64,000 nucleotides of DNA from a virus: positions 42,227 to 106,226 of IMG/VR virus record IMGVR_UViG_3300044630_005137; one strand, given 5' to 3'. The notes below the pieces were generated by a model, which saw only the letters and a program-made list of their open reading frames with translations, did not search any database and had not been told where the DNA came from. Made by a program: the position numbers and the translations under genes. Positions 1 to 64,000 of the stretch are shown one piece after another. The first letter of the stretch is position 1, and each line of letters starts with the position of its first letter.

Positions 1-1
1 C

Positions 2-220
2 AATCAGGTCTCTACTATCAGTCTTGTGAAGGTTTAAAAACTCTGCTGATCTTCCTTCTGTGTACTTGCTATAACATGCTTGGTCATCTGTATCTCCAAG
101 ATAATCTACAACATCTGGTTTAAACCACTTCATGACTTTGAACCAAAGTGCTATCATCTTATCATCCTGATATGGAAATTGTTGGTCGGATGAAATCATC
201 CACTTTAAATCGTTAGTCAT
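2..220 (-). CDS. Calcineurin-like metallophosphoesterase, N-terminal part (runs off the window edge)
   Basis: My translation reads MTNDLKWMISSDQQFPYQDD...KPDVVDYLGDTDD, with the SD-x-[QH] and GD-xx-D metallophosphoesterase motifs. No stop before position 1. Confidence 0.7.
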   Translation of the reverse strand, partial: MTNDLKWMISSDQQFPYQDDKMIALWFKVMKWFKPDVVDYLGDTDDQACYSKYTEGRSAEFLNLHKTDSRDLI

Positions 221-239
221 TAAAACCCTTAATATATAT

Positions 240-265
240 ATTAAGCCACGATATCGTGGCTTAAT
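240..265. promoter_or_regulatory. Perfect 26-bp palindrome ATTAAGCCACGATATCGTGGCTTAAT (operator or leader hairpin)
   Basis: Read directly. Lies between the promoter at 275-302 and the ATG at 220. Confidence 0.6.
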
Positions 266-274
266 GTTATAGTA

Positions 275-302
275 ATTGTAACATATTGGTGCAGTGTGTC
301 AA
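275..302 (-). promoter_or_regulatory. Sigma70/SigA-type promoter TTGACA-16-TACAAT with extended TG
   Basis: Minus strand reads TTGACAcactgcaccaatatgtTACAAT. Confidence 0.7.
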
Positions 303-310
303 TAGCAATT

Positions 311-748
311 CTATGAAGATGAATCTGAAACAGGCTTTCTACCAGCGCTTAGCCAATGAAATTCAACTTTTCCAGCTATACCTGTACTAGAATAAACATG
401 CAGCGTTGTAGTTCCACCTGAAGTTCCAGTACCAGTAATAGAATACCTAAGATCATTTTTTGATGGGTCCTGAAATCTTGGTGTTGCAACTACAAATACT
501 GCTTCGTATTCTGGCTCCCACGCAAGTGGTATGTTTCTTGAGTTTGATTTACCCTTACCTATGCCATTGTCAAAGCTAACAAAGCCCGCTCTTAAGTGCA
601 TCACGGCAAGTTTTGAAACATCGCCTGCGGTAGCCTTACTCAAGTCATAAGACTCATCAGATCTCATCTTGATGGCATCTATCTGATTTTGTAGGTTCTC
701 TAATTTTTTTGGATCTACTGGCTCTCCGTCTGCAAACGTTTCACCCAT
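311..748 (-). CDS. Hypothetical tail-associated protein (probable start MGETF)
   Basis: ORF 311..775. The internal Met follows the upstream stop at 750. Last gene of the tail operon. Confidence 0.6.
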   Translation of the reverse strand: MGETFADGEPVDPKKLENLQNQIDAIKMRSDESYDLSKATAGDVSKLAVMHLRAGFVSFDNGIGKGKSNSRNIPLAWEPEYEAVFVVATPRFQDPSKNDLRYSITGTGTSGGTTTLHVYSSTGIAGKVEFHWLSAGRKPVSDSSS

Positions 749-749
749 A

Positions 750-938
750 TTATGAATCCCCCATCTTTGCTGCAATTTCTTCTGAATAAGAATCTAAAGC
801 TTTTTGCTTATCATCTGATTGATTAGATAGAACTGTTAGCTCTGCTCTTAGCATTGCAATTTGTAACTCATAATTAGCAGCAAGCTGGCCAATTCTTTCT
901 TGCATAGCAGATATTACTAGCTGAGATTTTTCTTCCAT
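750..938 (-). CDS. Small coiled-coil hypothetical protein
   Basis: 62-aa ORF with an AAGG RBS and a heptad pattern. Confidence 0.7.
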   Translation of the reverse strand: MEEKSQLVISAMQERIGQLAANYELQIAMLRAELTVLSNQSDDKQKALDSYSEEIAAKMGDS

Positions 939-947
939 TTGTTTACC

Positions 948-1166
948 TTATTCTGCGATTAATGTTAATTCTGCGGCGAGAACAACTAGCTTTGCATTTA
1001 TATCTGCAAGCTGTGTATTTAGATCAGCAATTGTTGTTGTGTTTGGTGTGGACACAGCATTTTCAACCTTCAAAGATACCTGAACATTATACTTTGCATA
1101 TTCTAGTGATCTTGAATGCTGATTTATTACTGCTTCTTTTTCTTCATTTGTTAATTCATATGTCAT
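948..1166 (-). CDS. Small coiled-coil hypothetical protein
   Basis: 72-aa ORF with a strong AAGGAGG RBS and TGGTATAAT upstream. Confidence 0.75.
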   Translation of the reverse strand: MTYELTNEEKEAVINQHSRSLEYAKYNVQVSLKVENAVSTPNTTTIADLNTQLADINAKLVVLAAELTLIAE

Positions 1167-1247
1167 TTTGTGCCTCCTTTCATATTATACCATTATCATA
1201 TACCATTTAGCAATATGATCAAAATTTAATTACAGATTAACTATTTA

Positions 1248-4200
1248 TTAAGATGGCCCTATTGCAGATGTGAAAGCCCCATTAGACCAGCCGCTAACCC
1301 CAGCAGAATTCCTTGCTCTAATAAACCAATAATATTGATTAGATATTGGAGCAGTAAATACTTCTGATGTGATAAGAGGCTGTCCAGGTTGTGGATAATC
1401 TATAGTCGCTGAGCTTGAAGGTTTTGTTGCACTTGTTCCCCAATACAACTCATAGCTAGTTGCTCCAGATACTGCATTCCAGGAAAGCTGTGTATTAGAA
1501 CCAGATAGGTAAGCTGTTAAACCTGTTGGAACTGCTGGTGTTGTAGACGGGAAGTGTGGTGGGAAGAACGGTGGGAAGTGTGGTGGGAAGAACGGTGGGA
1601 AGAACGGTGGGAAGTGTGGTGGGAAGAACGGTGGGAAGTGTGGTGGGAAGAACGGTGGGAAGAACGGTGGGAAGTGTGGTGGGAAGAACGGTGGGAAGTG
1701 TGGTGGGAAGAACGGTGGGAAGAACGGTGGGAAGTGTGGTGGGAAGAACGGTGGTGTATTTGCAGCTGTTGCAGTAATAGTATTTGTTGAAGAAACATAA
1801 GAAGATGTACCAGAAGAGTTAGTTGCTCTGGCAAAAGATCTGAATATATTTTCTGGCGAAATTGCATCATTTGATGTAATTGTATAAGAAGCAGATGTTG
1901 TTCCAGTTGCAACAACTGTACTTAAATCTGTTGGTATAGTAGGATAAAGCGCAGTTGTAATAATTGTTTCATACGAAGTTGGCGTTGGAGACCATCCAGA
2001 AGTTGCTGCGGATATAATACTTCCAACGGTTGATGTTCCAGTTAAAGTAACCGATCCTCCAGAAGGTATTGCCACTGTTGGATTTTGAACTGTAAACGTT
2101 GCAGTTGCTGTTCCGTTAGGAGAAATTCCATTTGATGCTGTTACAAAAAGTCTCCAGGAAAGTGCTGTGGTCCCTTGAGCTACAGTTGGAGAAAATGTAG
2201 ATCCTGTCGCAACTTCTTGCCAAGACCCATTGCTTAAAAATCTCTGCCAAGAATATGCATAAGTTATAGTTTGAGATCCACTCCATCCTGAAGTTGATGC
2301 AGTAAATGTTGTGGATCCGTATGTTCCGCTAGCTGGGCTAACCGATGCTGAGCCTCCAGTTGGTGCAAGTGCTGGGGGTACGTATGGCGTAGAGGTAATA
2401 ATATTTGAAGAATATGTTGGTGAGGTTCCACCTGAATTTGAAGCATATGCAAATGCAATAAACCGATCTGGAGTACCAGAAGCTTCAGAGTCTGTAATTG
2501 TATGTGAAACTTGAGTAGATGCAGACGAAGTGACTAGTGTGCTTGACTGTGTTGGGTTTGCACCAGTTGCCTTTCTTATTTCAATGTAAGATGAGGTTGG
2601 AGAATTTGTAAATGAAGAAGTTGCAGTTATTTGAGTACGTGCTTGAACTGTACCAGATGGAGAAATAGATACAGAACCTACTGGTGCAGATACTGGAGCA
2701 GAAACGGTTACGTCATTTGAATTAGCTGGTGTTGATCCCCCACCATTAATTGCTGTAACAACGCATCTTAATGTGTTTCCGTACAAGGAAACAAAATTTG
2801 CAGGTGGAGTATACGTACTTTGATTATTTGTGCCAGGTGCAGCTGGGTATATAACGCTTGTCTCCCTGTATCTCCATGAATACGTGTATCCAGTTGGGCT
2901 TCCACTCCATGAACCATTTGTCGTTGAGTATTGAGTAGAACCTGCAGTACCAGAACTAGGGGTTACCTCTGGTGCAGAAATAAGTGATGGTGCATTTACA
3001 AGACCAACAGTAATAGTATTTGAATCAACCGTTCCTTGATCATTTGATGCTCTTATAAAAACAGTATAGTCGTATCCAGCTGTTAATCCAGTAATTGTTG
3101 AAGGAGATGTTGTAACCTGTTTAGATGTAGGTCCTAAGATTGATGATGTTCTTAGGTAGTATATAACATCACTGCCTCCAGTATTTTTTGTTCCTCCGTA
3201 TATAATACTTGGAGTAAAAGTTGTTGCAATAGATGTTGAAGATGATTTTGTTGCAGTCAAAAGGCTAGGTGCTTCTGCTTTTGTGTTTATGTACGCTCCT
3301 GGTGCTGGTGAAACTTCACTAACAGAATATCCCTGTGCATTGTGTGCAAAAACTTTTGCCCTAATTGTATATGAATCTGGAAATGGGCCAGCCGTCATTG
3401 ATGTTGCTGCCCAAGTATCTGATAGAGTGTACCATGTACTTAAATCATAATCATAAGCATACTGAACCCTATAGTAATCTATCGCAGATCCTCCATTGTT
3501 TAATGGAGCTTCCCAGGATATAGATATCTGACCTTCACCATAACTTCTGAAAGCAACGTTTTGTATTGAAACATTTCTTGCTGGCCCAGGAGCAGTTAAT
3601 ATAACTTGTGTAGTTACTGATCCAGTTATTGAATCTCCAGGAGAAGATGAATTAAATGGTGTGATTCTATAGTAATATGTTGTATTACTAGGAAATGGTC
3701 CTACTGGTGTAAATGTTCTAGAAGATGTAAGTGTTGCAATTGTTCCATAATTTATAGTTGATCCATATTCAATTTCAACCGATGTTGTGTTTGCTCCAAA
3801 TACGACCCCAATAGACCAGCTTGATGTAGTTGAAGATGTTGTTATTGTTGGATCAGAAGGTTTATATTTAAGCACAGGAACAGATGTTGATGTATAAACT
3901 CCAGCGCTTGTTGCATAAATATTTCTTGCATAAACGATACCAGATAAGGTGTTTGATGTCTCGGTTAAAAAAGTGTAATCCCAATAGCTATTAGATATCC
4001 ACCCACTGTTAACATAGCTATTCGCACCTTGATTATTTACTTCATATTGAAAATAATATTCAGTTGGTAAATTCGTAAATGATGGAGCTGTAATTCTATA
4101 TGTAGATCCAGGACGCCCTGCAGGCCCCGCCTGTAAAGATAGTACTGCAGATACAGGAGTTGCTACTGGCGTTCTATCTGTTATGTCTAAAATAAATCCA

Positions 4201-5717
4201 TCTGAATATTCATCTCCTTCGTTATTGGTAGCTTTTATTTTTAGCTCATAAGATTTATTTGCCGTAAGTCCCGTAATTGTAGTTGGAGATGTTGTAATCA
4301 GTTTATTAAATTGGCCTGTGTCTGATGTGGCGTAAAGACGGTAGGTTGTTACAGACCCGCCATCTCCCTTATTGCCACCATAGTCCCACAGTGGGTCAAA
4401 GTATACAGAGATTGAGGTATTAGAAGCTTTTGTTGCATTAAGAATTACTGGTTTTTCCGCTTTAGTAGATGTAAGAATTTCGTTTGAAGTTACGCTTGTT
4501 AGGGTATAGCCAGCTGAGTTATGAGACCAAATCTTATGAGTAACAAAATACCCTCCATAATTTGCTGCATATGGGGAGCTAGTAATACTTGTATTTGGCC
4601 ATGTATCAGACAAAGTGTTCCATGTTACTCCGCCATAATTTCCAGAAGAATTAACGTAAGCATACTGAACTCTATAGTAATCAACTGCTTGAGGGTCTAA
4701 AAGTGGAGGGCTCCATGTTACAGTAATCTCTGCATTATTATAAGGTCTTCCCGAAGTTTGTGTTGCTACAACATTTCTTACTGGTCCTGGCAAAGAAACT
4801 CCTGTTGTAAAATCTACTCTCATAAAATCTTGTGTAGGATTGGCTGTTGATGACCAACCATCTTGACATATAACTGTAATTTCTGCAGTATACGTTACTC
4901 CAGTTTCTAAAAGAGTTGGTTCGTTTATAGTTATAGTTTGCTGATTAATTAACACATCATCGTCATATATAAGCTCATCAGTTTCATAATCATAAATTCT
5001 AATTGTTTGTTTAAATAAATCTTCAACTGGTGAATCTACAACATTTCCATCTAATGTCCAAGAAAACTTAGCTCCATATGAAGTCTCATTACTTACAGTA
5101 AATGTATTTATTATTGGGCCATGCGTCATTCTTGGCATTATTGCTTCTGTTATATATGTACCTTCAAGATTTTGTGCATTTGTTGCAACATGCTTAGTTC
5201 TATATGAGTATCCTTGCCTAACTCTTGATTTTGGTATAGTATATCTATTAGAGGCAAGTGGTGGGAATTGATCTAAACCATCTGAGGATAAGTATTCATC
5301 ATAATTTTTTATGTGTGTCTGTATCGCAGACCATGATCCGCCTGGAGGCTTTTCTTGTATTTGAATATTAAAGTTAATTGGCTCTTCCGCCCAGTATCCA
5401 CGAGTTGTATACAGCTTAGTATTTGGCTGGAGCATAGGGTTGTCTGGGTCTGTATTAACTGCAACAAGGTACGGGTATGGAACTAATGGTGCTGGTACAG
5501 ATAAGGAAGTAAATATTAAATCCCATAGTCCTGCGCCAGCATACCTCCAAGCAGTTTTTATTCTTAGCCAACCATCTACAATCCATGGATTTGAGCTCGA
5601 TGCAGAAGATATGGTATCCGAAATAGAAGCCTTTCTCCATATGCTTTGAATTTTGATCCAGCCATTAATATTATGAGAACCGTTATCTACTGCACTTGCT
5701 TTTCTCCACCAAGACAT
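1248..5717 (-). CDS. Large tail fibre/adhesin with multiple FN3/Ig-like domains and a (PPFF/PPHF)17 tract before a C-terminal FN3
   Basis: 1489 aa, Ser/Thr-rich. Repeated FN3 signatures (ITGLTA.K.Y..I.A.N, WEAP..GG..ID.YRVQY). Located in the tail module. Confidence 0.8.
1551..1754 (-). repeat. 17 x 12-bp tandem repeat encoding PPFF/PPHF, with a 60-bp higher-order period
   Basis: Plus-strand units GAAGAACGGTGG and GAAGTGTGGTGG. Lines 1561, 1621 and 1681 are identical. Confidence 0.95.
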
Positions 5718-8700
5718 TAAGCTTTCCTACTTAATACTATGTCTCCAACAGAAAACGCTTTAGTTCCTTGCTCTTTTCCAGGGAATGAAGGAATATCGCC
5801 TCTAGTTAGTGCGTTTCCAGGATAATTATTTCCAGCATAAAAGAATGCTCTGCCAACTGTCAATGTTCCGTCCGCAGCCTGTACTATTGTTGGATCTCCA
5901 GCAGTTCCATCTCCATTATCTTGGACATTCATCTTAATTCTAAATTTAGATATAGCTTCGGCACCTGGATTAAATGTTAATGTAGATCCATCATAAGTAA
6001 TCATTCCTCCTGCTAGTCTAAAAGACCCCGCTGGTTTTGTTATTCCGTTTACAGATGGCAACATTTTGCTTGCACCTAATATAAAATCATTTGAAAAACT
6101 TTCTCCTGTTCCTAAAAATATATTAGATGCAACTAAATCTGTTTGAACATTAAAGGTTCCATTTGGATTTTGTGTAGTAGGTGTTGCATAAGTTATTTTT
6201 CCTCCTGCTAATCTAAATGCTCCAGTAGAAGATATGTAATCAACGCCTCCTGGGTTTCCGCTTCCTTCACCAGGGTAAGTTGTGTTCCAAACTGCAGGGT
6301 CCATAAAATAATGATTTGATCCAACTATGTTTCCACCAATAATAGATCCCTGGAGGCCATCAAGTTTTACTTTTGGAGTAGCATTTGGATTTTCATCAGA
6401 GTCCATAAAAGACTGTATGGATGGTCCATTTATCTTCCATCCGCTAGTTATCTTTTTGCTTGTTGTATTATATAATCCAAAATACCCAGCGCGGGCTTGG
6501 ATTACTCCATATATTGTTGCTTCCTTTGCAATTAAAGAACCACCATATGTTACTGAGAAATTAGGACCAGGTGTTCCTGTTCTACTTCCGCCTGCCCAAA
6601 TAGCAATATCTGATAAAGTTGTTGTATTATAAAAGCCAATATCTTCTCCATTATTAATTGAATTAGCATCAATAGTCCATCCGCCGATGCTTCCCTTCTT
6701 GGCTATAATTCCGTTAATAGGATCTAGTTGTGCGTAAACACCATTTGTTGTATTTGTTACTTGGATACCAGCCCCAACTGTGGCTCCAAGGCTTTGTGAA
6801 GATAATGTTCCTACCTCTATCTTTCCACCTGTTGTACCAGGAACGGTAACTCTTAACTGACCAGCCACTAGAGTATCCTGTCCATTAACTTTAATGGTTC
6901 CACCAATATCCATTGATCCCAAAATACCAGATGAAGCTTTTATTGTTCCACTAAGCTCTGCATCTATAGCTTTGACTAGTCCGTTTGTATTAACTTCAAA
7001 ATTAGATCCAACTTTTATAGTTCCGCCTAAAACATTTATATTTCTTGCTATAACAGATCCATCTGGCTTTACAGAAAATTTTGCATCTTGATTAGCATTA
7101 ACAGAATATCCTCCAGGTACTCCTGCGCCCGCCCAAAAAGAATAAGTACCACTAGGAGATAAACCAGTAAATGTTCCAGCGACTGCTCCAACGTTTGCTA
7201 TAGCGTTACCAGTATTTTCAATTTTACTAGTAGATATAATCCAATCTGCTATCTTAGCTTTTTGTGTAATAAATGTAGCAGGCGTTAGGTTTGGATATGC
7301 AGGATCATACTTTCCAATAATTTGGGTTGTTGGATTTGTTCCATTTAAATCGTTATCGTCATACAAGAATAAACCACGTTTGTTTATTAACATTCTTGCT
7401 CCAGATAAAACTGGATCATCATTTTCATCTAGCGTTCCCGCAAATATAGAACCCTCTGTTTTTATCTTGATTGGATTTTCAATTAAAGAAAGTGCTCCTA
7501 CATCAATTGGGGTTACTGCATGTGCGATAGATAGTGCTGATATACCTTCTTCGCAATTCCATAGTCCCTTTACCCAAACTTCAGTACCAGCATTTAGGTC
7601 ATCATAAATTGCTACGGGGCTTGAATTTGAAGAGCCAACTTGTGAATATGTACCATTTTCAGATGAGCTTTGATAGATTATAATTCCAGTAGCAGCTGCA
7701 TTAAAATTTGAAGAAACAGTATATCCATTAGCTGCTGGAGTAACAGATATTGTTGTAATAATTCCAGTAAGTGGGTTTGGTTTTACTTGAGTTGCTATAT
7801 TAGATATGGCAACCTGTGTTGTATTTTCATTTCTATATATATCTAAATCAGTTACGTAGCCGCCTGAAAAAGAGCTTGGGCTTTCTCCGAAAGATTCAAT
7901 AAGTTTAGCTCTGGTAATTTTAACTGAGGTAGAAGCAGAAGCTGCTGCAGAAACTGGATACTCAAAGGATCTGGTTTTTGTTCCAGATGTTAGGTGCACC
8001 TTTACATATGATGGAAGATTAATTGCTGGCATAGTAAATGAAACATCTAGGTCTCTTACGTTCCATGCTGCTAATGGATTTATAACTGGGTCTGGTGGAA
8101 TGTCATCAAAAACTATCTGGTCGTAGGCTTTTGCCTCAACAATAGCCGAGTCAACAGACTGGCAACCAGAATCCGACAAATGATTTAATTTAACATATAC
8201 AGTATTCAATGTGTATAAAGTTATAGATGCTGGTCCAAAGCCTGTGTATCTACGAACCCAATTATATGGAGATGCTGTTTCTGAAACATAAACTCTAGTT
8301 TCTCTATATGTTCCAAGCTTGGTTGCTGGGTCTTGCCATGAAACAATTATTCCGCTATCAGCGCTTATAACAGTTGGTGTAGCTGTTGCAGATACACATA
8401 CTGGATCAGTATAAACTGGTATAACAAATGGGCAATCATCAGATGAACCGTCTCCATATATACTTGTTATCTTTCCAGTTATTGTTGTTTGAAATACTCC
8501 GCCAAAGTTAGCCATGTTATTTGCTTGGCTAAGCGTATAACTATATTCATTAACGCCAGATTTTGCAGCGAAAGGAATAAAGATTGGCTCTTCACCAGCT
8601 GCCGTTAAGGTAAGTTGAAAAAGTTTTATCCTGTTGTCACGAGTTACATTGTCTGCTAAAAATGGTTTCTCCCAGGAAACCTTTAAGTCTGCAGTTGCAT

Positions 8701-8923
8701 CATTCCATACTGCAACAACATTGATTGGGCATGTTCTTCTTGGTCCAGGAGTTCTAAAGTTAAACCTATCAGAAAATTCGCTTGTTCCAGAAGACTTGTC
8801 ACTAAATATCCATGCTATTTGAAGGGCGTAGTCAGTACTACAATCTAAGTCTGGGATTACAACATCCCAGTAATCTCCATCTTGCTTTTGAGTTATTCCT
8901 AGATCTTCATATTGTTCTGACAT
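5717..8923 (-). CDS. Minor tail protein / central tail fibre
   Basis: 1068 aa. N-terminal FN3-like segments, then phage-tail beta repeats (FSVKPDGSV.A, GSIGGWTI). Confidence 0.75.
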   Translation of the reverse strand: MSEQYEDLGITQKQDGDYWDVVIPDLDCSTDYALQIAWIFSDKSSGTSEFSDRFNFRTPGPRRTCPINVVAVWNDATADLKVSWEKPFLADNVTRDNRIKLFQLTLTAAGEEPIFIPFAAKSGVNEYSYTLSQANNMANFGGVFQTTITGKITSIYGDGSSDDCPFVIPVYTDPVCVSATATPTVISADSGIIVSWQDPATKLGTYRETRVYVSETASPYNWVRRYTGFGPASITLYTLNTVYVKLNHLSDSGCQSVDSAIVEAKAYDQIVFDDIPPDPVINPLAAWNVRDLDVSFTMPAINLPSYVKVHLTSGTKTRSFEYPVSAAASASTSVKITRAKLIESFGESPSSFSGGYVTDLDIYRNENTTQVAISNIATQVKPNPLTGIITTISVTPAANGYTVSSNFNAAATGIIIYQSSSENGTYSQVGSSNSSPVAIYDDLNAGTEVWVKGLWNCEEGISALSIAHAVTPIDVGALSLIENPIKIKTEGSIFAGTLDENDDPVLSGARMLINKRGLFLYDDNDLNGTNPTTQIIGKYDPAYPNLTPATFITQKAKIADWIISTSKIENTGNAIANVGAVAGTFTGLSPSGTYSFWAGAGVPGGYSVNANQDAKFSVKPDGSVIARNINVLGGTIKVGSNFEVNTNGLVKAIDAELSGTIKASSGILGSMDIGGTIKVNGQDTLVAGQLRVTVPGTTGGKIEVGTLSSQSLGATVGAGIQVTNTTNGVYAQLDPINGIIAKKGSIGGWTIDANSINNGEDIGFYNTTTLSDIAIWAGGSRTGTPGPNFSVTYGGSLIAKEATIYGVIQARAGYFGLYNTTSKKITSGWKINGPSIQSFMDSDENPNATPKVKLDGLQGSIIGGNIVGSNHYFMDPAVWNTTYPGEGSGNPGGVDYISSTGAFRLAGGKITYATPTTQNPNGTFNVQTDLVASNIFLGTGESFSNDFILGASKMLPSVNGITKPAGSFRLAGGMITYDGSTLTFNPGAEAISKFRIKMNVQDNGDGTAGDPTIVQAADGTLTVGRAFFYAGNNYPGNALTRGDIPSFPGKEQGTKAFSVGDIVLSRKA

Positions 8924-8924
8924 A

Positions 8925-9785
8925 CTAAACTCCGAACGATAGGTCTAGTTTAAATTCTATTGATGCTTCTCTTCCAATTACTTTGATCATGGTTGAATCT
9001 AAAATAGATCTAGCAATTAATCCGTATGCTGGATCAAAGGTGTCCTCATCATTGATTCTAAGACCATCCATTGATACAGATGTTTGAGCAGTTGTTGGTG
9101 TAACAACAATACCTAGCTTAACAACACTTTGTGGATTAAATGTTCCTGTTGATACTCCAGTAGACATATTTAAATTCTTTATATTATATCCAAGTGAATG
9201 TCCAGTAAATGTGAATTGCAAGTAATCCGTATCTGAGCTATACAACTTAACCTTTAATGATGAAAGATTTGCATCGTTTACCTTATAAGAAAATGATAAT
9301 GTATCTGATGGATTGTATCCAGATACATCCATTGTTCCAAGATCATATGTGTATTCTTTTGGCAACGCCGCATTTGATGTAAATATTAATGAGCTATCTC
9401 CAACTCTATAATCAGTTTGATCTAATGCTGGCTCTGGGCTCCATTTGTATGGCAATTCAAAATCAGACAAGAACTTGCTATCATATAAATTTCTTGTATA
9501 AGATTGCCCAGAGTATATTCCAATCTCATTAATTTTGCCTGCAATGTTTGTAGGAAGTGTAGCTGAATATATGACTGTATACTTTACTGGTGATACAGAT
9601 GTGTCTATATCTATTCCGCCTTGTCTAATTGGAACTCTATAAAATTCAAATCCTAATCTTGAGTTTGTATCAGATAAAGCATACTCGGCATTTGTTGAAA
9701 TTCCTAATGCCATCTCTTTTGAACTAAAAGAGGAATTGCCAGCAACAAAGTTGGTTAAGAATCTTTTTCCAAACTTAGTTATCAT
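8925..9785 (-). CDS. Minor tail / tail-tip protein
   Basis: 286 aa, MITKFGKRFL...EIGIY pattern typical of tail proteins. Position in the tail module. Confidence 0.65.
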   Translation of the reverse strand: MITKFGKRFLTNFVAGNSSFSSKEMALGISTNAEYALSDTNSRLGFEFYRVPIRQGGIDIDTSVSPVKYTVIYSATLPTNIAGKINEIGIYSGQSYTRNLYDSKFLSDFELPYKWSPEPALDQTDYRVGDSSLIFTSNAALPKEYTYDLGTMDVSGYNPSDTLSFSYKVNDANLSSLKVKLYSSDTDYLQFTFTGHSLGYNIKNLNMSTGVSTGTFNPQSVVKLGIVVTPTTAQTSVSMDGLRINDEDTFDPAYGLIARSILDSTMIKVIGREASIEFKLDLSFGV

Positions 9786-10120
9786 TCTGTTCCCCCTTGA
9801 GCATCTGCTATTGTTATTGCATAAAGGAAGCCATCTATTGCTTCTTCACTTGAATTATAAATTCTAAACTTTGCTTTTGCTCTTTGCATTCCAGATGAAT
9901 CTTCATACAACTCAAAACCTTTTAGAACTATGTCCGAAAGCTGTGGCCTTTTGCCTTCCTTTGGGTCTGGATCTCCACCGTTGTCGCCCTCTGAATTTCC
10001 AGTTGAAAATGGAAATGGCCTGGAAAGTGTTCTTGTTTCTCCGACCTTACCCTTCCATACTGTAGCAAGGCGTGGGTCATCGTCAAATATGACCGCAATT
10101 TTTCCTACTTCAATTCCCAT
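9782..10120 (-). CDS. Hypothetical tail-region protein (leaderless start)
   Basis: 112 aa. TGGTATAAT lies 6 nt before the ATG. Confidence 0.65.
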   Translation of the reverse strand: MGIEVGKIAVIFDDDPRLATVWKGKVGETRTLSRPFPFSTGNSEGDNGGDPDPKEGKRPQLSDIVLKGFELYEDSSGMQRAKAKFRIYNSSEEAIDGFLYAITIADAQGGTE

Positions 10121-10143
10121 TTATTTATTATACCATTACGTTA

Positions 10144-13100
10144 TTAGATTGCTCTACACGAAATTGAGGTACTTAGCCCCTCCCTATACTCTAAAGTACA
10201 TTTAGTTATTACATACTTATTGCTAGACTGAGTCATTCCTAATATCGGATAATTTATGCTAACAATATCCCCAGCAGATAAAATTGGATTTCCAAAGACT
10301 GTCATATCAACAAATCTACCTTTATTTAAAGAGTTTGATTTAATCCAATTTGCAAGCTTTTCTGCGTCCTGTTCATTTTGAATCCATGAGGAATCAAATA
10401 TTACAGACTCTTTATTTTTAGGGTCATCTGACTGATCTGTATTATAATCTATGGCGGAGGATCTACTAATACTATTTCCAAGTATATAGAAGGTTGTATA
10501 ATTACTATCGTGTAAAACAACTGAAGTAGAGGTGTTGTTTAAAACGTATGCCTCAGCTGTAAATGGCTGCAACCTTTTATCAAGTACTGTGACGTAAGGA
10601 TTATTGGGAGTTCTAACCATAATAGGCAGGGCTGGCCTGTCGTCATAAGGAACTTTTATTTTTCTTATTTCTCTTGCAGTTGTTCCAAACTCCATAAGGC
10701 CCACCTCCTGTTCAGGAGTAGTGTCCGCATCATTATAAATTATATCTCCATATAACATAGAAATTGTATCGTCAGAATAATTTCCATTGTGCCTGTATGA
10801 CTGCAAACTACTATTTTTTTTATAAAGATCTTCATTGATACTTTTCCCGTATAAGAAATCAAAGAAGGCAATTCCCTGCCCACAATGCAGCGCTAAATTT
10901 TTTGTTATACCAATTGGTGGGATATATTGATTAAAAGAATCATTTCCCTGATCAACTGCTACTATCTTAAACCCATTAATAAAAACAGTAATTGTATTTT
11001 TAACTAATTGCCCCGACGTGGTTTGCGCCTTAACAAGCACGTCTATGCTGTAAGAACTACCTGCCATTATTCCACTCAGCTTTGTTGAATCAGATTGTTG
11101 ACTATCTTTTAAAACAGTAAGTTTATTATTTTGAATCTTGACAATCATTATATCTTTTTCTAATTTTGCAAAAGCTGATGTACGAACTATTACATAATAA
11201 CCATTTTTGCCAGTTGAGTCTAGGCAAAATCCTATGCCTCCAACCTGTTCTGGGCTCATAGCCTGACTATCAAAAAACATTCTAGTACCGCAAGCCATGT
11301 ATAAAGATCCTGTATTAATTGAATTAAATGGCTTCAACACCAAGCTATACATTTTTTTATCTCTGTCTAAATTTGATACCATAAGAAAGCTTTTGGACAG
11401 TGTATCAAATTTTGAATTTGCTGGTGCAGTTATATACCCTTCACGAACTTTTAATTGTGCAACATCTGGAGTCGCTAACGTAACTGTGTACCTGTTAAAT
11501 TTATTCGCATCTGTTTCGCCTGGATTATTAATGTAAGAGGATAAACTTTTTTTGTGATTCTTTTTAGATGTTTTAAAAGCTTCCCTTGTTTTAATATTAT
11601 ACTCCCCAGTTGGATAAAAATTTTTATATCCTGGTTTTGCCAAAGCTTGATACTTCCAAAAATCTGACTGGGTTTTCATTAGAACTCTAACTGGAGGCTT
11701 GTCACGTGCTGGAGTAAAAGAGTAATCTTTTTCTGCGGGAACATATTGATACCAAAGTCCGTCGTACTCAATGATCTCGTCATTAATTAAAACGTATCCG
11801 CTAAAAGCATCAAGGACCTTGTCAATTCTTGCTGAATTTATTGTGTTTGGAGTTAGCTTAAATGTTGTACTATTGTCATTAATATCTTCATCAAGTTTTC
11901 CAGCTCCAAGAAAAGAATCTGCTGAAGTCCAAAGTGGCGAGCTAGAATTACTATTTACAGCAACAGATGCCGAAGAGTATCTAACTGTAACTTGATTTGC
12001 AGAAAATATTTCTCTAGATGATAAATCAATTATATTTGGGGCATAGTCAAGAACATTTGCAGTTTTAACTTCTTCGCTTGTAAACACCCATTTAGGAGCA
12101 ATTGTGTTGTCGTATATAACATTTCTGCTGTAAAAATTTAAAACATTATTTTCATCTACAAATGCATTCATTTGAATATCTCTGCATAGCTCTTGCAATG
12201 TTTCCCAAACCGTTTTGTCTCCGTCACACCACCAGTAAAGTAAAGATGTAATTGAATCATCATCAGCTTTTCCATCGGTCATTTTTATATTAAATTTATA
12301 TGTGGAAAAACCAATCGAGTCAAGTATTCTTTTTATTACTGAAGTTACTGGTGAATCTTGAACTAATAATTGTGGGCACATAGTATCTTGTAATATTTTT
12401 GCTGCATCAGTTGCATCAATAGATACGTCTCCAAACTCAGAAATTGTCCAGGAGTTAGCATAAAATACACCTTGTTTTATTTGTTCTAGCGATACGCCTT
12501 CTCCAAGATATACGTATGGTTCTATGATGGTGTTTTTAAATAGATAAACCTTAGTATCGTCTATAATGGGATCTTTTATGTTATATTCTAAAATTGATCT
12601 AGATGTAGGAGAATGAGGTTTAAACAAAGCTAAGCTCAAGTAGTTTGCTGTAATCACTCCAACTGGAACAATTGAATTATCATCTGCTGTTGTTTCTTTA
12701 TTAACAGAAAATGATACTATGTCTGAGTCTATTGGTTTTACCCATCTTGGACTAAATTCGATTACCCCTAATAGTTTACCCGCTTTTGAATTAACTGCAG
12801 TTAATGTTATCTTCTTTAAATATTCCGTTGTTGTATATGTAGGAGGCTTGCTTGTTGACCATCCAGTTCCATTATAATATATTATTGCTTCCCCGTTAAC
12901 AAGTGTGGTTCCAGTGACAGATATAGTTGTATTATCTGCCCTAACCCCAGTTATGGTCCATGAAGTTGGGCTGGAGTGATTAGTTTCAAACCTTGCAATA
13001 ATTTTATTTGCAGGAACTAGCTTTACTGTAGTCTTTGCTTCATCTAAAAAATATTCTAAAGAAACACTAATGTCTTCATCTTTAGGTGCCAGCCAATATT

Positions 13101-13455
13101 TATACACCATGCTTGGGCCAGGATAATATAGTCTTGGCTTGTCTCCAATAGCTACGTCTCTAGGCTTTTCATAAAAACTCTGGTCTGGTGTGTCTGTCTG
13201 CTTGCCAGTTATAGGATCTTTTGTATAAACTAAATATTTAATTCCTGGGGCTAGAGGTCTAAATGGCTTATAGATTGTATCGATTGGAAATAGTTTTTTA
13301 TATGCATCTGTATAAGTATGTTTTGCAGCTGTAGATGTTGCTTTTATATATTCAACCATAGAGTTTAAGTTATACTCCATTGTTGCACCTGCTGAAGTTT
13401 TTATAGATGACCCCTTTTTAAGCAAGTCTTTATTTGAAGCGTTTATGGATATCAT
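10144..13455 (-). CDS. Tail-tip hub (Tal/baseplate hub-like) protein
   Basis: 1103 aa, second gene after the tape measure. C-terminal GNPILSAGDIVSI motif typical of hub proteins. Confidence 0.7.
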   Translation of the reverse strand: MISINASNKDLLKKGSSIKTSAGATMEYNLNSMVEYIKATSTAAKHTYTDAYKKLFPIDTIYKPFRPLAPGIKYLVYTKDPITGKQTDTPDQSFYEKPRDVAIGDKPRLYYPGPSMVYKYWLAPKDEDISVSLEYFLDEAKTTVKLVPANKIIARFETNHSSPTSWTITGVRADNTTISVTGTTLVNGEAIIYYNGTGWSTSKPPTYTTTEYLKKITLTAVNSKAGKLLGVIEFSPRWVKPIDSDIVSFSVNKETTADDNSIVPVGVITANYLSLALFKPHSPTSRSILEYNIKDPIIDDTKVYLFKNTIIEPYVYLGEGVSLEQIKQGVFYANSWTISEFGDVSIDATDAAKILQDTMCPQLLVQDSPVTSVIKRILDSIGFSTYKFNIKMTDGKADDDSITSLLYWWCDGDKTVWETLQELCRDIQMNAFVDENNVLNFYSRNVIYDNTIAPKWVFTSEEVKTANVLDYAPNIIDLSSREIFSANQVTVRYSSASVAVNSNSSSPLWTSADSFLGAGKLDEDINDNSTTFKLTPNTINSARIDKVLDAFSGYVLINDEIIEYDGLWYQYVPAEKDYSFTPARDKPPVRVLMKTQSDFWKYQALAKPGYKNFYPTGEYNIKTREAFKTSKKNHKKSLSSYINNPGETDANKFNRYTVTLATPDVAQLKVREGYITAPANSKFDTLSKSFLMVSNLDRDKKMYSLVLKPFNSINTGSLYMACGTRMFFDSQAMSPEQVGGIGFCLDSTGKNGYYVIVRTSAFAKLEKDIMIVKIQNNKLTVLKDSQQSDSTKLSGIMAGSSYSIDVLVKAQTTSGQLVKNTITVFINGFKIVAVDQGNDSFNQYIPPIGITKNLALHCGQGIAFFDFLYGKSINEDLYKKNSSLQSYRHNGNYSDDTISMLYGDIIYNDADTTPEQEVGLMEFGTTAREIRKIKVPYDDRPALPIMVRTPNNPYVTVLDKRLQPFTAEAYVLNNTSTSVVLHDSNYTTFYILGNSISRSSAIDYNTDQSDDPKNKESVIFDSSWIQNEQDAEKLANWIKSNSLNKGRFVDMTVFGNPILSAGDIVSINYPILGMTQSSNKYVITKCTLEYREGLSTSISCRAI

Positions 13456-14057
13456 ACTTGCTCCAGGCTTATGTTAACACTCCAAAAGGGTTGTATGCCT
13501 CTTTTTATTACAGTAAAGTCGCATGAGGTAAACATCATATTGTAAGTATATTTATTTGCCAAGAGGCCAGATGATTCCTCTATCATATCTACTGGAAATA
13601 CTGTTGGGTTTAATTTAATTAAAAATGCACCTTGACCAGCTGCGCTTTCATAAAAAGTTTTTAAATCTTCTGCTCCCCATCCACCATCAACTGTTTCATT
13701 TCTAAATGACGGTATCATTGCCCAAGATATGGATAGGTTTAGTTTATCAGCAATAAAATACTTTCTTAATGTTCCATTTGACATTCTTTGGCTATTTTCA
13801 ATTCTATTTGTACTTATAGAAAGAGGATCTCTATTGTGCTCTGTAACTCTTCTAAATTTTGTTGCAGTTGTTTTATCGCTAGTTGCAAGACCGTTTTTAG
13901 CTGCTGTATGAAAATCATATATATTTCCTGGTGCTGGAATATTTACTCCCTTATAATCAAAAGTGTTGTTAGCTGTATCAATTGCAAGTGGGTCGGGTGC
14001 TTGTATATAGAGAATTGATCCCTTTGATAAATTTTGAAACAATGGGCTCTGTGTCAT
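13452..14057 (-). CDS. Distal tail (Dit-like) protein
   Basis: 201 aa directly after the tape measure. Motifs RM.NGTLRKY and W.V.I.LE.V. Confidence 0.65.
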   Translation of the reverse strand: MTQSPLFQNLSKGSILYIQAPDPLAIDTANNTFDYKGVNIPAPGNIYDFHTAAKNGLATSDKTTATKFRRVTEHNRDPLSISTNRIENSQRMSNGTLRKYFIADKLNLSISWAMIPSFRNETVDGGWGAEDLKTFYESAAGQGAFLIKLNPTVFPVDMIEESSGLLANKYTYNMMFTSCDFTVIKRGIQPFWSVNISLEQV

Positions 14058-17000
14058 TATCCATTACCTACTCTTCTATTTACTCCCGCTGCCATTTCTT
14101 TTAATCTCATTTCTTTATGTATTTGAGTTGCAACATCTTGTGCTGTTACATTAGTTCCATTTAATTCTACACTAATATTATATACTGAACCTGATACAGC
14201 CGCCGATGCATTTGGATTAAATGGGTTCATATTGGCTGGAATTACTGCTTCATTTTTATGAAGCATTGCCAGCATATTTGCAGGAACCATATTGATTCCA
14301 TTTTCAAACATTGGAACACCTAGATTTGAAAGAGAATTAACCATTCCACCATTTGCAAATTTTGGTCTAATTGAACCAAACTCAAGCAATTTTTTAAAAG
14401 TATTATTAATAGCATCCATGAATGGAAGGTTCCTGCTATGTAAATCCGTTTTCATTAATCGGGATAAATCATGTGGGTAAATTCCTTGGGGCAAAGCCGC
14501 GCCTCTAACTACAGAGTAGAATTCATCTGCAGTGTTAGCTCTTTGTGGTCCAGGTGTTCCCCTCTTGTCCCCTCTTACAGTAAATTTTTTGCCCCCAACT
14601 GCAATTCTTTGTCCTCCGCCAAGTAATTCTACTAATTCTGGGGGTAAGGTTGATGTAAATTCATCATACATTCCACCAATAGAAAGTGGTGTCGGAACTT
14701 GTTCTGGGAGTACGTCTATCTTATAAAGACCAGCATTGCTTCCACCCATCCAGTTTCCTGCTTTATCTCCTGTAAGGTTTAAATGAGCATCGCTAGCATA
14801 GTGTGCTGCCATTTTTGAAGACAAACTCCAGTATCCACCAAGCTTGCTATGTGCTTCGGTAGCTTTATACATTGCAAGGGGTTGATTTGGATCTAGTCCG
14901 TGGGCTGCGGCGTATGCTTTATTTGCAGCTTTAGAAAACTCCGTGGTGACTGTTTCTGCAGTTTCAGCTCTGCTAATTTGTCCTTTACCCATTAAGCCTA
15001 GCATTGTCATAAAATATTCTTTTGACACGTCTTTAATTGCTGGGTCTCCGTTTTTGTTTAATATTTCCCACGCTTCTCCCCAATAATAATTGTAAGCTCT
15101 AGACAAATCTGTTCCTGGCGGACTAAAAAATGTAGTTGGGGCATCAGTTAGTGCACGATCTCCAGATAAAACCATCTCTGGAATAGAAGCTCCCCTTGCT
15201 TCAGCATACTCCATTGCTTTTTTCTGTAAGTTTCTAATAATTGTTTTACTTGCTTTAGAGGATTTCATTGATGAGACAGCAGGTCCGCCAGCACCAGTTG
15301 TAGCATTTGCCAAACGTGCAGAGTTTGCTACACCAGTAGCTCCCATTCCAACTCTTGCGCCGAGACCAAATCCCATAAAATTAAATGGCAGCAATGATGC
15401 AGATAAGTTATCTCCCTCTCTGCTTTGGCCAGTAGCTTTTCTTAAAGCAGCAACTGCTCCAAGTGGGTCTGAGGCCATCCATGAAGTAAGTGGTGATCTA
15501 GAAAGAATTGCTTGAGCTTCATCTTGTGATTCAGTTAATCCAGATACATATCTTTGTAGCCAATTTTGTTTTTTAGATGTTGGCTCTCCATACTTATGCT
15601 TATGTCCTACTGGACCACCTTTGTGGAATCGCTTAGCGTTCATTTCAATAATCTTGGCTCGCATTGCGGTCTTAGATAAATCGTTAAGGATTTGGCTTGC
15701 TACCTCACTTGCAGAACCCATGCCAGCATCTACGTACTTATACTTATCGTGTCTACTATAGCCTATAGTTCCATCGCTACCTAGCCACGAGTATGCAGGA
15801 CCGTCAGAAACTTTTATTGGCTTAGTAAGTTTAGCAGCAGTCTTTGCTGCCCCTCCGTAGTTCCTAGCCATTTCGTATGCGTACTTAGCATAGGCAGTAG
15901 TACCTTTACGAGGTGCTTGTATTAGTGTATTTGTAAGAGCGTCATGAGGATGTGGATGGACATAGCCACCGTCGTGCATACCAACCGTAAATCCTCCGCC
16001 GCCGCCTAACAATCCGCCAGACCATGCAGATGCGCCAGAGCCAATTAGTGGAGGAGTATACTTGTCTATACCCATTCCTGGAGACTTGAATTTCTTTCTC
16101 TTCTTAGGCCAAGAAGGAATGCCTGGTCCGCCACCTTCGCCAAAGGCTTGAACCATTCCTCCACCTGCAAACTTTTTAGGGATATTTATCCTACTGCCTT
16201 TGTAAACTGTATTGCCTAAAAGATAATCAGGATTTAATTCAGCAAGTACTTTTGAATCAATATTAAGACTTTTTGCAATTTGTGATAAAGTTTGATCTTT
16301 TTCTACCACATGAGTTGTTCGTTGATTTACAGCTGCAGATATAGCATCTTCAATTGCTGTAAGTGGAGAAGGCATAAAGTTGGGTCTTGCATAGGCTACT
16401 AGGGCATTGTCCCCTACAGATTCTTTTGTTAAGTAATACCCACTTTGGCTAACTCTGTCTCTTATATTTCCATCAACAGTAGATATACTAAATTGTTCTA
16501 CGCCGCTATAACTCTTTTCTCTTTTAACTTCAGTTGCAATTGCGGCATGTCTTATTCTATTCGTATCAGAATCAGAACTTTGCTGAGCCCAATTTAAATA
16601 CATAATGTCGCCAGGCTTTGGAGGATTTTTTAAAATCCTAGCCCAGCCAGCTTTTGCTTTATCCTGTTTAGATTTTTCTCTTTTTGCTTGATAGGCATGA
16701 TATTTTTTATAATACTCATCCGCAGCTTTTTCATACCTTTCAATATCTTTTGGATTCCCATAGTATTTTCCAGTATCATAATTTACTCCAACGTTAAAGT
16801 CAGAAGCTCTTGGCGATTCGCCTACATCATCCGAAGCAGATCGATCATCTATTTTTGTTGGTATTGTTGTAGCAACATCTACAAGCTGACCTAATCCTGC
16901 AAAACTTTTAGCACCGTCTGCTGTATAAAAAGTATCTGGTATTTTAACGCCAGACATGTGTGCGGCCCACTGAACAAATGTTCCACACCATGCAAATGCT

Positions 17001-20000
17001 TTTGCTCCAAGGTCTTTTATGCTATTGAGCCATCTTGAATATTTTGTTATATTATTACCCTCTGCGCCATATGTTTTGCCCATTACTTCTTCTTCAGTTC
17101 CAAGTTGAGAAATTGCTGTATCTATAAATCTTTTAGCAGTACCAAGTGGTGATTTAACATCTTTTAATGTTGGATCTTTACCTATTTCTTTTAGTAATGC
17201 TTGTCCGCCAGTTGAAAATTTTTGAACTTGGCCTCCATTTGCAAACCGACCAGCATTTATATCATCCATTGCTTTTACGCCATACTTTGCAACAGAAGAT
17301 GCCTTGATCACATATTCTCCATGTGAAAGCATCGCTGGAATAGAGTCTGATGTTGCAGTTCCTGGACCTCTAACCTTACCTCCGCTAGCATATGTTGGAC
17401 TGATATCTCTTTGGTACTGAATACTTCCATCATTTAAAACTAAGAATTGTTTTTTAACTCCATTAGCTTCTTCTAAAGTAAATTGTTGTCCTGGTTTATA
17501 TCCCTTTTTTGCTGCAAAGTACTTTACTGCGCTTCTATCATTAAATAATGGTGTGTTCCAATCAATATATTTTTTACCTACCGCGTCCTTTGCGGTTCCA
17601 GCATTTATTGGATCTTTATAAGTTCCGCCACCACGAATTGCTGCAACTATTTCTTCGGTCATTTTCTTTATTGAGTACCCCTTGCCACCAGTAATCTGAT
17701 CAGCAAACTTTGTTACTGCGGCAACATCTCTATCAAATATAGAAAGTGTGTCTTTATTTACAGATACTCTTGGAACTATTCCTGCAGTGCCAGCGTCTGG
17801 CAATCCAGCAGGTTTAGATTCTACATATACTTTCTTTACAGTTCCATCTTTATTAAAATATTCAGCAAAGGCTGATCTTATGTCCTTTGCAGTTTGGCTA
17901 TTTCCAGTTCCTGCCACACCAATTTGTTTAAGCAAATTATCAAGTCTGCCCAGAAGTTGTACCTCTGAATCTCTTTTTGCTTTGCTATCTGGTAACAGAT
18001 TATTTGTTATTCTTAGTGTAGTTATCTCATCATAAGTATCTTTAAAGCCTTTAATTAGATCTGCAATTTTAGTTGCGCTTGCTGCGCCATCTTGCGCTCC
18101 CTCGAACTTTTGGGCTGCTGCATCGGCTTTTGCTTGTTTTGCATCTATTTTCTTTTGCTCAATAGCCTTTAGTCTAGCTGCTTCGTCCTCTATTGCTTTT
18201 TGAGTTAGGTCAAACTGTCTATTACTAGTAAGTTGATCTATTTCTATTCTTGCTCTAGCTGCGCCAGCCTGATCTCCACGAGATATAGCGTCTGCATATT
18301 CTATTTGAAGCTTTTGTAATTCTAACGCATAGTTTGATGCATCTTGAGTTGCTCTTAAAGACTCTAATTTTTTATTTTTTTCATCTTCAATAAGACTAAT
18401 TTTTTTAGCAATTAATTTTAATTCTTCTTGAATATTTTTCTGTGTGGCAGCAGCAGCTTTTTGTGATGCGGCGGAAGTAGCTGCAATTGATTTTTGTAGC
18501 TTATTTAATATCTTTCCAACAGATCCATATGTGCTTCCGTCCCCAGCGGCTTTAGTTAATCCATCAATTCCTTCTCCAACTGCTGCAGTAAATCCAGCTA
18601 GCTTTATAGCTAATTCGCCATCAAGGTACTTAAGGTCTAGACCGATTCCAGAAGTAGATAGTTTTATTTTTGCTAAAATTGATTTTATTGAATCAAATTT
18701 ATTTGTAATTTTTGCTAACTCTGGACTCATATCTTGTATTACTTTAAAAGTTTCTTCTCCTATTGCAGCATTAAAATTAGGAACATCTTTTTCTAGATTT
18801 GCTAAAGATATTTGATATGCCTCATACTCATCAATGACTTCACCAGTTGCATTCTTTGTTCCAATAAGTGCTTTAGTACTAGAGTCAAATGTACTTATAA
18901 CACTTTCAAGACCAGATATAACACCCTTCTTGTATGCATTAGTATCTGCAAAAGCATTGGCATATCTATCAATTAGGCCAATGAATGTTAAATCTACGCC
19001 TCTTTCAAATAAGTTATTTTCTTCCTTCCATTGCTTAGTAAACCACATTGGTTGTTTTGCAAGATTATACTCAAAAGATCCCTTTGACCAACCAGTTTTT
19101 GGTTCAGGCTTTAATGTTTCTAGTAAATTTTTAACAGCAAACTCAGCCGCTGTGGCTTTATCTGTAATTGCACCAAATCCGCTATTGGCCAACAATTCAT
19201 AAGATTTTGTGGCTTTCTCGCTATTAGCAATTGCTCCGTAAATCATTCTATTTGCTTGCTCTACACTCAAGCCTCCTGCAATAAATTGTGCTTTTTGGTT
19301 GTTTATTAAAGTTTGAAGCTCTCCAGTGCTTGAAGTTCTATTAATTGATTCAATTAAATCTTTAAGAGCCGCGCCTTCTTCTTTTGCTTTCTTCATGTCT
19401 TCTACTGATTGTGGTATACCAGGCATTCCTATGGAGCTGCTTCTTCCTCCTTGTGCCGCAGCATTTGCCAATTTTTGTTTTTCAATATACTCTGTAAGGT
19501 AGTTATTAAGATTAAAGTATGATATTCCAGCTTGTTCAGCACCGTCTTTAGTAATGCCCAAAGACATTGCGGCATCCTGTTGAGCATTATTATATTTCTT
19601 CCAAACATCAAAGCCAATTAAAAGAACTGATATGACTACACCAACACCTTTAAGAATTTTAATATATTTACCTAATTGTGCTCCTAACTTAGATATTGCA
19701 TCTTTAAAGCCTTTAGCAGCTTTAATTGCAGCCATAGTTGCACTAGTGGTTGTTTTTATTTTGTTTCCAACTGTTAACCATGGGACCATAGGGATTATAG
19801 TTGATGCGGCCATAATACCTAATCCAGCATTCATTCCAGACATTTCCATGCCAAGCATATTAACTTTTTCCTGCTGCATCATGTACATTCCGCCCATGTT
19901 GCCAGCCATACCGATACCCATCTGGGCACCCATTCCCATTCCGCCTCTTATTTTGGTATCAAGCCCTGCTGCTTGTGCAGACTTTTTATCATGGATATAT

Positions 20001-23000
20001 CCGTCGGCGTCCATGTACTCACGTTTTCTGTAGCCCAAGGTTCCAACTTTACGGCTCTTTGTTCCATCTTGCCCAGTCTCTTTCCAATCGCCAACCATTC
20101 CAGGACCAGACATAGATATTGGCATAATTTGGCCAGGTCCCATTAGATAGTTTGCACCTGGATATGCAGCCGAATAGCTTCTAGCTTGATGTCTTAATAT
20201 ACCGTCCTTAATATCTCTTGTATTTGTTTTTACCCAATTAGAAAGGAATGAAGCATTTAGTCTTGCAGATGCTACTTGGGATTTTGCAAAATCTCTATAT
20301 GCGCTATTAATGTGAGTTGCTGATGTTGCAATTCCATATCTTAAACCTACTGTGCCGACCTTAATTGATTTAGTTAAAGAATCAAACGCTCTAGTTACTC
20401 CTGCTGGTAGCTGACCTATTTGAGAAAGCTTTAAGGTATCTATAATCTGTTGAGATTGACCAGTTGCTACTGAACCAAAAGCGTTACCAGCAACTCCAGA
20501 TCCTCCAACATAAGGAACTCGGATGACCTGCATTTGAGGGTTTCCTGAAGATGTGTATCCAGATCCAGATGGAGGATTATAAGATGCAGTTCTTGCTGCT
20601 CTTAATCTATCATCTTCAGCTCTTTTTGCTGGGTTTCCTGATCTCTGTGACCCTTTTTTATTCTTAGCGCCATATGCATATCTTCCTGATCTAACTGGGC
20701 CTCCGCCGATTGGGCCACCACTATTTCTTTTAGCTGCAACATGAACTGCATGCAGCGGACCAAAATCAGTTGCATCATCCATTCCATTTTCAAATCTTTG
20801 TAGCAATTTGATATATGGGGCTCTGTCTTCTCTCGGCAACGTTGCAACAAACTTAATAAGTTTTGGATGCATCTTTTTCATTGCGGCTTTTATTTTTCTG
20901 TTATACTGCTTAGATGTCATTCCTGCAGCAATTGGTGCTGTGTTTACTGCAAAGTCTTTCCTGGCTCCGCCTTTAACTCCAAGCAGATTTATCATAGCTT
21001 GATCTATCATAGAAGGAAGAGACTCTGCGTGTGCGGTATTGCGTGAAGCTTTAGGGAATACTCCTGCTGCTCCGACATCTGCCAAAACATTTCCATAAAC
21101 ATTGCTTGGAGATAAATCCTTATTATTCATAACTAAAGATGCAATTGTTTGTCTAATCATTTCATCTTCGGTAAAGACTGTTCCTCCAGTAGTAAACCTT
21201 TTATCAAACGGTGACTCAACACCGAGCAACTTTGATTTGCCACTTGGGTCTAATGGATTTGATATTGTTTTAATTGTTTGCTCAGGAGCATCAAGCCCAA
21301 ACACTTCTCTAGCCATTCTAGTTCCGTATACCTCAGCTTTAGCAGATATTTCATTTGGAACACCCTTAAAGAACTTAAGTCTACCTTCGGAGTCTCTGTA
21401 TAATCCAGAAACACCAGGTATTGGATAACTCATTCCAGAGCTTGGTGAAACCATGTGTCCATATTTAACGGGAGGCAAATCTTTAAACGATCCAGTTGCT
21501 GTAGCCCTTGACATTTCACGAGATTGCTCTAAAATATCAAGTTGCTTACCTGGCGGTAATAATTTTAACAATGGGGATATGCTAGTCCCTCTATCTCTGC
21601 CCGCTACTGCTTCTTTAATCCACGGGTACTTAATCATATCGGCTTCACGCTTTTTAGCATATTGAGCTTGCTGAGCCAATCTAATAGACTCTAGTCTTGC
21701 AGAGAGTGGAGGAACCACTCCGTATGAAAATCTACCTGGAGATACAGATCCACCTGGAATCATACCTCCCATGTTAAGTTTAGCAAGTACTGGTGTCATT
21801 ATAGGAGGTCTTCCTCTAGGGATTAACATCCATCTCTTTCTTTCCATAACGGCTTCAAGGAACATCTGAAGATCGTTTCTTTGCTTTGGTGTTGCTCTTA
21901 CAACTGAACCAGATGCAATTTGTTCTTTAGTTTTAAACAAATTATTTTCTTCAAGCGCTGTAGCAATATCATCTACTGTTGTCATCTTGTGCATTCCAAC
22001 AGATTTAAGTGCTATCTGAAAATTCTTTCTAGCATCTTCTCCGCTCAAGTGAAGTATGTCTGGAGATATTCCTATATCTTGAAGTCTAGCCATTATGCTG
22101 TTAATACCGTTTGGAATTACTGCGGCAACTCCCATGTGACCGCTAGTGGCATACCCAACATTTCCATGACGTGTAATATGGCCTCTAGCATGCAAGCCTT
22201 CTATATAAGGCATGCCCTTTGAATTCTTAAGATCAGTAGGAGTAACCCCTTCAATCAAATCAAATACATCTTTAAACTTTCGATTCTTAAGCATAGCGGA
22301 TCTTACATTATTTAGTTCATAGTTTAGGGCTGTGCTTCCGCCAGTGCTTCTAGTATTTGTAGGATCATTTAGCTTTAATCCAGGGAATTTAAGATTACCA
22401 TTAGCATCTTTAGCTCCTTCTAAACCTTGAACCTGTTTAATTCTTATGTCTATAAACTTCTCAATAGATCCGCCTGATTTTCCTATAGCTTTATCAAAGT
22501 TACTAGTTGCAATATTAATAGCTTTATCAATAGGCATTTTAGCTTTGCCTGCTAATTCAGCAGCATCTAACATGATCATTCTTACTCTAATGTCGTCTGC
22601 GTATCTTGGGTTATTAATAAATCTTAGATATTCTCTTAGCCTTCTCTTATAATAGGCTTTATTTTCTACTTGTGGAGTTTTGCCTGTCTTCTTTCCATAT
22701 CCAGTAACTCCATTCATTATCTGCCCGCCGAAATTGTAACCGCTATTTGCGGCATCTACAGCTGCATACAGTTCAGGCATTCTTTGAATCTTAGGACCAA
22801 ACACTACTTCCCGTGGTGTGAGTGCTGCTGTTATCTCTCCACCATTTTCATATGTAGCAGAAGCCATTGCAACAAGCGGTGCATTTGCTGGGTCCATAGA
22901 TGCTGATTGGTTTAATACGTATCCACCAACTGGAACACTTCCAAGTCTATCGTCATAGTTAATAGAAGATGGACCAGAAACCATAGTCTTGCCTGGGCCA

Positions 23001-25729
23001 AATGATTCAATGTCTCCACCAGTATTAAACTTAGGCATTCTTGTTGTCTGCATGCTATACGGAGCACCAAACGTTCTGATTCCACGCAGTCTACCAAACT
23101 CGGTCATTACAGCTGCGTTATTTTTTTTCTTATAAAGATCTCTTAATGTAAATTGACCATTTGCATCAACAACTGGTTGATCCATCATTGGGGCTCTTGT
23201 TAAATCAAGGCTTCTTCCACGTCCTGCAGCGTACATACTTACAGCAGCGCCCATGTCTGCTTCTATCTGTGCATTTAAAGCAATAATTCTTGCCTTTGCT
23301 TGATCAACTGTTATTTCTGCACTTCTCATTTGCTGAACTATTAATCCAGACTGTGTAGCTGCACTATCTGCAAATCTTTGAGTTATAGGAAGAATGTCAT
23401 CAAATGTGTCAAGGAGTTCTCTACTGACTGTTCCGCCCATCATAATTGTTTTCTTTAATGCTGCAATTTCTTGCTCTGTTTGCATTCCAAGTGTTGCCAT
23501 TAATGCATGGAACTTGGCTGCTTCTCCTGGAACAATTCCTGTAGATATTCCCTTTACGCTTGTTAGACCTTCAATGTTAGGTAGTCTATCATGCATATAC
23601 ATTTGAGGAGTTCTTGATATTCCTCTATTTACTGGTATTGCTCCTGGTACCCCGCCAAATATTGTTGCTGGCTTATTTGGGTCTCTAGGATTAATATGAG
23701 ACATTGCTCTTGTGTTAGGATCTCCTACATAAGGATCGTTAGGGTCAACAACTCTTCTTCCATGAGCAGGAGCAACAATTGTATTTCCAGCAACAGTAGA
23801 GACTCCTGCGTTTACTGGAACTGCACCCTTCATTGATGCTGCTTGAAGATTTTGATAATCTAAAACAAGTTTTTGAAGTGCATTGTGAAGAACTTGAGCC
23901 GCAGCTGCATCAGAATAAAATGCATTCTCGACTAGCTCTGCTGCTTTTTGTGCGGCAATAATTTCTGGAGTAAGCATCTTCCAGCCATTTGCTTTCATAA
24001 AGAATGCTCTTAGCTGGACAACACCCTTAGTTATATATCCAAAGAAGTTTGCGAGTAAACCAGTTAACATAATAAGTGGTCCAACTAATGCTGTAAATCC
24101 AGCAAGGAAGGTCAATCCTTTTTTAATTGGGTCTGGCAATTTAGTAAAGAAATCTAAGATTTTTGTTGCTGCGCTTATAAGCTTAGTTGCAACTCCAAGA
24201 AATTCCTGTCCTACATCTGCAAGCTCTGCTTTTAGTCCTTCTATGGCTCTCTTGTATTTACCAGATGCAGACTCTGTAACCATTTTTAATTCTCGGCTTG
24301 CTATATCTGCTAAATCTCCAGTACTTGCTTTCATCAATTCTAAAACTTGAAGCGTCTGGCTACCCTGTTTACCTAGATTATTAAGCAATGCGCTCATTCT
24401 TGCAAACTGGAACTTTCCAAACATTTGCTCCATTGCTCTTGCTTTACTTAGTGGGTCAAGGGAGTCTAAAGCTTTTTGCAGATCCATCAATAAACCAGTA
24501 GTGTCTCCAGTATTTTTTGCAACCATGCCCATAACATCTATGCCAAAATCTGACATCATCCCTACGGTTTGTTTTGTTGGGTTAATAAGAGATGCTAAAC
24601 CAGACTTCAAAGCGTTGGCACCTTCTGAAGCGCTAACACCACCTTCACGCATTGCAGTTAGATATAGGGCTAAGTCTTTAACATCTCCACCTAGCTGCTG
24701 AATCACTGGACCAGCTTTTGGAATTGCTTCTACTAGGTCATTAAGAGTTGTTGATGTCTGGTTTTCAACTGCGTTTAGAAAGTTAATAGATTCTGTTAGC
24801 TCTTGAGTATTTTGCTTAAAAGCTGTTTGAATTGATAATGTTGCTTTCATTGCATCTTGTCTATCAACTTCACCCAGAATAGCAAGTCTTGTTGTTTCTG
24901 CAATTGATCCTAGAAGTTCGTTTCCAGTTTGTCCTGTTGCTGCAATATCAGCACCTAATGCAATAGTATCCTTAAATGATGCACCCATTGTTTTAGATAA
25001 TGTTTTTGCAGTCTCAACAACTTCTTCTCTAATTGCTTTTAAATCTGAAGCAGATGTAGCTGCAAGACCACCGTAAACTTTTGTTAATCTTACAAGCTCT
25101 TGGTCTGCTTCTTTAAATGCTTTACCAGCTGCTGCTCCAAACATTGTGATTGGCACAGTAAGTCCTACAGTAAGCTGTCTACCAGCCCACTGAGTATTCT
25201 TACCCCAGTTAATTAAAGATCCTGCTCCCTCAGACAATGCACGATTCATAATCTGCATTTCCATTCGAGCTAGTTTTCCACTATTTGCTACAGCATCTAA
25301 TCCTCTAGGAATCATTACGTTATACTGCATTAACCCCTGAGCATTTCTACCTAGTGGTTGCAGTACTGAATTTTGAAGCATTACCTGTTCTTTGGCAAGC
25401 TCCCTGATCATACCCTTTTGAGTAGTAGTATGCTCTCTAAATGTAGAAAAATAATTTTTAAGCTTTAATCTACCAGCATCTAAGTTCTTACCGAACTTGT
25501 CTACATCAGAATTAAGGTTTACAAAGTGACTGGAGAACTGTCCGCTTCCAGTTAATGTATCTCTAAATAAATTGTTTGCTAATTTTGTTGAAGAAGAAAT
25601 TGCTTTGTTTGATGCAAGAAGCTCTCTTTGTAATTGTTGGAGACTAGAACTAGCCCTGTGTACTTCAGACACAAGGCTAGACAAGTCGGCTTTGGCGACT
25701 ATACTGGTTACAATTTGTTCGTCAGCCAC
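14057..25729 (-). CDS. Tape measure protein, 3890 aa, with embedded CHAP-like peptidase, LysM and further putative enzymatic modules
   Basis: Follows the tail chaperone. N-terminal TP901-type TMP core, hydrophobic segments, GPGTATSDSIPAMLSHGEYV motif, AWCGTFV...H...GN (CHAP) and HVVEKDQTLSQIA...LNP (LysM). Confidence 0.92.
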   Translation of the reverse strand: MADEQIVTSIVAKADLSSLVSEVHRASSSLQQLQRELLASNKAISSSTKLANNLFRDTLTGSGQFSSHFVNLNSDVDKFGKNLDAGRLKLKNYFSTFREHTTTQKGMIRELAKEQVMLQNSVLQPLGRNAQGLMQYNVMIPRGLDAVANSGKLARMEMQIMNRALSEGAGSLINWGKNTQWAGRQLTVGLTVPITMFGAAAGKAFKEADQELVRLTKVYGGLAATSASDLKAIREEVVETAKTLSKTMGASFKDTIALGADIAATGQTGNELLGSIAETTRLAILGEVDRQDAMKATLSIQTAFKQNTQELTESINFLNAVENQTSTTLNDLVEAIPKAGPVIQQLGGDVKDLALYLTAMREGGVSASEGANALKSGLASLINPTKQTVGMMSDFGIDVMGMVAKNTGDTTGLLMDLQKALDSLDPLSKARAMEQMFGKFQFARMSALLNNLGKQGSQTLQVLELMKASTGDLADIASRELKMVTESASGKYKRAIEGLKAELADVGQEFLGVATKLISAATKILDFFTKLPDPIKKGLTFLAGFTALVGPLIMLTGLLANFFGYITKGVVQLRAFFMKANGWKMLTPEIIAAQKAAELVENAFYSDAAAAQVLHNALQKLVLDYQNLQAASMKGAVPVNAGVSTVAGNTIVAPAHGRRVVDPNDPYVGDPNTRAMSHINPRDPNKPATIFGGVPGAIPVNRGISRTPQMYMHDRLPNIEGLTSVKGISTGIVPGEAAKFHALMATLGMQTEQEIAALKKTIMMGGTVSRELLDTFDDILPITQRFADSAATQSGLIVQQMRSAEITVDQAKARIIALNAQIEADMGAAVSMYAAGRGRSLDLTRAPMMDQPVVDANGQFTLRDLYKKKNNAAVMTEFGRLRGIRTFGAPYSMQTTRMPKFNTGGDIESFGPGKTMVSGPSSINYDDRLGSVPVGGYVLNQSASMDPANAPLVAMASATYENGGEITAALTPREVVFGPKIQRMPELYAAVDAANSGYNFGGQIMNGVTGYGKKTGKTPQVENKAYYKRRLREYLRFINNPRYADDIRVRMIMLDAAELAGKAKMPIDKAINIATSNFDKAIGKSGGSIEKFIDIRIKQVQGLEGAKDANGNLKFPGLKLNDPTNTRSTGGSTALNYELNNVRSAMLKNRKFKDVFDLIEGVTPTDLKNSKGMPYIEGLHARGHITRHGNVGYATSGHMGVAAVIPNGINSIMARLQDIGISPDILHLSGEDARKNFQIALKSVGMHKMTTVDDIATALEENNLFKTKEQIASGSVVRATPKQRNDLQMFLEAVMERKRWMLIPRGRPPIMTPVLAKLNMGGMIPGGSVSPGRFSYGVVPPLSARLESIRLAQQAQYAKKREADMIKYPWIKEAVAGRDRGTSISPLLKLLPPGKQLDILEQSREMSRATATGSFKDLPPVKYGHMVSPSSGMSYPIPGVSGLYRDSEGRLKFFKGVPNEISAKAEVYGTRMAREVFGLDAPEQTIKTISNPLDPSGKSKLLGVESPFDKRFTTGGTVFTEDEMIRQTIASLVMNNKDLSPSNVYGNVLADVGAAGVFPKASRNTAHAESLPSMIDQAMINLLGVKGGARKDFAVNTAPIAAGMTSKQYNRKIKAAMKKMHPKLIKFVATLPREDRAPYIKLLQRFENGMDDATDFGPLHAVHVAAKRNSGGPIGGGPVRSGRYAYGAKNKKGSQRSGNPAKRAEDDRLRAARTASYNPPSGSGYTSSGNPQMQVIRVPYVGGSGVAGNAFGSVATGQSQQIIDTLKLSQIGQLPAGVTRAFDSLTKSIKVGTVGLRYGIATSATHINSAYRDFAKSQVASARLNASFLSNWVKTNTRDIKDGILRHQARSYSAAYPGANYLMGPGQIMPISMSGPGMVGDWKETGQDGTKSRKVGTLGYRKREYMDADGYIHDKKSAQAAGLDTKIRGGMGMGAQMGIGMAGNMGGMYMMQQEKVNMLGMEMSGMNAGLGIMAASTIIPMVPWLTVGNKIKTTTSATMAAIKAAKGFKDAISKLGAQLGKYIKILKGVGVVISVLLIGFDVWKKYNNAQQDAAMSLGITKDGAEQAGISYFNLNNYLTEYIEKQKLANAAAQGGRSSSIGMPGIPQSVEDMKKAKEEGAALKDLIESINRTSSTGELQTLINNQKAQFIAGGLSVEQANRMIYGAIANSEKATKSYELLANSGFGAITDKATAAEFAVKNLLETLKPEPKTGWSKGSFEYNLAKQPMWFTKQWKEENNLFERGVDLTFIGLIDRYANAFADTNAYKKGVISGLESVISTFDSSTKALIGTKNATGEVIDEYEAYQISLANLEKDVPNFNAAIGEETFKVIQDMSPELAKITNKFDSIKSILAKIKLSTSGIGLDLKYLDGELAIKLAGFTAAVGEGIDGLTKAAGDGSTYGSVGKILNKLQKSIAATSAASQKAAAATQKNIQEELKLIAKKISLIEDEKNKKLESLRATQDASNYALELQKLQIEYADAISRGDQAGAARARIEIDQLTSNRQFDLTQKAIEDEAARLKAIEQKKIDAKQAKADAAAQKFEGAQDGAASATKIADLIKGFKDTYDEITTLRITNNLLPDSKAKRDSEVQLLGRLDNLLKQIGVAGTGNSQTAKDIRSAFAEYFNKDGTVKKVYVESKPAGLPDAGTAGIVPRVSVNKDTLSIFDRDVAAVTKFADQITGGKGYSIKKMTEEIVAAIRGGGTYKDPINAGTAKDAVGKKYIDWNTPLFNDRSAVKYFAAKKGYKPGQQFTLEEANGVKKQFLVLNDGSIQYQRDISPTYASGGKVRGPGTATSDSIPAMLSHGEYVIKASSVAKYGVKAMDDINAGRFANGGQVQKFSTGGQALLKEIGKDPTLKDVKSPLGTAKRFIDTAISQLGTEEEVMGKTYGAEGNNITKYSRWLNSIKDLGAKAFAWCGTFVQWAAHMSGVKIPDTFYTADGAKSFAGLGQLVDVATTIPTKIDDRSASDDVGESPRASDFNVGVNYDTGKYYGNPKDIERYEKAADEYYKKYHAYQAKREKSKQDKAKAGWARILKNPPKPGDIMYLNWAQQSSDSDTNRIRHAAIATEVKREKSYSGVEQFSISTVDGNIRDRVSQSGYYLTKESVGDNALVAYARPNFMPSPLTAIEDAISAAVNQRTTHVVEKDQTLSQIAKSLNIDSKVLAELNPDYLLGNTVYKGSRINIPKKFAGGGMVQAFGEGGGPGIPSWPKKRKKFKSPGMGIDKYTPPLIGSGASAWSGGLLGGGGGFTVGMHDGGYVHPHPHDALTNTLIQAPRKGTTAYAKYAYEMARNYGGAAKTAAKLTKPIKVSDGPAYSWLGSDGTIGYSRHDKYKYVDAGMGSASEVASQILNDLSKTAMRAKIIEMNAKRFHKGGPVGHKHKYGEPTSKKQNWLQRYVSGLTESQDEAQAILSRSPLTSWMASDPLGAVAALRKATGQSREGDNLSASLLPFNFMGFGLGARVGMGATGVANSARLANATTGAGGPAVSSMKSSKASKTIIRNLQKKAMEYAEARGASIPEMVLSGDRALTDAPTTFFSPPGTDLSRAYNYYWGEAWEILNKNGDPAIKDVSKEYFMTMLGLMGKGQISRAETAETVTTEFSKAANKAYAAAHGLDPNQPLAMYKATEAHSKLGGYWSLSSKMAAHYASDAHLNLTGDKAGNWMGGSNAGLYKIDVLPEQVPTPLSIGGMYDEFTSTLPPELVELLGGGQRIAVGGKKFTVRGDKRGTPGPQRANTADEFYSVVRGAALPQGIYPHDLSRLMKTDLHSRNLPFMDAINNTFKKLLEFGSIRPKFANGGMVNSLSNLGVPMFENGINMVPANMLAMLHKNEAVIPANMNPFNPNASAAVSGSVYNISVELNGTNVTAQDVATQIHKEMRLKEMAAGVNRRVGNG

Positions 25730-26106
25730 TAATTACTCCTAGAATATCCTAACCCTGCTCCAATTCCAAATCCAGCTTGCGCCGCTAAGGGCCCTTGTAA
25801 ACCAACAACATCATCTGGTGATGCATTTATTCCAAGTGCTCTTCTTTGGATATCTTCAAAGGTAGAACCTTTTTTTTCTTCTTCTACATCATCATCTAAT
25901 TGTATCCCTTTTAGTGATGCTGCAAACTTTCTTTGGTTGTGCTCTCTTTCATTTATCGCTGTAATTGTTTGAATCAATTCTGGCAGTGATAAAGTTTCTT
26001 CTAGTTCTTCGTAATTCTTCCAGTGACCCAGAAGAAAAACTTGACCCTCTAAAGCGGCTAAATCTAGTTCTGGCCAGCCAGTACCGCTGCCGCTATCAGG
26101 TTTGGG
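25729..26106 (-). CDS. Tail assembly chaperone C-terminal extension (gpGT-like), reached by -1 frameshift
   Basis: The -1 frame is open from the slippery site: PDSGSGTGWPELDLAALEGQVFLLGHWKNYEELEETLSLPELIQT... Confidence 0.8.
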   Translation of the reverse strand, partial: PKPDSGSGTGWPELDLAALEGQVFLLGHWKNYEELEETLSLPELIQTITAINEREHNQRKFAASLKGIQLDDDVEEEKKGSTFEDIQRRALGINASPDDVVGLQGPLAAQAGFGIGAGLGYSRSN

Positions 26107-26396
26107 TCGTCCATCTTAATTCCTCCGCAAACTTCAAGGATGCGGTTAATTGTTGGAACATCTAATGCTTCTTCAAGCTTCTCTATGTCTTTAACAAGAT
26201 CAGGTAGTTGAACTTCCAATGCTACTCCGCATGCTTCAACTAAAATTCCAAGTGTTGCAGCTTCGTCTTCTGCGTCTTGTACTTTCTTAATTACTTCCAT
26301 AAACTTTCTTAGTTGTTTGATTGAGAGAGGCTTAAGCTTTACATTAGCTCCGCTTTGTAGCTGAATCTCTTCTACATCATATACTGTTGTTGCCAT
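26064..26396 (-). CDS. Tail assembly chaperone (gpG-like)
   Basis: 110 aa between the major tail and tape measure genes. AAGGAGG RBS. Confidence 0.85.
   Translation of the reverse strand: MATTVYDVEEIQLQSGANVKLKPLSIKQLRKFMEVIKKVQDAEDEAATLGILVEACGVALEVQLPDLVKDIEKLEEALDVPTINRILEVCGGIKMDDPNLIAAAVLAGQN
26100..26106 (-). other. Programmed -1 ribosomal frameshift slippery heptamer C CCA AAC
   Basis: X XXY YYZ in the zero frame (GAC CCA AAC) near the end of the chaperone gene. The -1 frame has a TAA just upstream and is open downstream. Confidence 0.8.
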
Positions 26397-26456
26397 TTTA
26401 TCCTCCTTAAGGATTGTCTAAATTATTATAGCATAACCATTATACGGATACAACAG

Positions 26457-26484
26457 CAAAGCCCCCAATTTCTTGGGGGCTTTG
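26457..26484 (-). terminator. Hairpin after the major tail gene
   Basis: CAAAGCCCCCAA-tttc-TTGGGGGCTTTG, with only a weak U tract. Confidence 0.7.
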
Positions 26485-26503
26485 ATATTAATTATTAATA
26501 TAA

Positions 26504-27265
26504 TTAAATTGCTAGAACGCGGTCAATAATCTTACCGTACTCTGAACCAATATGGTCTGAATTACCAGATGGTAGAAGACGGAATGTTACTGGGAATGTT
26601 GTTGCTGCTGTACGAGCCAAAGAGAACTGTGACTGTTCTACAGACAAAACACGACGTGCATAGTATACACGCTCAGTTGATACTGCTTCTGATGTTGGAG
26701 CCTGTCCAATTGCAATTAGCTGACGCTCTGTTGGAGCTGCACCTAGTGCACCTGCTTCCAAACCTAGTGTGTCAACTGCTGTTAGATCAGAGCCTGTTGA
26801 TGTAAGTGTTGATCCCTTTTGACCAAATACTGCAAGAACGTTCTCTAGAGTACCTTCTGCCATTTCTGTTGAGATCTGAACCATCATTGCAGACTTAAAC
26901 AGCTTAGCTGTATCTAGCAACTGATCAACAGTTACTGAGTCAAATGTTGGCTGGTAGCTGATCTGAAGACCATTATTTGTGTAACCTACGTTGCGGTAAG
27001 CTCCACCAATTGCTGGTGTTGATTCTGTAGGTGTTGCTGTTTGAGTAGCACCTGTTGTTGTTAAAACTTTGTTTAGTGTTGTAGTATAAGACTCTCCTTG
27101 TAAGAATGCTGGTACAAAACGATTCTTTGATGCAACGAAAGCGTTTGCGACGCCTGCATCCATGCTTGAATCATAACCTCCTACTGTTGAATCTTCTACT
27201 GACAAAAATAGTGGTGATGCGCCAACAAGAATATTCTTAGCGTCACCTGTATTTTGATATGCCAT
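26504..27265 (-). CDS. Major tail protein (probable start MAYQN)
   Basis: VGYT.NGL...Y.P...V.VDQ.LD tail-tube pattern. AGGAGG RBS before the internal Met. Followed by a terminator and the chaperone. Confidence 0.85.
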   Translation of the reverse strand: MAYQNTGDAKNILVGASPLFLSVEDSTVGGYDSSMDAGVANAFVASKNRFVPAFLQGESYTTTLNKVLTTTGATQTATPTESTPAIGGAYRNVGYTNNGLQISYQPTFDSVTVDQLLDTAKLFKSAMMVQISTEMAEGTLENVLAVFGQKGSTLTSTGSDLTAVDTLGLEAGALGAAPTERQLIAIGQAPTSEAVSTERVYYARRVLSVEQSQFSLARTAATTFPVTFRLLPSGNSDHIGSEYGKIIDRVLAI

Positions 27266-27368
27266 AATTGTATTTCCTCCTGATTTCATATGAAATTGAT
27301 ATATCTATTTGGCTGGCTAGGCCCTTTCCTCTGTTCTAATTTTACTCTACTACATTATAAAAGGCAAA

Positions 27369-27878
27369 TCAGGAAAATCTGCCTTTACCATCTGTTATTC
27401 TAGAGTATTTTACCTCTAATATTACATCTGCTCCATAGAATCCTTGTATCTCTTCTGATGGGGCTGTAGATGATATGTCTGCTATATGGATGCTATGAAA
27501 CTTAAATTTATTAGATAGCCCCGCCCATTTATTAACATCCCTTGCAGACTCATCCATTCTTCTAAACTCATCAGTTAGGAAGTTTCTTATTTCAACAATA
27601 TCAAGCAGATCTGGTGAATATAGGGTCAATAGGATTTGTTCGCAACATATCATCCAGTTATTCTCATAAGACGTTCCTATCTTATCATAGACTATGTGCT
27701 TCTTCCCGCTCAAAAATTGATTCATTTCTGGCTGTTGCTGTACTGGAACAATTGGAACAAGGGTTTCATTAAGGTTGTCGGAGTAGTAGTCATCTGCATC
27801 AAATATGCTGACGGCTGTAAGTCTACTCCATAAGAATTTTCTTATTTCAAACATAGCATCTAATTTGTAATTAGCCAT
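27369..27878 (-). CDS. Tail terminator-like protein
   Basis: 169 aa immediately before the major tail gene (synteny). Confidence 0.6.
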   Translation of the reverse strand: MANYKLDAMFEIRKFLWSRLTAVSIFDADDYYSDNLNETLVPIVPVQQQPEMNQFLSGKKHIVYDKIGTSYENNWMICCEQILLTLYSPDLLDIVEIRNFLTDEFRRMDESARDVNKWAGLSNKFKFHSIHIADISSTAPSEEIQGFYGADVILEVKYSRITDGKGRFS

Positions 27879-28662
27879 TTGCTAACCTCGCAAATGCTGC
27901 TGATGTTGCGGCGTCGGCTTCATTTGCTAACTGATTTGCAGAGAAGCTGTACTTAACCGTCTTAACTTGTGCTGGAACTCCTAGAGCTCTAGATAATGAT
28001 GAATTAAAAAGTCTTTGGAATCCCGATTTTTTTATAGACATATTAACTAGCTGACCAGTAAAGAAATATCTGTAAGCAGAAAAGAAAGAATTTTTAACTC
28101 CTGCCCCGCCTGGCTTTCTGACAGTAACAGATTCTCCCTTTGGCATAAAAACTGTATATCCATCTACATCAAACACTAGTCTTTCTGAGAACCTAGGTGC
28201 AATAACTACAGTCTTTCCATCTTCCATAACGGAGGCTTTTTTTACAAATACGTGTTTGTTATTAGAATTTTCAGATGGTACAAATGACTTAGAATCAATT
28301 AGTTCATAGTTAACCTTTAAAGATAGGCCATCGGCTGGAAGCTTTTTTAGTTTAAATAGTCTAGCTTCATCTTCTCCAATTCTACCCCATTCATAAACAT
28401 GATGAAAAGACTTTGGAGATGTTCTTGATTTTGCATCTACATAATCTCCAAAATCAACTTGAAGCTGATCAAATATTACATTTCTAAATGCAGATTGAAA
28501 TTGTGCATTTGATGCTAATTTTGCCATGACATTTGTTTTGTAAAACAGTGCAGCAGATATCTGTGCAACTGTACTGTCTTTTATTGCACCACTGGCTGGC
28601 CTATTAGACATTAAGTTAACTAATCCGCTTGCTGCTCTAATTGCTAAAATTTCAGATGCCAA
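27871..28662 (-). CDS. Neck / tail completion protein (probable TTG start, LASEIL)
   Basis: HHVYEW motif and synteny. GGAG RBS before the TTG. Confidence 0.55.
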   Translation of the reverse strand: MASEILAIRAASGLVNLMSNRPASGAIKDSTVAQISAALFYKTNVMAKLASNAQFQSAFRNVIFDQLQVDFGDYVDAKSRTSPKSFHHVYEWGRIGEDEARLFKLKKLPADGLSLKVNYELIDSKSFVPSENSNNKHVFVKKASVMEDGKTVVIAPRFSERLVFDVDGYTVFMPKGESVTVRKPGGAGVKNSFFSAYRYFFTGQLVNMSIKKSGFQRLFNSSLSRALGVPAQVKTVKYSFSANQLANEADAATSAAFARLANG

Positions 28663-29077
28663 TTTGCTGATTCTCCGCTCTTTGTAGTGATGAGTTATAT
28701 CCAACTACATTTCCAAATGGTTCTGCTATTGGAGTTGTTCCTACAACATCAAAGACTGTGTCTGTATCATTTGGGTAATTTAGCTCATACCAAATCGGTT
28801 TGCCATTTACATCAACAATATTCTTAACTTTATCTCTAGCAGTTAGTCTTTCAGATGTTCTAACTTCTATATACTGGTTGTTTGAATATTTATTTGAAAA
28901 CTTTTGGCTATCATTTGACCTATTTCGGCTTTCTGTAATTACTCCTCTAGCGTAGCAATCTATTGTTTTAATATAAGAAAACTCTCTAATCATTGCACCA
29001 GTGTTTGGGTCTTGCCGTTCAGATTGACGATAGACATCCATTTTCATGGTCATTAAACCATCAACTATTTCAAACAT
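28652..29077 (-). CDS. Head closure (stopper) protein
   Basis: 141 aa beta-rich ORF. Synteny after the adaptor. Confidence 0.6.
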   Translation of the reverse strand: MFEIVDGLMTMKMDVYRQSERQDPNTGAMIREFSYIKTIDCYARGVITESRNRSNDSQKFSNKYSNNQYIEVRTSERLTARDKVKNIVDVNGKPIWYELNYPNDTDTVFDVVGTTPIAEPFGNVVGYNSSLQRAENQQIGI

Positions 29078-30060
29078 TACACCAATACCATTTGTGTTAT
29101 AACATAATCTGCTAGAAGTTTATCTGCGTAAGAAGATCCAGTTCCACCAAAGGCCTCTGAAGAATATTCAAAATCCCAGTCTGTTGTAGATATCTTTTTA
29201 ACATATCTTTCTCTCCATATACGATCTTTTGCAAAATACATCTTCATTAGTTCAACTGCTGCATCTCTAATTTCATTTGGAATATAATCCCAACCAAATC
29301 TAGCATAAACCTTATAAGACTTTGATCTTCTAAAAATATTTGGAGATGAATCATTAATAGAGGGAGGAACCATTCCATTTGCAATATATACATCATCATT
29401 GATGCCAGCAAAATGATTGGCTCTTATTCCAAATCCACTTACTGTATTTTCAACAGTTATGCCTAAGTTATTAATACCATTGATATTGTCTATAAGCAAT
29501 TCATCATTGGCATATAGAGTATGTAGCCTATTTATTTTTTTAGGCATTGAAAGTGTATCTGAATCACTTCCTATTGTAAAGAAGCTATCATCATGCAAAT
29601 AAAACTTTTGTCCTGTGTGCCCTTCAATTATATTTCTAGCATATCTTTCAGCTAGCTTTAATTCCTGGAATGTTTTATGATTTGGATCATTTGCATCTGA
29701 ACCAAGACCCATCTCTTGAGCTGCCTCTTGAATATCAACGTATGGAGTAACAATATCTAGGTAGGTTGTAGTTGAGTATGCAACTGAGTTGAACTGCCAA
29801 TCCCATACTAACTTAAACTTTCTATTTCTTGTTGCATTCTGGACTGGCAGATAAACACTAAACGATCCTTGATCAACTTCGCTTGCTTCTGCTGTTACAG
29901 TTGCAATAATTGATGAAGGATTAATCTGTGGAGAAACAAGCGGATCGCCAGTTATGTCATAAAATTTTACAACTACTGATGATGTTGGCGTTATAGCTTC
30001 ACCTTTTACGTAAAGTTTTGTTGTTGCTGCCGTGCTTGTGTTTATGTATATCTCTGCCAT
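29077..30060 (-). CDS. Head-to-tail adaptor with N-terminal Ig-like extension
   Basis: AERYAR.IIE..TGQ.F and GW..IP..I..AA..L adaptor motifs. Confidence 0.7.
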   Translation of the reverse strand: MAEIYINTSTAATTKLYVKGEAITPTSSVVVKFYDITGDPLVSPQINPSSIIATVTAEASEVDQGSFSVYLPVQNATRNRKFKLVWDWQFNSVAYSTTTYLDIVTPYVDIQEAAQEMGLGSDANDPNHKTFQELKLAERYARNIIEGHTGQKFYLHDDSFFTIGSDSDTLSMPKKINRLHTLYANDELLIDNINGINNLGITVENTVSGFGIRANHFAGINDDVYIANGMVPPSINDSSPNIFRRSKSYKVYARFGWDYIPNEIRDAAVELMKMYFAKDRIWRERYVKKISTTDWDFEYSSEAFGGTGSSYADKLLADYVITQMVLV

Positions 30061-30069
30061 GTGTTAGGC

Positions 30070-30468
30070 TTAGTTGTAGTACTCCTGTACTTCTCTAGGT
30101 GTAGCCAATCTAAACCCTTCCTCCTTATCAAAAATTTCTTGAGCCAAATCTGGCTTCATTGCTACAAATGGGTGCTCAATCGTAAATGTAAATCCAAGTG
30201 CATCATATCTGTAGTTTGGTCGATCCATCTTTACAAGAACCATATCTTCATCAAGCTTTTGATTTGGATCTAGTCTAGGAAGAATTTCATCTGCATCTTC
30301 TTTTGCGTTCTCTATGTTTTTAAGTGTGCCTTGGTATACTGACCAAGTTACTCCTTCTTCTGTTAGGGCTGCAATAACATCTGCTTTATTTTTTAGGCCA
30401 TCAACATCAACTGCGAAGTCCGCTGCTAATGTCTTTAGTTCCTTGACCTTAAGTGTGTCAAATGACAT
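30070..30468 (-). CDS. Capsid-adjacent protein with Rho-N/HeH-like N-terminus (probable start MSFDTL)
   Basis: LKVKELK.LA...VD..G..NKADVIAAL. AAGGAG RBS. Confidence 0.65.
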   Translation of the reverse strand: MSFDTLKVKELKTLAADFAVDVDGLKNKADVIAALTEEGVTWSVYQGTLKNIENAKEDADEILPRLDPNQKLDEDMVLVKMDRPNYRYDALGFTFTIEHPFVAMKPDLAQEIFDKEEGFRLATPREVQEYYN

Positions 30469-30519
30469 ATATATACTCCTTTGGTATGTATACAAATTAT
30501 AGCACTATAAAATTAAAAT

Positions 30520-30551
30520 GAAAAGCCCCCAAAATTAATTGGGGGCCTTTC
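30520..30551 (-). terminator. Rho-independent terminator after the major capsid gene
   Basis: GCCCCCAA/TTGGGGGC stem followed by a T-rich tract on the minus strand. Confidence 0.75.
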
Positions 30552-30571
30552 GGTAGTTATTTCTTATTTAA

Positions 30572-31621
30572 TTAAGAAGCAACCTTAACGTCTTTTACGA
30601 CTACCCATGCATCTGCCTGCTCAATTTGGGTACCCACGCGAGTATACATTGTATATTCGATTGAGTCCTTCTTTGGCCAGAAGAAGCGGTAAACAGTTAC
30701 ATCACGCTTGATACCAATAACAACGTTATTTGGGAATGTCAAGTGGACGTCTCCGTGCTCTCCTGTTGGTGTTGCATATGATCCTACCTGAGTTTCCTTA
30801 AGTAGTGGAACTTCAACAATTGGAATACCAAATGCAAATGGTGCAACATATCCTGCTGGACCACCTAGACCACCCTGGTCTCCACGGATGATGCTTGAAG
30901 CAATATCCTGTGGGTTAACGTTCTGGATGTTCTGTGAAGTTGAATACAAGTAATCTTGTATAAGGTTTGAGCCTGCAAGGAAGCGTAGGTCTGGACGACG
31001 TTGCTTGTACTTACGTGGCATTGCCTTTAGAGCCTTGTTGAAGATGTCACGAGACACTGCTGCGCCCGCTCCAGCTACTACACGACCATTTGTCTTTGCA
31101 ATCTTGACAATACCATCAAATGCCTTGTAAAGGTTATCTGAAGATAGTGCTGTGTTACCGTTAAGGACTACGTCCTCTAGGTCGTTACCAGCCTGTGTTG
31201 CCATAAGTCTTGCAATGTGATCTTCTAGGTCAGCGCCTTCAATATTGTCTTCTAGAGACTCAGTTGAAAGTTCCCAATCTAGGCGAAGCTTCTTTGTTGT
31301 GAGAGAAATCTTTGAGAACTGTACGGCTGAATTTGTGCCAGTGTTCTCTGCTTCGGATGCAAGCTTCATAAGCTTCTCTCCGACGCCGATACGATCAATC
31401 TCTGTAGTGTCAGCTCTCATTCGAACTGTACGTGCTACTTTACCGATTACTGTTGCATCGAACATGTAATCTAGGAATCTTGCGGATTGCTCAGGATTGA
31501 GCAAGCCTCCCTTACCCTCGGAACCTACGTGAATTCCGTCTGTAGGGGATGCAGCGCCAGTCATTCCACCTGTTAGTGTTGTGCCTGCTTCTGCTGCTTT
31601 TGCTAATAGTTCATTACTCAT
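30572..31621 (-). CDS. Major capsid protein (HK97 fold)
   Basis: 349 aa, GGLL.PEQ..RF, E.LEDNIEG..LE..I and D.E...LNG motifs. Follows the protease/scaffold gene. Confidence 0.92.
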   Translation of the reverse strand: MSNELLAKAAEAGTTLTGGMTGAASPTDGIHVGSEGKGGLLNPEQSARFLDYMFDATVIGKVARTVRMRADTTEIDRIGVGEKLMKLASEAENTGTNSAVQFSKISLTTKKLRLDWELSTESLEDNIEGADLEDHIARLMATQAGNDLEDVVLNGNTALSSDNLYKAFDGIVKIAKTNGRVVAGAGAAVSRDIFNKALKAMPRKYKQRRPDLRFLAGSNLIQDYLYSTSQNIQNVNPQDIASSIIRGDQGGLGGPAGYVAPFAFGIPIVEVPLLKETQVGSYATPTGEHGDVHLTFPNNVVIGIKRDVTVYRFFWPKKDSIEYTMYTRVGTQIEQADAWVVVKDVKVAS

Positions 31622-31638
31622 TAGTTTTCACCATACCC

Positions 31639-32955
31639 TTATTTTGTTAATTCGCTAACGGAACCGAGGAAAGTGCCGTTCCATTTTGATTTTTTGATTG
31701 TTACTCCTGTTGACCCGCCAAGGTCAGAGGACTTCTTGATTGCAGTGTCTGATTCTACTGCGTCTACTCTTTTTTCAACTGTGTCCATTATAGACTTAAT
31801 TGAATCAACTGCTGTTGAGAGTTCTGTGTGCTTTTCTGCTAATTCTGAAATTCTCAAATCGACATTCTTGCTAAAAGCTTCGACTGTCTCCTTGATTGTT
31901 GAAACCTGAGCAGCGTTTGCCTCAGAGGCCTTTTCCAAAGTCTCTGAGAAGAAACCCTTAAGGTCGCCTAGCATTTTAACAAAGTCAGGTGACTCCTGAG
32001 CTGTTAGTTCTGCTGATTTTTCCAGAACTTCGGCAGAAGTTACTTCAGCTACAATTTCAGCAGAATCTTGTTCTACTGGGGCAACTTCTTCAATAATTTC
32101 TGCAGGTGCTTCTGGAGCTACTGCTTCTTCTACTACTGGAGTTGCTTCTGTTACATTAAGCTTTTCCACTTCATTTCCTCCTTCTGCAATTGCCGTATTT
32201 ATATTTTGTGTTTCAGGCAATGTTTGCAATCTTGATCTACGTGAATCAAGAATCTTCTCTATTTCTTTTCCTTTGTTTACGTCGTTTGATTCTACCCACC
32301 CAATAAGCTCTGTCTTTTTGCCAGTAACTGGAGATAGGTATTCTGATTCTGTTGACATAAAAACAGAATCGCTGTCTGCACAATAAAAAATATTTTCCAT
32401 TTTAACATCTGCTGCGATGCCTTTAAAAATCATTTGTCCGTTTACTTTTTCAATAGAAAAAATGTTACATAGTTCGTTTGCTGGTGAATCAACGATTGAT
32501 AGTTCAACTAGTGCATAATCTTTAATAAATCTTACTGATGCTCCTGTTGATTTGTTTACTTCGTTATCTGATTCAAGAATCTTTCCGCCAATTGAGAATC
32601 CAGTGAGAGTTCCGTCTAAAACTTTCTCCCATGTATCCTGAGCGCCTTTTGAAATGTATGCATCAACGTAAACTCCGTTGTAAAATTCTTTTGTTATTGG
32701 GTCGTAAAAAGTTTCTGGTCTGAATGAAGCAACCTTGCCAACTGCAAGTGGCTGATGCATTTCTCTTAGGTTTCCTCTGAAACTTTCAAATGCTTTCATA
32801 CTTGCTTCTTGTGTAACGACGTCACCAGTCTGATCCAGGTTGTCTAATGTTGCAAAACCCGAGACTGTTCTTTTTTCTCTATTGACCTTTGTAAATGGAA
32901 CTGATAAATTAATAGCATTTCCATTAGAAGACCAATGTGACTTTTCTATGATCAT
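31639..32955 (-). CDS. Prohead maturation protease fused to an acidic/coiled-coil scaffold
   Basis: LREMHQP..VGK, GFSIGG and ELSIVDSPAN motifs. Glu/Ala-rich C-terminus. Confidence 0.9.
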   Translation of the reverse strand: MIIEKSHWSSNGNAINLSVPFTKVNREKRTVSGFATLDNLDQTGDVVTQEASMKAFESFRGNLREMHQPLAVGKVASFRPETFYDPITKEFYNGVYVDAYISKGAQDTWEKVLDGTLTGFSIGGKILESDNEVNKSTGASVRFIKDYALVELSIVDSPANELCNIFSIEKVNGQMIFKGIAADVKMENIFYCADSDSVFMSTESEYLSPVTGKKTELIGWVESNDVNKGKEIEKILDSRRSRLQTLPETQNINTAIAEGGNEVEKLNVTEATPVVEEAVAPEAPAEIIEEVAPVEQDSAEIVAEVTSAEVLEKSAELTAQESPDFVKMLGDLKGFFSETLEKASEANAAQVSTIKETVEAFSKNVDLRISELAEKHTELSTAVDSIKSIMDTVEKRVDAVESDTAIKKSSDLGGSTGVTIKKSKWNGTFLGSVSELTK

Positions 32956-33011
32956 ATGTTATATATTATAGAGATTGTTGTATCAAAAGGCAAATAACCA
33001 GTTGAGTAGGA

Positions 33012-34592
33012 CTAGTTGACTTGTCTTCCATCTCCCTTTGCATTTCTGCCCTCCCCAGATTTATCTGGTGAATTAGCAGATCTTTCTTGATCACGGGTTC
33101 TGCTTTGGGTTGCTTGGGCTTTAATTTCTGCGGCTTGGGCTGCAAGATCGACTGGTACGTCCCCGCCTTCTCTTGGGACCATGCCCATTCTAACTCTAAT
33201 TTCATTTGGAGTTATTACCTGGAATCTAAGATATCTTTCATCTATTTTAGACTGTGTGTCCGCATCAGTTAAACTTAATTCATTAAATTTAAGTTCTAGG
33301 GCATCAGTCATTTCCTGGATTATTTTATTTAATTTCTTTTCTAGGTTTTCCTGTGCTGGTCTGCAAACCTGCTCTTTAAATGTCTTATCTGCGTCTCTAG
33401 CAGCAGCTAAATTAATTCCTGCTGGTGTGCCAATTTTATTAATTGGGACTCTGTGAGCCATCAATATTTCATCTCGATTTGAATTTCTGTACTTTTCAAA
33501 AGAGCCTTCTTGTGCCCCTGCTTCAATTGGCTCCATTTTAAATTCAGTTTTTGAATCTGATGAGTCTGGTGGGAGTGGAATATACAGGGATCTATGATTT
33601 TTTCCTTTAAGCCCAACCTGAAAAAATTCAAGCAATTTACGCTCTGACTCTGGGGAAAGCTTTGCCCCCTTTACTGTAATAATATATCTTGGTACCGCTT
33701 TATTTTCAAAGTAGTCCAGATTATACTTACCAGCAAATTCATTGCCTGCCATAGCATTTTGTGCAGCAATAATATCTGGGATTCCATAATAATTATTTTT
33801 TGGAGTGTACTTCTTTAAATGAATAATTTCATTAGGTCTATCCTCTTGGCCAGCAATTGGGTTTACGGTTTCTGTGTCTCCGAAGTTTCTAAAGAATACT
33901 GCCTTACCATATAGAAGCTGTATAAAACCGTCTCTGAGGCGCCTCACACGCATTGTCTTTGAAGGTATATGACCGATGTACCCTATCTTGCCAGTCGTTG
34001 TTCTACCGACCTCCAGATAGCCATTACCAGTAGCCTCTATGTCAGTGTAGAATTTTATAAGTGTTTCTTTAAATGTTTCATCTTCGTTGCAATCTTCTAG
34101 CCAACGATGTAGGTCTTGCTTAATTCTATTTAGCTTTTTACGTGCTCTTTCTAATTGCTTTTCATCTTCGATATCTTCAAGAGTGTCTGTAGTTTTTTTT
34201 GATTCAATAAAGTCAAATCCTAAACCTACAATATTAGCAACCTTTGCATTTATTGCTGCGTAGTTGTAAGGTGAAATTTCATAAATTGTTGAAAGATAGT
34301 CTAAGTTGTATTCTGGTTGAATTAAGTCAAATGTTGCGTACCCGCTAACTGCCTGTTGATGTTGAAGTTGCTGGCTTACAGAACCATCTTTTCCAGTAAA
34401 AGCTTTTTGCAAGTCTCTCGATACTTTTCTTCTAAATGAAGCTCCAAGGCCTGAAAGCTTTAATACTTCTTCTGCATCTATATCAAACAGGTCGTCAGAC
34501 TTTTGAGTCGTAGGGTTATTAAATCTTACCCAGTCTGCTGCATTTGAAATGTCAATATTTTCGCTAAAAATTTCGTCTTTAGATTCAATCAT
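33012..34592 (-). CDS. Portal protein
   Basis: GNGYLEV, EIIHLK...YYGIP, ILMAHRVP and TPNEIR motifs (HK97/PBSX-type portal). Confidence 0.92.
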   Translation of the reverse strand: MIESKDEIFSENIDISNAADWVRFNNPTTQKSDDLFDIDAEEVLKLSGLGASFRRKVSRDLQKAFTGKDGSVSQQLQHQQAVSGYATFDLIQPEYNLDYLSTIYEISPYNYAAINAKVANIVGLGFDFIESKKTTDTLEDIEDEKQLERARKKLNRIKQDLHRWLEDCNEDETFKETLIKFYTDIEATGNGYLEVGRTTTGKIGYIGHIPSKTMRVRRLRDGFIQLLYGKAVFFRNFGDTETVNPIAGQEDRPNEIIHLKKYTPKNNYYGIPDIIAAQNAMAGNEFAGKYNLDYFENKAVPRYIITVKGAKLSPESERKLLEFFQVGLKGKNHRSLYIPLPPDSSDSKTEFKMEPIEAGAQEGSFEKYRNSNRDEILMAHRVPINKIGTPAGINLAAARDADKTFKEQVCRPAQENLEKKLNKIIQEMTDALELKFNELSLTDADTQSKIDERYLRFQVITPNEIRVRMGMVPREGGDVPVDLAAQAAEIKAQATQSRTRDQERSANSPDKSGEGRNAKGDGRQVN

Positions 34593-34933
34593 TTTTGAGG
34601 ACCCCTAAGTTTAGCCATCTCTTCCTTGTGAACTCCTATGTCCAACGGATCTGGGGTAAGACCCCATCTTAATCTTTGCTTCTGGTATTCAAACTCTTCT
34701 TCATCAATTTGTCGGCTTCCTTCAATAAATTTAGGCTGGCCTTCTTCAATTCCATAATGAGCAACCGCTTTTGCTAACAAATCAATTCTTTCTTTATTGC
34801 CCAGCATTGATTGTATAGACAAGAAGTTGTTGTCTTCGTCGCCAATCCATCTGCCGTCAGGCATCTCCCAGACATAGACTCCTAATCTAGTCTCGCCAGA
34901 TTTCATTTGAGCGTTAATTCTTTTTATGTCCAT
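34589..34933 (-). CDS. Hypothetical protein upstream of the portal
   Basis: 114-aa ORF overlapping the portal start, with its own TGGTAAAAT. Confidence 0.7.
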   Translation of the reverse strand: MDIKRINAQMKSGETRLGVYVWEMPDGRWIGDEDNNFLSIQSMLGNKERIDLLAKAVAHYGIEEGQPKFIEGSRQIDEEEFEYQKQRLRWGLTPDPLDIGVHKEEMAKLRGPQK

Positions 34934-34996
34934 AGTTAATTATTTTACCATTCTTATATCCATAAGTCCAGCTTTTTGTCACTCAACCTGACAAAA

Positions 34997-36760
34997 TTAT
35001 ATAATCTGGAACACAACCCTGTCTCTAGAGTAGGTTGAGACTGAGTCTTCTGTCATGCTCATTGACGAACCCCTCCCAACAGATAAAGTTTTGCCTGTGT
35101 AAAGGTCATAATGCTCCTGGTGGCTAACTAATGGGTCTGAGTATAGGGCAATATTCTGATAAAGGTTATCATCAAGCACACCAGATCTCACTCCTAATAG
35201 TTGCTTTCCGTTAAACCAAATTTGTCCACTTATTACAGAATCTGTTTTTATAAGTATATAATTGGGCTCATCTATATATAAGTATGAGGATATGTTTGTT
35301 GCTGAAGATGCATCTTGCCCATTTATATAGATATTACTAATGTTGGATTTTGATATCACCCCGCCTGCCGCCCAGGAGAGTGAGGTCTCTGTAGATCCAG
35401 GTTTGTTGAATATCAAATGTCCGCTAGACAATGATTTTGGAGTAAATATCATTTCAATATTTCTAACATCATTTGATGAGTTTATAAAAAATGCTGAAGA
35501 CTTTGGTCTTATTCCATTATCATAATTTCTAGTTCTAACTGGATATTTATTATTTGATATGTCAAAATCCCAGATAGTTCCAGTAGTGGGCTGTGATGTA
35601 GACAAGATGCCGCTACCGTTGTGAGAAAACATTTTCTTTTCAGAATGAAAATAAATTTTTAAATAATATAGCTCTGGAATGTATCTGTCTGAATTAGTTG
35701 ATGAAAAAACTACTTTAAAATACAATATTTTTTGTGAAGAAAAGCTAGAGCCCTGTGTAAATCCTGGTATAGATGATCCATTTACACATATAGTCCATGG
35801 GCCAGTCTCGGATGTTTCTGATACATATACCGAAACCCCTTTTGATGCCATCCATTCTATTTTTGAAGATACATATTCATTTGTAATATTTAATACTAAA
35901 TCTTCTACAAATTCTCCAGTAGTAAATCCTGAATTTAAATACAAACTATTGTTAATTGAGTTGTAAGCCAATGCCTCATTGTCGTATATAAGATCTTTCC
36001 ATAATATTTGAACGGGATAAACATATCTGGTCTTTATATCTTGATATCTTTCTGCGCCCCTAAATAGCTCTCCCAGATCTGGTCCTGGGATTTGCTCATC
36101 ATTAATTAAAAATAAATTATTGTAGTGAGATAATATTGAATTTGCAGAAAGAGCATATCTATAAACCGCTGGGCAATCAATTAAAAAATATTGATCTCCT
36201 GTGGCTGGGCCACATGACAAGGTTATGCTTGTGTTTGTAAAAGATATTGATATCGTCTTATTTGCAACTAGCAATCCGTCTACATACAAACTCATTGAGT
36301 CTACTGAATATACACCAACAACATGAATTACTCTATTTGAATTAGGAACAGAGTAATCAACTCTTTCATTTTCTAATTTAAACACTACATTGCCATTATC
36401 CCAATACAAACCAATGCCGTCAGAATCTGCAAATATTGGAGTTACTGATGTTAATGTTTTTGGATGAAACCATGCCTCGAGGGTAAAATCTTTATCAGAG
36501 GTTGAAACGGTTGCAAATCCTCCAGTACCAGTGGTGCCAGAAAAATCTTTTGAAATAGCAAACTGTATTGATTTAGAGCTATCTATTTTATTTGTGTGTG
36601 TGCCACCATCAACTATTGGCATTCCAGATATTCCAATTCCACCTACATACGATCCGTTATTTCCACATCCAGAACTATCATAGGCTACAGACCCAGATGT
36701 CTCATCTAGCTTCCATAAGCCAGTAGGAGAATCTTTTATTACATCAAGGTAGTAGGACAT
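34997..36760 (-). CDS. LamG/concanavalin-A-like domain virion protein
   Basis: W.LDETSG..A.DSSG.GNNG, FTLEAW and HVVGVY....SLYVDG motifs. Confidence 0.8.
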   Translation of the reverse strand: MSYYLDVIKDSPTGLWKLDETSGSVAYDSSGCGNNGSYVGGIGISGMPIVDGGTHTNKIDSSKSIQFAISKDFSGTTGTGGFATVSTSDKDFTLEAWFHPKTLTSVTPIFADSDGIGLYWDNGNVVFKLENERVDYSVPNSNRVIHVVGVYSVDSMSLYVDGLLVANKTISISFTNTSITLSCGPATGDQYFLIDCPAVYRYALSANSILSHYNNLFLINDEQIPGPDLGELFRGAERYQDIKTRYVYPVQILWKDLIYDNEALAYNSINNSLYLNSGFTTGEFVEDLVLNITNEYVSSKIEWMASKGVSVYVSETSETGPWTICVNGSSIPGFTQGSSFSSQKILYFKVVFSSTNSDRYIPELYYLKIYFHSEKKMFSHNGSGILSTSQPTTGTIWDFDISNNKYPVRTRNYDNGIRPKSSAFFINSSNDVRNIEMIFTPKSLSSGHLIFNKPGSTETSLSWAAGGVISKSNISNIYINGQDASSATNISSYLYIDEPNYILIKTDSVISGQIWFNGKQLLGVRSGVLDDNLYQNIALYSDPLVSHQEHYDLYTGKTLSVGRGSSMSMTEDSVSTYSRDRVVFQII

Positions 36761-36786
36761 ATTTTAATTATATCAGAGGGTATTAG

Positions 36787-37332
36787 TTAAACCCAATGAC
36801 CTATTGCAATGTATCTAGAATTACCATAAGCTGGATCTGCAGATACCTGCATTTCTGATGGGGCTATAATTATGCTGCCCGCTTCAGGCTTAAACTTAGG
36901 CTTTCCAGGTATTAAAATCTCTCCATTTGAAAAAGAATCATTAATGTACATTCTGGCCGTATACTTTCCATTTGCCCCGCAGTTGTTCTTTACTTGGCCC
37001 TCATCATGCTTTCTTACAAAGTACTTCGTGCTTAAGTTAACCTGCTCTTCTATGTTATTAAACAGCCTATATTGACTAAAGCAATGATGAAATGTGGCTT
37101 TTAGATTATTAATTATAAAAAGACTACGAGTATCTACGGTTTCTGTTTCATTTGAGAAATCAGAAGATATTCTTTTTTCATAACCATATTCTGTATCGTG
37201 CCACTTACTAATTAAGTTGGTTGTATTGTTTTCGCTTTCTTCAAGGAAGCTTATATAATTCCCAATCTCTTGAAGACAATATGTAAAATAAAATGTCTTT
37301 GGTGCAATTTCTTGAAAAACGTACATTGCCAT
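36787..37332 (-). CDS. Degenerate 2OG-Fe(II) oxygenase-like protein (iron ligands apparently lost)
   Basis: Keeps YINDSFSNGEI..P...KPEAGSII but lacks the HxD and distal His at the aligned positions. Confidence 0.65.
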   Translation of the reverse strand: MAMYVFQEIAPKTFYFTYCLQEIGNYISFLEESENNTTNLISKWHDTEYGYEKRISSDFSNETETVDTRSLFIINNLKATFHHCFSQYRLFNNIEEQVNLSTKYFVRKHDEGQVKNNCGANGKYTARMYINDSFSNGEILIPGKPKFKPEAGSIIIAPSEMQVSADPAYGNSRYIAIGHWV

Positions 37333-37344
37333 AATTAACTCTTT

Positions 37345-38061
37345 CTAGTTTGGAATAAAAACGCCATCTACGAATTTACCAGTGTTAAGCCAAAACGAAG
37401 GAACCATATATTTAGATCCGCCTTTTATAAGGTGTGCTGTATGACTATATGGATCTGTTGAAGGAAAGATTATTACGCTTCCAGCCTTCGGCTTAACGTG
37501 AAACATAATTCTATCATGATTAAGTGGGCTATCAAAATCTTCTGCAGCGGCATCATCTGTAGAAGTCAATACTCCATCTTTTACATTAAAAGATATTTCT
37601 CCGCCTTCGTAATCATCATTTAAATACATTACCATAGAATACCTAAGTCTTCTATCCCCCTCTTGCTGATCAAAGTGGGATCCCATAAAAGTTCCAGGCA
37701 TGTATTTTTTAATTGCTGTATCTGTCATTAAAATTATCTCAGCATCATCACCGATTTTTGAAGCATAATCTTCACAGACATTTTTCATACCATCAAATAT
37801 CTCATTGAAAATATAGTTGCAATCATCTATAACATCTTCGGATATATTTTTTTCTATATCTTCAGAAGACAAACACTTTATTCTTTTGTGTGATCCATAA
37901 ATGTACATTTGTCCACTACATGCACCCCACTCTTCCCAGGGGGTGATGAAGCTTGAGTATTTATCAGATTCTGTTGATTCGATTAAATCAACAAGCTTTT
38001 TAGGCTCCTTTATAACATCAGTGTAGTAATACACCTTATCAAATAATTCTTCGCTTTTCAT
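37345..38061 (-). CDS. 2OG-Fe(II) oxygenase, prolyl-4-hydroxylase-like
   Basis: HFD...YLNDDYEGGE...KPKAGSVIIFPS...HTAH....GSKY. Confidence 0.9.
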   Translation of the reverse strand: MKSEELFDKVYYYTDVIKEPKKLVDLIESTESDKYSSFITPWEEWGACSGQMYIYGSHKRIKCLSSEDIEKNISEDVIDDCNYIFNEIFDGMKNVCEDYASKIGDDAEIILMTDTAIKKYMPGTFMGSHFDQQEGDRRLRYSMVMYLNDDYEGGEISFNVKDGVLTSTDDAAAEDFDSPLNHDRIMFHVKPKAGSVIIFPSTDPYSHTAHLIKGGSKYMVPSFWLNTGKFVDGVFIPN

Positions 38062-38106
38062 ACTTCCTCCTACTTATAACTTTTGTAATAATTGTACCAG
38101 ATATTG

Positions 38107-38916
38107 TTACTTAAATAAATCTTCTTTATCTGGGTAAACAAACTCTGGCTCCCAATTGGGATCTTGCTTAAACAAAACATCTTCTCCAGTTGGATCTATC
38201 CAAAACATCGGAAGCATGTATTTCCATCCTGATTTTACTTCATGCGCTGTATGACTAAATGGTGAGGGTGATGGGAATATAACTATGCTACCAGCTTCTG
38301 GTTTAATATAGAAGTCGTACAATCCCTCATTAGCAGGATGCATAAGGTCACCCTGCAAAGAAAGTTCTGTGGCAGTCAAAACTCCTTCTTTTATAGAAAA
38401 AGAAAGCTCTCCGCCTTCATAGTCATCATTTGGCCAAACTACTAAAGAATAAAGAAGCCTTGTGTCACCTTCTTGAGAGTCGTGATGAACTCCCATATAG
38501 TTGCCAGCCCTATATCTATGAACACCAAACTGTTCTAATAGGGTAAGTTCTTTATCTATGCCTTGTTCTTTTTTATAATCTTCACATACATATCTTATGG
38601 CATTAAATAATGGGTCTCTTATTTTAATAAACATTTCTTTTGTTTCTTCAGAAACGTCTTTATCTATGTTATATACATTATTTAATAAACATAATTTTTT
38701 ATATCCATAAACATATGGGTGCCCCATAGATCTGTTTTCGTCTACATCCCACTGATTCCACGGTGTTAATACAGGGTATATATCAGGATTATTTTCAGAA
38801 TCATTTACAAGATCTAGCCATTCTTTTACATTAGGAATAGCATTTCTATAATAATAAACTTGCGGGTGAAGCTCTTCTCTAATCATTCCGTTTTCTAATA
38901 CAGTCGTTTTTATCAT
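38107..38916 (-). CDS. 2OG-Fe(II) oxygenase, prolyl-4-hydroxylase-like
   Basis: HHD...NDDYEGGEL...HTAHEVKSGWKY. Close paralogue of 37345..38061. Confidence 0.9.
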   Translation of the reverse strand: MIKTTVLENGMIREELHPQVYYYRNAIPNVKEWLDLVNDSENNPDIYPVLTPWNQWDVDENRSMGHPYVYGYKKLCLLNNVYNIDKDVSEETKEMFIKIRDPLFNAIRYVCEDYKKEQGIDKELTLLEQFGVHRYRAGNYMGVHHDSQEGDTRLLYSLVVWPNDDYEGGELSFSIKEGVLTATELSLQGDLMHPANEGLYDFYIKPEAGSIVIFPSPSPFSHTAHEVKSGWKYMLPMFWIDPTGEDVLFKQDPNWEPEFVYPDKEDLFK

Positions 38917-39665
38917 TCTATCTCCAATGCTACTTCTTTTTTAGCAGTTTGATCTGGTCCAGGCTTTAGTCTTTCACCTCTTGCTTTAAGTTCTGCCCAA
39001 AGCTCTGCGTCCTCTGCCTGTCTTTTTCTTTGATCTGCTATATCGGTTTCCCACATAGCCTGCTTTTCTTCGCTATAAACAGCCTCTTCATTATCCCAAA
39101 ATGATCCTATAGTTATTCTTGTTCCTTTAGTAATCATTTGTACTTCATGTATATTGTGATGACCTCCAGCAAATGCTGCTAGCATTCCAGTTTTTGGCTG
39201 CAAAGAAATATCATGATCTCTAAAGTTTAAAACGCCACCTTCAAAATCATCATTTAAATAAAGAAATGCTGCCCACTTGCTTCTTTCAAAAGAATTATAC
39301 TCTGGTGAGTCTATTGGTGTATTGTCTGAATGATAACCAGCGTATGCTCCCTCTACCCATTTTTGTGCATGATAGCTAACTAGTCTAACTTTATCACCTC
39401 TACATATCTCTGTAGCTTCCTGTATTTTATCTTGAAGTGTAATAAAAAAATCAGGCGATAAACCAAACTTTTCTTTATCTTCATCGTCTGGCAAGTTAGA
39501 TGCAAATGAGTCATAAAATGATATTGGTGCCCACGGAAGAGTTCCTTTTTCTACAGAATGTTCCCAGTATTTAATAACTTTTTCGCAATCTTCTGGACTA
39601 AGAAAGTTTTCAAAAAACACTATGTCTTCTTTAATTCTATTTTGATTTTCTAAATTAAATGTCAT
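38913..39665 (-). CDS. 2OG-Fe(II) oxygenase
   Basis: HSD...YLNDDFEGG...HEV....GTR. Confidence 0.9.
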   Translation of the reverse strand: MTFNLENQNRIKEDIVFFENFLSPEDCEKVIKYWEHSVEKGTLPWAPISFYDSFASNLPDDEDKEKFGLSPDFFITLQDKIQEATEICRGDKVRLVSYHAQKWVEGAYAGYHSDNTPIDSPEYNSFERSKWAAFLYLNDDFEGGVLNFRDHDISLQPKTGMLAAFAGGHHNIHEVQMITKGTRITIGSFWDNEEAVYSEEKQAMWETDIADQRKRQAEDAELWAELKARGERLKPGPDQTAKKEVALEIE

Positions 39666-40509
39666 TTAAATTAATCCTTTCTAGCTTTTTAAGTTCATCA
39701 TAGTTTATTGTTTGATAAGCTCCAGACTTTCTTTCTTCTTTAGTTCTGGCAATTTCCATTTCTTTCCATATCTCTTTACCATAAAGCTTTTCGTTTTCTA
39801 GCCATTCTTTCGAGCCAGGATAAAATCTTACCCAATGATTTCTTACAAAATATTTAGGTGTGCCCTTTACCTTTTCAACTCCATGCATATAGAATTGACC
39901 AGCATCAGAAAGGAAATCTGGGTCTCCTGCTGGGAACAAAAGTACATCACCCTTTTCTGGCTTGTAATAGAATGTTTTGTTGTCTACCAAGAATGTCAGG
40001 CCACCGCCTTCGTAATCTCCATTTAAATACATTGTACATGTAAATGTAAACTTGTATCCTCTAAAGTCATGATAATCTCTCTGATAGTCTGTGTGTACAT
40101 GCATAGCGAGATCGGACTCTTCTATACCGCCTTCAACTTCATACTTGCATATAGAAGGACCCATTCTTTTCCATAGTTGAGTTAGAGATCCTTCTTCTTC
40201 ATTAAAAACTTCAGCATCACGATCAATTGGTACACCAAATGTTTCTGCATACTGATTTGTTGTTTTATCAAATACTTCAATTAGCTCTTCCCAGCAAAGT
40301 CTTTCTAGTGATGTTCTTTCAGAAGATTCAACAGAGTTGTCAAACTGATCCGCCTCTTTGCCAAAAGTATACCAACCATGCCAATTTAAAGCAGATCCTT
40401 CTGGGTTCTTTTCAGAATCCATAATTGTTTTTGTTAACAAATCAATATCTTTCCAGGGATTTTTGAATACCCATATTTTTGGGTATATCTCTCTATATTT
40501 AAGTGTCAT
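39655..40509 (-). CDS. 2OG-Fe(II) oxygenase
   Basis: HTD...YLNGDYEGG...HGV....PKY. Confidence 0.9.
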   Translation of the reverse strand: MTLKYREIYPKIWVFKNPWKDIDLLTKTIMDSEKNPEGSALNWHGWYTFGKEADQFDNSVESSERTSLERLCWEELIEVFDKTTNQYAETFGVPIDRDAEVFNEEEGSLTQLWKRMGPSICKYEVEGGIEESDLAMHVHTDYQRDYHDFRGYKFTFTCTMYLNGDYEGGGLTFLVDNKTFYYKPEKGDVLLFPAGDPDFLSDAGQFYMHGVEKVKGTPKYFVRNHWVRFYPGSKEWLENEKLYGKEIWKEMEIARTKEERKSGAYQTINYDELKKLERINLNDI

Positions 40510-41195
40510 GGCTTTATATCACCAGTATGCTCAAGTATCTGCCAAAAGAATGGTGACGTATATCTTCCTCCAGAAATAATTGGTCTAACTCCGTGAATAT
40601 AACCTTTATCACCTGGGAAAAAGTATGCTGATCCGCCAACGGGTTTAAATTCTATTCCTTGAACAGGGAAAAACAATTCTCCTCCTTCGTAATCATCGTT
40701 AAAATAAAATAATGAAGCGATATCGTAATGAGGAAAATCATTAGGTGTACCTGCGTCTGGGCCTTCATGCAGCTCTTTGTCTGCATGAGGATCTTGTCTT
40801 GATCCTACAGGCCATCTAACAATTGCTGGTCCTGTAGCCTGAACCTTTACATTAAAAAACTTTTCTACCTCTACTTGCAGTCTTGATATAAGATTATCAA
40901 CAACATATACAATATCTGGATCTGCGGAAATTTCCATAGATTTACGTGTGCAAACTCTATCGAACCATGCGTTTGCATCATAGATTACTGTACCATTTTC
41001 ATTTACGTGAGAATCAGTAATATCCCATGTTTTATTGGTTTTTGCAAAGTTGGTGAGTCTTGTTCTTTCTTGGTCTGTTAAAAAGTTTTTTAGCTCTACA
41101 ATATTTTCTGGACCTGTGCCAAAAAAGCCAGATGGTGTTATGGACCCTAGAGATCTGTAGTCATGAGTGTTATTAGTATTTAATCTTTGTTCCAT
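40506..41195 (-). CDS. 2OG-Fe(II) oxygenase (probable start MEQRL)
   Basis: HAD...YFNDDYEGGEL...HGVRPIISGGRY. Confidence 0.9.
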   Translation of the reverse strand: MEQRLNTNNTHDYRSLGSITPSGFFGTGPENIVELKNFLTDQERTRLTNFAKTNKTWDITDSHVNENGTVIYDANAWFDRVCTRKSMEISADPDIVYVVDNLISRLQVEVEKFFNVKVQATGPAIVRWPVGSRQDPHADKELHEGPDAGTPNDFPHYDIASLFYFNDDYEGGELFFPVQGIEFKPVGGSAYFFPGDKGYIHGVRPIISGGRYTSPFFWQILEHTGDIKP

Positions 41196-41196
41196 A

Positions 41197-41916
41197 TTAT
41201 TTATACTTCCTTCTTGTCCAAAATCTTTTTTTATAGACTCCACCTTCTGGTGTTCTAAAAATTTCTGATGTTTCCATTGCTTTTTGCATAATATCAATTG
41301 GCTTATGAAATATCAACTCTGATTCCCAGTCTTCCCTTTTAAATGGTATTATCTGCAAATATGGTGTTCCTGCAGGTACAATCCCAGCAAATCCATTTTT
41401 TATAAAAAATGGTATTAATCCAGATGTTGTAACCTTATCACTGTCTATTATACCACCGACTGTAAGCCAAGGTAAGTCAAAATGATTTATCGGCTGTATG
41501 TATAAGGAGCTATATCCTTCTGGAAGCTGTGGAGCCCAATTGGCATACCAATGAAAATGATTTTTTTCATAACCAGGAGGAACTTGAAATCCAGTAGACT
41601 CTGGTCTTTCTCCTACAAAATCATCAAATTTTAAAGGCACCTTTGCTTTTATCCTATTGTTTTTTTCATAAAATTCTATGTCGCATGGGGTTACAAGTGT
41701 ATATCCAGATGTAAATGTATCTAGCATGGCTGGACATGCTTTAAAGTTTAGCATTTTGCCGCCGTCTTTATTTGCATTAGAAACTGGATTCCCATAAAAA
41801 TCTTTTATATATATGTCAGCATCTTGCCACCACTTAGGAATAACTCTTGCAGCTGGGCATGGAGCGGTTTCGACATCATTGTAATGCTTGTTTGAATGAA
41901 ATATTATTTTGTTCAT
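41197..41916 (-). CDS. Beta-rich hypothetical protein of the oxygenase cluster
   Basis: K.CP...D....GY and GTPYLQIIPFKRE motifs. Resembles the neighbouring 41913..42647 protein. Confidence 0.65.
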   Translation of the reverse strand: MNKIIFHSNKHYNDVETAPCPAARVIPKWWQDADIYIKDFYGNPVSNANKDGGKMLNFKACPAMLDTFTSGYTLVTPCDIEFYEKNNRIKAKVPLKFDDFVGERPESTGFQVPPGYEKNHFHWYANWAPQLPEGYSSLYIQPINHFDLPWLTVGGIIDSDKVTTSGLIPFFIKNGFAGIVPAGTPYLQIIPFKREDWESELIFHKPIDIMQKAMETSEIFRTPEGGVYKKRFWTRRKYK

Positions 41917-42647
41917 TGGGGTATTCCACAGCCTTCTGGTCCAGTTAAAGAAGTTTCATCATTTTTTAATCGTAACGATTTTACTTCATGAGATCCTATT
42001 TTATTGTTTTTATGGTCTACAGCATTTCTGTAAAAATCAGTCCACTTTCCAGATTTATTAATATCGCTAACAATTTTGCCATAGTCTTCTTTTGGAAAAA
42101 AATCTATTGGTAAATCCTTATATCCTTTTATTGTTGCTACTGAATTGTTTAAATTAGATAAAGATATTGGGATAATTGATGCAACTGGAGTATTTGCTGG
42201 AATAGTAATAACTTCATTGGCCTTTGTTATTCTCCATGCAATTGGAAAAGTGCCTTTAAAAAACGAAGTGCTTATTAGTGTTGTAAAAGGCCAAACACCA
42301 TCTATTGGCCAGTTTGGTGTTGGCATTGCTAGCATGCTTACATTTTCTTCAGTTTTTATAACTAAATTTGTATTAAAGCTAATTGTTGCATTGGCTCTTG
42401 ATGTTGAAACGTAATCCTTACCTTTTAAAACTTTAACGTGAGTGTCTGTTGAATCTGATATGCCGTCCCAAATAAATTCAATATCTACTGGAAAAGAAAC
42501 TCCCCATCCCAAGGTATTTGAAAGGCTTACTGGAAAACAATGATAGGCATGCTTATCAGATGTTTCATCCATCCATTCTCTTTTTACTCCTAGAGGCTGA
42601 ATATCTGCTGATTGATTTGGATAAACTTTGTATACATCAAAGTTCAT
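41913..42647 (-). CDS. DUF6065-like protein
   Basis: KREWMD.T...HAY.C.P....N..GW pattern, recognised from memory. Confidence 0.6.
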   Translation of the reverse strand: MNFDVYKVYPNQSADIQPLGVKREWMDETSDKHAYHCFPVSLSNTLGWGVSFPVDIEFIWDGISDSTDTHVKVLKGKDYVSTSRANATISFNTNLVIKTEENVSMLAMPTPNWPIDGVWPFTTLISTSFFKGTFPIAWRITKANEVITIPANTPVASIIPISLSNLNNSVATIKGYKDLPIDFFPKEDYGKIVSDINKSGKWTDFYRNAVDHKNNKIGSHEVKSLRLKNDETSLTGPEGCGIPQ

Positions 42648-43288
42648 CAGTACCCATCTTTCATTGATTTATCAGACATAAACTGTCTATAAAAAGACTC
42701 TGTATGAGTTGCATCGTTATAATCTGTCATAGTAACAATTGAATATTTTAGTCCAGATTTTACTGGAAGGGCGGCATGAGAGAACAAATATGTAGATGGG
42801 AATATATACAGATCTCCAGCCTTTGGCTTAATAGTTAAATCCAGTTTATCAAATCTTAATCCGCCTTCTTCATAATCATCATTAATATAAGCAACCATTG
42901 ATACTGTTGATATATATGACCAACCATGATCTGAATGATAAGAGAAATGTTGACCTTCTCCATATTTAATAAAATTCATTGCTTCCCAATATTTTAATTC
43001 AATATTGTAAAAAGAAGAATAATCATTTAATGCAATTGCCTGTGCATCATAAACATCTTGCCAAATTGCATCTACTTCTTGATTGTATTTATCAGGAATA
43101 TGGTTTTCAAATTTTTTCCATTTAAAGTCTACACAGTCTCTATAGTCAGGCATTTTTTCTCTATATCCGACGGTTGCTTCTTTCCAAGTATGCATTCCTT
43201 TAGAATCAAGTATTGCACTTTCAAGCCTGTTGATTATATCCATTTCTGGAGTAATTACATTTCTATAAACCCAAAGTCCTGGGAACAA
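42647..43288 (-). CDS. 2OG-Fe(II) oxygenase, prolyl-4-hydroxylase-like (start uncertain, TTG)
   Basis: HSD...YINDDYEEGGL...HAALPVKSGLKY. Confidence 0.88.
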   Translation of the reverse strand: MFPGLWVYRNVITPEMDIINRLESAILDSKGMHTWKEATVGYREKMPDYRDCVDFKWKKFENHIPDKYNQEVDAIWQDVYDAQAIALNDYSSFYNIELKYWEAMNFIKYGEGQHFSYHSDHGWSYISTVSMVAYINDDYEEGGLRFDKLDLTIKPKAGDLYIFPSTYLFSHAALPVKSGLKYSIVTMTDYNDATHTESFYRQFMSDKSMKDGY

Positions 43289-43295
43289 CTCTTCT

Positions 43296-43538
43296 TTATT
43301 GTAAATTTTCTTTTCCCCATTTTCCTACAGGACATTCAGCTTCGGCAAGTTGAACTTTGATTGGCATAATACAATTACATTTTGAACATTGTGTAGTTTT
43401 TAAATAAAATTCGCAGCCTTTACAAATACTTAATCTATTTTCAGCAATCTTATTGTCTGAAACATGCCTATTGGGATCAAATATGTGCCATGGGCGTGTG
43501 TCACCTACGGCTTTTTTCCATTCTTCCCATTTAGACAT
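43296..43538 (-). CDS. Small Cys-rich protein (DUF6171-like, probable start MSKWEE)
   Basis: RL.IC..C......QC..C.C.M..K......CP.GKW. Confidence 0.7.
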   Translation of the reverse strand: MSKWEEWKKAVGDTRPWHIFDPNRHVSDNKIAENRLSICKGCEFYLKTTQCSKCNCIMPIKVQLAEAECPVGKWGKENLQ

Positions 43539-44026
43539 TATGCTGTGTAGGTAAAGTTTGTGCCGTCCCAAATGTAACCAACTGTTACGCTTGCGTCTTG
43601 ATCTATTTTTTTCAATGTTACATTTCCAGAAAATGCAGCTTCAAACTTTTCATCAAGTATGCTGCCTTTGATTGGAGCCATCATAAAAAATACTTTATTG
43701 TTGCATAACAAAGTATATCCAGAAAGAATTGATGTTCCATCTATAGAAGAATATCTTACCCCAGACTCCCCTTCAGTTCCTATAAATTCTTCTGGAATAG
43801 GATTTGGCAATGTAAAATTTAATCCATCCCATGTACTACCAATTAATAATCCAGGCTTTTCATTTGCTGCTTGGCCAACAATAGTGTAACCAGAGTTTAG
43901 GGCTTCATCAATCCTGCTAACTCTTTCTAAAGATTCTGGCGTTTCGTCTGAAACTCTAATAACATGAAAAACTTCATAGTTGTTATTATCAATTTCAACT
44001 AACATAGCGTATTTATGTACAGTCAT
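43538..44026 (-). CDS. Hypothetical fibre-associated protein with two WDG.NF repeats
   Basis: GSTWDGLNF and GYIWDGTNF. AAGGAG RBS. Confidence 0.65.
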   Translation of the reverse strand: MTVHKYAMLVEIDNNNYEVFHVIRVSDETPESLERVSRIDEALNSGYTIVGQAANEKPGLLIGSTWDGLNFTLPNPIPEEFIGTEGESGVRYSSIDGTSILSGYTLLCNNKVFFMMAPIKGSILDEKFEAAFSGNVTLKKIDQDASVTVGYIWDGTNFTYTA

Positions 44027-44095
44027 TTAATCTCCTTAATTATTATATAGTACATTTTACTATATATTTAATATTATTGTCAATAGCGGTACTAT

Positions 44096-45169
44096 TTAGA
44101 ACTCGCATTGACATCCTCCAGTATAGAATCCAGACCATCCTGATCCGTATACTGCGGCACAGTTTCCACCGCAACCTCCGCCAACAAAGTGTGGTGGGAA
44201 GAATGGTGGGAAGAATGGTGGGAAGTGTGGTGGGAAGAACGGTGGGAAGTGTGGTGGGAAGAACGGTGGGAAGAACGGTGGGAAGAATGGTGGGAAGAAC
44301 GGTGGGAAATGTGGAGGGAAGAACGGTGGGAAGTGTGGTGGGAAGAACGGTGGGAAGAACGGTGGGAAGAACGGTGGGAAGAACGGTGGGAAGTGTGGTG
44401 GGAAGAACGGTGGGAAGTGTGGTGGGAAGAACGGTGGGAAGAATGGTGGGAAGTGTGGTGGGAAGAACGGTGGGAAGTGTGGTGGGAAGAACGGTGGGAA
44501 GAACGGTGGGAAGTGTGGTGGGAAGAACGGTGGGAAGAACGGTGGGAAGTGTGGAGGTGTAAATGTTTCTACAGTTCCAGTTGTTGTACCTAAAGATTGT
44601 CCATTTGCATTTGATGCGTAAACAGTATAAGTTTCAGAGTTTGGAGATGCTGTATCAAATGGAGATGTTGCTGCTGAGGATAAAGATCCCCGAATACTAG
44701 AAGTAATTTGAAAAGTAGTTATTGCGCTTCCACCAGTAGCATTTGCAGAAAAAGTAATTCTGTCATTTCCAGAAGCTGGGACTGGGCTTGGCCCAGGGGT
44801 ACTTGTTGAAACAGTTGCACTTGGAGCTTGTGGAACTGTGGTGGCAGTTATTGATCCAGATGTTGTTGCTTGAGATGAGCCAGCAGCGTTAGAGGCAACA
44901 ACTGTAAATGTATATGCCGTTGCACTTAATAATCCTGTAAAGGTATAACTAGTACTAGAAGTAGTTTGTGTTGTTGTTGCTGGGGTTGATGTAATGGTAT
45001 AAAGTGTTGCTGGGGGTGATGCGGCTGGCAAAGACCATGTAAGAGATGCTGCGCCATTATTATATGCCCGCCCAGTACCCACATTTGTTGCAGTTAAGGA
45101 AGTAACTGCACTTGGTTCTAAGAAATTATCCTGTGCTGAGGATTTTCTACCTATTTTCTTATTTGCCAT
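44096..45169 (-). CDS. FN3 virion protein with a (PPFF/PPHF)31 tract and a Cys/Gly-rich C-terminal tip
   Basis: 357 aa. FN3 motif FTGL...[14 protein letters not shown]. Ends [29 protein letters not shown]. Confidence 0.8.
44186..44557 (-). repeat. 31 x 12-bp tandem repeat encoding PPFF/PPHF
   Basis: Same 12-mers as at 1551-1754, with a few synonymous variants. Confidence 0.95.
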
Positions 45170-45197
45170 TTATTTAGCCCCTATCTTTATTTTTTAA

Positions 45198-47780
45198 TTA
45201 TGCTGTCAAGTCTCCAGCTAGCAACCAAGTATTTATCGCTACCTTGGTAAGTGTTGCTGATGAATGTGTTGTTCTTAGTGTTAATCCTGGTGTGCGAAGA
45301 ATTGTAACTGTACCATCTGCTGCTACAAAGTTTGCGCCAGTTCCTGATGCTTGGTAAAAATCAATTGATGTACCAATTGGGAAGGCTGTTGTTGCATTTG
45401 TTGGTATTGTAATTGCTCGTGCACCTGCAATTGGGATAAGCTGATCTCTTAGAGCAAGGCCACCTGTTGATAGGTTATATGCTGCTGAGATTTCAGTTCC
45501 AATTGTTGTAAGTGATGGGACACCAGCTTTTGTTTGAGTTCCATCTGTAAATGCTACTCCTGCTGCGGCAACTGTCACTGTACCAGTAAATGTTGGTGAG
45601 GCAAGTGGTGCTTTTAGGCCAAGACTTGTTGTTACAGATGTAGCAAAGTTTGCGTCATCTCCAAGTGCTGCAGCAAGTTCATCAAGTGTGTTAAGTGCTG
45701 CTGGAGCAGATGCAATTACTGCATTTACTTGTGCTGTTGCATCTGCAATTGCTTCTGCCTTAGCAGTTGCAATTGCTGAAGCCTGTGCTGTAGATACTGG
45801 TTTTGCTGTATCAGCTGTATTGTCAACAGATCCAAGCCCAACCATAGTTTTTGTAATTCCTGATACTGTACCAGTAAATGTTGGTGAGGCAATTGGGGCT
45901 TTTGCAGCAAGATCGGATGTGAGGCCTGAAATCTTAGACTGGGCAATTCCTGCTGAAGCGTTAATATCTCCATCTACGATTGTTCCGTTTGCAATCTTAG
46001 CTGAAGTTACTGCGCCATCTGCAATCTTTGATTCAGTAACTGAATCAACTGCAAGTTCTGAGCTAGTTACCGATGCTGCAATAATTTCTGCAGTTCCAAC
46101 TGAATCATCTGACATCATTGATTGAGTAATTGTATTTGCAGGAAGTGTTACTGTTCCTGTAAATGTTGGGGAAGCAAGTGGTGCTTTGGTATCAATTTGA
46201 GTCTGAATAGATGATGTTACTCCATCAAGGTAACCAATTTCAACATCTGAAACGTTGGCAACAACTGGCTGCTTAGTATTTAATTGAGTTTGAATTGCTG
46301 ATGTTACTCCATCAAGGTAGCCAATTTCAACATCTGAAACGTTAGCTACAACTGCCTGCTTGGCATCTAGTTGTATTTGAAGACCAGAAGTTACTCCGTT
46401 TAGGTAACCTATTTCTAGGTTGCTAACATCACCGATTGAGGTTGATCCTGGAAGTGTTACATTTCCAGTAAATGTTGGTGCTGCAAGTGGTGCGTAAGTT
46501 GAAGCAGCTGTTGCTGATGCTAACTTAGCATCAATTTGCCCCTGAATACCAGAGGTTACTCCGTTAACATATGCCAACTCAACGTTGCTGACATCACCGA
46601 TTGAGGTTGTTGCTGGAAGAGTTACTGTGCCAGTTAGTGTCGGTGAAGCAAGTGGTGCGTAAGTTGAAGCAGCAATTGTAGTTTCCAGCTTTGCATCAAT
46701 TTGTCCCTGAATACCAGATGTTACTCCGTTTAGATACCCTATTTCTAGGTTGCTAACATCACCGATTGAAGTTGATCCTGGAAGTGTTACTGTGCCAGTT
46801 AGTGTCGGTGAAGCAAGTGGTGCTTTAGCATCTAGCTGTACTTGAACACCAGAAGTTACTCCGTTTATGTATCCTAACTCAACGTTGCTGACATCACCGA
46901 TTGAGGTTGTTGCTGGAAGAGTTACGTTTCCAGTGAATGTTGGTGATGCTAATGGAGCCTTTAAGCTAAGAGCAGTTGTAACAGTTCCTGCAAAATTTGC
47001 GTCATCATTAAGAGCTGCTGCTAATTCGTTTAATGTATTAAGCGATTCTGGTGAAGCAGATGTAAGTATACTTACAGCTGCATCCGCATAAGCTTCAGCT
47101 TGAGTTTTTGCTGTTGCGATTGCTGTAGCAGTTGCGGTTGAAACAGGCTTATTTAAATCAGTTGTATTGTCAACATTTGCAAGGCCCACATCTGACTTAG
47201 TAATTCCAGTAGGGGTATTTATTACTGGAGATGTAAGAGTCTTATTTGTAAGAGTTTGTGATCCTGTTGTAGTTGCAAGGATGCTTGTATCCGCAATACC
47301 GTGAACAGATGTTGTATCTGCTTCATGTGTTGCAATTGCGGCTGAGATGGCTTCTGTTGCTGAAATAACTTTCCAGTTACCATCAGTGCTTGCAGGTGAT
47401 GCAGACAAAACATATGTTGTTCCAGTATCTGACTGAATTGCAATGTCTCCAGATTCTGCTGTTAATGCTAATCTTGCTGCCTGGTTTGCAACAGCACTAA
47501 CTGTTACTTTGGCAAGTGGGGGAAGTTGTGCTGAAGGGATAAATCCTGATGAATCCAGTGAAGCAACACCATTTGCAACACCTTTTGTACTTAAAAGAAT
47601 ATAATCGTCTACTGTTTGTGAGAGAGCATAACTTAGTGAGTTCCAAGCAGTGCTTCCATCTCCAAATTTAAATGTATTAGTATCTGTTTCAATACCAATT
47701 TCTCCAGCTGCTAGGGTTGGATTTGCTGCGACCCATTGAGCTTCTGTGCCTCTTCTTAACTGCAATCTTACTGTTGCCAT
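45198..47780 (-). CDS. Fibre protein with Mtd-N/hyaluronidase-like N-terminal domain and internal repeats
   Basis: QLRRGT...W...NP.LA.GEIG.ETDT..FK.GDG...W..L.Y. Repeated APLASPT.TG.VTLP..TSIGDVSN.E.GY.NGVTS units. Confidence 0.8.
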   Translation of the reverse strand: MATVRLQLRRGTEAQWVAANPTLAAGEIGIETDTNTFKFGDGSTAWNSLSYALSQTVDDYILLSTKGVANGVASLDSSGFIPSAQLPPLAKVTVSAVANQAARLALTAESGDIAIQSDTGTTYVLSASPASTDGNWKVISATEAISAAIATHEADTTSVHGIADTSILATTTGSQTLTNKTLTSPVINTPTGITKSDVGLANVDNTTDLNKPVSTATATAIATAKTQAEAYADAAVSILTSASPESLNTLNELAAALNDDANFAGTVTTALSLKAPLASPTFTGNVTLPATTSIGDVSNVELGYINGVTSGVQVQLDAKAPLASPTLTGTVTLPGSTSIGDVSNLEIGYLNGVTSGIQGQIDAKLETTIAASTYAPLASPTLTGTVTLPATTSIGDVSNVELAYVNGVTSGIQGQIDAKLASATAASTYAPLAAPTFTGNVTLPGSTSIGDVSNLEIGYLNGVTSGLQIQLDAKQAVVANVSDVEIGYLDGVTSAIQTQLNTKQPVVANVSDVEIGYLDGVTSSIQTQIDTKAPLASPTFTGTVTLPANTITQSMMSDDSVGTAEIIAASVTSSELAVDSVTESKIADGAVTSAKIANGTIVDGDINASAGIAQSKISGLTSDLAAKAPIASPTFTGTVSGITKTMVGLGSVDNTADTAKPVSTAQASAIATAKAEAIADATAQVNAVIASAPAALNTLDELAAALGDDANFATSVTTSLGLKAPLASPTFTGTVTVAAAGVAFTDGTQTKAGVPSLTTIGTEISAAYNLSTGGLALRDQLIPIAGARAITIPTNATTAFPIGTSIDFYQASGTGANFVAADGTVTILRTPGLTLRTTHSSATLTKVAINTWLLAGDLTA

Positions 47781-47833
47781 TTTATTACCCCTTATATATT
47801 TTATTTATACTGCTTATTGTATCATTTATTGCT

Positions 47834-48199
47834 TTAAGATATAGATCCAGAGTCAAAAACCATTGAAACGTCAGCATCTGTAGATGATGGGGATCCACCA
47901 TCTACAAACTTGCTTGTTCCATCAGGAGTAACTCCATTTGCCTGAACTGTGTATATTGGCTGTCCGTTATAGTCAATGGCTAGACCAATATCCATAAAAG
48001 TAACCTGTGTACTTGTATCTGGAATATCTGAATTAAAAGCTATTGGAACCCATGTTCCATTTAGCTGTATTTGTAGCTTGTTTGTTGCTGTATCAAATCT
48101 AAGGGGTGTTGTTCCTAAAACGACGTTAGACCCAAATGTGGCAGTGCCTGCTACATTGAGTCCATTTTTTACTTTAAAATTCTTATTATCTGTTGCCAT
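47834..48199 (-). CDS. Small virion fibre-associated protein
   Basis: N-terminus MATDNKNFKVKNGL is paralogous to that of 48269..49993. Confidence 0.65.
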   Translation of the reverse strand: MATDNKNFKVKNGLNVAGTATFGSNVVLGTTPLRFDTATNKLQIQLNGTWVPIAFNSDIPDTSTQVTFMDIGLAIDYNGQPIYTVQANGVTPDGTSKFVDGGSPSSTDADVSMVFDSGSIS

Positions 48200-48230
48200 T
48201 TAAGTTCACATATCCCCTAAGTGTTTTGGT

Positions 48231-48253
48231 GGGGGATTTTTAAGGAATCCCCC
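48231..48253 (-). terminator. Hairpin after the Ala-rich fibre gene
   Basis: GGGGGATT-N7-AATCCCCC. Confidence 0.55.
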
Positions 48254-48268
48254 AAAACCTTTATTTAA

Positions 48269-49993
48269 TTATTTAATTAGTGTTCCAACAACGACAACTT
48301 CAGTGTTAGCGTTTGCTGGGGTTACTCTAATTCTTACATCTGATCCAGAGTAATCTGCTGTTACTGCAGCTAATTCTGTTCCGTTTGAATATGTAATTCC
48401 ATATTCAGAAACTGCTACATTGTTTGCAGTATCAAGTGTTACTACTAAGTCTGAGACCTGAGTATGCACACCATTCTTTACTTTAACTACAAACTTAGCG
48501 CTTCTGTAGTCTGCTGCTACCCATGAGATAGCTGTTGTTTCTGCTGCCACTGCAATGTTTCCAGTTGTTGCTGCAACCTGCTTAGCAACAGAGTTGTAAT
48601 TAATTGCTGTAAATGATGTAGTTCCATTTTGCTGAGCAGTATTAGCTGCTGCTGCGGTTGCTTCTGCTGCTGCCTGAGCTGCGTTAGCCTTAGTTGTTGC
48701 ATCTGATGCGGCTGTTGAAACTGCTGTTGCTACGTTTGCTGTAGTTGCTAGAAGTGAAGTATCTGCAATACCGTGAATGTTTGTTGTATCTGCACTATGT
48801 GCTGAAAGAGCAGAGGCTGCGGTTGCTTCTGCTGCTGCTTGAGCTGCGTTAGCCTTTGAAGTAGCATCTGTTGCTGCTGCTGAGATAGCTGCTGCTTGGG
48901 CTGCGTTAGCCTTTGAAGTTGCATCTGCTGCTGCGGTTGCTTCTGCTGCTGCTTGAGCTGCGTCTGCTTCACCCTTAGCAAATGCTGTAGTTGCAATTTG
49001 AGTTGTATTGGTATCTGCTGCTGCAGTTGGTGCAGTAGGTGTGCCAGTAAGCGCTGGGGAGGCAAGTGGTGCCTTTGTTCCAAGAGCTGTTGTAATAGTT
49101 GTTGTGTAATTAGCATCATCATTTATTGCTGCTGCTAATTCATTTAATGTGTTAAGAAGTGATGGTGCTCCATCAACAAGGCCATCTACTGCGGTTGCAA
49201 TTGCTGTGCCAGCTGCTGTTGCGGCTGCTGAGATAGCGGCTGCTTGTGCTGCGTTGGCCTTAGTTGTTGCGTCTGCTGCTGCTGCTGAGATAGCTGCTGC
49301 TTGAGCTGCGTTAGCCTTAGTTGTTGCGTCTGCTGCTGCGGTTGCTTCTGCTGCTGCTTGTGCTGCGTTAGCCTTTGTAGTAGCATCTGTCGCTGCTGCT
49401 GTAGTTGCTGCTGACTGGGCTGCGTTAGCCTTAGTTGTAGCATCTGATGCTGCTGCTGAGATTGCTGCTGCTTGTGCTGCGTTAGCCTTAGTTGTAGCGT
49501 CTGCTGCTGCGGTTGAAACTGAAGCTGCGTCGCCTGAAACTCTAAGTGCTGCTTCTGCTGCTACCTTAGTTGTTGCATCTGTTGCTGCTGCTGTAGTTGC
49601 TGCTGACTGTGCTGCTGCTGCTGAGCCTGCTGCATCGTATGCTGCGGCTGTTGCTGAAAGTGCACGAGCATCTGTAAAATATTTGTTTGCTGCATTTTCT
49701 GCAAGATCCGCTGTGTCATGATTTGAAAGACTTGAAACTGTACCTGTTACATCACCAGTAAGATTACCAACAAATGTAGCAGTAATTGTTCCTGCAGCAA
49801 AGTTGCCATTGGCATCGCGTTTTACTACGGTATTTGCTGTATTGGCTGAAGTTGCTGTACCACCAATAAGACCAACAATGTAGTCTTGGTCTGCTTGGGC
49901 CTTGGTTAATACACCAAAACCGTTAACGGTAGCTGTGCCACCCTCAACGATAAGACCATTTTTAATTCTAAAGTTTTTGTTTACTGTTGCCAT
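48269..49993 (-). CDS. Ala-rich coiled-coil fibre protein
   Basis: Many DATTKANAAQAAA repeats and an LNTLNELAAA.NDDAN fibre motif. Confidence 0.8.
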   Translation of the reverse strand: MATVNKNFRIKNGLIVEGGTATVNGFGVLTKAQADQDYIVGLIGGTATSANTANTVVKRDANGNFAAGTITATFVGNLTGDVTGTVSSLSNHDTADLAENAANKYFTDARALSATAAAYDAAGSAAAAQSAATTAAATDATTKVAAEAALRVSGDAASVSTAAADATTKANAAQAAAISAAASDATTKANAAQSAATTAAATDATTKANAAQAAAEATAAADATTKANAAQAAAISAAAADATTKANAAQAAAISAAATAAGTAIATAVDGLVDGAPSLLNTLNELAAAINDDANYTTTITTALGTKAPLASPALTGTPTAPTAAADTNTTQIATTAFAKGEADAAQAAAEATAAADATSKANAAQAAAISAAATDATSKANAAQAAAEATAASALSAHSADTTNIHGIADTSLLATTANVATAVSTAASDATTKANAAQAAAEATAAAANTAQQNGTTSFTAINYNSVAKQVAATTGNIAVAAETTAISWVAADYRSAKFVVKVKNGVHTQVSDLVVTLDTANNVAVSEYGITYSNGTELAAVTADYSGSDVRIRVTPANANTEVVVVGTLIK

Positions 49994-50020
49994 TGATATG
50001 ACTCCCTTTTACTGCTTTTT

Positions 50021-50572
50021 TTATGCTTTTAGTGCTGTTCTAAAATATCTTACTTTTATTGATCCTGAAACAGGTGTTACGCATAGACTTATTATACCGC
50101 TATTTTCTTCAAAAGTAACTGTAGCTAGTGATAAATCTGTGTTTGATACTATGTCTGATTCTGATATGTAAACATTGGTTCCATCGTTAAGCAAAACAAT
50201 AGTTGAAGTATGTGTTAGATTTCCAACAGACTTATCAATCTGCAATGTATATCTAACTGTCTTATACACTGTCTTGGAAAATGAGTCTATAGTTGTTTTA
50301 TTTTCTATGCCGTCTATAGTAAGATCGTTGTTTCCGTCCAAACCTAGTATCTCTGAAGCATTTTCTGCATCTAGAGTTGCTAGGTTTGCCTGAAGCTGAC
50401 TTACTTTATAGTCTATAGAGTTTACATCTGTTGATCCGTTGACACCAAGTTTGTTTTCAATTGCCTCAATTGCATCATTGACGTTACCATGCAGCGTTGC
50501 ATGGCCTTCCATTGATTCGGTAGCGGCAGGATTTGTAAGGTTATCTTTTGATGTTGGGTAGCTAGTTGCCAA
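50021..50572 (-). CDS. Virion structural protein
   Basis: 183 aa. The C-terminal domain resembles the end of 48269..49993. Confidence 0.6.
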   Translation of the reverse strand: MATSYPTSKDNLTNPAATESMEGHATLHGNVNDAIEAIENKLGVNGSTDVNSIDYKVSQLQANLATLDAENASEILGLDGNNDLTIDGIENKTTIDSFSKTVYKTVRYTLQIDKSVGNLTHTSTIVLLNDGTNVYISESDIVSNTDLSLATVTFEENSGIISLCVTPVSGSIKVRYFRTALKA

Positions 50573-50939
50573 TTTGTCCTCCGTCCAACAGTGTTAATTC
50601 TGTATAGCTTGCATTTGCGTACGATGATGTTGGAGTGCCACCGTCTAGACCAATTATAGCAGGATTAGTTTCTAAAACGCTTGCATTATTGTTAACATCT
50701 TCAGAAAAGTTTATTGTTTCTTGAAGATTAACTGTATGTACATTTCCATCATAAGAGTGAGTGTGCATATAAAATGGAGCGGGATCAGAAGAGCCAGGAG
50801 TTAAGTCAACCCACACTGCACCGTTGTAAATCTTAATGTTTTTACTTGTTACATTAAAATAAACATCTCCAGTTGATCCGCTCAAAGGATCTTCTGCAAG
50901 TGTAAGGAGATTTAATAATGACTTGAACTTTTTGGCCAT
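50562..50939 (-). CDS. Virion structural protein
   Basis: GDVYFN......IYNG..W fibre motif. Confidence 0.6.
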   Translation of the reverse strand: MAKKFKSLLNLLTLAEDPLSGSTGDVYFNVTSKNIKIYNGAVWVDLTPGSSDPAPFYMHTHSYDGNVHTVNLQETINFSEDVNNNASVLETNPAIIGLDGGTPTSSYANASYTELTLLDGGQIGN

Positions 50940-50948
50940 TTGAAATCC

Positions 50949-52229
50949 TTATCCTATTACAACTACTCTATATTCTCCAGATGCTGGTGCAACTGCAAAT
51001 TTGATAGTTACAACTGAATCTGATGTATGCTCAACATCTGCCTCTATTTGTGCATATGGTGAAGCAACTTCATAAATAGCAGTCACTATATCTTTTGTAC
51101 CCAAATTGTGAGTTACTGTATAAGATGTTGCTGATGTGTTAAGGGTTGTCTTATACTTTCTTGTTATCTCATGATAATTTGTGCCGTCATTTGTTAATGT
51201 CCATTGGTCTGCCGCCTCATTCCATAAAACTTCTACATCTGCAGAGGTTCCACGGTTTACCTTAAGACCAGCATCTGCTGATGGAGCTCCAGTAACATTT
51301 GTATTAAGAACAACTTTATTGTCAACAATATTAACTTCTGTTGTGCTTATAGAGTTAATAGATCCTTGAACATCAAGGTTTCCGCCAATGCTTAAGTTAC
51401 CAGTAACTGTTACATCATCTGGCAAGCCAATAGTTACTGCTGCTGATTCTGATCCAGATCCTGAAACTGTAATTTCTCCAGATGTTCCAGCAATTGTTGA
51501 AACATAGCTTCCAGTCGTGTCAGTACCAAGAGCAACTGAGTTTGGCTCAATTGTTGTTGATATTGTAACATCGCCCAAATTGGTCATTGTTGCAGAACCA
51601 GTTACATCTCCTGAAAGTGTAATTACTGGATCTTTATTAAGAGATACCGCTCCTGCTGTAACTGTAAAATCTGTTGAGCTAAATGAAGCAACACCCTTAT
51701 TTGTGTATGTTGCATCTTCTGCAGATACTGTAATTGTGTTATTTGTTACCGCTACGTCAATTCCCTCTCCGCCAGCTACTGTAATAGTATCTGTAAGAAG
51801 GTCAACTGTATCTGTTCCTGTATCTCCAGCAACTGAAAGATTAGTTGCTACGTTTACTGTTCCAGCTGCAGTCAAACGACCTTGAGCGTCAACTGTAAAT
51901 GTAGGAATTGCTGTTGTTGATCCGTATGATCCAGCAGTTACTGCTGTATCATTAAGCTTTAATGTTGTTGTGCCTGCGGTATCGTCGTATGTTGCGGTTA
52001 AAGCTGTTCCTGCTAATACGGACGAACCAATAATGTCTTGAATTACTTCTGTAGAACCAGATGCAGGTGTCCACTCTGTTCCATTGTAGAAGTAAAGAAT
52101 GTTTGTGCCAGTATTGTAGTATATTTGACCAGATACTGGATTTGAAGGCGCTGAGCCTAAGTTTTGTATTCTAGCATTGAGCAACTCATTCTTGTTGAGA
52201 TCAACGCTAACTAAAAATTTTCTTGCCAT
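50949..52229 (-). CDS. Virion fibre/structural protein
   Basis: 426 aa, Thr/Val-rich. GQIYYN...YNGTEW, VTAGSYG....PTFTVDAQGRLT and VTHNLG motifs. Confidence 0.75.
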   Translation of the reverse strand: MARKFLVSVDLNKNELLNARIQNLGSAPSNPVSGQIYYNTGTNILYFYNGTEWTPASGSTEVIQDIIGSSVLAGTALTATYDDTAGTTTLKLNDTAVTAGSYGSTTAIPTFTVDAQGRLTAAGTVNVATNLSVAGDTGTDTVDLLTDTITVAGGEGIDVAVTNNTITVSAEDATYTNKGVASFSSTDFTVTAGAVSLNKDPVITLSGDVTGSATMTNLGDVTISTTIEPNSVALGTDTTGSYVSTIAGTSGEITVSGSGSESAAVTIGLPDDVTVTGNLSIGGNLDVQGSINSISTTEVNIVDNKVVLNTNVTGAPSADAGLKVNRGTSADVEVLWNEAADQWTLTNDGTNYHEITRKYKTTLNTSATSYTVTHNLGTKDIVTAIYEVASPYAQIEADVEHTSDSVVTIKFAVAPASGEYRVVVIG

Positions 52230-52240
52230 TTGCTATCTCC

Positions 52241-52681
52241 TTATGACAGGTATGCTGTCCCTGAAAATGGTTGAGCCATAGTCAGTGTTAATTGATTAGT
52301 ACTATTGTAGTCTATTCCAGTTTCCAAAATATCTCCTGCACTAGATTTGACGGTAACGTTTGGTTGGTATCCAAGACCGTGACTAATGACAACAGAATAT
52401 ACTCCTAACGCTGGTCCAGTAACTTGAGCAAGTTCCCAAGCATAGGCCAGAGTGTTATTTGTTAAGAATATCTTATTCGATCCTGACCAAGATGAGTCAG
52501 AAATTTTTGGACCGTGAAAAGCTGCAGATGTTGTATCAAAATAAAAATCTCCAGTAAGGCCTAAATTTGCTGCTGGGTCTCCAGAACCATTTAGGATTGT
52601 TCTTCCTCTTACTCCTTGCGGGCCTGGGGAAGATACTATAACTTTATTTATTTGCTCTTTAACAACTACGGACTCAACCAT
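52241..52681 (-). CDS. Virion adaptor protein with a short collagen-like GPQG segment
   Basis: PGPQGVRG...GDFYFD and HGLGY.P.V motifs. Confidence 0.6.
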   Translation of the reverse strand: MVESVVVKEQINKVIVSSPGPQGVRGRTILNGSGDPAANLGLTGDFYFDTTSAAFHGPKISDSSWSGSNKIFLTNNTLAYAWELAQVTGPALGVYSVVISHGLGYQPNVTVKSSAGDILETGIDYNSTNQLTLTMAQPFSGTAYLS

Positions 52682-53028
52682 TATATAGTTACCGATCTAT
52701 TTAGGGTAATAAACCCTTCAAGGAGCTTTATTTTATTCGCATTAGAATCTACGACCATAATGTCATATACTGACTTTGGATAAAAGAGTTTGTTTGTTTG
52801 TGTTGGTGTAAGGGTTACAGTTAATTTACCAAGGTAACCATTTATTACAATGCCGCCACTTGGAGATGTTAAAGTTACTGCTAACTTAGTTCCACCTTTT
52901 ACGTCACGTACCTGCATTTTTGCAGATGCGCCAGTTAGATCAATCGCATTCTCATTTTCGTCTTTATATTCTACTACAAAGCTGAATGTTGCATTTTGAT
53001 CTACTTCGAAATTCTTTTGTCCTGCCAT
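52681..53028 (-). CDS. BppU-N-like fibre anchoring protein
   Basis: DQ.ATF......D.....IDLTG.SAKMQVR...YDI.......K..LEG pattern. Confidence 0.6.
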   Translation of the reverse strand: MAGQKNFEVDQNATFSFVVEYKDENENAIDLTGASAKMQVRDVKGGTKLAVTLTSPSGGIVINGYLGKLTVTLTPTQTNKLFYPKSVYDIMVVDSNANKIKLLEGFITLNRSVTI

Positions 53029-53048
53029 TTGCCATAGTCTCCTAAATA

Positions 53049-53086
53049 GGAATACTCCTGTACTAATTTTAGCACAGGAGTATTTC
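53049..53086 (-). terminator. Hairpin after the holin gene, with a -10-like TGCTAAAAT in its loop
   Basis: AATACTCCTGT-N12-ACAGGAGTATT. Confidence 0.55.
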
Positions 53087-53099
53087 TAATTGACTGTTT

Positions 53100-53333
53100 T
53101 TACTTTTTAGTGAAACCAAACGATGCTTCGTTCGGATTAAGTGCTTTCAAAATTACGGGTGCTGTGGCAGCAAATCCGCCCAATAGTAGGTCTCTTGGAC
53201 TAGTGTTGCCAGTCATATATAGAGCAATTGCTGCTCCTAGAAAATGACGTCCATAACTTGCTAGTGCTGCTAGAATTTTCTCTTGCATTGTAACCTTTCC
53301 ATCTCCATTAAGATCTTCTTTAGCTTTTGCCAT
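53100..53333 (-). CDS. Putative holin (actinophage type)
   Basis: 77 aa with two hydrophobic helices and ASYGR.F...P..LKALNP....FG. N-terminal DLNGDGKV loop. Confidence 0.65.
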   Translation of the reverse strand: MAKAKEDLNGDGKVTMQEKILAALASYGRHFLGAAIALYMTGNTSPRDLLLGGFAATAPVILKALNPNEASFGFTKK

Positions 53334-53405
53334 TTTTGATCCTCCTTATTTCTAAGCGGGAAGCCTAGGAATTTTGAGCCTTAGCCCAATTCTATAATTG
53401 TACCA

Positions 53406-55496
53406 CTATGCGCTAATATCTACCAATTCGCAATTACCATCAGAGCTACATGCAAGCGTTGCATTTGTAGAAGTACCATCTTCTAGCTCGTAGAAAGATA
53501 AATCTTCCCATCTAATGCTTTTAGGCATCTTTGATACCAGATCTTCATATTCTTCTTTTGAAACCTCTTGGTATGGGGCTTGCTTGTAAGAGTGATCAGA
53601 GTATGGAAGAAAAGAAATTCCAGAAAGATCGTCAAAGTTTTTATATACCCAGGAACCCACTTCCATCCACTCTTCGTCTTTTACAGATACTGTAATTGAT
53701 GGCTTATGATCGCACCAAGCCTTTTGGTATATCATCCAAAGCTCAAGGTGCTCTATGGCTGTAAGGTCTTTTCTAAGTGTCGCACCTTCTGGTGCCTTTA
53801 CAGGAAAAGAAAAAACATAAGTTTCGGTTGGCTTCATAACATCGTCTTCTACTGGTATTCCAATCTCTTTAAGAAAAATTGAAATTGGATCTCCCTTTGA
53901 GCCACGAACTGTTCTTATGTAATATTCTGAGTGCCAAGGATGCATGCCAGAAGAAACTCCAGTAAGCTGTGAAACTGTTCCAGAAGGCTTTACACATGTA
54001 ACAGAGGCAGAAGGATTTATGCCAATATTTAATGCCTCTTTTTTATTTGCTTCGTTAGCTCTGATCTTTAGTCTTTGTAGAGCATGTTCTAGGCGAAGGT
54101 GATCATCTTCTTTAATGTGATCTAAATTTTTGCAATTTCCAGGACATGCGTACCTACATGTATAACCTTCTTTTTTATGGGCTTGATATTTTCCAGAAAA
54201 ATAAGAATTTCCAAATTGACCAGTTAAAGATACGCCAAGCAGTCTTTCTTCTTCTGTATTTTTTCTCCAAACATCTCTTATGTACTTAAAGTTTGTTAGT
54301 GTAGATTGCCATGTACCAAGTATTGAAGCAAGCTCTACTTTTCTAGAAACAGACTCTTCATTATCATCTTCACGAATAACAACTTCTGACAAGTTACAGA
54401 ACTGATTTGGTCTTAATATGATTTCTGAGCAGGGATTAGTTCCATAGTGTATCTCTGGGTCTCTCCCGCTCAATGCAGCTTGTTTTTGTGCTGCTGCAAC
54501 ATTATAGATTCCTCGCTCTCCAGATTTTGAATCGTATAGCGATTTCCATTCAGAAATAAATTGCTCCATATCTGGCTTTCTAGAATATGCTACAGAATTA
54601 TTTGAAAGAGCACGTTGTGGATTGTGTTCCCACCAGTTTCCAGATTTTGCTTGAGCCATTTCTATATCGTTTATATTAGAAAGAGAAATCATAGCTGATC
54701 TGCGAACTCCTCCAACAACAACAACCTCGCCAATCTTACACATTATGTCATGCGCTTCAATTGGCTTAAGTTGTCTTCCTGCTGCATTTTTAAACTTTGC
54801 AATAGTAAAATCAAATAAGTTTACAAGAGGCTGCGGTCCAGATGATCTTCCGCCCATGGTTTTAAGCCTTGCACCAGCTGGTCTAACTTTTGTAACATCA
54901 AAGGATGGAATCTTTCCGTCCCATAGGCTTTTTAAAAGCATCTTGTAGGCTGTTGCCCAGCCTGTTTTAGAATCTTCTACAACAATAACATCAGAAACTT
55001 TTTCCAAAGTTTGAGGGATTGAAGGAAGCTTATTAATGTACTTATACTCTACTGAAAAACCAACTCCAGAGCCACACATCAATATATACATAGTTTCGTC
55101 AAATGCTCTTGGGTGATCAACTGGCAAATACGAACAATTGTATCCAGCAACGTTATCTCTTTCTAGGGCGGGACCAGAAGTCATAACAGCTCTCATAGAA
55201 GGCATTACATTTCTCTTGTATACAGCATCTTTAAGATTTGAAAGAAGTATATCGTCTGGAGTATAATCAAAATTTTCTTTTAGGTTGTTTAGCATAAAAG
55301 AAAAATATCTATCTACGGTTTCTTTCCATGTTTCTCTTCTATTTAAATCTGGTATCCATCTAGCATATCTAGAAATAGCTATAAAATTTTCGTATGGGTT
55401 TTCTATTAAAGCGCTATCTGCATTTGGCTCAAGTAATACCATTGGCTTCTCATCAAAGTAATCTGAGGATTTTTTAAAGTTTTGAATTTTTGTCAT
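53406..55496 (-). CDS. nrdJ: Class II (B12-dependent) ribonucleotide reductase, monomeric RTPR type
   Basis: YNCSY, GGVRRSA, GTNPCSEI and TCVKPSGTVS motifs plus a C-terminal C.....C. No beta-subunit gene nearby. Confidence 0.92.
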   Translation of the reverse strand: MTKIQNFKKSSDYFDEKPMVLLEPNADSALIENPYENFIAISRYARWIPDLNRRETWKETVDRYFSFMLNNLKENFDYTPDDILLSNLKDAVYKRNVMPSMRAVMTSGPALERDNVAGYNCSYLPVDHPRAFDETMYILMCGSGVGFSVEYKYINKLPSIPQTLEKVSDVIVVEDSKTGWATAYKMLLKSLWDGKIPSFDVTKVRPAGARLKTMGGRSSGPQPLVNLFDFTIAKFKNAAGRQLKPIEAHDIMCKIGEVVVVGGVRRSAMISLSNINDIEMAQAKSGNWWEHNPQRALSNNSVAYSRKPDMEQFISEWKSLYDSKSGERGIYNVAAAQKQAALSGRDPEIHYGTNPCSEIILRPNQFCNLSEVVIREDDNEESVSRKVELASILGTWQSTLTNFKYIRDVWRKNTEEERLLGVSLTGQFGNSYFSGKYQAHKKEGYTCRYACPGNCKNLDHIKEDDHLRLEHALQRLKIRANEANKKEALNIGINPSASVTCVKPSGTVSQLTGVSSGMHPWHSEYYIRTVRGSKGDPISIFLKEIGIPVEDDVMKPTETYVFSFPVKAPEGATLRKDLTAIEHLELWMIYQKAWCDHKPSITVSVKDEEWMEVGSWVYKNFDDLSGISFLPYSDHSYKQAPYQEVSKEEYEDLVSKMPKSIRWEDLSFYELEDGTSTNATLACSSDGNCELVDISA

Positions 55497-55643
55497 TTTG
55501 TCTCTTTTCCGCCCAACGGCACATAAAATTTAGTAAGAGTCTTATTCTACCAAAGTTCTTTATAGAAGGGAAGCGTTTAATAAAAAACAACAAAAACTAA
55601 TTGTTTATTAGTTAACTAGAATATATAAAGTATTATATTTGGG

Positions 55644-55673
55644 TTGACATGTAACAATAATTAATGGTATTCT
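55644..55673 (+). promoter_or_regulatory. Sigma70-type promoter TTGACA-18-(TGG)TATTCT
   Basis: Read directly upstream of the transglycosylase gene. Confidence 0.6.
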
Positions 55674-55700
55674 TATAGTTCGTTATCTCTATTGGAGGAA

Positions 55701-56267
55701 ATGCCTATGGAGAATATAAAAGAAAAGCTTAGCGATGTTTTACATCACTATGTTGCAATATCAGTAGCTGTATTGTTTTTATTTACTGGTCAACCAGAAA
55801 TAATTCAATCAGCATCTGCTCTGGTTGTAAAACCAGATGTAAAAACCGAAGCACAACTTAACAAGGAAAAGCTGAAGCAATTCAGTAATACTGTGTGGAA
55901 ACCATCTGAATCTTTAACAGATACAGAATTGGTTGAACTCCTCGAAGCCGTAGGCTTTGAGGGTAGCGCCCTTAAAATGGCGTGGGCTGTGGCTAAAAAG
56001 GAGTCTAATGGACGCCCAATGGCTTATAACGGCAACAGGAAAACTGGAGACAGTTCCTACGGAATTTTTCAGATCAACATGTTGGGAAACCTAGGTGATG
56101 ATCGTAAAGAAAAATTCAAACTGGACAGTAACTACTCGTTATTTGATCCAGCAATCAACGCAGAGATAACGTATTATATGACCAATGGCGGTCAAGATTG
56201 GTCGTCATGGAAAGGTTTAACCGCTAAGACAAAAGAGTGGCTAAACAAATTTCCATCTAAAAGTTAG
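55701..56267 (+). CDS. Lytic transglycosylase/lysozyme-like cell-wall hydrolase with an N-terminal hydrophobic anchor
   Basis: AVAKKES.G...SYGIFQIN...LFDP..NA...W..W motifs. GGAGG RBS, start at 55701 or 55707. Confidence 0.8.
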   Translation: MPMENIKEKLSDVLHHYVAISVAVLFLFTGQPEIIQSASALVVKPDVKTEAQLNKEKLKQFSNTVWKPSESLTDTELVELLEAVGFEGSALKMAWAVAKKESNGRPMAYNGNRKTGDSSYGIFQINMLGNLGDDRKEKFKLDSNYSLFDPAINAEITYYMTNGGQDWSSWKGLTAKTKEWLNKFPSKS

Positions 56268-56294
56268 TAAGGAGTTAATATTAAGATACAAATA

Positions 56295-56492
56295 GTGTCT
56301 GAGTATTTAGCTCTGTCAAGAGAAGGCCTTGTGTCAGAGATGGTTTGTCCATTAGACCAAGGTCTTCTCTTTTCAAACCAAGACGGTGAAGAAGATATCT
56401 TCCTATACTGTCTTTCCTGCCAGTATAAAAGCTATATTGGTAGCGCTATATACTCAAAAATGTTAGAAGGTTTAAAGAATGCCACTAAATAA
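56295..56492 (+). CDS. Small Zn-ribbon-like protein
   Basis: CPLD...YCLSC. Confidence 0.55.
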   Translation: MSEYLALSREGLVSEMVCPLDQGLLFSNQDGEEDIFLYCLSCQYKSYIGSAIYSKMLEGLKNATK

Positions 56493-56682
56493 TGAATTTG
56501 ATGAGGCTTTAAGAGCTAAAGTTGCTAGAAATATTCCATGTATGCATATGCCTGGTTTGCTTCTTGCAGAAAAAGCTCTTATTGTAGTTAAAGAATATGC
56601 TGAAGAAGCTAAATCTAGAGGTTTAACAACCATTGATGAATTGCTTGAAGACATGAAAGTAAAAAATGGACAAGCCGAGTAA
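56479..56682 (+). CDS. Hypothetical protein
   Basis: 67-aa ORF overlapping its neighbours. Confidence 0.55.
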   Translation: MPLNNEFDEALRAKVARNIPCMHMPGLLLAEKALIVVKEYAEEAKSRGLTTIDELLEDMKVKNGQAE

Positions 56683-56869
56683 TAACTTAGAAGATAACCT
56701 ACCTATGGTTAACTACATAATGCTTCATAGAATATATGACGTATTGTGTTTAATTGCTAAAGGAAGTGTAGGTAGCAATGAGATCGAAAAAATGGTAAAA
56801 TATCATGAAGAGGGATTTTTGCTGGGACCCTCCCCAGCATTTAGAGCGGAAGATGAAAAGAATGAATAA
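56666..56869 (+). CDS. Hypothetical protein
   Basis: NLEDNLPMV.YIMLHRIYD. Overlaps its neighbours. Confidence 0.65.
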   Translation: MDKPSNNLEDNLPMVNYIMLHRIYDVLCLIAKGSVGSNEIEKMVKYHEEGFLLGPSPAFRAEDEKNE

Positions 56870-57059
56870 AGATAAAGAATCTGTAGTGCAACTTATGGTT
56901 GCAGTTTATGAAAGTATAAATACAAAAATGGCATTGATGTCTGGAATGACTGAAGAAGAAGTAGAAACAAAAACTCAAGAAGCAAATCCAGCAATGATTT
57001 ACTATATGAGTGAAATTTACAACAAACTTGATGAAAATGACATTATAAAATACGAATAG
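56862..57059 (+). CDS. Hypothetical protein (probable start MNKDK)
   Basis: Internal Met overlapping the upstream stop. Confidence 0.55.
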   Translation: MNKDKESVVQLMVAVYESINTKMALMSGMTEEEVETKTQEANPAMIYYMSEIYNKLDENDIIKYE

Positions 57060-57073
57060 TGTATAATTAGATT

Positions 57074-57238
57074 ATGCCTAGATACCACACGAAAAGAATG
57101 TACGGACCATATTTCCCATGGGATCATGGAACTAAACATCCTTTAGAAGAAGTTAAAGTGTGGAAAAAAGAGCATAAAGTAACTATACTACAAAAAATTA
57201 AAAACATAATAAAAAGAATTAACTCTAGTCGAGCTTAG
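57074..57238 (+). CDS. 54-aa basic hypothetical protein (not in the ORF track)
   Basis: MPRYHTKRMYGPYFPWDHG...RINSSRA*. TATAAT lies 6 nt before the ATG. Confidence 0.5.
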   Translation: MPRYHTKRMYGPYFPWDHGTKHPLEEVKVWKKEHKVTILQKIKNIIKRINSSRA

Positions 57239-57265
57239 GCTCCTAAAGTTAAGCACGTAAGTGCG

Positions 57266-57305
57266 ATAAACCCCAATCGGATCCGCCTCTGATTGGGGTT
57301 TTTAT
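57266..57305. terminator. Bidirectional terminator between convergent operons
   Basis: AAACCCCAATCGGA-N6-TCTGATTGGGGTTT followed by a T tract. Confidence 0.8.
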
Positions 57306-57874
57306 TTTCTGTCTTCATGCACAAAAGCTGCATAGACTATTCTTTCTCCATTGTAAAATTTATTTACAGCATGAGAATAATCAAGATTTCCAGGATGAAC
57401 AAGTAAAGAACCAGCTTTTGGCTTAATCGATATATCTTTATTTACATATACTATTTCTCCACCATCAAAATCGTCAGTAATAAAAATAACAATTCCATGA
57501 GATACAAAGGTCGGTCCTTTTTGATCTTCTTCCCAATCATATGAGGCATCATCCTGATGAGGTTGCATCAAATATTTATCATTAGGGTTATCTGAAGTAT
57601 GCCTGTATTTTGTAAAATCTATTTGTTCAGTAGAAGGTATTCTAATTTTTCTATTATTAGACTCTAACATAGTCTTTAATTTTTCAATATACTCAAACCA
57701 TAAATCTATAACATCTTTATTTTTTCCTACTTTAAGCGTAAGATGAACTGGATGCTCGTTGTCTTCAATATATGAATTATTGTTTATTTCATTTATAAAT
57801 AGGACTAAATCTTCTTTAGATATAAAGTTTTCTATATATATAATATTTTCATCGATATCAATCTTATTCACCAA
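57302..57874 (-). CDS. 2OG-Fe(II) oxygenase
   Basis: HQD...DDFDGGEI...KPKAGSL..HP...HAV....GER. Confidence 0.88.
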   Translation of the reverse strand: MVNKIDIDENIIYIENFISKEDLVLFINEINNNSYIEDNEHPVHLTLKVGKNKDVIDLWFEYIEKLKTMLESNNRKIRIPSTEQIDFTKYRHTSDNPNDKYLMQPHQDDASYDWEEDQKGPTFVSHGIVIFITDDFDGGEIVYVNKDISIKPKAGSLLVHPGNLDYSHAVNKFYNGERIVYAAFVHEDRK

Positions 57875-58616
57875 AGATCTCCTTTTTCTTTTTTTCTACC
57901 GTTTCTAAATTATAAAAATCATTTGTGATATTTTCTGGAACCTCAACCTTTTGTGACCCATACGGCACAAATCCTTGAGATGGTCCCATTCTCCAAAAAT
58001 GTGGAGTTATGTATTTAATACCTATATTAGGAACTGCTTCGTGTTCATTATCTAGGTCGCAGGATTTAAACATAACTATACTTCCAGGCTCTGGCTTTAT
58101 TTGTAAATTATAATTTGGGAAATTTAAATATCCATCAAAATAATCATCATTATAGTATATGACAAATGAGTGCTCTAAGTCGTCATAAGGACAATCTGTA
58201 TGCAAACCCCTGGATTGCATAGAGCCGTATCTACCAATAACATATCCAGGCGATGGTATTCTGGGATTTAAGATAGTATCTATACCTAAAATTTTTGCGT
58301 ATTGGTTTGAGCATTCTACAACAGCGTTGTTAATAGATTCAAACACCCAATGACTTTCAATATTTTTCTTATTTGGGTCATATATATTTGGGTCATATAT
58401 GCATTTAGCTAAACCAAAATCTTCTGGTGTAATTCCTAATAATTCCCAGCCTCTTTTTTGTTCTAATGAAAACGCATATTGATTTCCCCACGGAAGCCAA
58501 TCAGTTATAATATCACTTGAAACAGAATCTATATATTTAATAATGTCATTTGAGTTAGGTATTGCATTCTTAAAATAAAAAACTTTATCGTTGTATATTT
58601 CAACTTCTATAGACAT
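57864..58616 (-). CDS. 2OG-Fe(II) oxygenase
   Basis: HTD...YYNDDYFDG.L.F...KPEPGS...HEA....KY. Confidence 0.88.
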   Translation of the reverse strand: MSIEVEIYNDKVFYFKNAIPNSNDIIKYIDSVSSDIITDWLPWGNQYAFSLEQKRGWELLGITPEDFGLAKCIYDPNIYDPNKKNIESHWVFESINNAVVECSNQYAKILGIDTILNPRIPSPGYVIGRYGSMQSRGLHTDCPYDDLEHSFVIYYNDDYFDGYLNFPNYNLQIKPEPGSIVMFKSCDLDNEHEAVPNIGIKYITPHFWRMGPSQGFVPYGSQKVEVPENITNDFYNLETVEKKKKEIFGE

Positions 58617-58668
58617 AATATATCTCCTTATTGATTGTTAAAAAGTGCGGCGAAAAGTGAGCCGAAAA

Positions 58669-58818
58669 TTAGAGACCATCATTTTCATCTTCGTATAAAC
58701 TTCTCAAATACTCCATATTAGCTAGACGTTGTTCCTCAGACCCTATTTTATGCTCTACTATAACACCTGCCCACATAATAAAAAGGAGGGTCGAAATAGG
58801 AACATCATAAGCTACCAT
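58669..58818 (-). CDS. 49-aa hypothetical protein (leaderless)
   Basis: MVAYDVPISTLLFIMWAGVIVEH... TATAAT lies 6 nt upstream. Confidence 0.45.
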   Translation of the reverse strand: MVAYDVPISTLLFIMWAGVIVEHKIGSEEQRLANMEYLRSLYEDENDGL

Positions 58819-58835
58819 ATTAGTATTATACTCCA

Positions 58836-58851
58836 TGTTTCACGTGAAACC
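58836..58851. promoter_or_regulatory. parS centromere-like site TGTTTCACGTGAAACC
   Basis: Contains the perfect 14-bp palindrome GTTTCACGTGAAAC. 15/16 match to the consensus TGTTTCACGTGAAACA. Intergenic. Confidence 0.8.
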
Positions 58852-58859
58852 AAGTAGGC

Positions 58860-58964
58860 CTATATATTAAACAATAGGAAGATCGATATAGCAAGAAAGC
58901 AAAGAGCAATAAATCTGATCTTCTTTTTTCTTGGCCATTCAGATGGCACTCTTACATTATCCAT
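58860..58964 (-). CDS. 34-aa membrane peptide
   Basis: MDNVRVPSEWPRKKKIRFIALCFLAISIFLLFNI. AAGGAG RBS. Confidence 0.55.
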   Translation of the reverse strand: MDNVRVPSEWPRKKKIRFIALCFLAISIFLLFNI

Positions 58965-58978
58965 ATTCTACTCCTTTG

Positions 58979-59053
58979 TAGGCCTATTGGGATTTGAACC
59001 CAAAGTCGATTGCATATAAGACAATTGCTTTAACCAGGTTAAGCTATAGGCCC
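58979..59053 (-). tRNA. tRNA-Ile, anticodon UAU (no encoded CCA)
   Basis: Full cloverleaf: acceptor GGGCCTA/TAGGCCT, D stem GCTT/AAGC, anticodon arm ATTGT-CT TAT AT-GCAAT, T arm TTGGG-TTCAAAT-CCCAA, discriminator A. Confidence 0.9.
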
Positions 59054-59058
59054 TTATA

Positions 59059-59136
59059 TTAGCCTATTATCTGGTATATGATACCAAGGATAAAAGTAAT
59101 GACAGCTATTATGGCTACTGCAATAAGAGTCTTCAT
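59059..59136 (-). CDS. 25-aa hydrophobic peptide
   Basis: MKTLIAVAIIAVITFILGIIYQIIG*. Confidence 0.4.
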   Translation of the reverse strand: MKTLIAVAIIAVITFILGIIYQIIG

Positions 59137-59333
59137 CTTTCTATCCCGCCTTTTCTTATGTATTTTCTTTATGTTTTTTAATTTTTTATCTGGGGATATT
59201 AGATTTTAGGAAAGCCCCCCTACCCCCCAAATTTTTTCTTTTTGGAAAGATAGAGAAGCACTCCTAAAACGATATTCTCAGATGTTATCTGGTACATATT
59301 GAGTTTCAGGGTAAGCCCCCACAAAGCAAACTT

Positions 59334-59363
59334 AGTGTAGCATTTTTTATTTTACAAAGTCAA
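59334..59363 (-). promoter_or_regulatory. Sigma70-type promoter TTGACT-18-(TGC)TACACT driving the tRNA region
   Basis: Read directly on the minus strand. Confidence 0.6.
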
Positions 59364-59368
59364 TAGTT

Positions 59369-60088
59369 CTATAAATATTTATGTGGAGTTGTGTAAAATC
59401 CTTCAGGCAAATCATCTTCCCCAAATATTCCATTTACAGCACTAGACATTTTAATTGAATCTATGCCTTCATATAGCTGATCATTTTTTCTTAATTCCTC
59501 AGCTTCAGGAAGTGATGCAAATCCAGCTACAATATATCTGACTTTATCGCCTCTTACATCTTCTGTATAGTGTGCATATTCTTCCCATCCAGGATGTAAC
59601 AGCAAATCTCCTTTTTGTGGTTTATATTGAAAGCCAATATTTGGATAAGATATTTCACCACCGTCAAAATTGCTTATATAATGAGTAACGCCAAATACGC
59701 ATTTATTGTCCATCCCCATTGATTCCACCAAATTATCTGCATGTAGGAACATAGACTGGCCTTTGGTCATTCTATGAACAGAGTTCATGCTTTCGACCCA
59801 AAGCTCTTGTCTAAAGAGCTCCTGTAGCCTTATACGCATATGTTTTAGCTCTGCGTCCAACTCTTTATCTTCTACAAAGAAGAATTTCCCATGCCACCAT
59901 TCTCGCTTGTTTTTGTCCCACCAAATATCTTCTCCAAAAGATTCTACATGGCTTACAAGCCTATCGCATAGATCATCTGATAACCAGTTTTTTAGTACAA
60001 CAATGTTTTTCTCAATTAGTACCGCATTAGGTTCTTTTTCTAATATTTGAGAAAGTTGTTTCTTAACTATAGATGCATATGGTTCCAT
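59369..60088 (-). CDS. 2OG-Fe(II) oxygenase (leaderless, start MEPY)
   Basis: HAD...NFDGGEI.YP...KPQKGDL..HP...H.......VRY. TTGACT-16-TATAAT ends 6 nt before the ATG. Confidence 0.88.
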   Translation of the reverse strand: MEPYASIVKKQLSQILEKEPNAVLIEKNIVVLKNWLSDDLCDRLVSHVESFGEDIWWDKNKREWWHGKFFFVEDKELDAELKHMRIRLQELFRQELWVESMNSVHRMTKGQSMFLHADNLVESMGMDNKCVFGVTHYISNFDGGEISYPNIGFQYKPQKGDLLLHPGWEEYAHYTEDVRGDKVRYIVAGFASLPEAEELRKNDQLYEGIDSIKMSSAVNGIFGEDDLPEGFYTTPHKYL

Positions 60089-60228
60089 GCTCTTATTATA
60101 CACCGCCCTATATTCTAGTCAACTGCTTTTTAAGATCTATAAAAATGTTAATATATTTTTTACATGTATGATACACAATTTGGGCAAAACGGACATTTCG
60201 GATAGTGCGCCCATGTTTTAGGGTGTTT

Positions 60229-60269
60229 TGTGATGTATCTCACACGATTTTTTTGTGACTTACACCACA
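60229..60269. promoter_or_regulatory. Two CRP/GlxR-like sites (60229-60244 perfect, 60254-60269 one mismatch)
   Basis: TGTGA-tgtatc-TCACA and TGTGA-cttaca-CCACA. Confidence 0.65.
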
Positions 60270-60303
60270 ATGTCCGAATTATACGCATTTTGAATTAGAC
60301 ATT

Positions 60304-60325
60304 TGTCAGACCCCCATGCTATGCT
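60304..60325 (+). promoter_or_regulatory. PafBC/RecA-NDp-type promoter 1
   Basis: TGTCAG-acccccatgc-TATGCT. Confidence 0.7.
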
Positions 60326-60360
60326 TAAGGTATAACAAACAAACGAAAGGTAATCATCTA

Positions 60361-60507
60361 ATGAATACACTAGAACGAATTAGAAAAGAACAACAAGAAC
60401 GCTATGCGATACAGCGTGAAAAGGATAAGGCTAAGATAGAGGCTATGTTTTCTAATAACCCTCGCCCTTTAAATAACGCTTACCTACTAGCGAAAGAGGA
60501 AAACTAG
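60361..60507 (+). CDS. Small early protein (start MNTLER)
   Basis: GAAAGG RBS before the ATG at 60361. Confidence 0.7.
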   Translation: MNTLERIRKEQQERYAIQREKDKAKIEAMFSNNPRPLNNAYLLAKEEN

Positions 60508-60523
60508 TGTGACTAAGGTCACA
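60508..60523. promoter_or_regulatory. CRP/GlxR-like site
   Basis: TGTGA-ctaagg-TCACA. Confidence 0.65.
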
Positions 60524-60562
60524 AAAATACTTTTGCGACACACCCCCCTAACCTCCCCAATT

Positions 60563-60584
60563 TGTCAGACCCCCATGCTACAAT
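60563..60584 (+). promoter_or_regulatory. PafBC/RecA-NDp-type promoter 2
   Basis: TGTCAG-acccccatgc-TACAAT. Confidence 0.72.
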
Positions 60585-60616
60585 TACAACATAACAACAA
60601 CGAAAGGTCAGAATAA

Positions 60617-60730
60617 ATGACACTAGATGAATACAAGCAAATGGTAGAGGCTCAACGCCTTGCCTCCCTCGCAATCGCCCTAGAGGCGCTAACTAAGTCA
60701 AACGCTATTGCTAAGGAGATGAATAAATAA
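60617..60730 (+). CDS. 37-aa early protein
   Basis: MTLDEYKQMVEAQR... GAAAGG RBS and TAATG coupling to the next gene. Confidence 0.65.
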   Translation: MTLDEYKQMVEAQRLASLAIALEALTKSNAIAKEMNK

Positions 60731-60912
60731 TGTCATACGCATACTCATACGAAACTAACTCAATCTCTAAATGGGACACCATTCAAGAAGATGTCGCAGA
60801 CGCATACGCCTACCTTGATGAGGTAGATGAGGAACAACCTCCACTAGATGACTTCAATGATGAAGATACAGATGAACTAGCAAAACTATACGAACTAACT
60901 TGGGAGAACTAA
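60730..60912 (+). CDS. Highly acidic 60-aa early protein
   Basis: AAGGAG RBS. D/E-rich. Confidence 0.7.
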   Translation: MSYAYSYETNSISKWDTIQEDVADAYAYLDEVDEEQPPLDDFNDEDTDELAKLYELTWEN

Positions 60913-60914
60913 TA

Positions 60915-61064
60915 ATGACTATCACTTACTCACTATGGGACGGCGCACAATTCTTGGGTTTCTTTACCGCAACTAGCGCAGACGAAATGAACAAGACAGT
61001 AAAAGATTTACAATCAATCTCTAAAAATGTAGTAGCACACCTACGAAAGGTAGAACAGAACTAA
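60915..61064 (+). CDS. 49-aa early protein
   Basis: MTITYSLWDGAQFLG... GGAG RBS, translationally coupled. Confidence 0.65.
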   Translation: MTITYSLWDGAQFLGFFTATSADEMNKTVKDLQSISKNVVAHLRKVEQN

Positions 61065-61264
61065 TGACTATTGAACTAAATGAATACGGCTTAATGCTTG
61101 ACCTAGGGGACTTCCTCTATCTATCCCTATCATGGGCTTTCCTTATCTTGTTCGCCGTTGTTTTTATCGGTTATAAGATTTATAAGAGAGTGCAAGCGCA
61201 TAGATGGGCATCTCTAATTAAAAATGAACTAGATGAATTACCTAATGATGAATGGGGTATCTAA
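61064..61264 (+). CDS. Small membrane protein
   Basis: One hydrophobic helix. Coupled to its neighbours. Confidence 0.7.
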   Translation: MTIELNEYGLMLDLGDFLYLSLSWAFLILFAVVFIGYKIYKRVQAHRWASLIKNELDELPNDEWGI

Positions 61265-61383
61265 TGAATAGACTACTAACTACTCTAGTGCAATTAGCCC
61301 TTATCGTTCCCGCCCTTATCATGGGGCGCATGATGTGGCGCGAGATCGTAGCCGACTATAGAGAGTGGGCTAACTCACACTAG
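61264..61383 (+). CDS. 39-aa membrane peptide
   Basis: MNRLLTTLVQLALIVPALIMGR...*. TAATG coupling. Confidence 0.6.
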   Translation: MNRLLTTLVQLALIVPALIMGRMMWREIVADYREWANSH

Positions 61384-61385
61384 CC

Positions 61386-61615
61386 TAACGGCGTGTCGGC
61401 TTGACATTGTCTAGCTGGCCCGCAAAAGAGCGGGGTTATCCACAGGGTTACGGGGGTTATCCACAACCCCCAGGTTTTGCAAGCACGACACGCCCGAGAT
61501 CCGTGTGATTTTTATCACATGACTTGAGCGTCTCACATCATGGACTTACTCGCTAGTAAGTATCTTTTTGTCGGTGGTATCGGCTATAATTGCGGTATAA
61601 CGAAAAAGAAAGGTG
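61386..61615 (+). repeat. Intergenic regulatory module copy 1 (2 DnaA boxes, CRP-like site, palindromes, PafBC-type promoter 3, RBS)
   Basis: TTATCCACA at 61436-61444 and 61457-61465. TGTGA-N6-TCACA at 61504-61519. TGTCGG-N10-TATAAT at 61569-61590. Confidence 0.9.
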
Positions 61616-61621
61616 GTCACC

Positions 61622-61798
61622 ATGACTACACTAAACACACTATGCAAGGCGCATGAGCCTCTTGTTTCCGCTATCTCCGAAATTGGAGATGAACAATTTA
61701 CCCTATGCATGATTTGCGATAGCAACATTGAGCGTTATTACTACGATAGCGACCCTGAGCAATTTCCTACATGGACAGATTGGTATGTGACTAAATGA
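61622..61798 (+). CDS. Small Cys/His early protein
   Basis: C..H...C..C. GAAAGG RBS. Confidence 0.7.
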   Translation: MTTLNTLCKAHEPLVSAISEIGDEQFTLCMICDSNIERYYYDSDPEQFPTWTDWYVTK

Positions 61799-61917
61799 GT
61801 ATTTGGACAAGGTTCGCTACTGTAAGCGATTACCCTAAAGGTATGATGAACGAGTGCGTGTGTGGGCAAGTAGTCCTAGCACCTAAGACACGACATGAGA
61901 ATTGCGAGAATAAATAA
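61795..61917 (+). CDS. 40-aa Cys/His early protein
   Basis: MSIWTRF...CVCGQ...H..C. ATGA overlap with the upstream gene. Confidence 0.6.
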   Translation: MSIWTRFATVSDYPKGMMNECVCGQVVLAPKTRHENCENK

Positions 61918-62081
61918 TGAGTACCTATGTACCAATTAAATCCGTATGTGGTGCGGTATCCACCACAATTAAAATGAACGACTATGACTTAAACCCTCAT
62001 GGCGTTATCTGTTGCGATAATTGCGAAAGCATTTTGTTATGCCGTAAGGCGTGGGACTTTCTTTATAAGGGGAATAAATAA
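61917..62081 (+). CDS. 54-aa Cys-rich early protein
   Basis: MSTYVPIKSVCG...CCDNC. TAATG coupling. Confidence 0.6.
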   Translation: MSTYVPIKSVCGAVSTTIKMNDYDLNPHGVICCDNCESILLCRKAWDFLYKGNK

Positions 62082-62221
62082 TGCCAGTTTTTAATTTTGA
62101 TTTATCCGTAACCATTGAGGACGATAATTTTGAGTCTGCCTTATCATGGTTAAAGGTTATTCCATTGGAACGCCTTGATTTTATTGTTGTCGATTATACA
62201 GAATTAGAGGTTAGCGAATGA
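62081..62221 (+). CDS. 46-aa acidic early protein
   Basis: MPVFNFDLSVTIEDDNFE... Coupled on both sides. Confidence 0.6.
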   Translation: MPVFNFDLSVTIEDDNFESALSWLKVIPLERLDFIVVDYTELEVSE

Positions 62222-62412
62222 AATCACAATTTGAGAAAGATTTAGAAATCAAAGAAAGTTTTATTGATTTACTAAATGAAATTTATCCAACTGTAAAAAT
62301 TGGTTATTCAACTTTTACACCCGCCGAAATCTTAGAGTGTTGCGACCCTGTTGCTTTTGCGATTGGTTTAGTAGAGCATGAAGATTATTTAGCAGAAATG
62401 GAAAATGAATAA
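62218..62412 (+). CDS. Small early protein
   Basis: 64-aa ORF, F.DLLNE.YP.V.IG...F.P.EIL...DP.A. Confidence 0.7.
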   Translation: MKSQFEKDLEIKESFIDLLNEIYPTVKIGYSTFTPAEILECCDPVAFAIGLVEHEDYLAEMENE

Positions 62413-62507
62413 TGGATTTTTTTGGATTTGAAAAAGCAATTGAAATTGATCATCTTACCGATGAGCAAATCTTAAAGCTTGAAGAAATTTTTAAAGATTT
62501 CGAATAA
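62412..62507 (+). CDS. 31-aa acidic early peptide
   Basis: MDFFGFEKAIEIDHLTDEQ... TAATG coupling. Confidence 0.55.
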   Translation: MDFFGFEKAIEIDHLTDEQILKLEEIFKDFE

Positions 62508-62508
62508 G

Positions 62509-62730
62509 TAACGGCGTGTCGGCTTGACAAAGCTGATGCGCCCGCAAAAGAGCGGGGTTATCCACAGGGTTACGGAGGTTATCCACAACCCCTGGAATTT
62601 GCGACACGCCCGAGATTTTGTGATTTTTATCACACGACTTGAGCGTCTCATTATTTGGAATTACTGGCTAGTAATTATCTTTTGTCAGTGCTATCCGCTA
62701 TAATTGCTACTATCAACAAACGAAAGGTGA
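62509..62730 (+). repeat. Intergenic regulatory module copy 2 (2 DnaA boxes, CRP-like site, palindromes, PafBC-type promoter 4, RBS)
   Basis: TTATCCACA at 62558-62566 and 62579-62587. TGTGA-N6-TCACA at 62619-62634. TGTCAG-N10-TATAAT at 62683-62704. Confidence 0.9.
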
Positions 62731-62736
62731 CAACTA

Positions 62737-62949
62737 ATGTCAGCAAATGTCTATTCAATAGAAAGCCTACTTATAGGAAAAACTTATCACTCACGCACTT
62801 TAACAGGCGAAATAATTGACGCAGAAAAGTCTGATGTCTTTTATGGCGCAGGTTTGGAAAGTTATCGGGTTCAGGTTCGCCCACACTATCCCTCAGTATT
62901 TAATCTAAAAGATACTTATCGCTATCTATCAGTTAAGGTCAGTGACTAA
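62737..62949 (+). CDS. Small early protein
   Basis: 70 aa with a GAAAGG RBS. Confidence 0.7.
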   Translation: MSANVYSIESLLIGKTYHSRTLTGEIIDAEKSDVFYGAGLESYRVQVRPHYPSVFNLKDTYRYLSVKVSD

Positions 62950-63140
62950 TGATTAAAGAATACATTGACGAAAACGAATTTTATTTTATTAAAGATGAAA
63001 TAAAAATCTGTTGTGATGAACAACAGTTTATCCATGTCTGCAAAGCGCATGGCGAGCAACAAGGTTGCTACTTTTGCGAATTTAACCCTTATGAGAATTG
63101 CGAGTGTGAAGGCTTATTCGATAGCCCCGAAGCCGACTAA
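62949..63140 (+). CDS. Cys-rich acidic early protein
   Basis: CC...C..H....GC.FC......C.C. Confidence 0.7.
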   Translation: MIKEYIDENEFYFIKDEIKICCDEQQFIHVCKAHGEQQGCYFCEFNPYENCECEGLFDSPEAD

Positions 63141-63141
63141 A

Positions 63142-63163
63142 TGTCAGTGGGCTAGGCTATAAT
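63142..63163 (+). promoter_or_regulatory. PafBC/RecA-NDp-type promoter 5
   Basis: TGTCAG-tgggctaggc-TATAAT. Confidence 0.72.
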
Positions 63164-63191
63164 AAGCAATAACAACAACGAAAGGAAAACT

Positions 63192-63317
63192 ATGATTAAC
63201 TCAGTAATGACGATAGATTGTAAAGATTGCCACGGATACGGCATAATCTTTTTTGGTAATGATAATGACTATGATTGCGAGCCATGCGATTGCGTGGAAG
63301 AATTGGAGAACAACTAA
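63192..63317 (+). CDS. 41-aa Zn-finger-like early protein
   Basis: C..C.G.G...C.PC.C. GAAAGG RBS. Confidence 0.65.
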   Translation: MINSVMTIDCKDCHGYGIIFFGNDNDYDCEPCDCVEELENN

Positions 63318-63523
63318 TGTATAAACTAACTTGCGCTTATGACTCAAATGCTCCGCATTGGTCAGCGGAATACGAAAACGAATTTGGTGCGTGGGAAAAC
63401 TTTTTCCTATTTACCGATTGGGGATTTGCTGATGAATACGCAACTGTAAATCTTTACACGCCAACAGGCAAATGCCACACAAAAATTTTTTACCGAGAAG
63501 GTCGAAAGGTCGTAATTAAATGA
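63317..63523 (+). CDS. Small early protein (start MYKLT)
   Basis: GGAG RBS and TAATG coupling. Confidence 0.7.
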   Translation: MYKLTCAYDSNAPHWSAEYENEFGAWENFFLFTDWGFADEYATVNLYTPTGKCHTKIFYREGRKVVIK

Positions 63524-63678
63524 AAACTTTTGAATTCCTAACCTACATAAATGTAGAAGCAGAAAACTATGATGAGGCTATTGATGTATTTCAATTTCAA
63601 TTAAAATACGGAATAAATAAAAATAATGTCTATGTCGCAGACATAACAGATTTAACTATCGAAAGCGTAGAGGTATAA
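63520..63678 (+). CDS. 52-aa early protein
   Basis: MKTFEFLTYINVEAENYDEA... ATGA overlap. Confidence 0.6.
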   Translation: MKTFEFLTYINVEAENYDEAIDVFQFQLKYGINKNNVYVADITDLTIESVEV

Positions 63679-63680
63679 AA

Positions 63681-63872
63681 ATGATGACACGAAAAGATTA
63701 TGTCGCTACCGCAGAAATTCTAAAGTATGCTAGCGATAAAACTCACCCTGCTGTATTTTCTAAAATGGTAAATGATTTCGCTGAAATGTTTGCGAAAGAT
63801 AATGAGCGATTTGATGTAAAGCGATTTCATGAAGCGAGTGGGTATCATGTCCCAAAATTCACTTCGAGATAA
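63681..63872 (+). CDS. Small early protein
   Basis: MTRKDY...A.IL...F..DN.RFD..RF..A pattern. Confidence 0.7.
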   Translation: MMTRKDYVATAEILKYASDKTHPAVFSKMVNDFAEMFAKDNERFDVKRFHEASGYHVPKFTSR

Positions 63873-63978
63873 GGTAAAGCGAATTCAGGAATTGCGTCGC
63901 AGTAATGCGGCGCAACCTGTTCGCAATAAGAAAAAATATTTTAGAAAGATCAAACATAAAAATAAAATTGCAGAGTAA
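63847..63978 (+). CDS. 43-aa basic early peptide (ELRRSNAA)
   Basis: MSQNSLRDKVKRIQELRRSNAAQPVRNKKKYFRKIKHKNKIAE*. The start codon is uncertain. Confidence 0.5.
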   Translation: MSQNSLRDKVKRIQELRRSNAAQPVRNKKKYFRKIKHKNKIAE

Positions 63979-64000
63979 TGCATAGTTATGCAGCCCGCAA

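Follow-up and report, generated by a model that had tools for sequence, protein, structure and literature searches.

Two paralogous intergenic modules, at 61386-61625 and 62509-62740 of the window (the whole 64,000-nt stretch that was analysed, numbered from its first letter), appear from their sequences to be complete control regions of early operons that are bound by proteins, probably host factors, a reading that we hold with a little more confidence than doubt. The modules share one anatomy, occur in several copies, are conserved at their motifs, keep a CRP/GlxR-type palindrome in helical phase with the promoter and carry hairpins with covarying stems, and cognate phage genes for their sites are absent from the contig; what we infer beyond these observations is site occupancy, the identity of the binders and activation versus repression.

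Within the 106-kb genome, 61386-61625 matched only itself and 62509-62729 (83% identity, E 1e-57). The sequence-only reading had described two diverged copies with elements in a fixed order, and every element that it listed was found in that order in both copies (Table 1). The gene downstream of copy 1 is a 58-aa Cys-rich early gene.

Table 1. Positions in the window of the module elements and of the other promoter units.
Feature	Position	Strand	Remark
Copy 1, upstream stop codon TAG	61381-61383		7 nt before GGCGTGTCG
Copy 1, GGCGTGTCG (GACAC-type 9-mer, reverse orientation)	61390-61398	+	
Copy 1, first stem-loop hp0, built around TTGACA	61399-61417	+	stem pairing kept across module types
Copy 1, GC-rich stem-loop hp1 (GCCCGC-loop-GCGGGG)	61418-61435	+	abuts DnaA box 1
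Copy 1, two consensus DnaA boxes TTATCCACA	61436-61444, 61457-61465	+	21 nt start to start
Copy 1, GG-TTACG linker of the DnaA-box pair	within 61436-61465	+	invariant
Copy 1, CGACACGCC (GACAC-type 9-mer, forward orientation)	61486-61494	+	
Copy 1, CRP/GlxR-type palindrome TGTGA-N6-TCACA	61504-61519	+	65 nt upstream of TGTCGG
Copy 1, palindrome TGAGCGTCTCA	61525-61535	+	
Copy 1, palindrome TTACT-N4-AGTAA	61546-61559	+	
Copy 1, predicted promoter TGTCGG-N10-TATAAT, no -35 element	61569-61590	+	PafBC consensus match
Copy 1, conserved leader, Shine-Dalgarno GAAAGG and ATG	61591-61624; GAAAGG 61608-61613; ATG 61622	+	
Copy 2, GGCGTGTCG, hp0 and hp1	62513-62556; GGCGTGTCG 62513-62521; hp1 62540-62556	+	
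Copy 2, two DnaA boxes	62558-62587; starts 62558, 62579	+	
Copy 2, CGACACGCC	62602-62610	+	
Copy 2, TGTGA-N6-TCACA	62619-62634	+	64 nt upstream of TGTCAG
Copy 2, TGAGCGTCTCA and TTACT-N4-AGTAA	62640-62674; starts 62640, 62661	+	
Copy 2, predicted promoter TGTCAG-N10-TATAAT	62683-62704	+	
Copy 2, leader, GAAAGG and ATG	through 62739; GAAAGG 62722-62727; ATG 62737	+	
First rightward early promoter unit: TGTGA-N6-TCACA (60229), TGTCAG promoter (60304)	60229-60325	+	spacing 75
Second unit: palindrome (60508), CGACACACC (60535), promoter (60563)	60508-60584	+	spacing 55
Fifth promoter of the same type	63142-63163	+	same leader, no upstream module
Third module, 5′ arm of hp1	63993-64000	+	cut by contig end; continuation in relatives

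Between copy 1 and copy 2, 96 of 99 motif columns were identical (97%) versus 93 of 142 spacer columns (65%), with a Fisher p of 3e-10 that is partly circular because the motif set was picked after the alignment had been viewed. In module types C and D, which lie outside the selection by the retrieval pattern, the boxes, the palindrome half-sites, TGTCAGTG, the -10 element and the leader were invariant, and the inter-box linker and the palindrome-to-promoter spacer varied. Conservation is therefore far from uniform, and its restriction to motifs, as first proposed from the sequence, was borne out both between the two copies and in types C and D. Together with the phasing of the palindrome and the flips of a DnaA box whose sequence is kept, both described below, this motif conservation points to selection on protein binding, as had likewise been proposed, and away from simple duplication or an extended RNA structure.

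The two hairpins were analysed across module types. In the hp1 alignment, 82.5% of the cells were paired versus 32-65% in slid controls, with compensatory swaps of GC to CG and CG to UA; hp0 varied in stem sequence by module type and kept its pairing (A:T in place of G:C in the B copies; GTCCCC/GGGGAC in locus L075). The strand test on hp1 (17 G-U versus 28 A-C cells) indicated no strand preference, and both copies folded better than shuffled sequences (z -3.5 to -4.5), equally on both strands. Neither hairpin was called by a consensus scan for intrinsic terminators, which judges the T-tract type as distinct from the tract-less actinobacterial one; no T-tract is present, the tail of the GC-rich hairpin being GTTATCC. 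An Rfam search of 60000-64000 at E up to 10 returned noise matches only. A long-range RNA stem between GGCGTGTCG and CGACACGCC was considered and rejected, since variants lack the 3′ arm or have it elsewhere, with no change in the 5′ arm; the two 9-mers are thus not a conserved pair, the 5′ arm being present in some copies that have no 3′ arm.

The DnaA boxes stand out by number and by context. TTATCCACA occurs five times in the window versus 0.73 expected, and the two modules hold four boxes that match TTATCCACA or TTWTNCACA perfectly (9/9). Box variants in relatives, such as TGTGGAAAA and TGTGGATAA, stay within TTWTNCACA, and the second box is either direct or inverted among relatives with its sequence kept, an arrangement that suits a monomer-per-box binder such as DnaA. 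Conservation extends past the 9-mers to a GG flank, the TTACG linker and CCCTGGAATTT, so that a larger site is possible. Pairs of TTATCCACA 20-24 nt apart were found in 32 of 401 sampled Actinomycetota genomes versus none for a reversed control pattern, and in both of the two genomes checked the pair clusters lay between dnaA and dnaN; judged by such positions, pairs with this spacing are native oriC grammar in 32 of the 401 sampled Actinomycetota, from which the phage host may differ. Among the 93 unique box-pair contexts of the first-retrieved loci (L003-L053), an exact palindrome followed 11-14 nt downstream in 48, and in 80 a promoter was no more than 150 nt away. The remaining 45 were opposite-strand readings of inverted pairs or B-type copies, in which the palindrome is placed ~31 nt downstream and extends past the 45-nt search window used for the palindrome count; the flagged rows were re-read by eye, and no uncoupled box pair was seen among the 93 contexts. 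A scan of 185,579 species genomes with GGTTATCCACAGGNTTACG gave 29 matches versus ~17 expected, none of them at oriC. Eight were a Nocardia coding repeat, two 1-kb contigs binned as Chitinophagales proved to be diverged phage modules, and the only true-looking box cluster lay upstream of dnaB in Nocardiopsis, where an inverted box likewise stands at a spacing of 14 nt.

The palindrome TGTGA-N6-TCACA, a perfect match to the CRP/GlxR-type core (10/10), occurs four times in the genome versus 0.08 expected, in every case upstream of an early promoter and within one 2.4-kb stretch. Its distances to the promoter, measured on 452 unique units in 66 sequence clusters, peak at 34, 44, 54, 64/65, 75 and 86 bp, with a period of 10.3-10.5 (Rayleigh R 0.53, p ~1e-8, a value that is optimistic because the sequence clusters may share old ancestry). 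The palindrome thus keeps to a fixed helical face relative to the promoter, with a minor class at 49-50 bp that is half a turn out of phase. Like the sites of class I CRP/GlxR promoters, it has a perfect core, a T-rich 5′ flank and a spacing in one-turn steps; unlike them, its partner promoter lacks a -35 element and a half-turn class exists. If transcription starts 7 nt after the -10 element, the palindrome centres would lie at about -64.5, -74.5, -85 and -95.5, offset by ~3 bp from the class I positions of E. coli. The composite of palindrome and TGTCRG promoter was found in none of the 401 sampled Actinomycetota genomes, and it therefore copies no host promoter class observed among them.

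The predicted promoters follow the 22-nt PafBC consensus of mycobacteria, tGTCgg(N10)tA(N3)T, which comprises a -26 element and a -10 hexamer with no -35 element and marks the PafBC-dependent (RecA-NDp) promoters that are recognised through sigma adaptation (Müller et al., 2021, PMC8635444). This motif was matched at six intergenic sites, all in the rightward early region, and a seventh match in the genome falls inside a coding region; no sigma-70-type -35/-10 pair was found at the PafBC-type sites. The phage promoters share with those of mycobacteria the 22-nt layout without a -35 element. They differ in that their fifth base is mostly A (TGTCAG), that the motif is combined with upstream CRP-type and DnaA-type sites, and that it serves a whole early region, with ~14 copies per genome in relatives, rather than host repair genes. 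Lake metatranscriptome contigs of relatives at 85-95% cover genes and parts of the modules; in two runs a contig end fell near 61587-61592, close to the predicted transcript start of copy 1. Since other contigs cross promoters, contig ends are not evidence for transcript starts or ends, nor are the contigs evidence for expression.

The GACAC-type 9-mer also recurs singly in relatives at fixed distances from other promoters, with the GACAC core 13 or 23 nt, that is, one helical turn apart, upstream of the -26 element. Promoters co-activated by WhiA and WhiB have, ahead of their core elements, an asymmetric GACAC motif that can lie on either strand (Lilic et al., 2023, PMC10243135). The phage resembles them in that a GACAC motif lies near promoters of relatives and that a WhiB is encoded; it differs in that the 9-mers of the window modules lie far upstream, at about -110 and -210, and that the conserved unit of 9 nt is longer than GACAC. 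A link of the 9-mers to WhiA/WhiB, drawn by analogy, may serve as a lead only.

Further copies and simpler units surround the two modules. The window ends where the contig ends, and the last letters had been read as probably lying inside a third copy; relatives support this, for at the homologous position the sequence continues as the same hairpin and then as a module (L010:2586-2720 and L027:10460-10590). In L027, the closest relative, this third copy carries a GACAC-type 9-mer in place of the first DnaA box. The first rightward unit in Table 1 has no DnaA boxes, and promoter plus leader without the rest of the module also occur at contig position 66. Complete relatives hold three or four modules and ~14 TGTCAG-N10-TAnnnT promoters in a rightward early region of ~10 kb, and the composite of box pair and palindrome was found in at least 119 IMG/VR stretches, with a recurring core of GC hairpin, TTATCCACA pair (direct or inverted), TGTGA-N6-TCACA and promoter. 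The suggestion that the repeats promote exchange of early-gene cassettes found partial backing: one small ORF sits in different inter-module intervals among relatives, and the swap of a box for a GACAC 9-mer in L027 fits as well.

The genome is ~91% complete, and the phage is apparently lytic. It encodes WhiB, DnaE, DnaB and DnaG, and its DnaE is 57% identical to that of Streptomyces phages; the WhiB and the DnaE match place the host within Actinomycetota. By DnaE, the relatives are long-terminal-repeat siphoviruses, and the nearest cultured one is Streptomyces phage BillNye, in which 43 kb examined contained no TGTCRG-type promoter, CRP palindrome or other module motif. Megablast of 61000-64000 against GenBank phages returned no match, and the habitat of related contigs is lake water. 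A domain search found no DnaA_C, HTH_Crp_2, WYL or ParB_N in the contig, which lacks ~8 kb, and ten ORFs of the homologous L010 stretch were also checked. Since recognisable DnaA, Crp, WYL and ParB proteins are not encoded in the contig, host proteins are the probable binders. Pfam detected no DNA-binding domain in 20 early-region ORFs, the only confident matches being DUF932 and DUF1281_C (L010), plus one weak sub-threshold match. A canonical parS is conserved near the modules. GC skew is uninformative because nearly all genes lie on one strand.

Other readings of the modules were weighed against this evidence. The sites might be operators for phage-encoded early proteins that auto-regulate the early cascade, their likeness to host sites being convergent or partial, which we regard as unlikely although several features would fit. 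The composite is confined to this phage lineage, as BillNye and the 401 Actinomycetota indicate, conservation reaches beyond the canonical cores, TGAGCGTCTCA and TTACT-N4-AGTAA have no known host cognate, and dozens of early ORFs have no known function. Moreover, phiC31 and the cluster A mycobacteriophages carry many operator copies for a phage repressor, and their conserved inverted repeats and stoperators, respectively, resemble the present sites in being many short predicted binding-site copies at early promoters. Those sites, however, are bound by the repressor of a temperate phage, whereas here neither an integrase nor a repressor-like gene was found in the contig and the sequences agree with the consensus for host factors. 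A copy of the palindrome lies ahead of even the first rightward promoter (60229/60304), and that promoter has to fire before any phage protein is made; matches of 9/9, 10/10 and 22 nt to three host-factor motifs, along with a canonical parS, are unlikely to be coincidence; and the flip in box orientation disfavours a dimeric helix-turn-helix binder. Improbable on the present evidence is a predominantly structural origin of the pattern, in which the module would be mainly a structured RNA, a neutral duplication of recent date or a miniature inverted-repeat element with GGCGTGTCG and CGACACGCC as its borders, and we give this group of explanations very little weight. Both copies do out-fold shuffles, hp0 and hp1 do show compensatory changes, and the 5′ part of copy 2 is represented in RNA-library contigs of relatives. 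Yet no Rfam match was obtained, folding was equal on both strands and the G-U and A-C counts had no strand preference. Nor is the long-range stem kept: some A-type copies lose its 3′ arm with the 5′ arm intact, and in other variants the 3′ arm is located beyond the palindrome. Phasing with the promoter is a property of DNA, and the uneven conservation speaks against a mere duplication. The inverted-repeat element was rejected, as target-site duplications are absent and the 9-mer recurs singly.

Two further readings give the DnaA-box pairs a role other than control of transcription. As replication initiation sites, they would recruit host DnaA, and transcription from the adjacent promoters would activate the origin. 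DnaA boxes do occur in origins of plasmids and phages, P1 oriR among them, the boxes here are perfect and spaced as in actinobacterial oriC, a parS is conserved nearby, and the phage has DnaB, DnaG and DnaE with no initiator containing DnaA_C. This reading nevertheless seems to us rather improbable: each site has only two boxes and no distinct AT-rich unwinding element beside them, three or four pairs are dispersed across ~4 kb, every pair has a palindrome and a promoter in rigid coupling with it, and in the L027 module type a GACAC motif replaces one box. Alternatively, the boxes might act physically, either by tethering the first-injected DNA to membrane-bound DnaA or, after amplification, as a decoy, by drawing off host DnaA (and CRP). 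In T5-like phages, eight DnaA boxes lie in the terminal-repeat region, and tethering to membrane-bound DnaA was proposed for the T5 injection stop signal (Davison, 2020, bioRxiv 10.1101/866236). The relative L010 likewise has eight boxes, as four pairs in the early region, the DnaE relatives have long terminal repeats, and T5, too, is a large lytic siphovirus that has no dnaA gene and whose early region holds consensus boxes in fixed geometry. The T5 boxes, however, lie in one 1.6-kb untranslated region, whereas those of this phage are dispersed as pairs over short intergenic modules, with a promoter downstream of each pair; box number differs among relatives, the host phyla of the two phages differ, box function is putative in both, and the T5 model is itself only a proposal. 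A physical role for the boxes thus appears decidedly unlikely.

In the preferred reading, that of protein-bound control regions, each module would be the control region between two early-gene cassettes, duplicated and then held by selection on the sites where proteins would bind. The stem-loops hp0 and hp1, which follow the upstream stop codon directly, would probably end, insulate or stabilise the upstream transcript. The upstream regulatory block would consist of a DnaA-box pair tightly coupled to the CRP/GlxR-type palindrome, together with the GACAC 9-mers and the two further palindromes. The putative promoter combines the -26 element TGTCRG with the -10 element TAnnnT and no -35 element, a layout that the PafBC-assisted sigma-A holoenzyme recognises in mycobacteria, and is followed by a conserved leader in which GAAAGG would be the ribosome-binding site. 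The palindrome would act from a fixed helix face relative to the promoter, in the manner of a class I activator site, and host proteins would most likely be the readers of the predicted sites as infection begins.

Repeated operator-promoter cassettes in phage early regions are already familiar; in the searchable literature, we found none with DnaA, CRP-family and PafBC consensus sites in fixed geometry. Should binding prove to be what the sequences suggest, this phage would provide the first case of PafBC-type sigma adaptation used by a phage for early transcription, and the module would offer a compact 230-bp test object for the cooperation of DnaA, CRP and PafBC at one promoter. Phages of this lineage are abundant in lakes, where their hosts are probably uncultured, low-GC actinobacteria; a readable promoter code would aid early-region annotation and host prediction, and the repeats account for the assembly breaks met in this part of the genomes. 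More speculatively, and with considerable doubt, lytic freshwater actinophages may run their whole early programme on borrowed host regulators, with PafBC-type early promoters gated by a phased CRP-family activator and by DnaA on oriC-style pairs, and with parS nearby. If so, the incoming DNA would pose as an origin-proximal, damage-inducible host locus, and the phage would read the energy, replication and DNA-damage state of its host before committing.

The 106,226-bp contig is classed as linear and ~91% complete in IMG/VR, and window position 64000 is its end. Almost all genes lie on the minus strand, including those for DnaE (Pol III alpha), a DnaB-type helicase, a DnaG-type primase and WhiB (46 bits, exceeding the Pfam cut-off), the last being a marker of actinobacterial phages; the DnaE shares 57% identity with those of the Streptomyces phages BillNye, Circinus and Wakanda, and a tyrosine integrase was sought in the contig and not found. 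The sole plus-strand block runs from window 60304 to the contig end and continues from the contig start; its tiny genes lie behind six promoter units, in which TGTCRG-N10-TAnnnT is followed by a conserved leader ending in ACGAAAGG and then ATG; a seventh match to the promoter pattern falls within a coding region. The palindrome TGTGA-N6-TCACA lies upstream of four of the six units, and therefore the two ~230-bp modules are the richest two members of a larger early-promoter set.

Positions of the features discussed (window numbering unless a contig or locus is named)
Feature	Position	Strand	Basis
Promoter unit	contig 66	+	pattern match
Promoter unit	60304	+	pattern match
Promoter unit	60563	+	pattern match
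Promoter unit	61569	+	pattern match
Promoter unit	62683	+	pattern match
Promoter unit	63142	+	pattern match
Module copy 1	61386-61625		
Module copy 2	62509-62740		
52-aa ORF	63520-63678		
52-aa ORF counterpart	L010:792-898		
Module A	L010:192-370		
Module B	L010:1206-1400		
Module C	L010:2586-2720		
Module D	L010:4406-4525		
DUF932 gene	L010:4556-5563		
Third module	L027:10460-10590		
DnaA-type box cluster, Nocardiopsis alba	L086:4700-4790		
parS	58836-58851		
tRNA-Ile (anticodon TAT)	58978-59053	-	
2OG-Fe(II) oxygenase gene	59369-60103		
Oxygenase gene promoter	60095-60122	-	
3,890-aa ORF	contig 56283-67955 (window 14057-25729)	-	

The first leftward gene, encoding a 2OG-Fe(II) oxygenase, has a canonical promoter (TTGACT-16-TATAAT, 11/12), unlike the rightward early genes with their -35-less TGTCAG type. 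To the left of the early block, a divergent intergenic region contains a near-perfect chromosomal-type parS, TGTTTCACGTGAAACC, whose 14-mer core occupies the same relative place, 0.2-1.9 kb ahead of the first early promoter, in 16 relatives whose loci extend there; the contig itself encodes no ParB_N. The tRNA-Ile is the only tRNA of the window, the 3,890-aa single ORF is presumably the tape measure protein, and other contig genes encode a tryptophan halogenase (347 bits), a glutathione-peroxidase-like protein and a GlcNAc transferase.

In a genome-wide comparison, window 61386-61625 matched itself and 62509-62729 (83% identity, E 1e-57), with no third match in the rest of the genome. The sequence-only reading had described two copies sharing the same ordered elements, and all the elements it named were found in both, in the order it gave. 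The window has five occurrences of TTATCCACA vs 0.73 expected, and the whole genome four of the palindrome vs 0.08 expected. Global alignment of the copies gave 96/99 identical motif columns and 93/142 identical other columns (Fisher p 3e-10, a test partly circular because the motifs were chosen from that same alignment), which with this qualification upholds the proposed motif-restricted conservation.

An exact 27-mer of the module is present in 51 IMG/VR stretches, and two direct TTATCCACA boxes with the palindrome in at least 119; the source runs of the present stretch are lake-water metagenomes. The related locus L010 spans the entire early region, with module types A to D and ~14 same-type promoters in 10.5 kb. 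Since the present contig end aligns to L010:2593 and its start to L010:10489, ~8 kb is absent from it. The suspected third copy at the window end is borne out by the relatives, which continue there as module C: the final window bases are the 5' arm of its first hairpin, and beyond 64000 a further module stands at the homologous position in both L010 and L027, the closest relative (92-94% identical). The L027 module retains the hairpin, a palindrome-like site and the promoter, and carries GGCGTGTCG at the exact place of DnaA box 1 in other copies, with the flanks GGGGT...TTACGGG unchanged around it. At least 15 of the 51 related contigs (L003-L053) terminate ~850 nt or less from a module, the present contig ends inside one, and the repeats appear to be assembly breakpoints in this phage lineage. 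Two 1.1-kb contigs binned as a Chitinophagales MAG (L071 and L075) carry a diverged module with a compensated hairpin (GCCCACA/TGTGGGC) and the 3' arm past the palindrome, and are almost certainly phage fragments placed in the wrong bin. In relatives, module D stands before the gene of a 335-aa DUF932 protein (191 bits) and would drive it; that gene falls in the absent ~8 kb.

The 52-aa ORF follows module B in the present genome; in L010, L004, L024 and others its counterpart is found between modules A and B, which indicates that cassettes were shuffled within the early region. Inter-module distances also vary among relatives (845, 1014, 1122). Cassette exchange at the repeats would fit the ORF position, the varied distances and the in-place motif swaps alike; the earlier suggestion that the repeats promote such exchange is compatible with these observations, the repeats being a possible cause.

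Conservation was compared across related genomes for module types C and D, which lay outside the selection by the first retrieval pattern (16-22 unique sequences). In line with the motif-restricted conservation of the sequence-only reading, no variation was seen in the hairpin stem, in either box with its GG flank and TTACG linker, in CCCTGGAATTT and TGTCAGTG, in the half-sites of the palindrome, or in the leader and the -10 hexamer, and the inter-box filler and the 30-40 nt from palindrome to promoter were variable. Types B and C have the second box in direct orientation, A-variants and D have it inverted, and it remains consensus either way (TGTGGAAAA, TGTGGATAA). The palindrome follows 11-14 nt downstream in 48 of 93 unique box-pair contexts (L003-L053), those scored without it being B copies beyond the search span or the opposite strand of inverted pairs; in B copies it lies ~31 nt downstream because the 9-mer CGACACGCC sits in between, and no box pair uncoupled from a palindrome was seen among the 93. 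The spacing from palindrome to promoter is quantised. When 452 unique palindrome-promoter units were clustered on their spacer and downstream sequence, which gave 66 clusters, distances from palindrome start to TGTCRG peaked at 34, 44, 54, 64/65, 75 and 86, and a smaller class fell at 49-50 (period 10.3-10.5; Rayleigh R 0.53, p ~1e-8, a value that is optimistic because clusters may have deep common ancestry); the window's four units have 75, 55, 65 and 64. Placement of a site on a constant helix face with respect to the promoter typifies a factor that touches RNA polymerase.

Two stem-loops, hp0 and hp1, follow the upstream stop codon, and hp1 directly adjoins box 1. Among 97 variants, hp1 paired in 82.5% of cells vs 32-65% with the partner column slid, and its covariation score was 0.134 vs 0.041 or less; exchanges of GC to CG and of CG to UA are seen. 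In hp0 the TTGACA is constant and the stem differs by type: B copies have A:T in place of G:C, A copies a longer palindrome, and diverged copies GTCCCC/GGGGAC. Neither contains a T-tract, neither was called a terminator by consensus scan, and the count of G-U vs A-C cells gave no strand preference; from where they lie, the two may terminate or stabilise the transcript coming from upstream. The GGCGTGTCG/CGACACGCC arms were rejected as a conserved stem: A-variants drop the 3' arm with the 5' arm unaltered, and in diverged copies the 3' arm lies past the palindrome. The same 9-mer stands alone at other promoters, 26-27 nt before TGTCRG in one orientation and 17-18 nt in the other, so that its GACAC core lies either 23 or 13 nt before that element, a difference of one turn of the helix. 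At promoters activated by WhiA/WhiB, the WhiA motif, which is likewise GACAC, occurs upstream on one strand or the other (PMC10243135), and a WhiA-type identity for the 9-mer may be taken as a lead.

The question of what would read these sites was then considered. The module promoter fits the PafBC consensus tGTCgg(N10)tA(N3)T, which has a -26 element in place of -35 (PMC8635444), and no sigma-70-type -35/-10 pair was found at the TGTCRG promoters. Perfect TTATCCACA pairs 20-24 nt apart occurred in 32/401 sampled Actinomycetota genomes vs 0 for the reversed control, mostly clustered and, in both genomes checked, between dnaA and dnaN; the phage pairs therefore follow an oriC grammar that is found within the host phylum. 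Simple mimicry is countered by the palindrome plus TGTCRG composite being found in 0/401 Actinomycetota genomes, by the absence of all these motifs from the 43 kb covered of Streptomyces phage BillNye, and by a 19-mer over box 1 and its linker occurring at no oriC among 185,579 species genomes. In Nocardiopsis alba, three DnaA-type boxes (TTTCCACA, TTATCCACA and inverted TGTGGAAAA) lie ~175 nt upstream of dnaB and share the GG-TTACG linker and 14-nt spacing with the phage inverted-pair modules.

That phage-encoded regulators bind the sites is unlikely: homology found no DnaA C-terminal domain, Crp-type HTH, WYL domain or ParB in the contig, the ten window early ORFs had no confident Pfam match, the ten L010 ORFs of the missing segment matched only DUF932, DUF1281_C and one weak sub-threshold family, and Pfam suggested no DNA-binding family among the twenty. 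Host proteins are the likelier binders because even the first promoter of all has the palindrome ahead of it and the contig shows no cognate genes. DnaA-dependent origins are improbable; the oriC grammar of the box pairs speaks for them, and the coupling of each pair to a palindrome against. Still less probable is a T5-like tether or a decoy; eight DnaA boxes are reported in the T5 injection-stop region in a preprint (Davison, bioRxiv 10.1101/866236). An RNA element, neutral duplication or a mobile element is very improbable.

Collectively, the arrangement, of which no published description was found in the literature searched, is related to two known kinds, repeated phage early promoter-operator cassettes and phage DnaA-box arrays. 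We somewhat favour a cis-regulatory cassette read by proteins, mainly those of the host; the palindrome is slightly more likely than not read by a CRP-family protein, the chances are about even that DnaA reads the boxes, and PafBC is a tentative candidate for the promoter. Each module would be the full control region of one early operon, with hairpins for the transcript end, then a block of factor sites upstream of the PafBC-type promoter, and last the leader; it would have been duplicated, its binding sites being preserved by selection.
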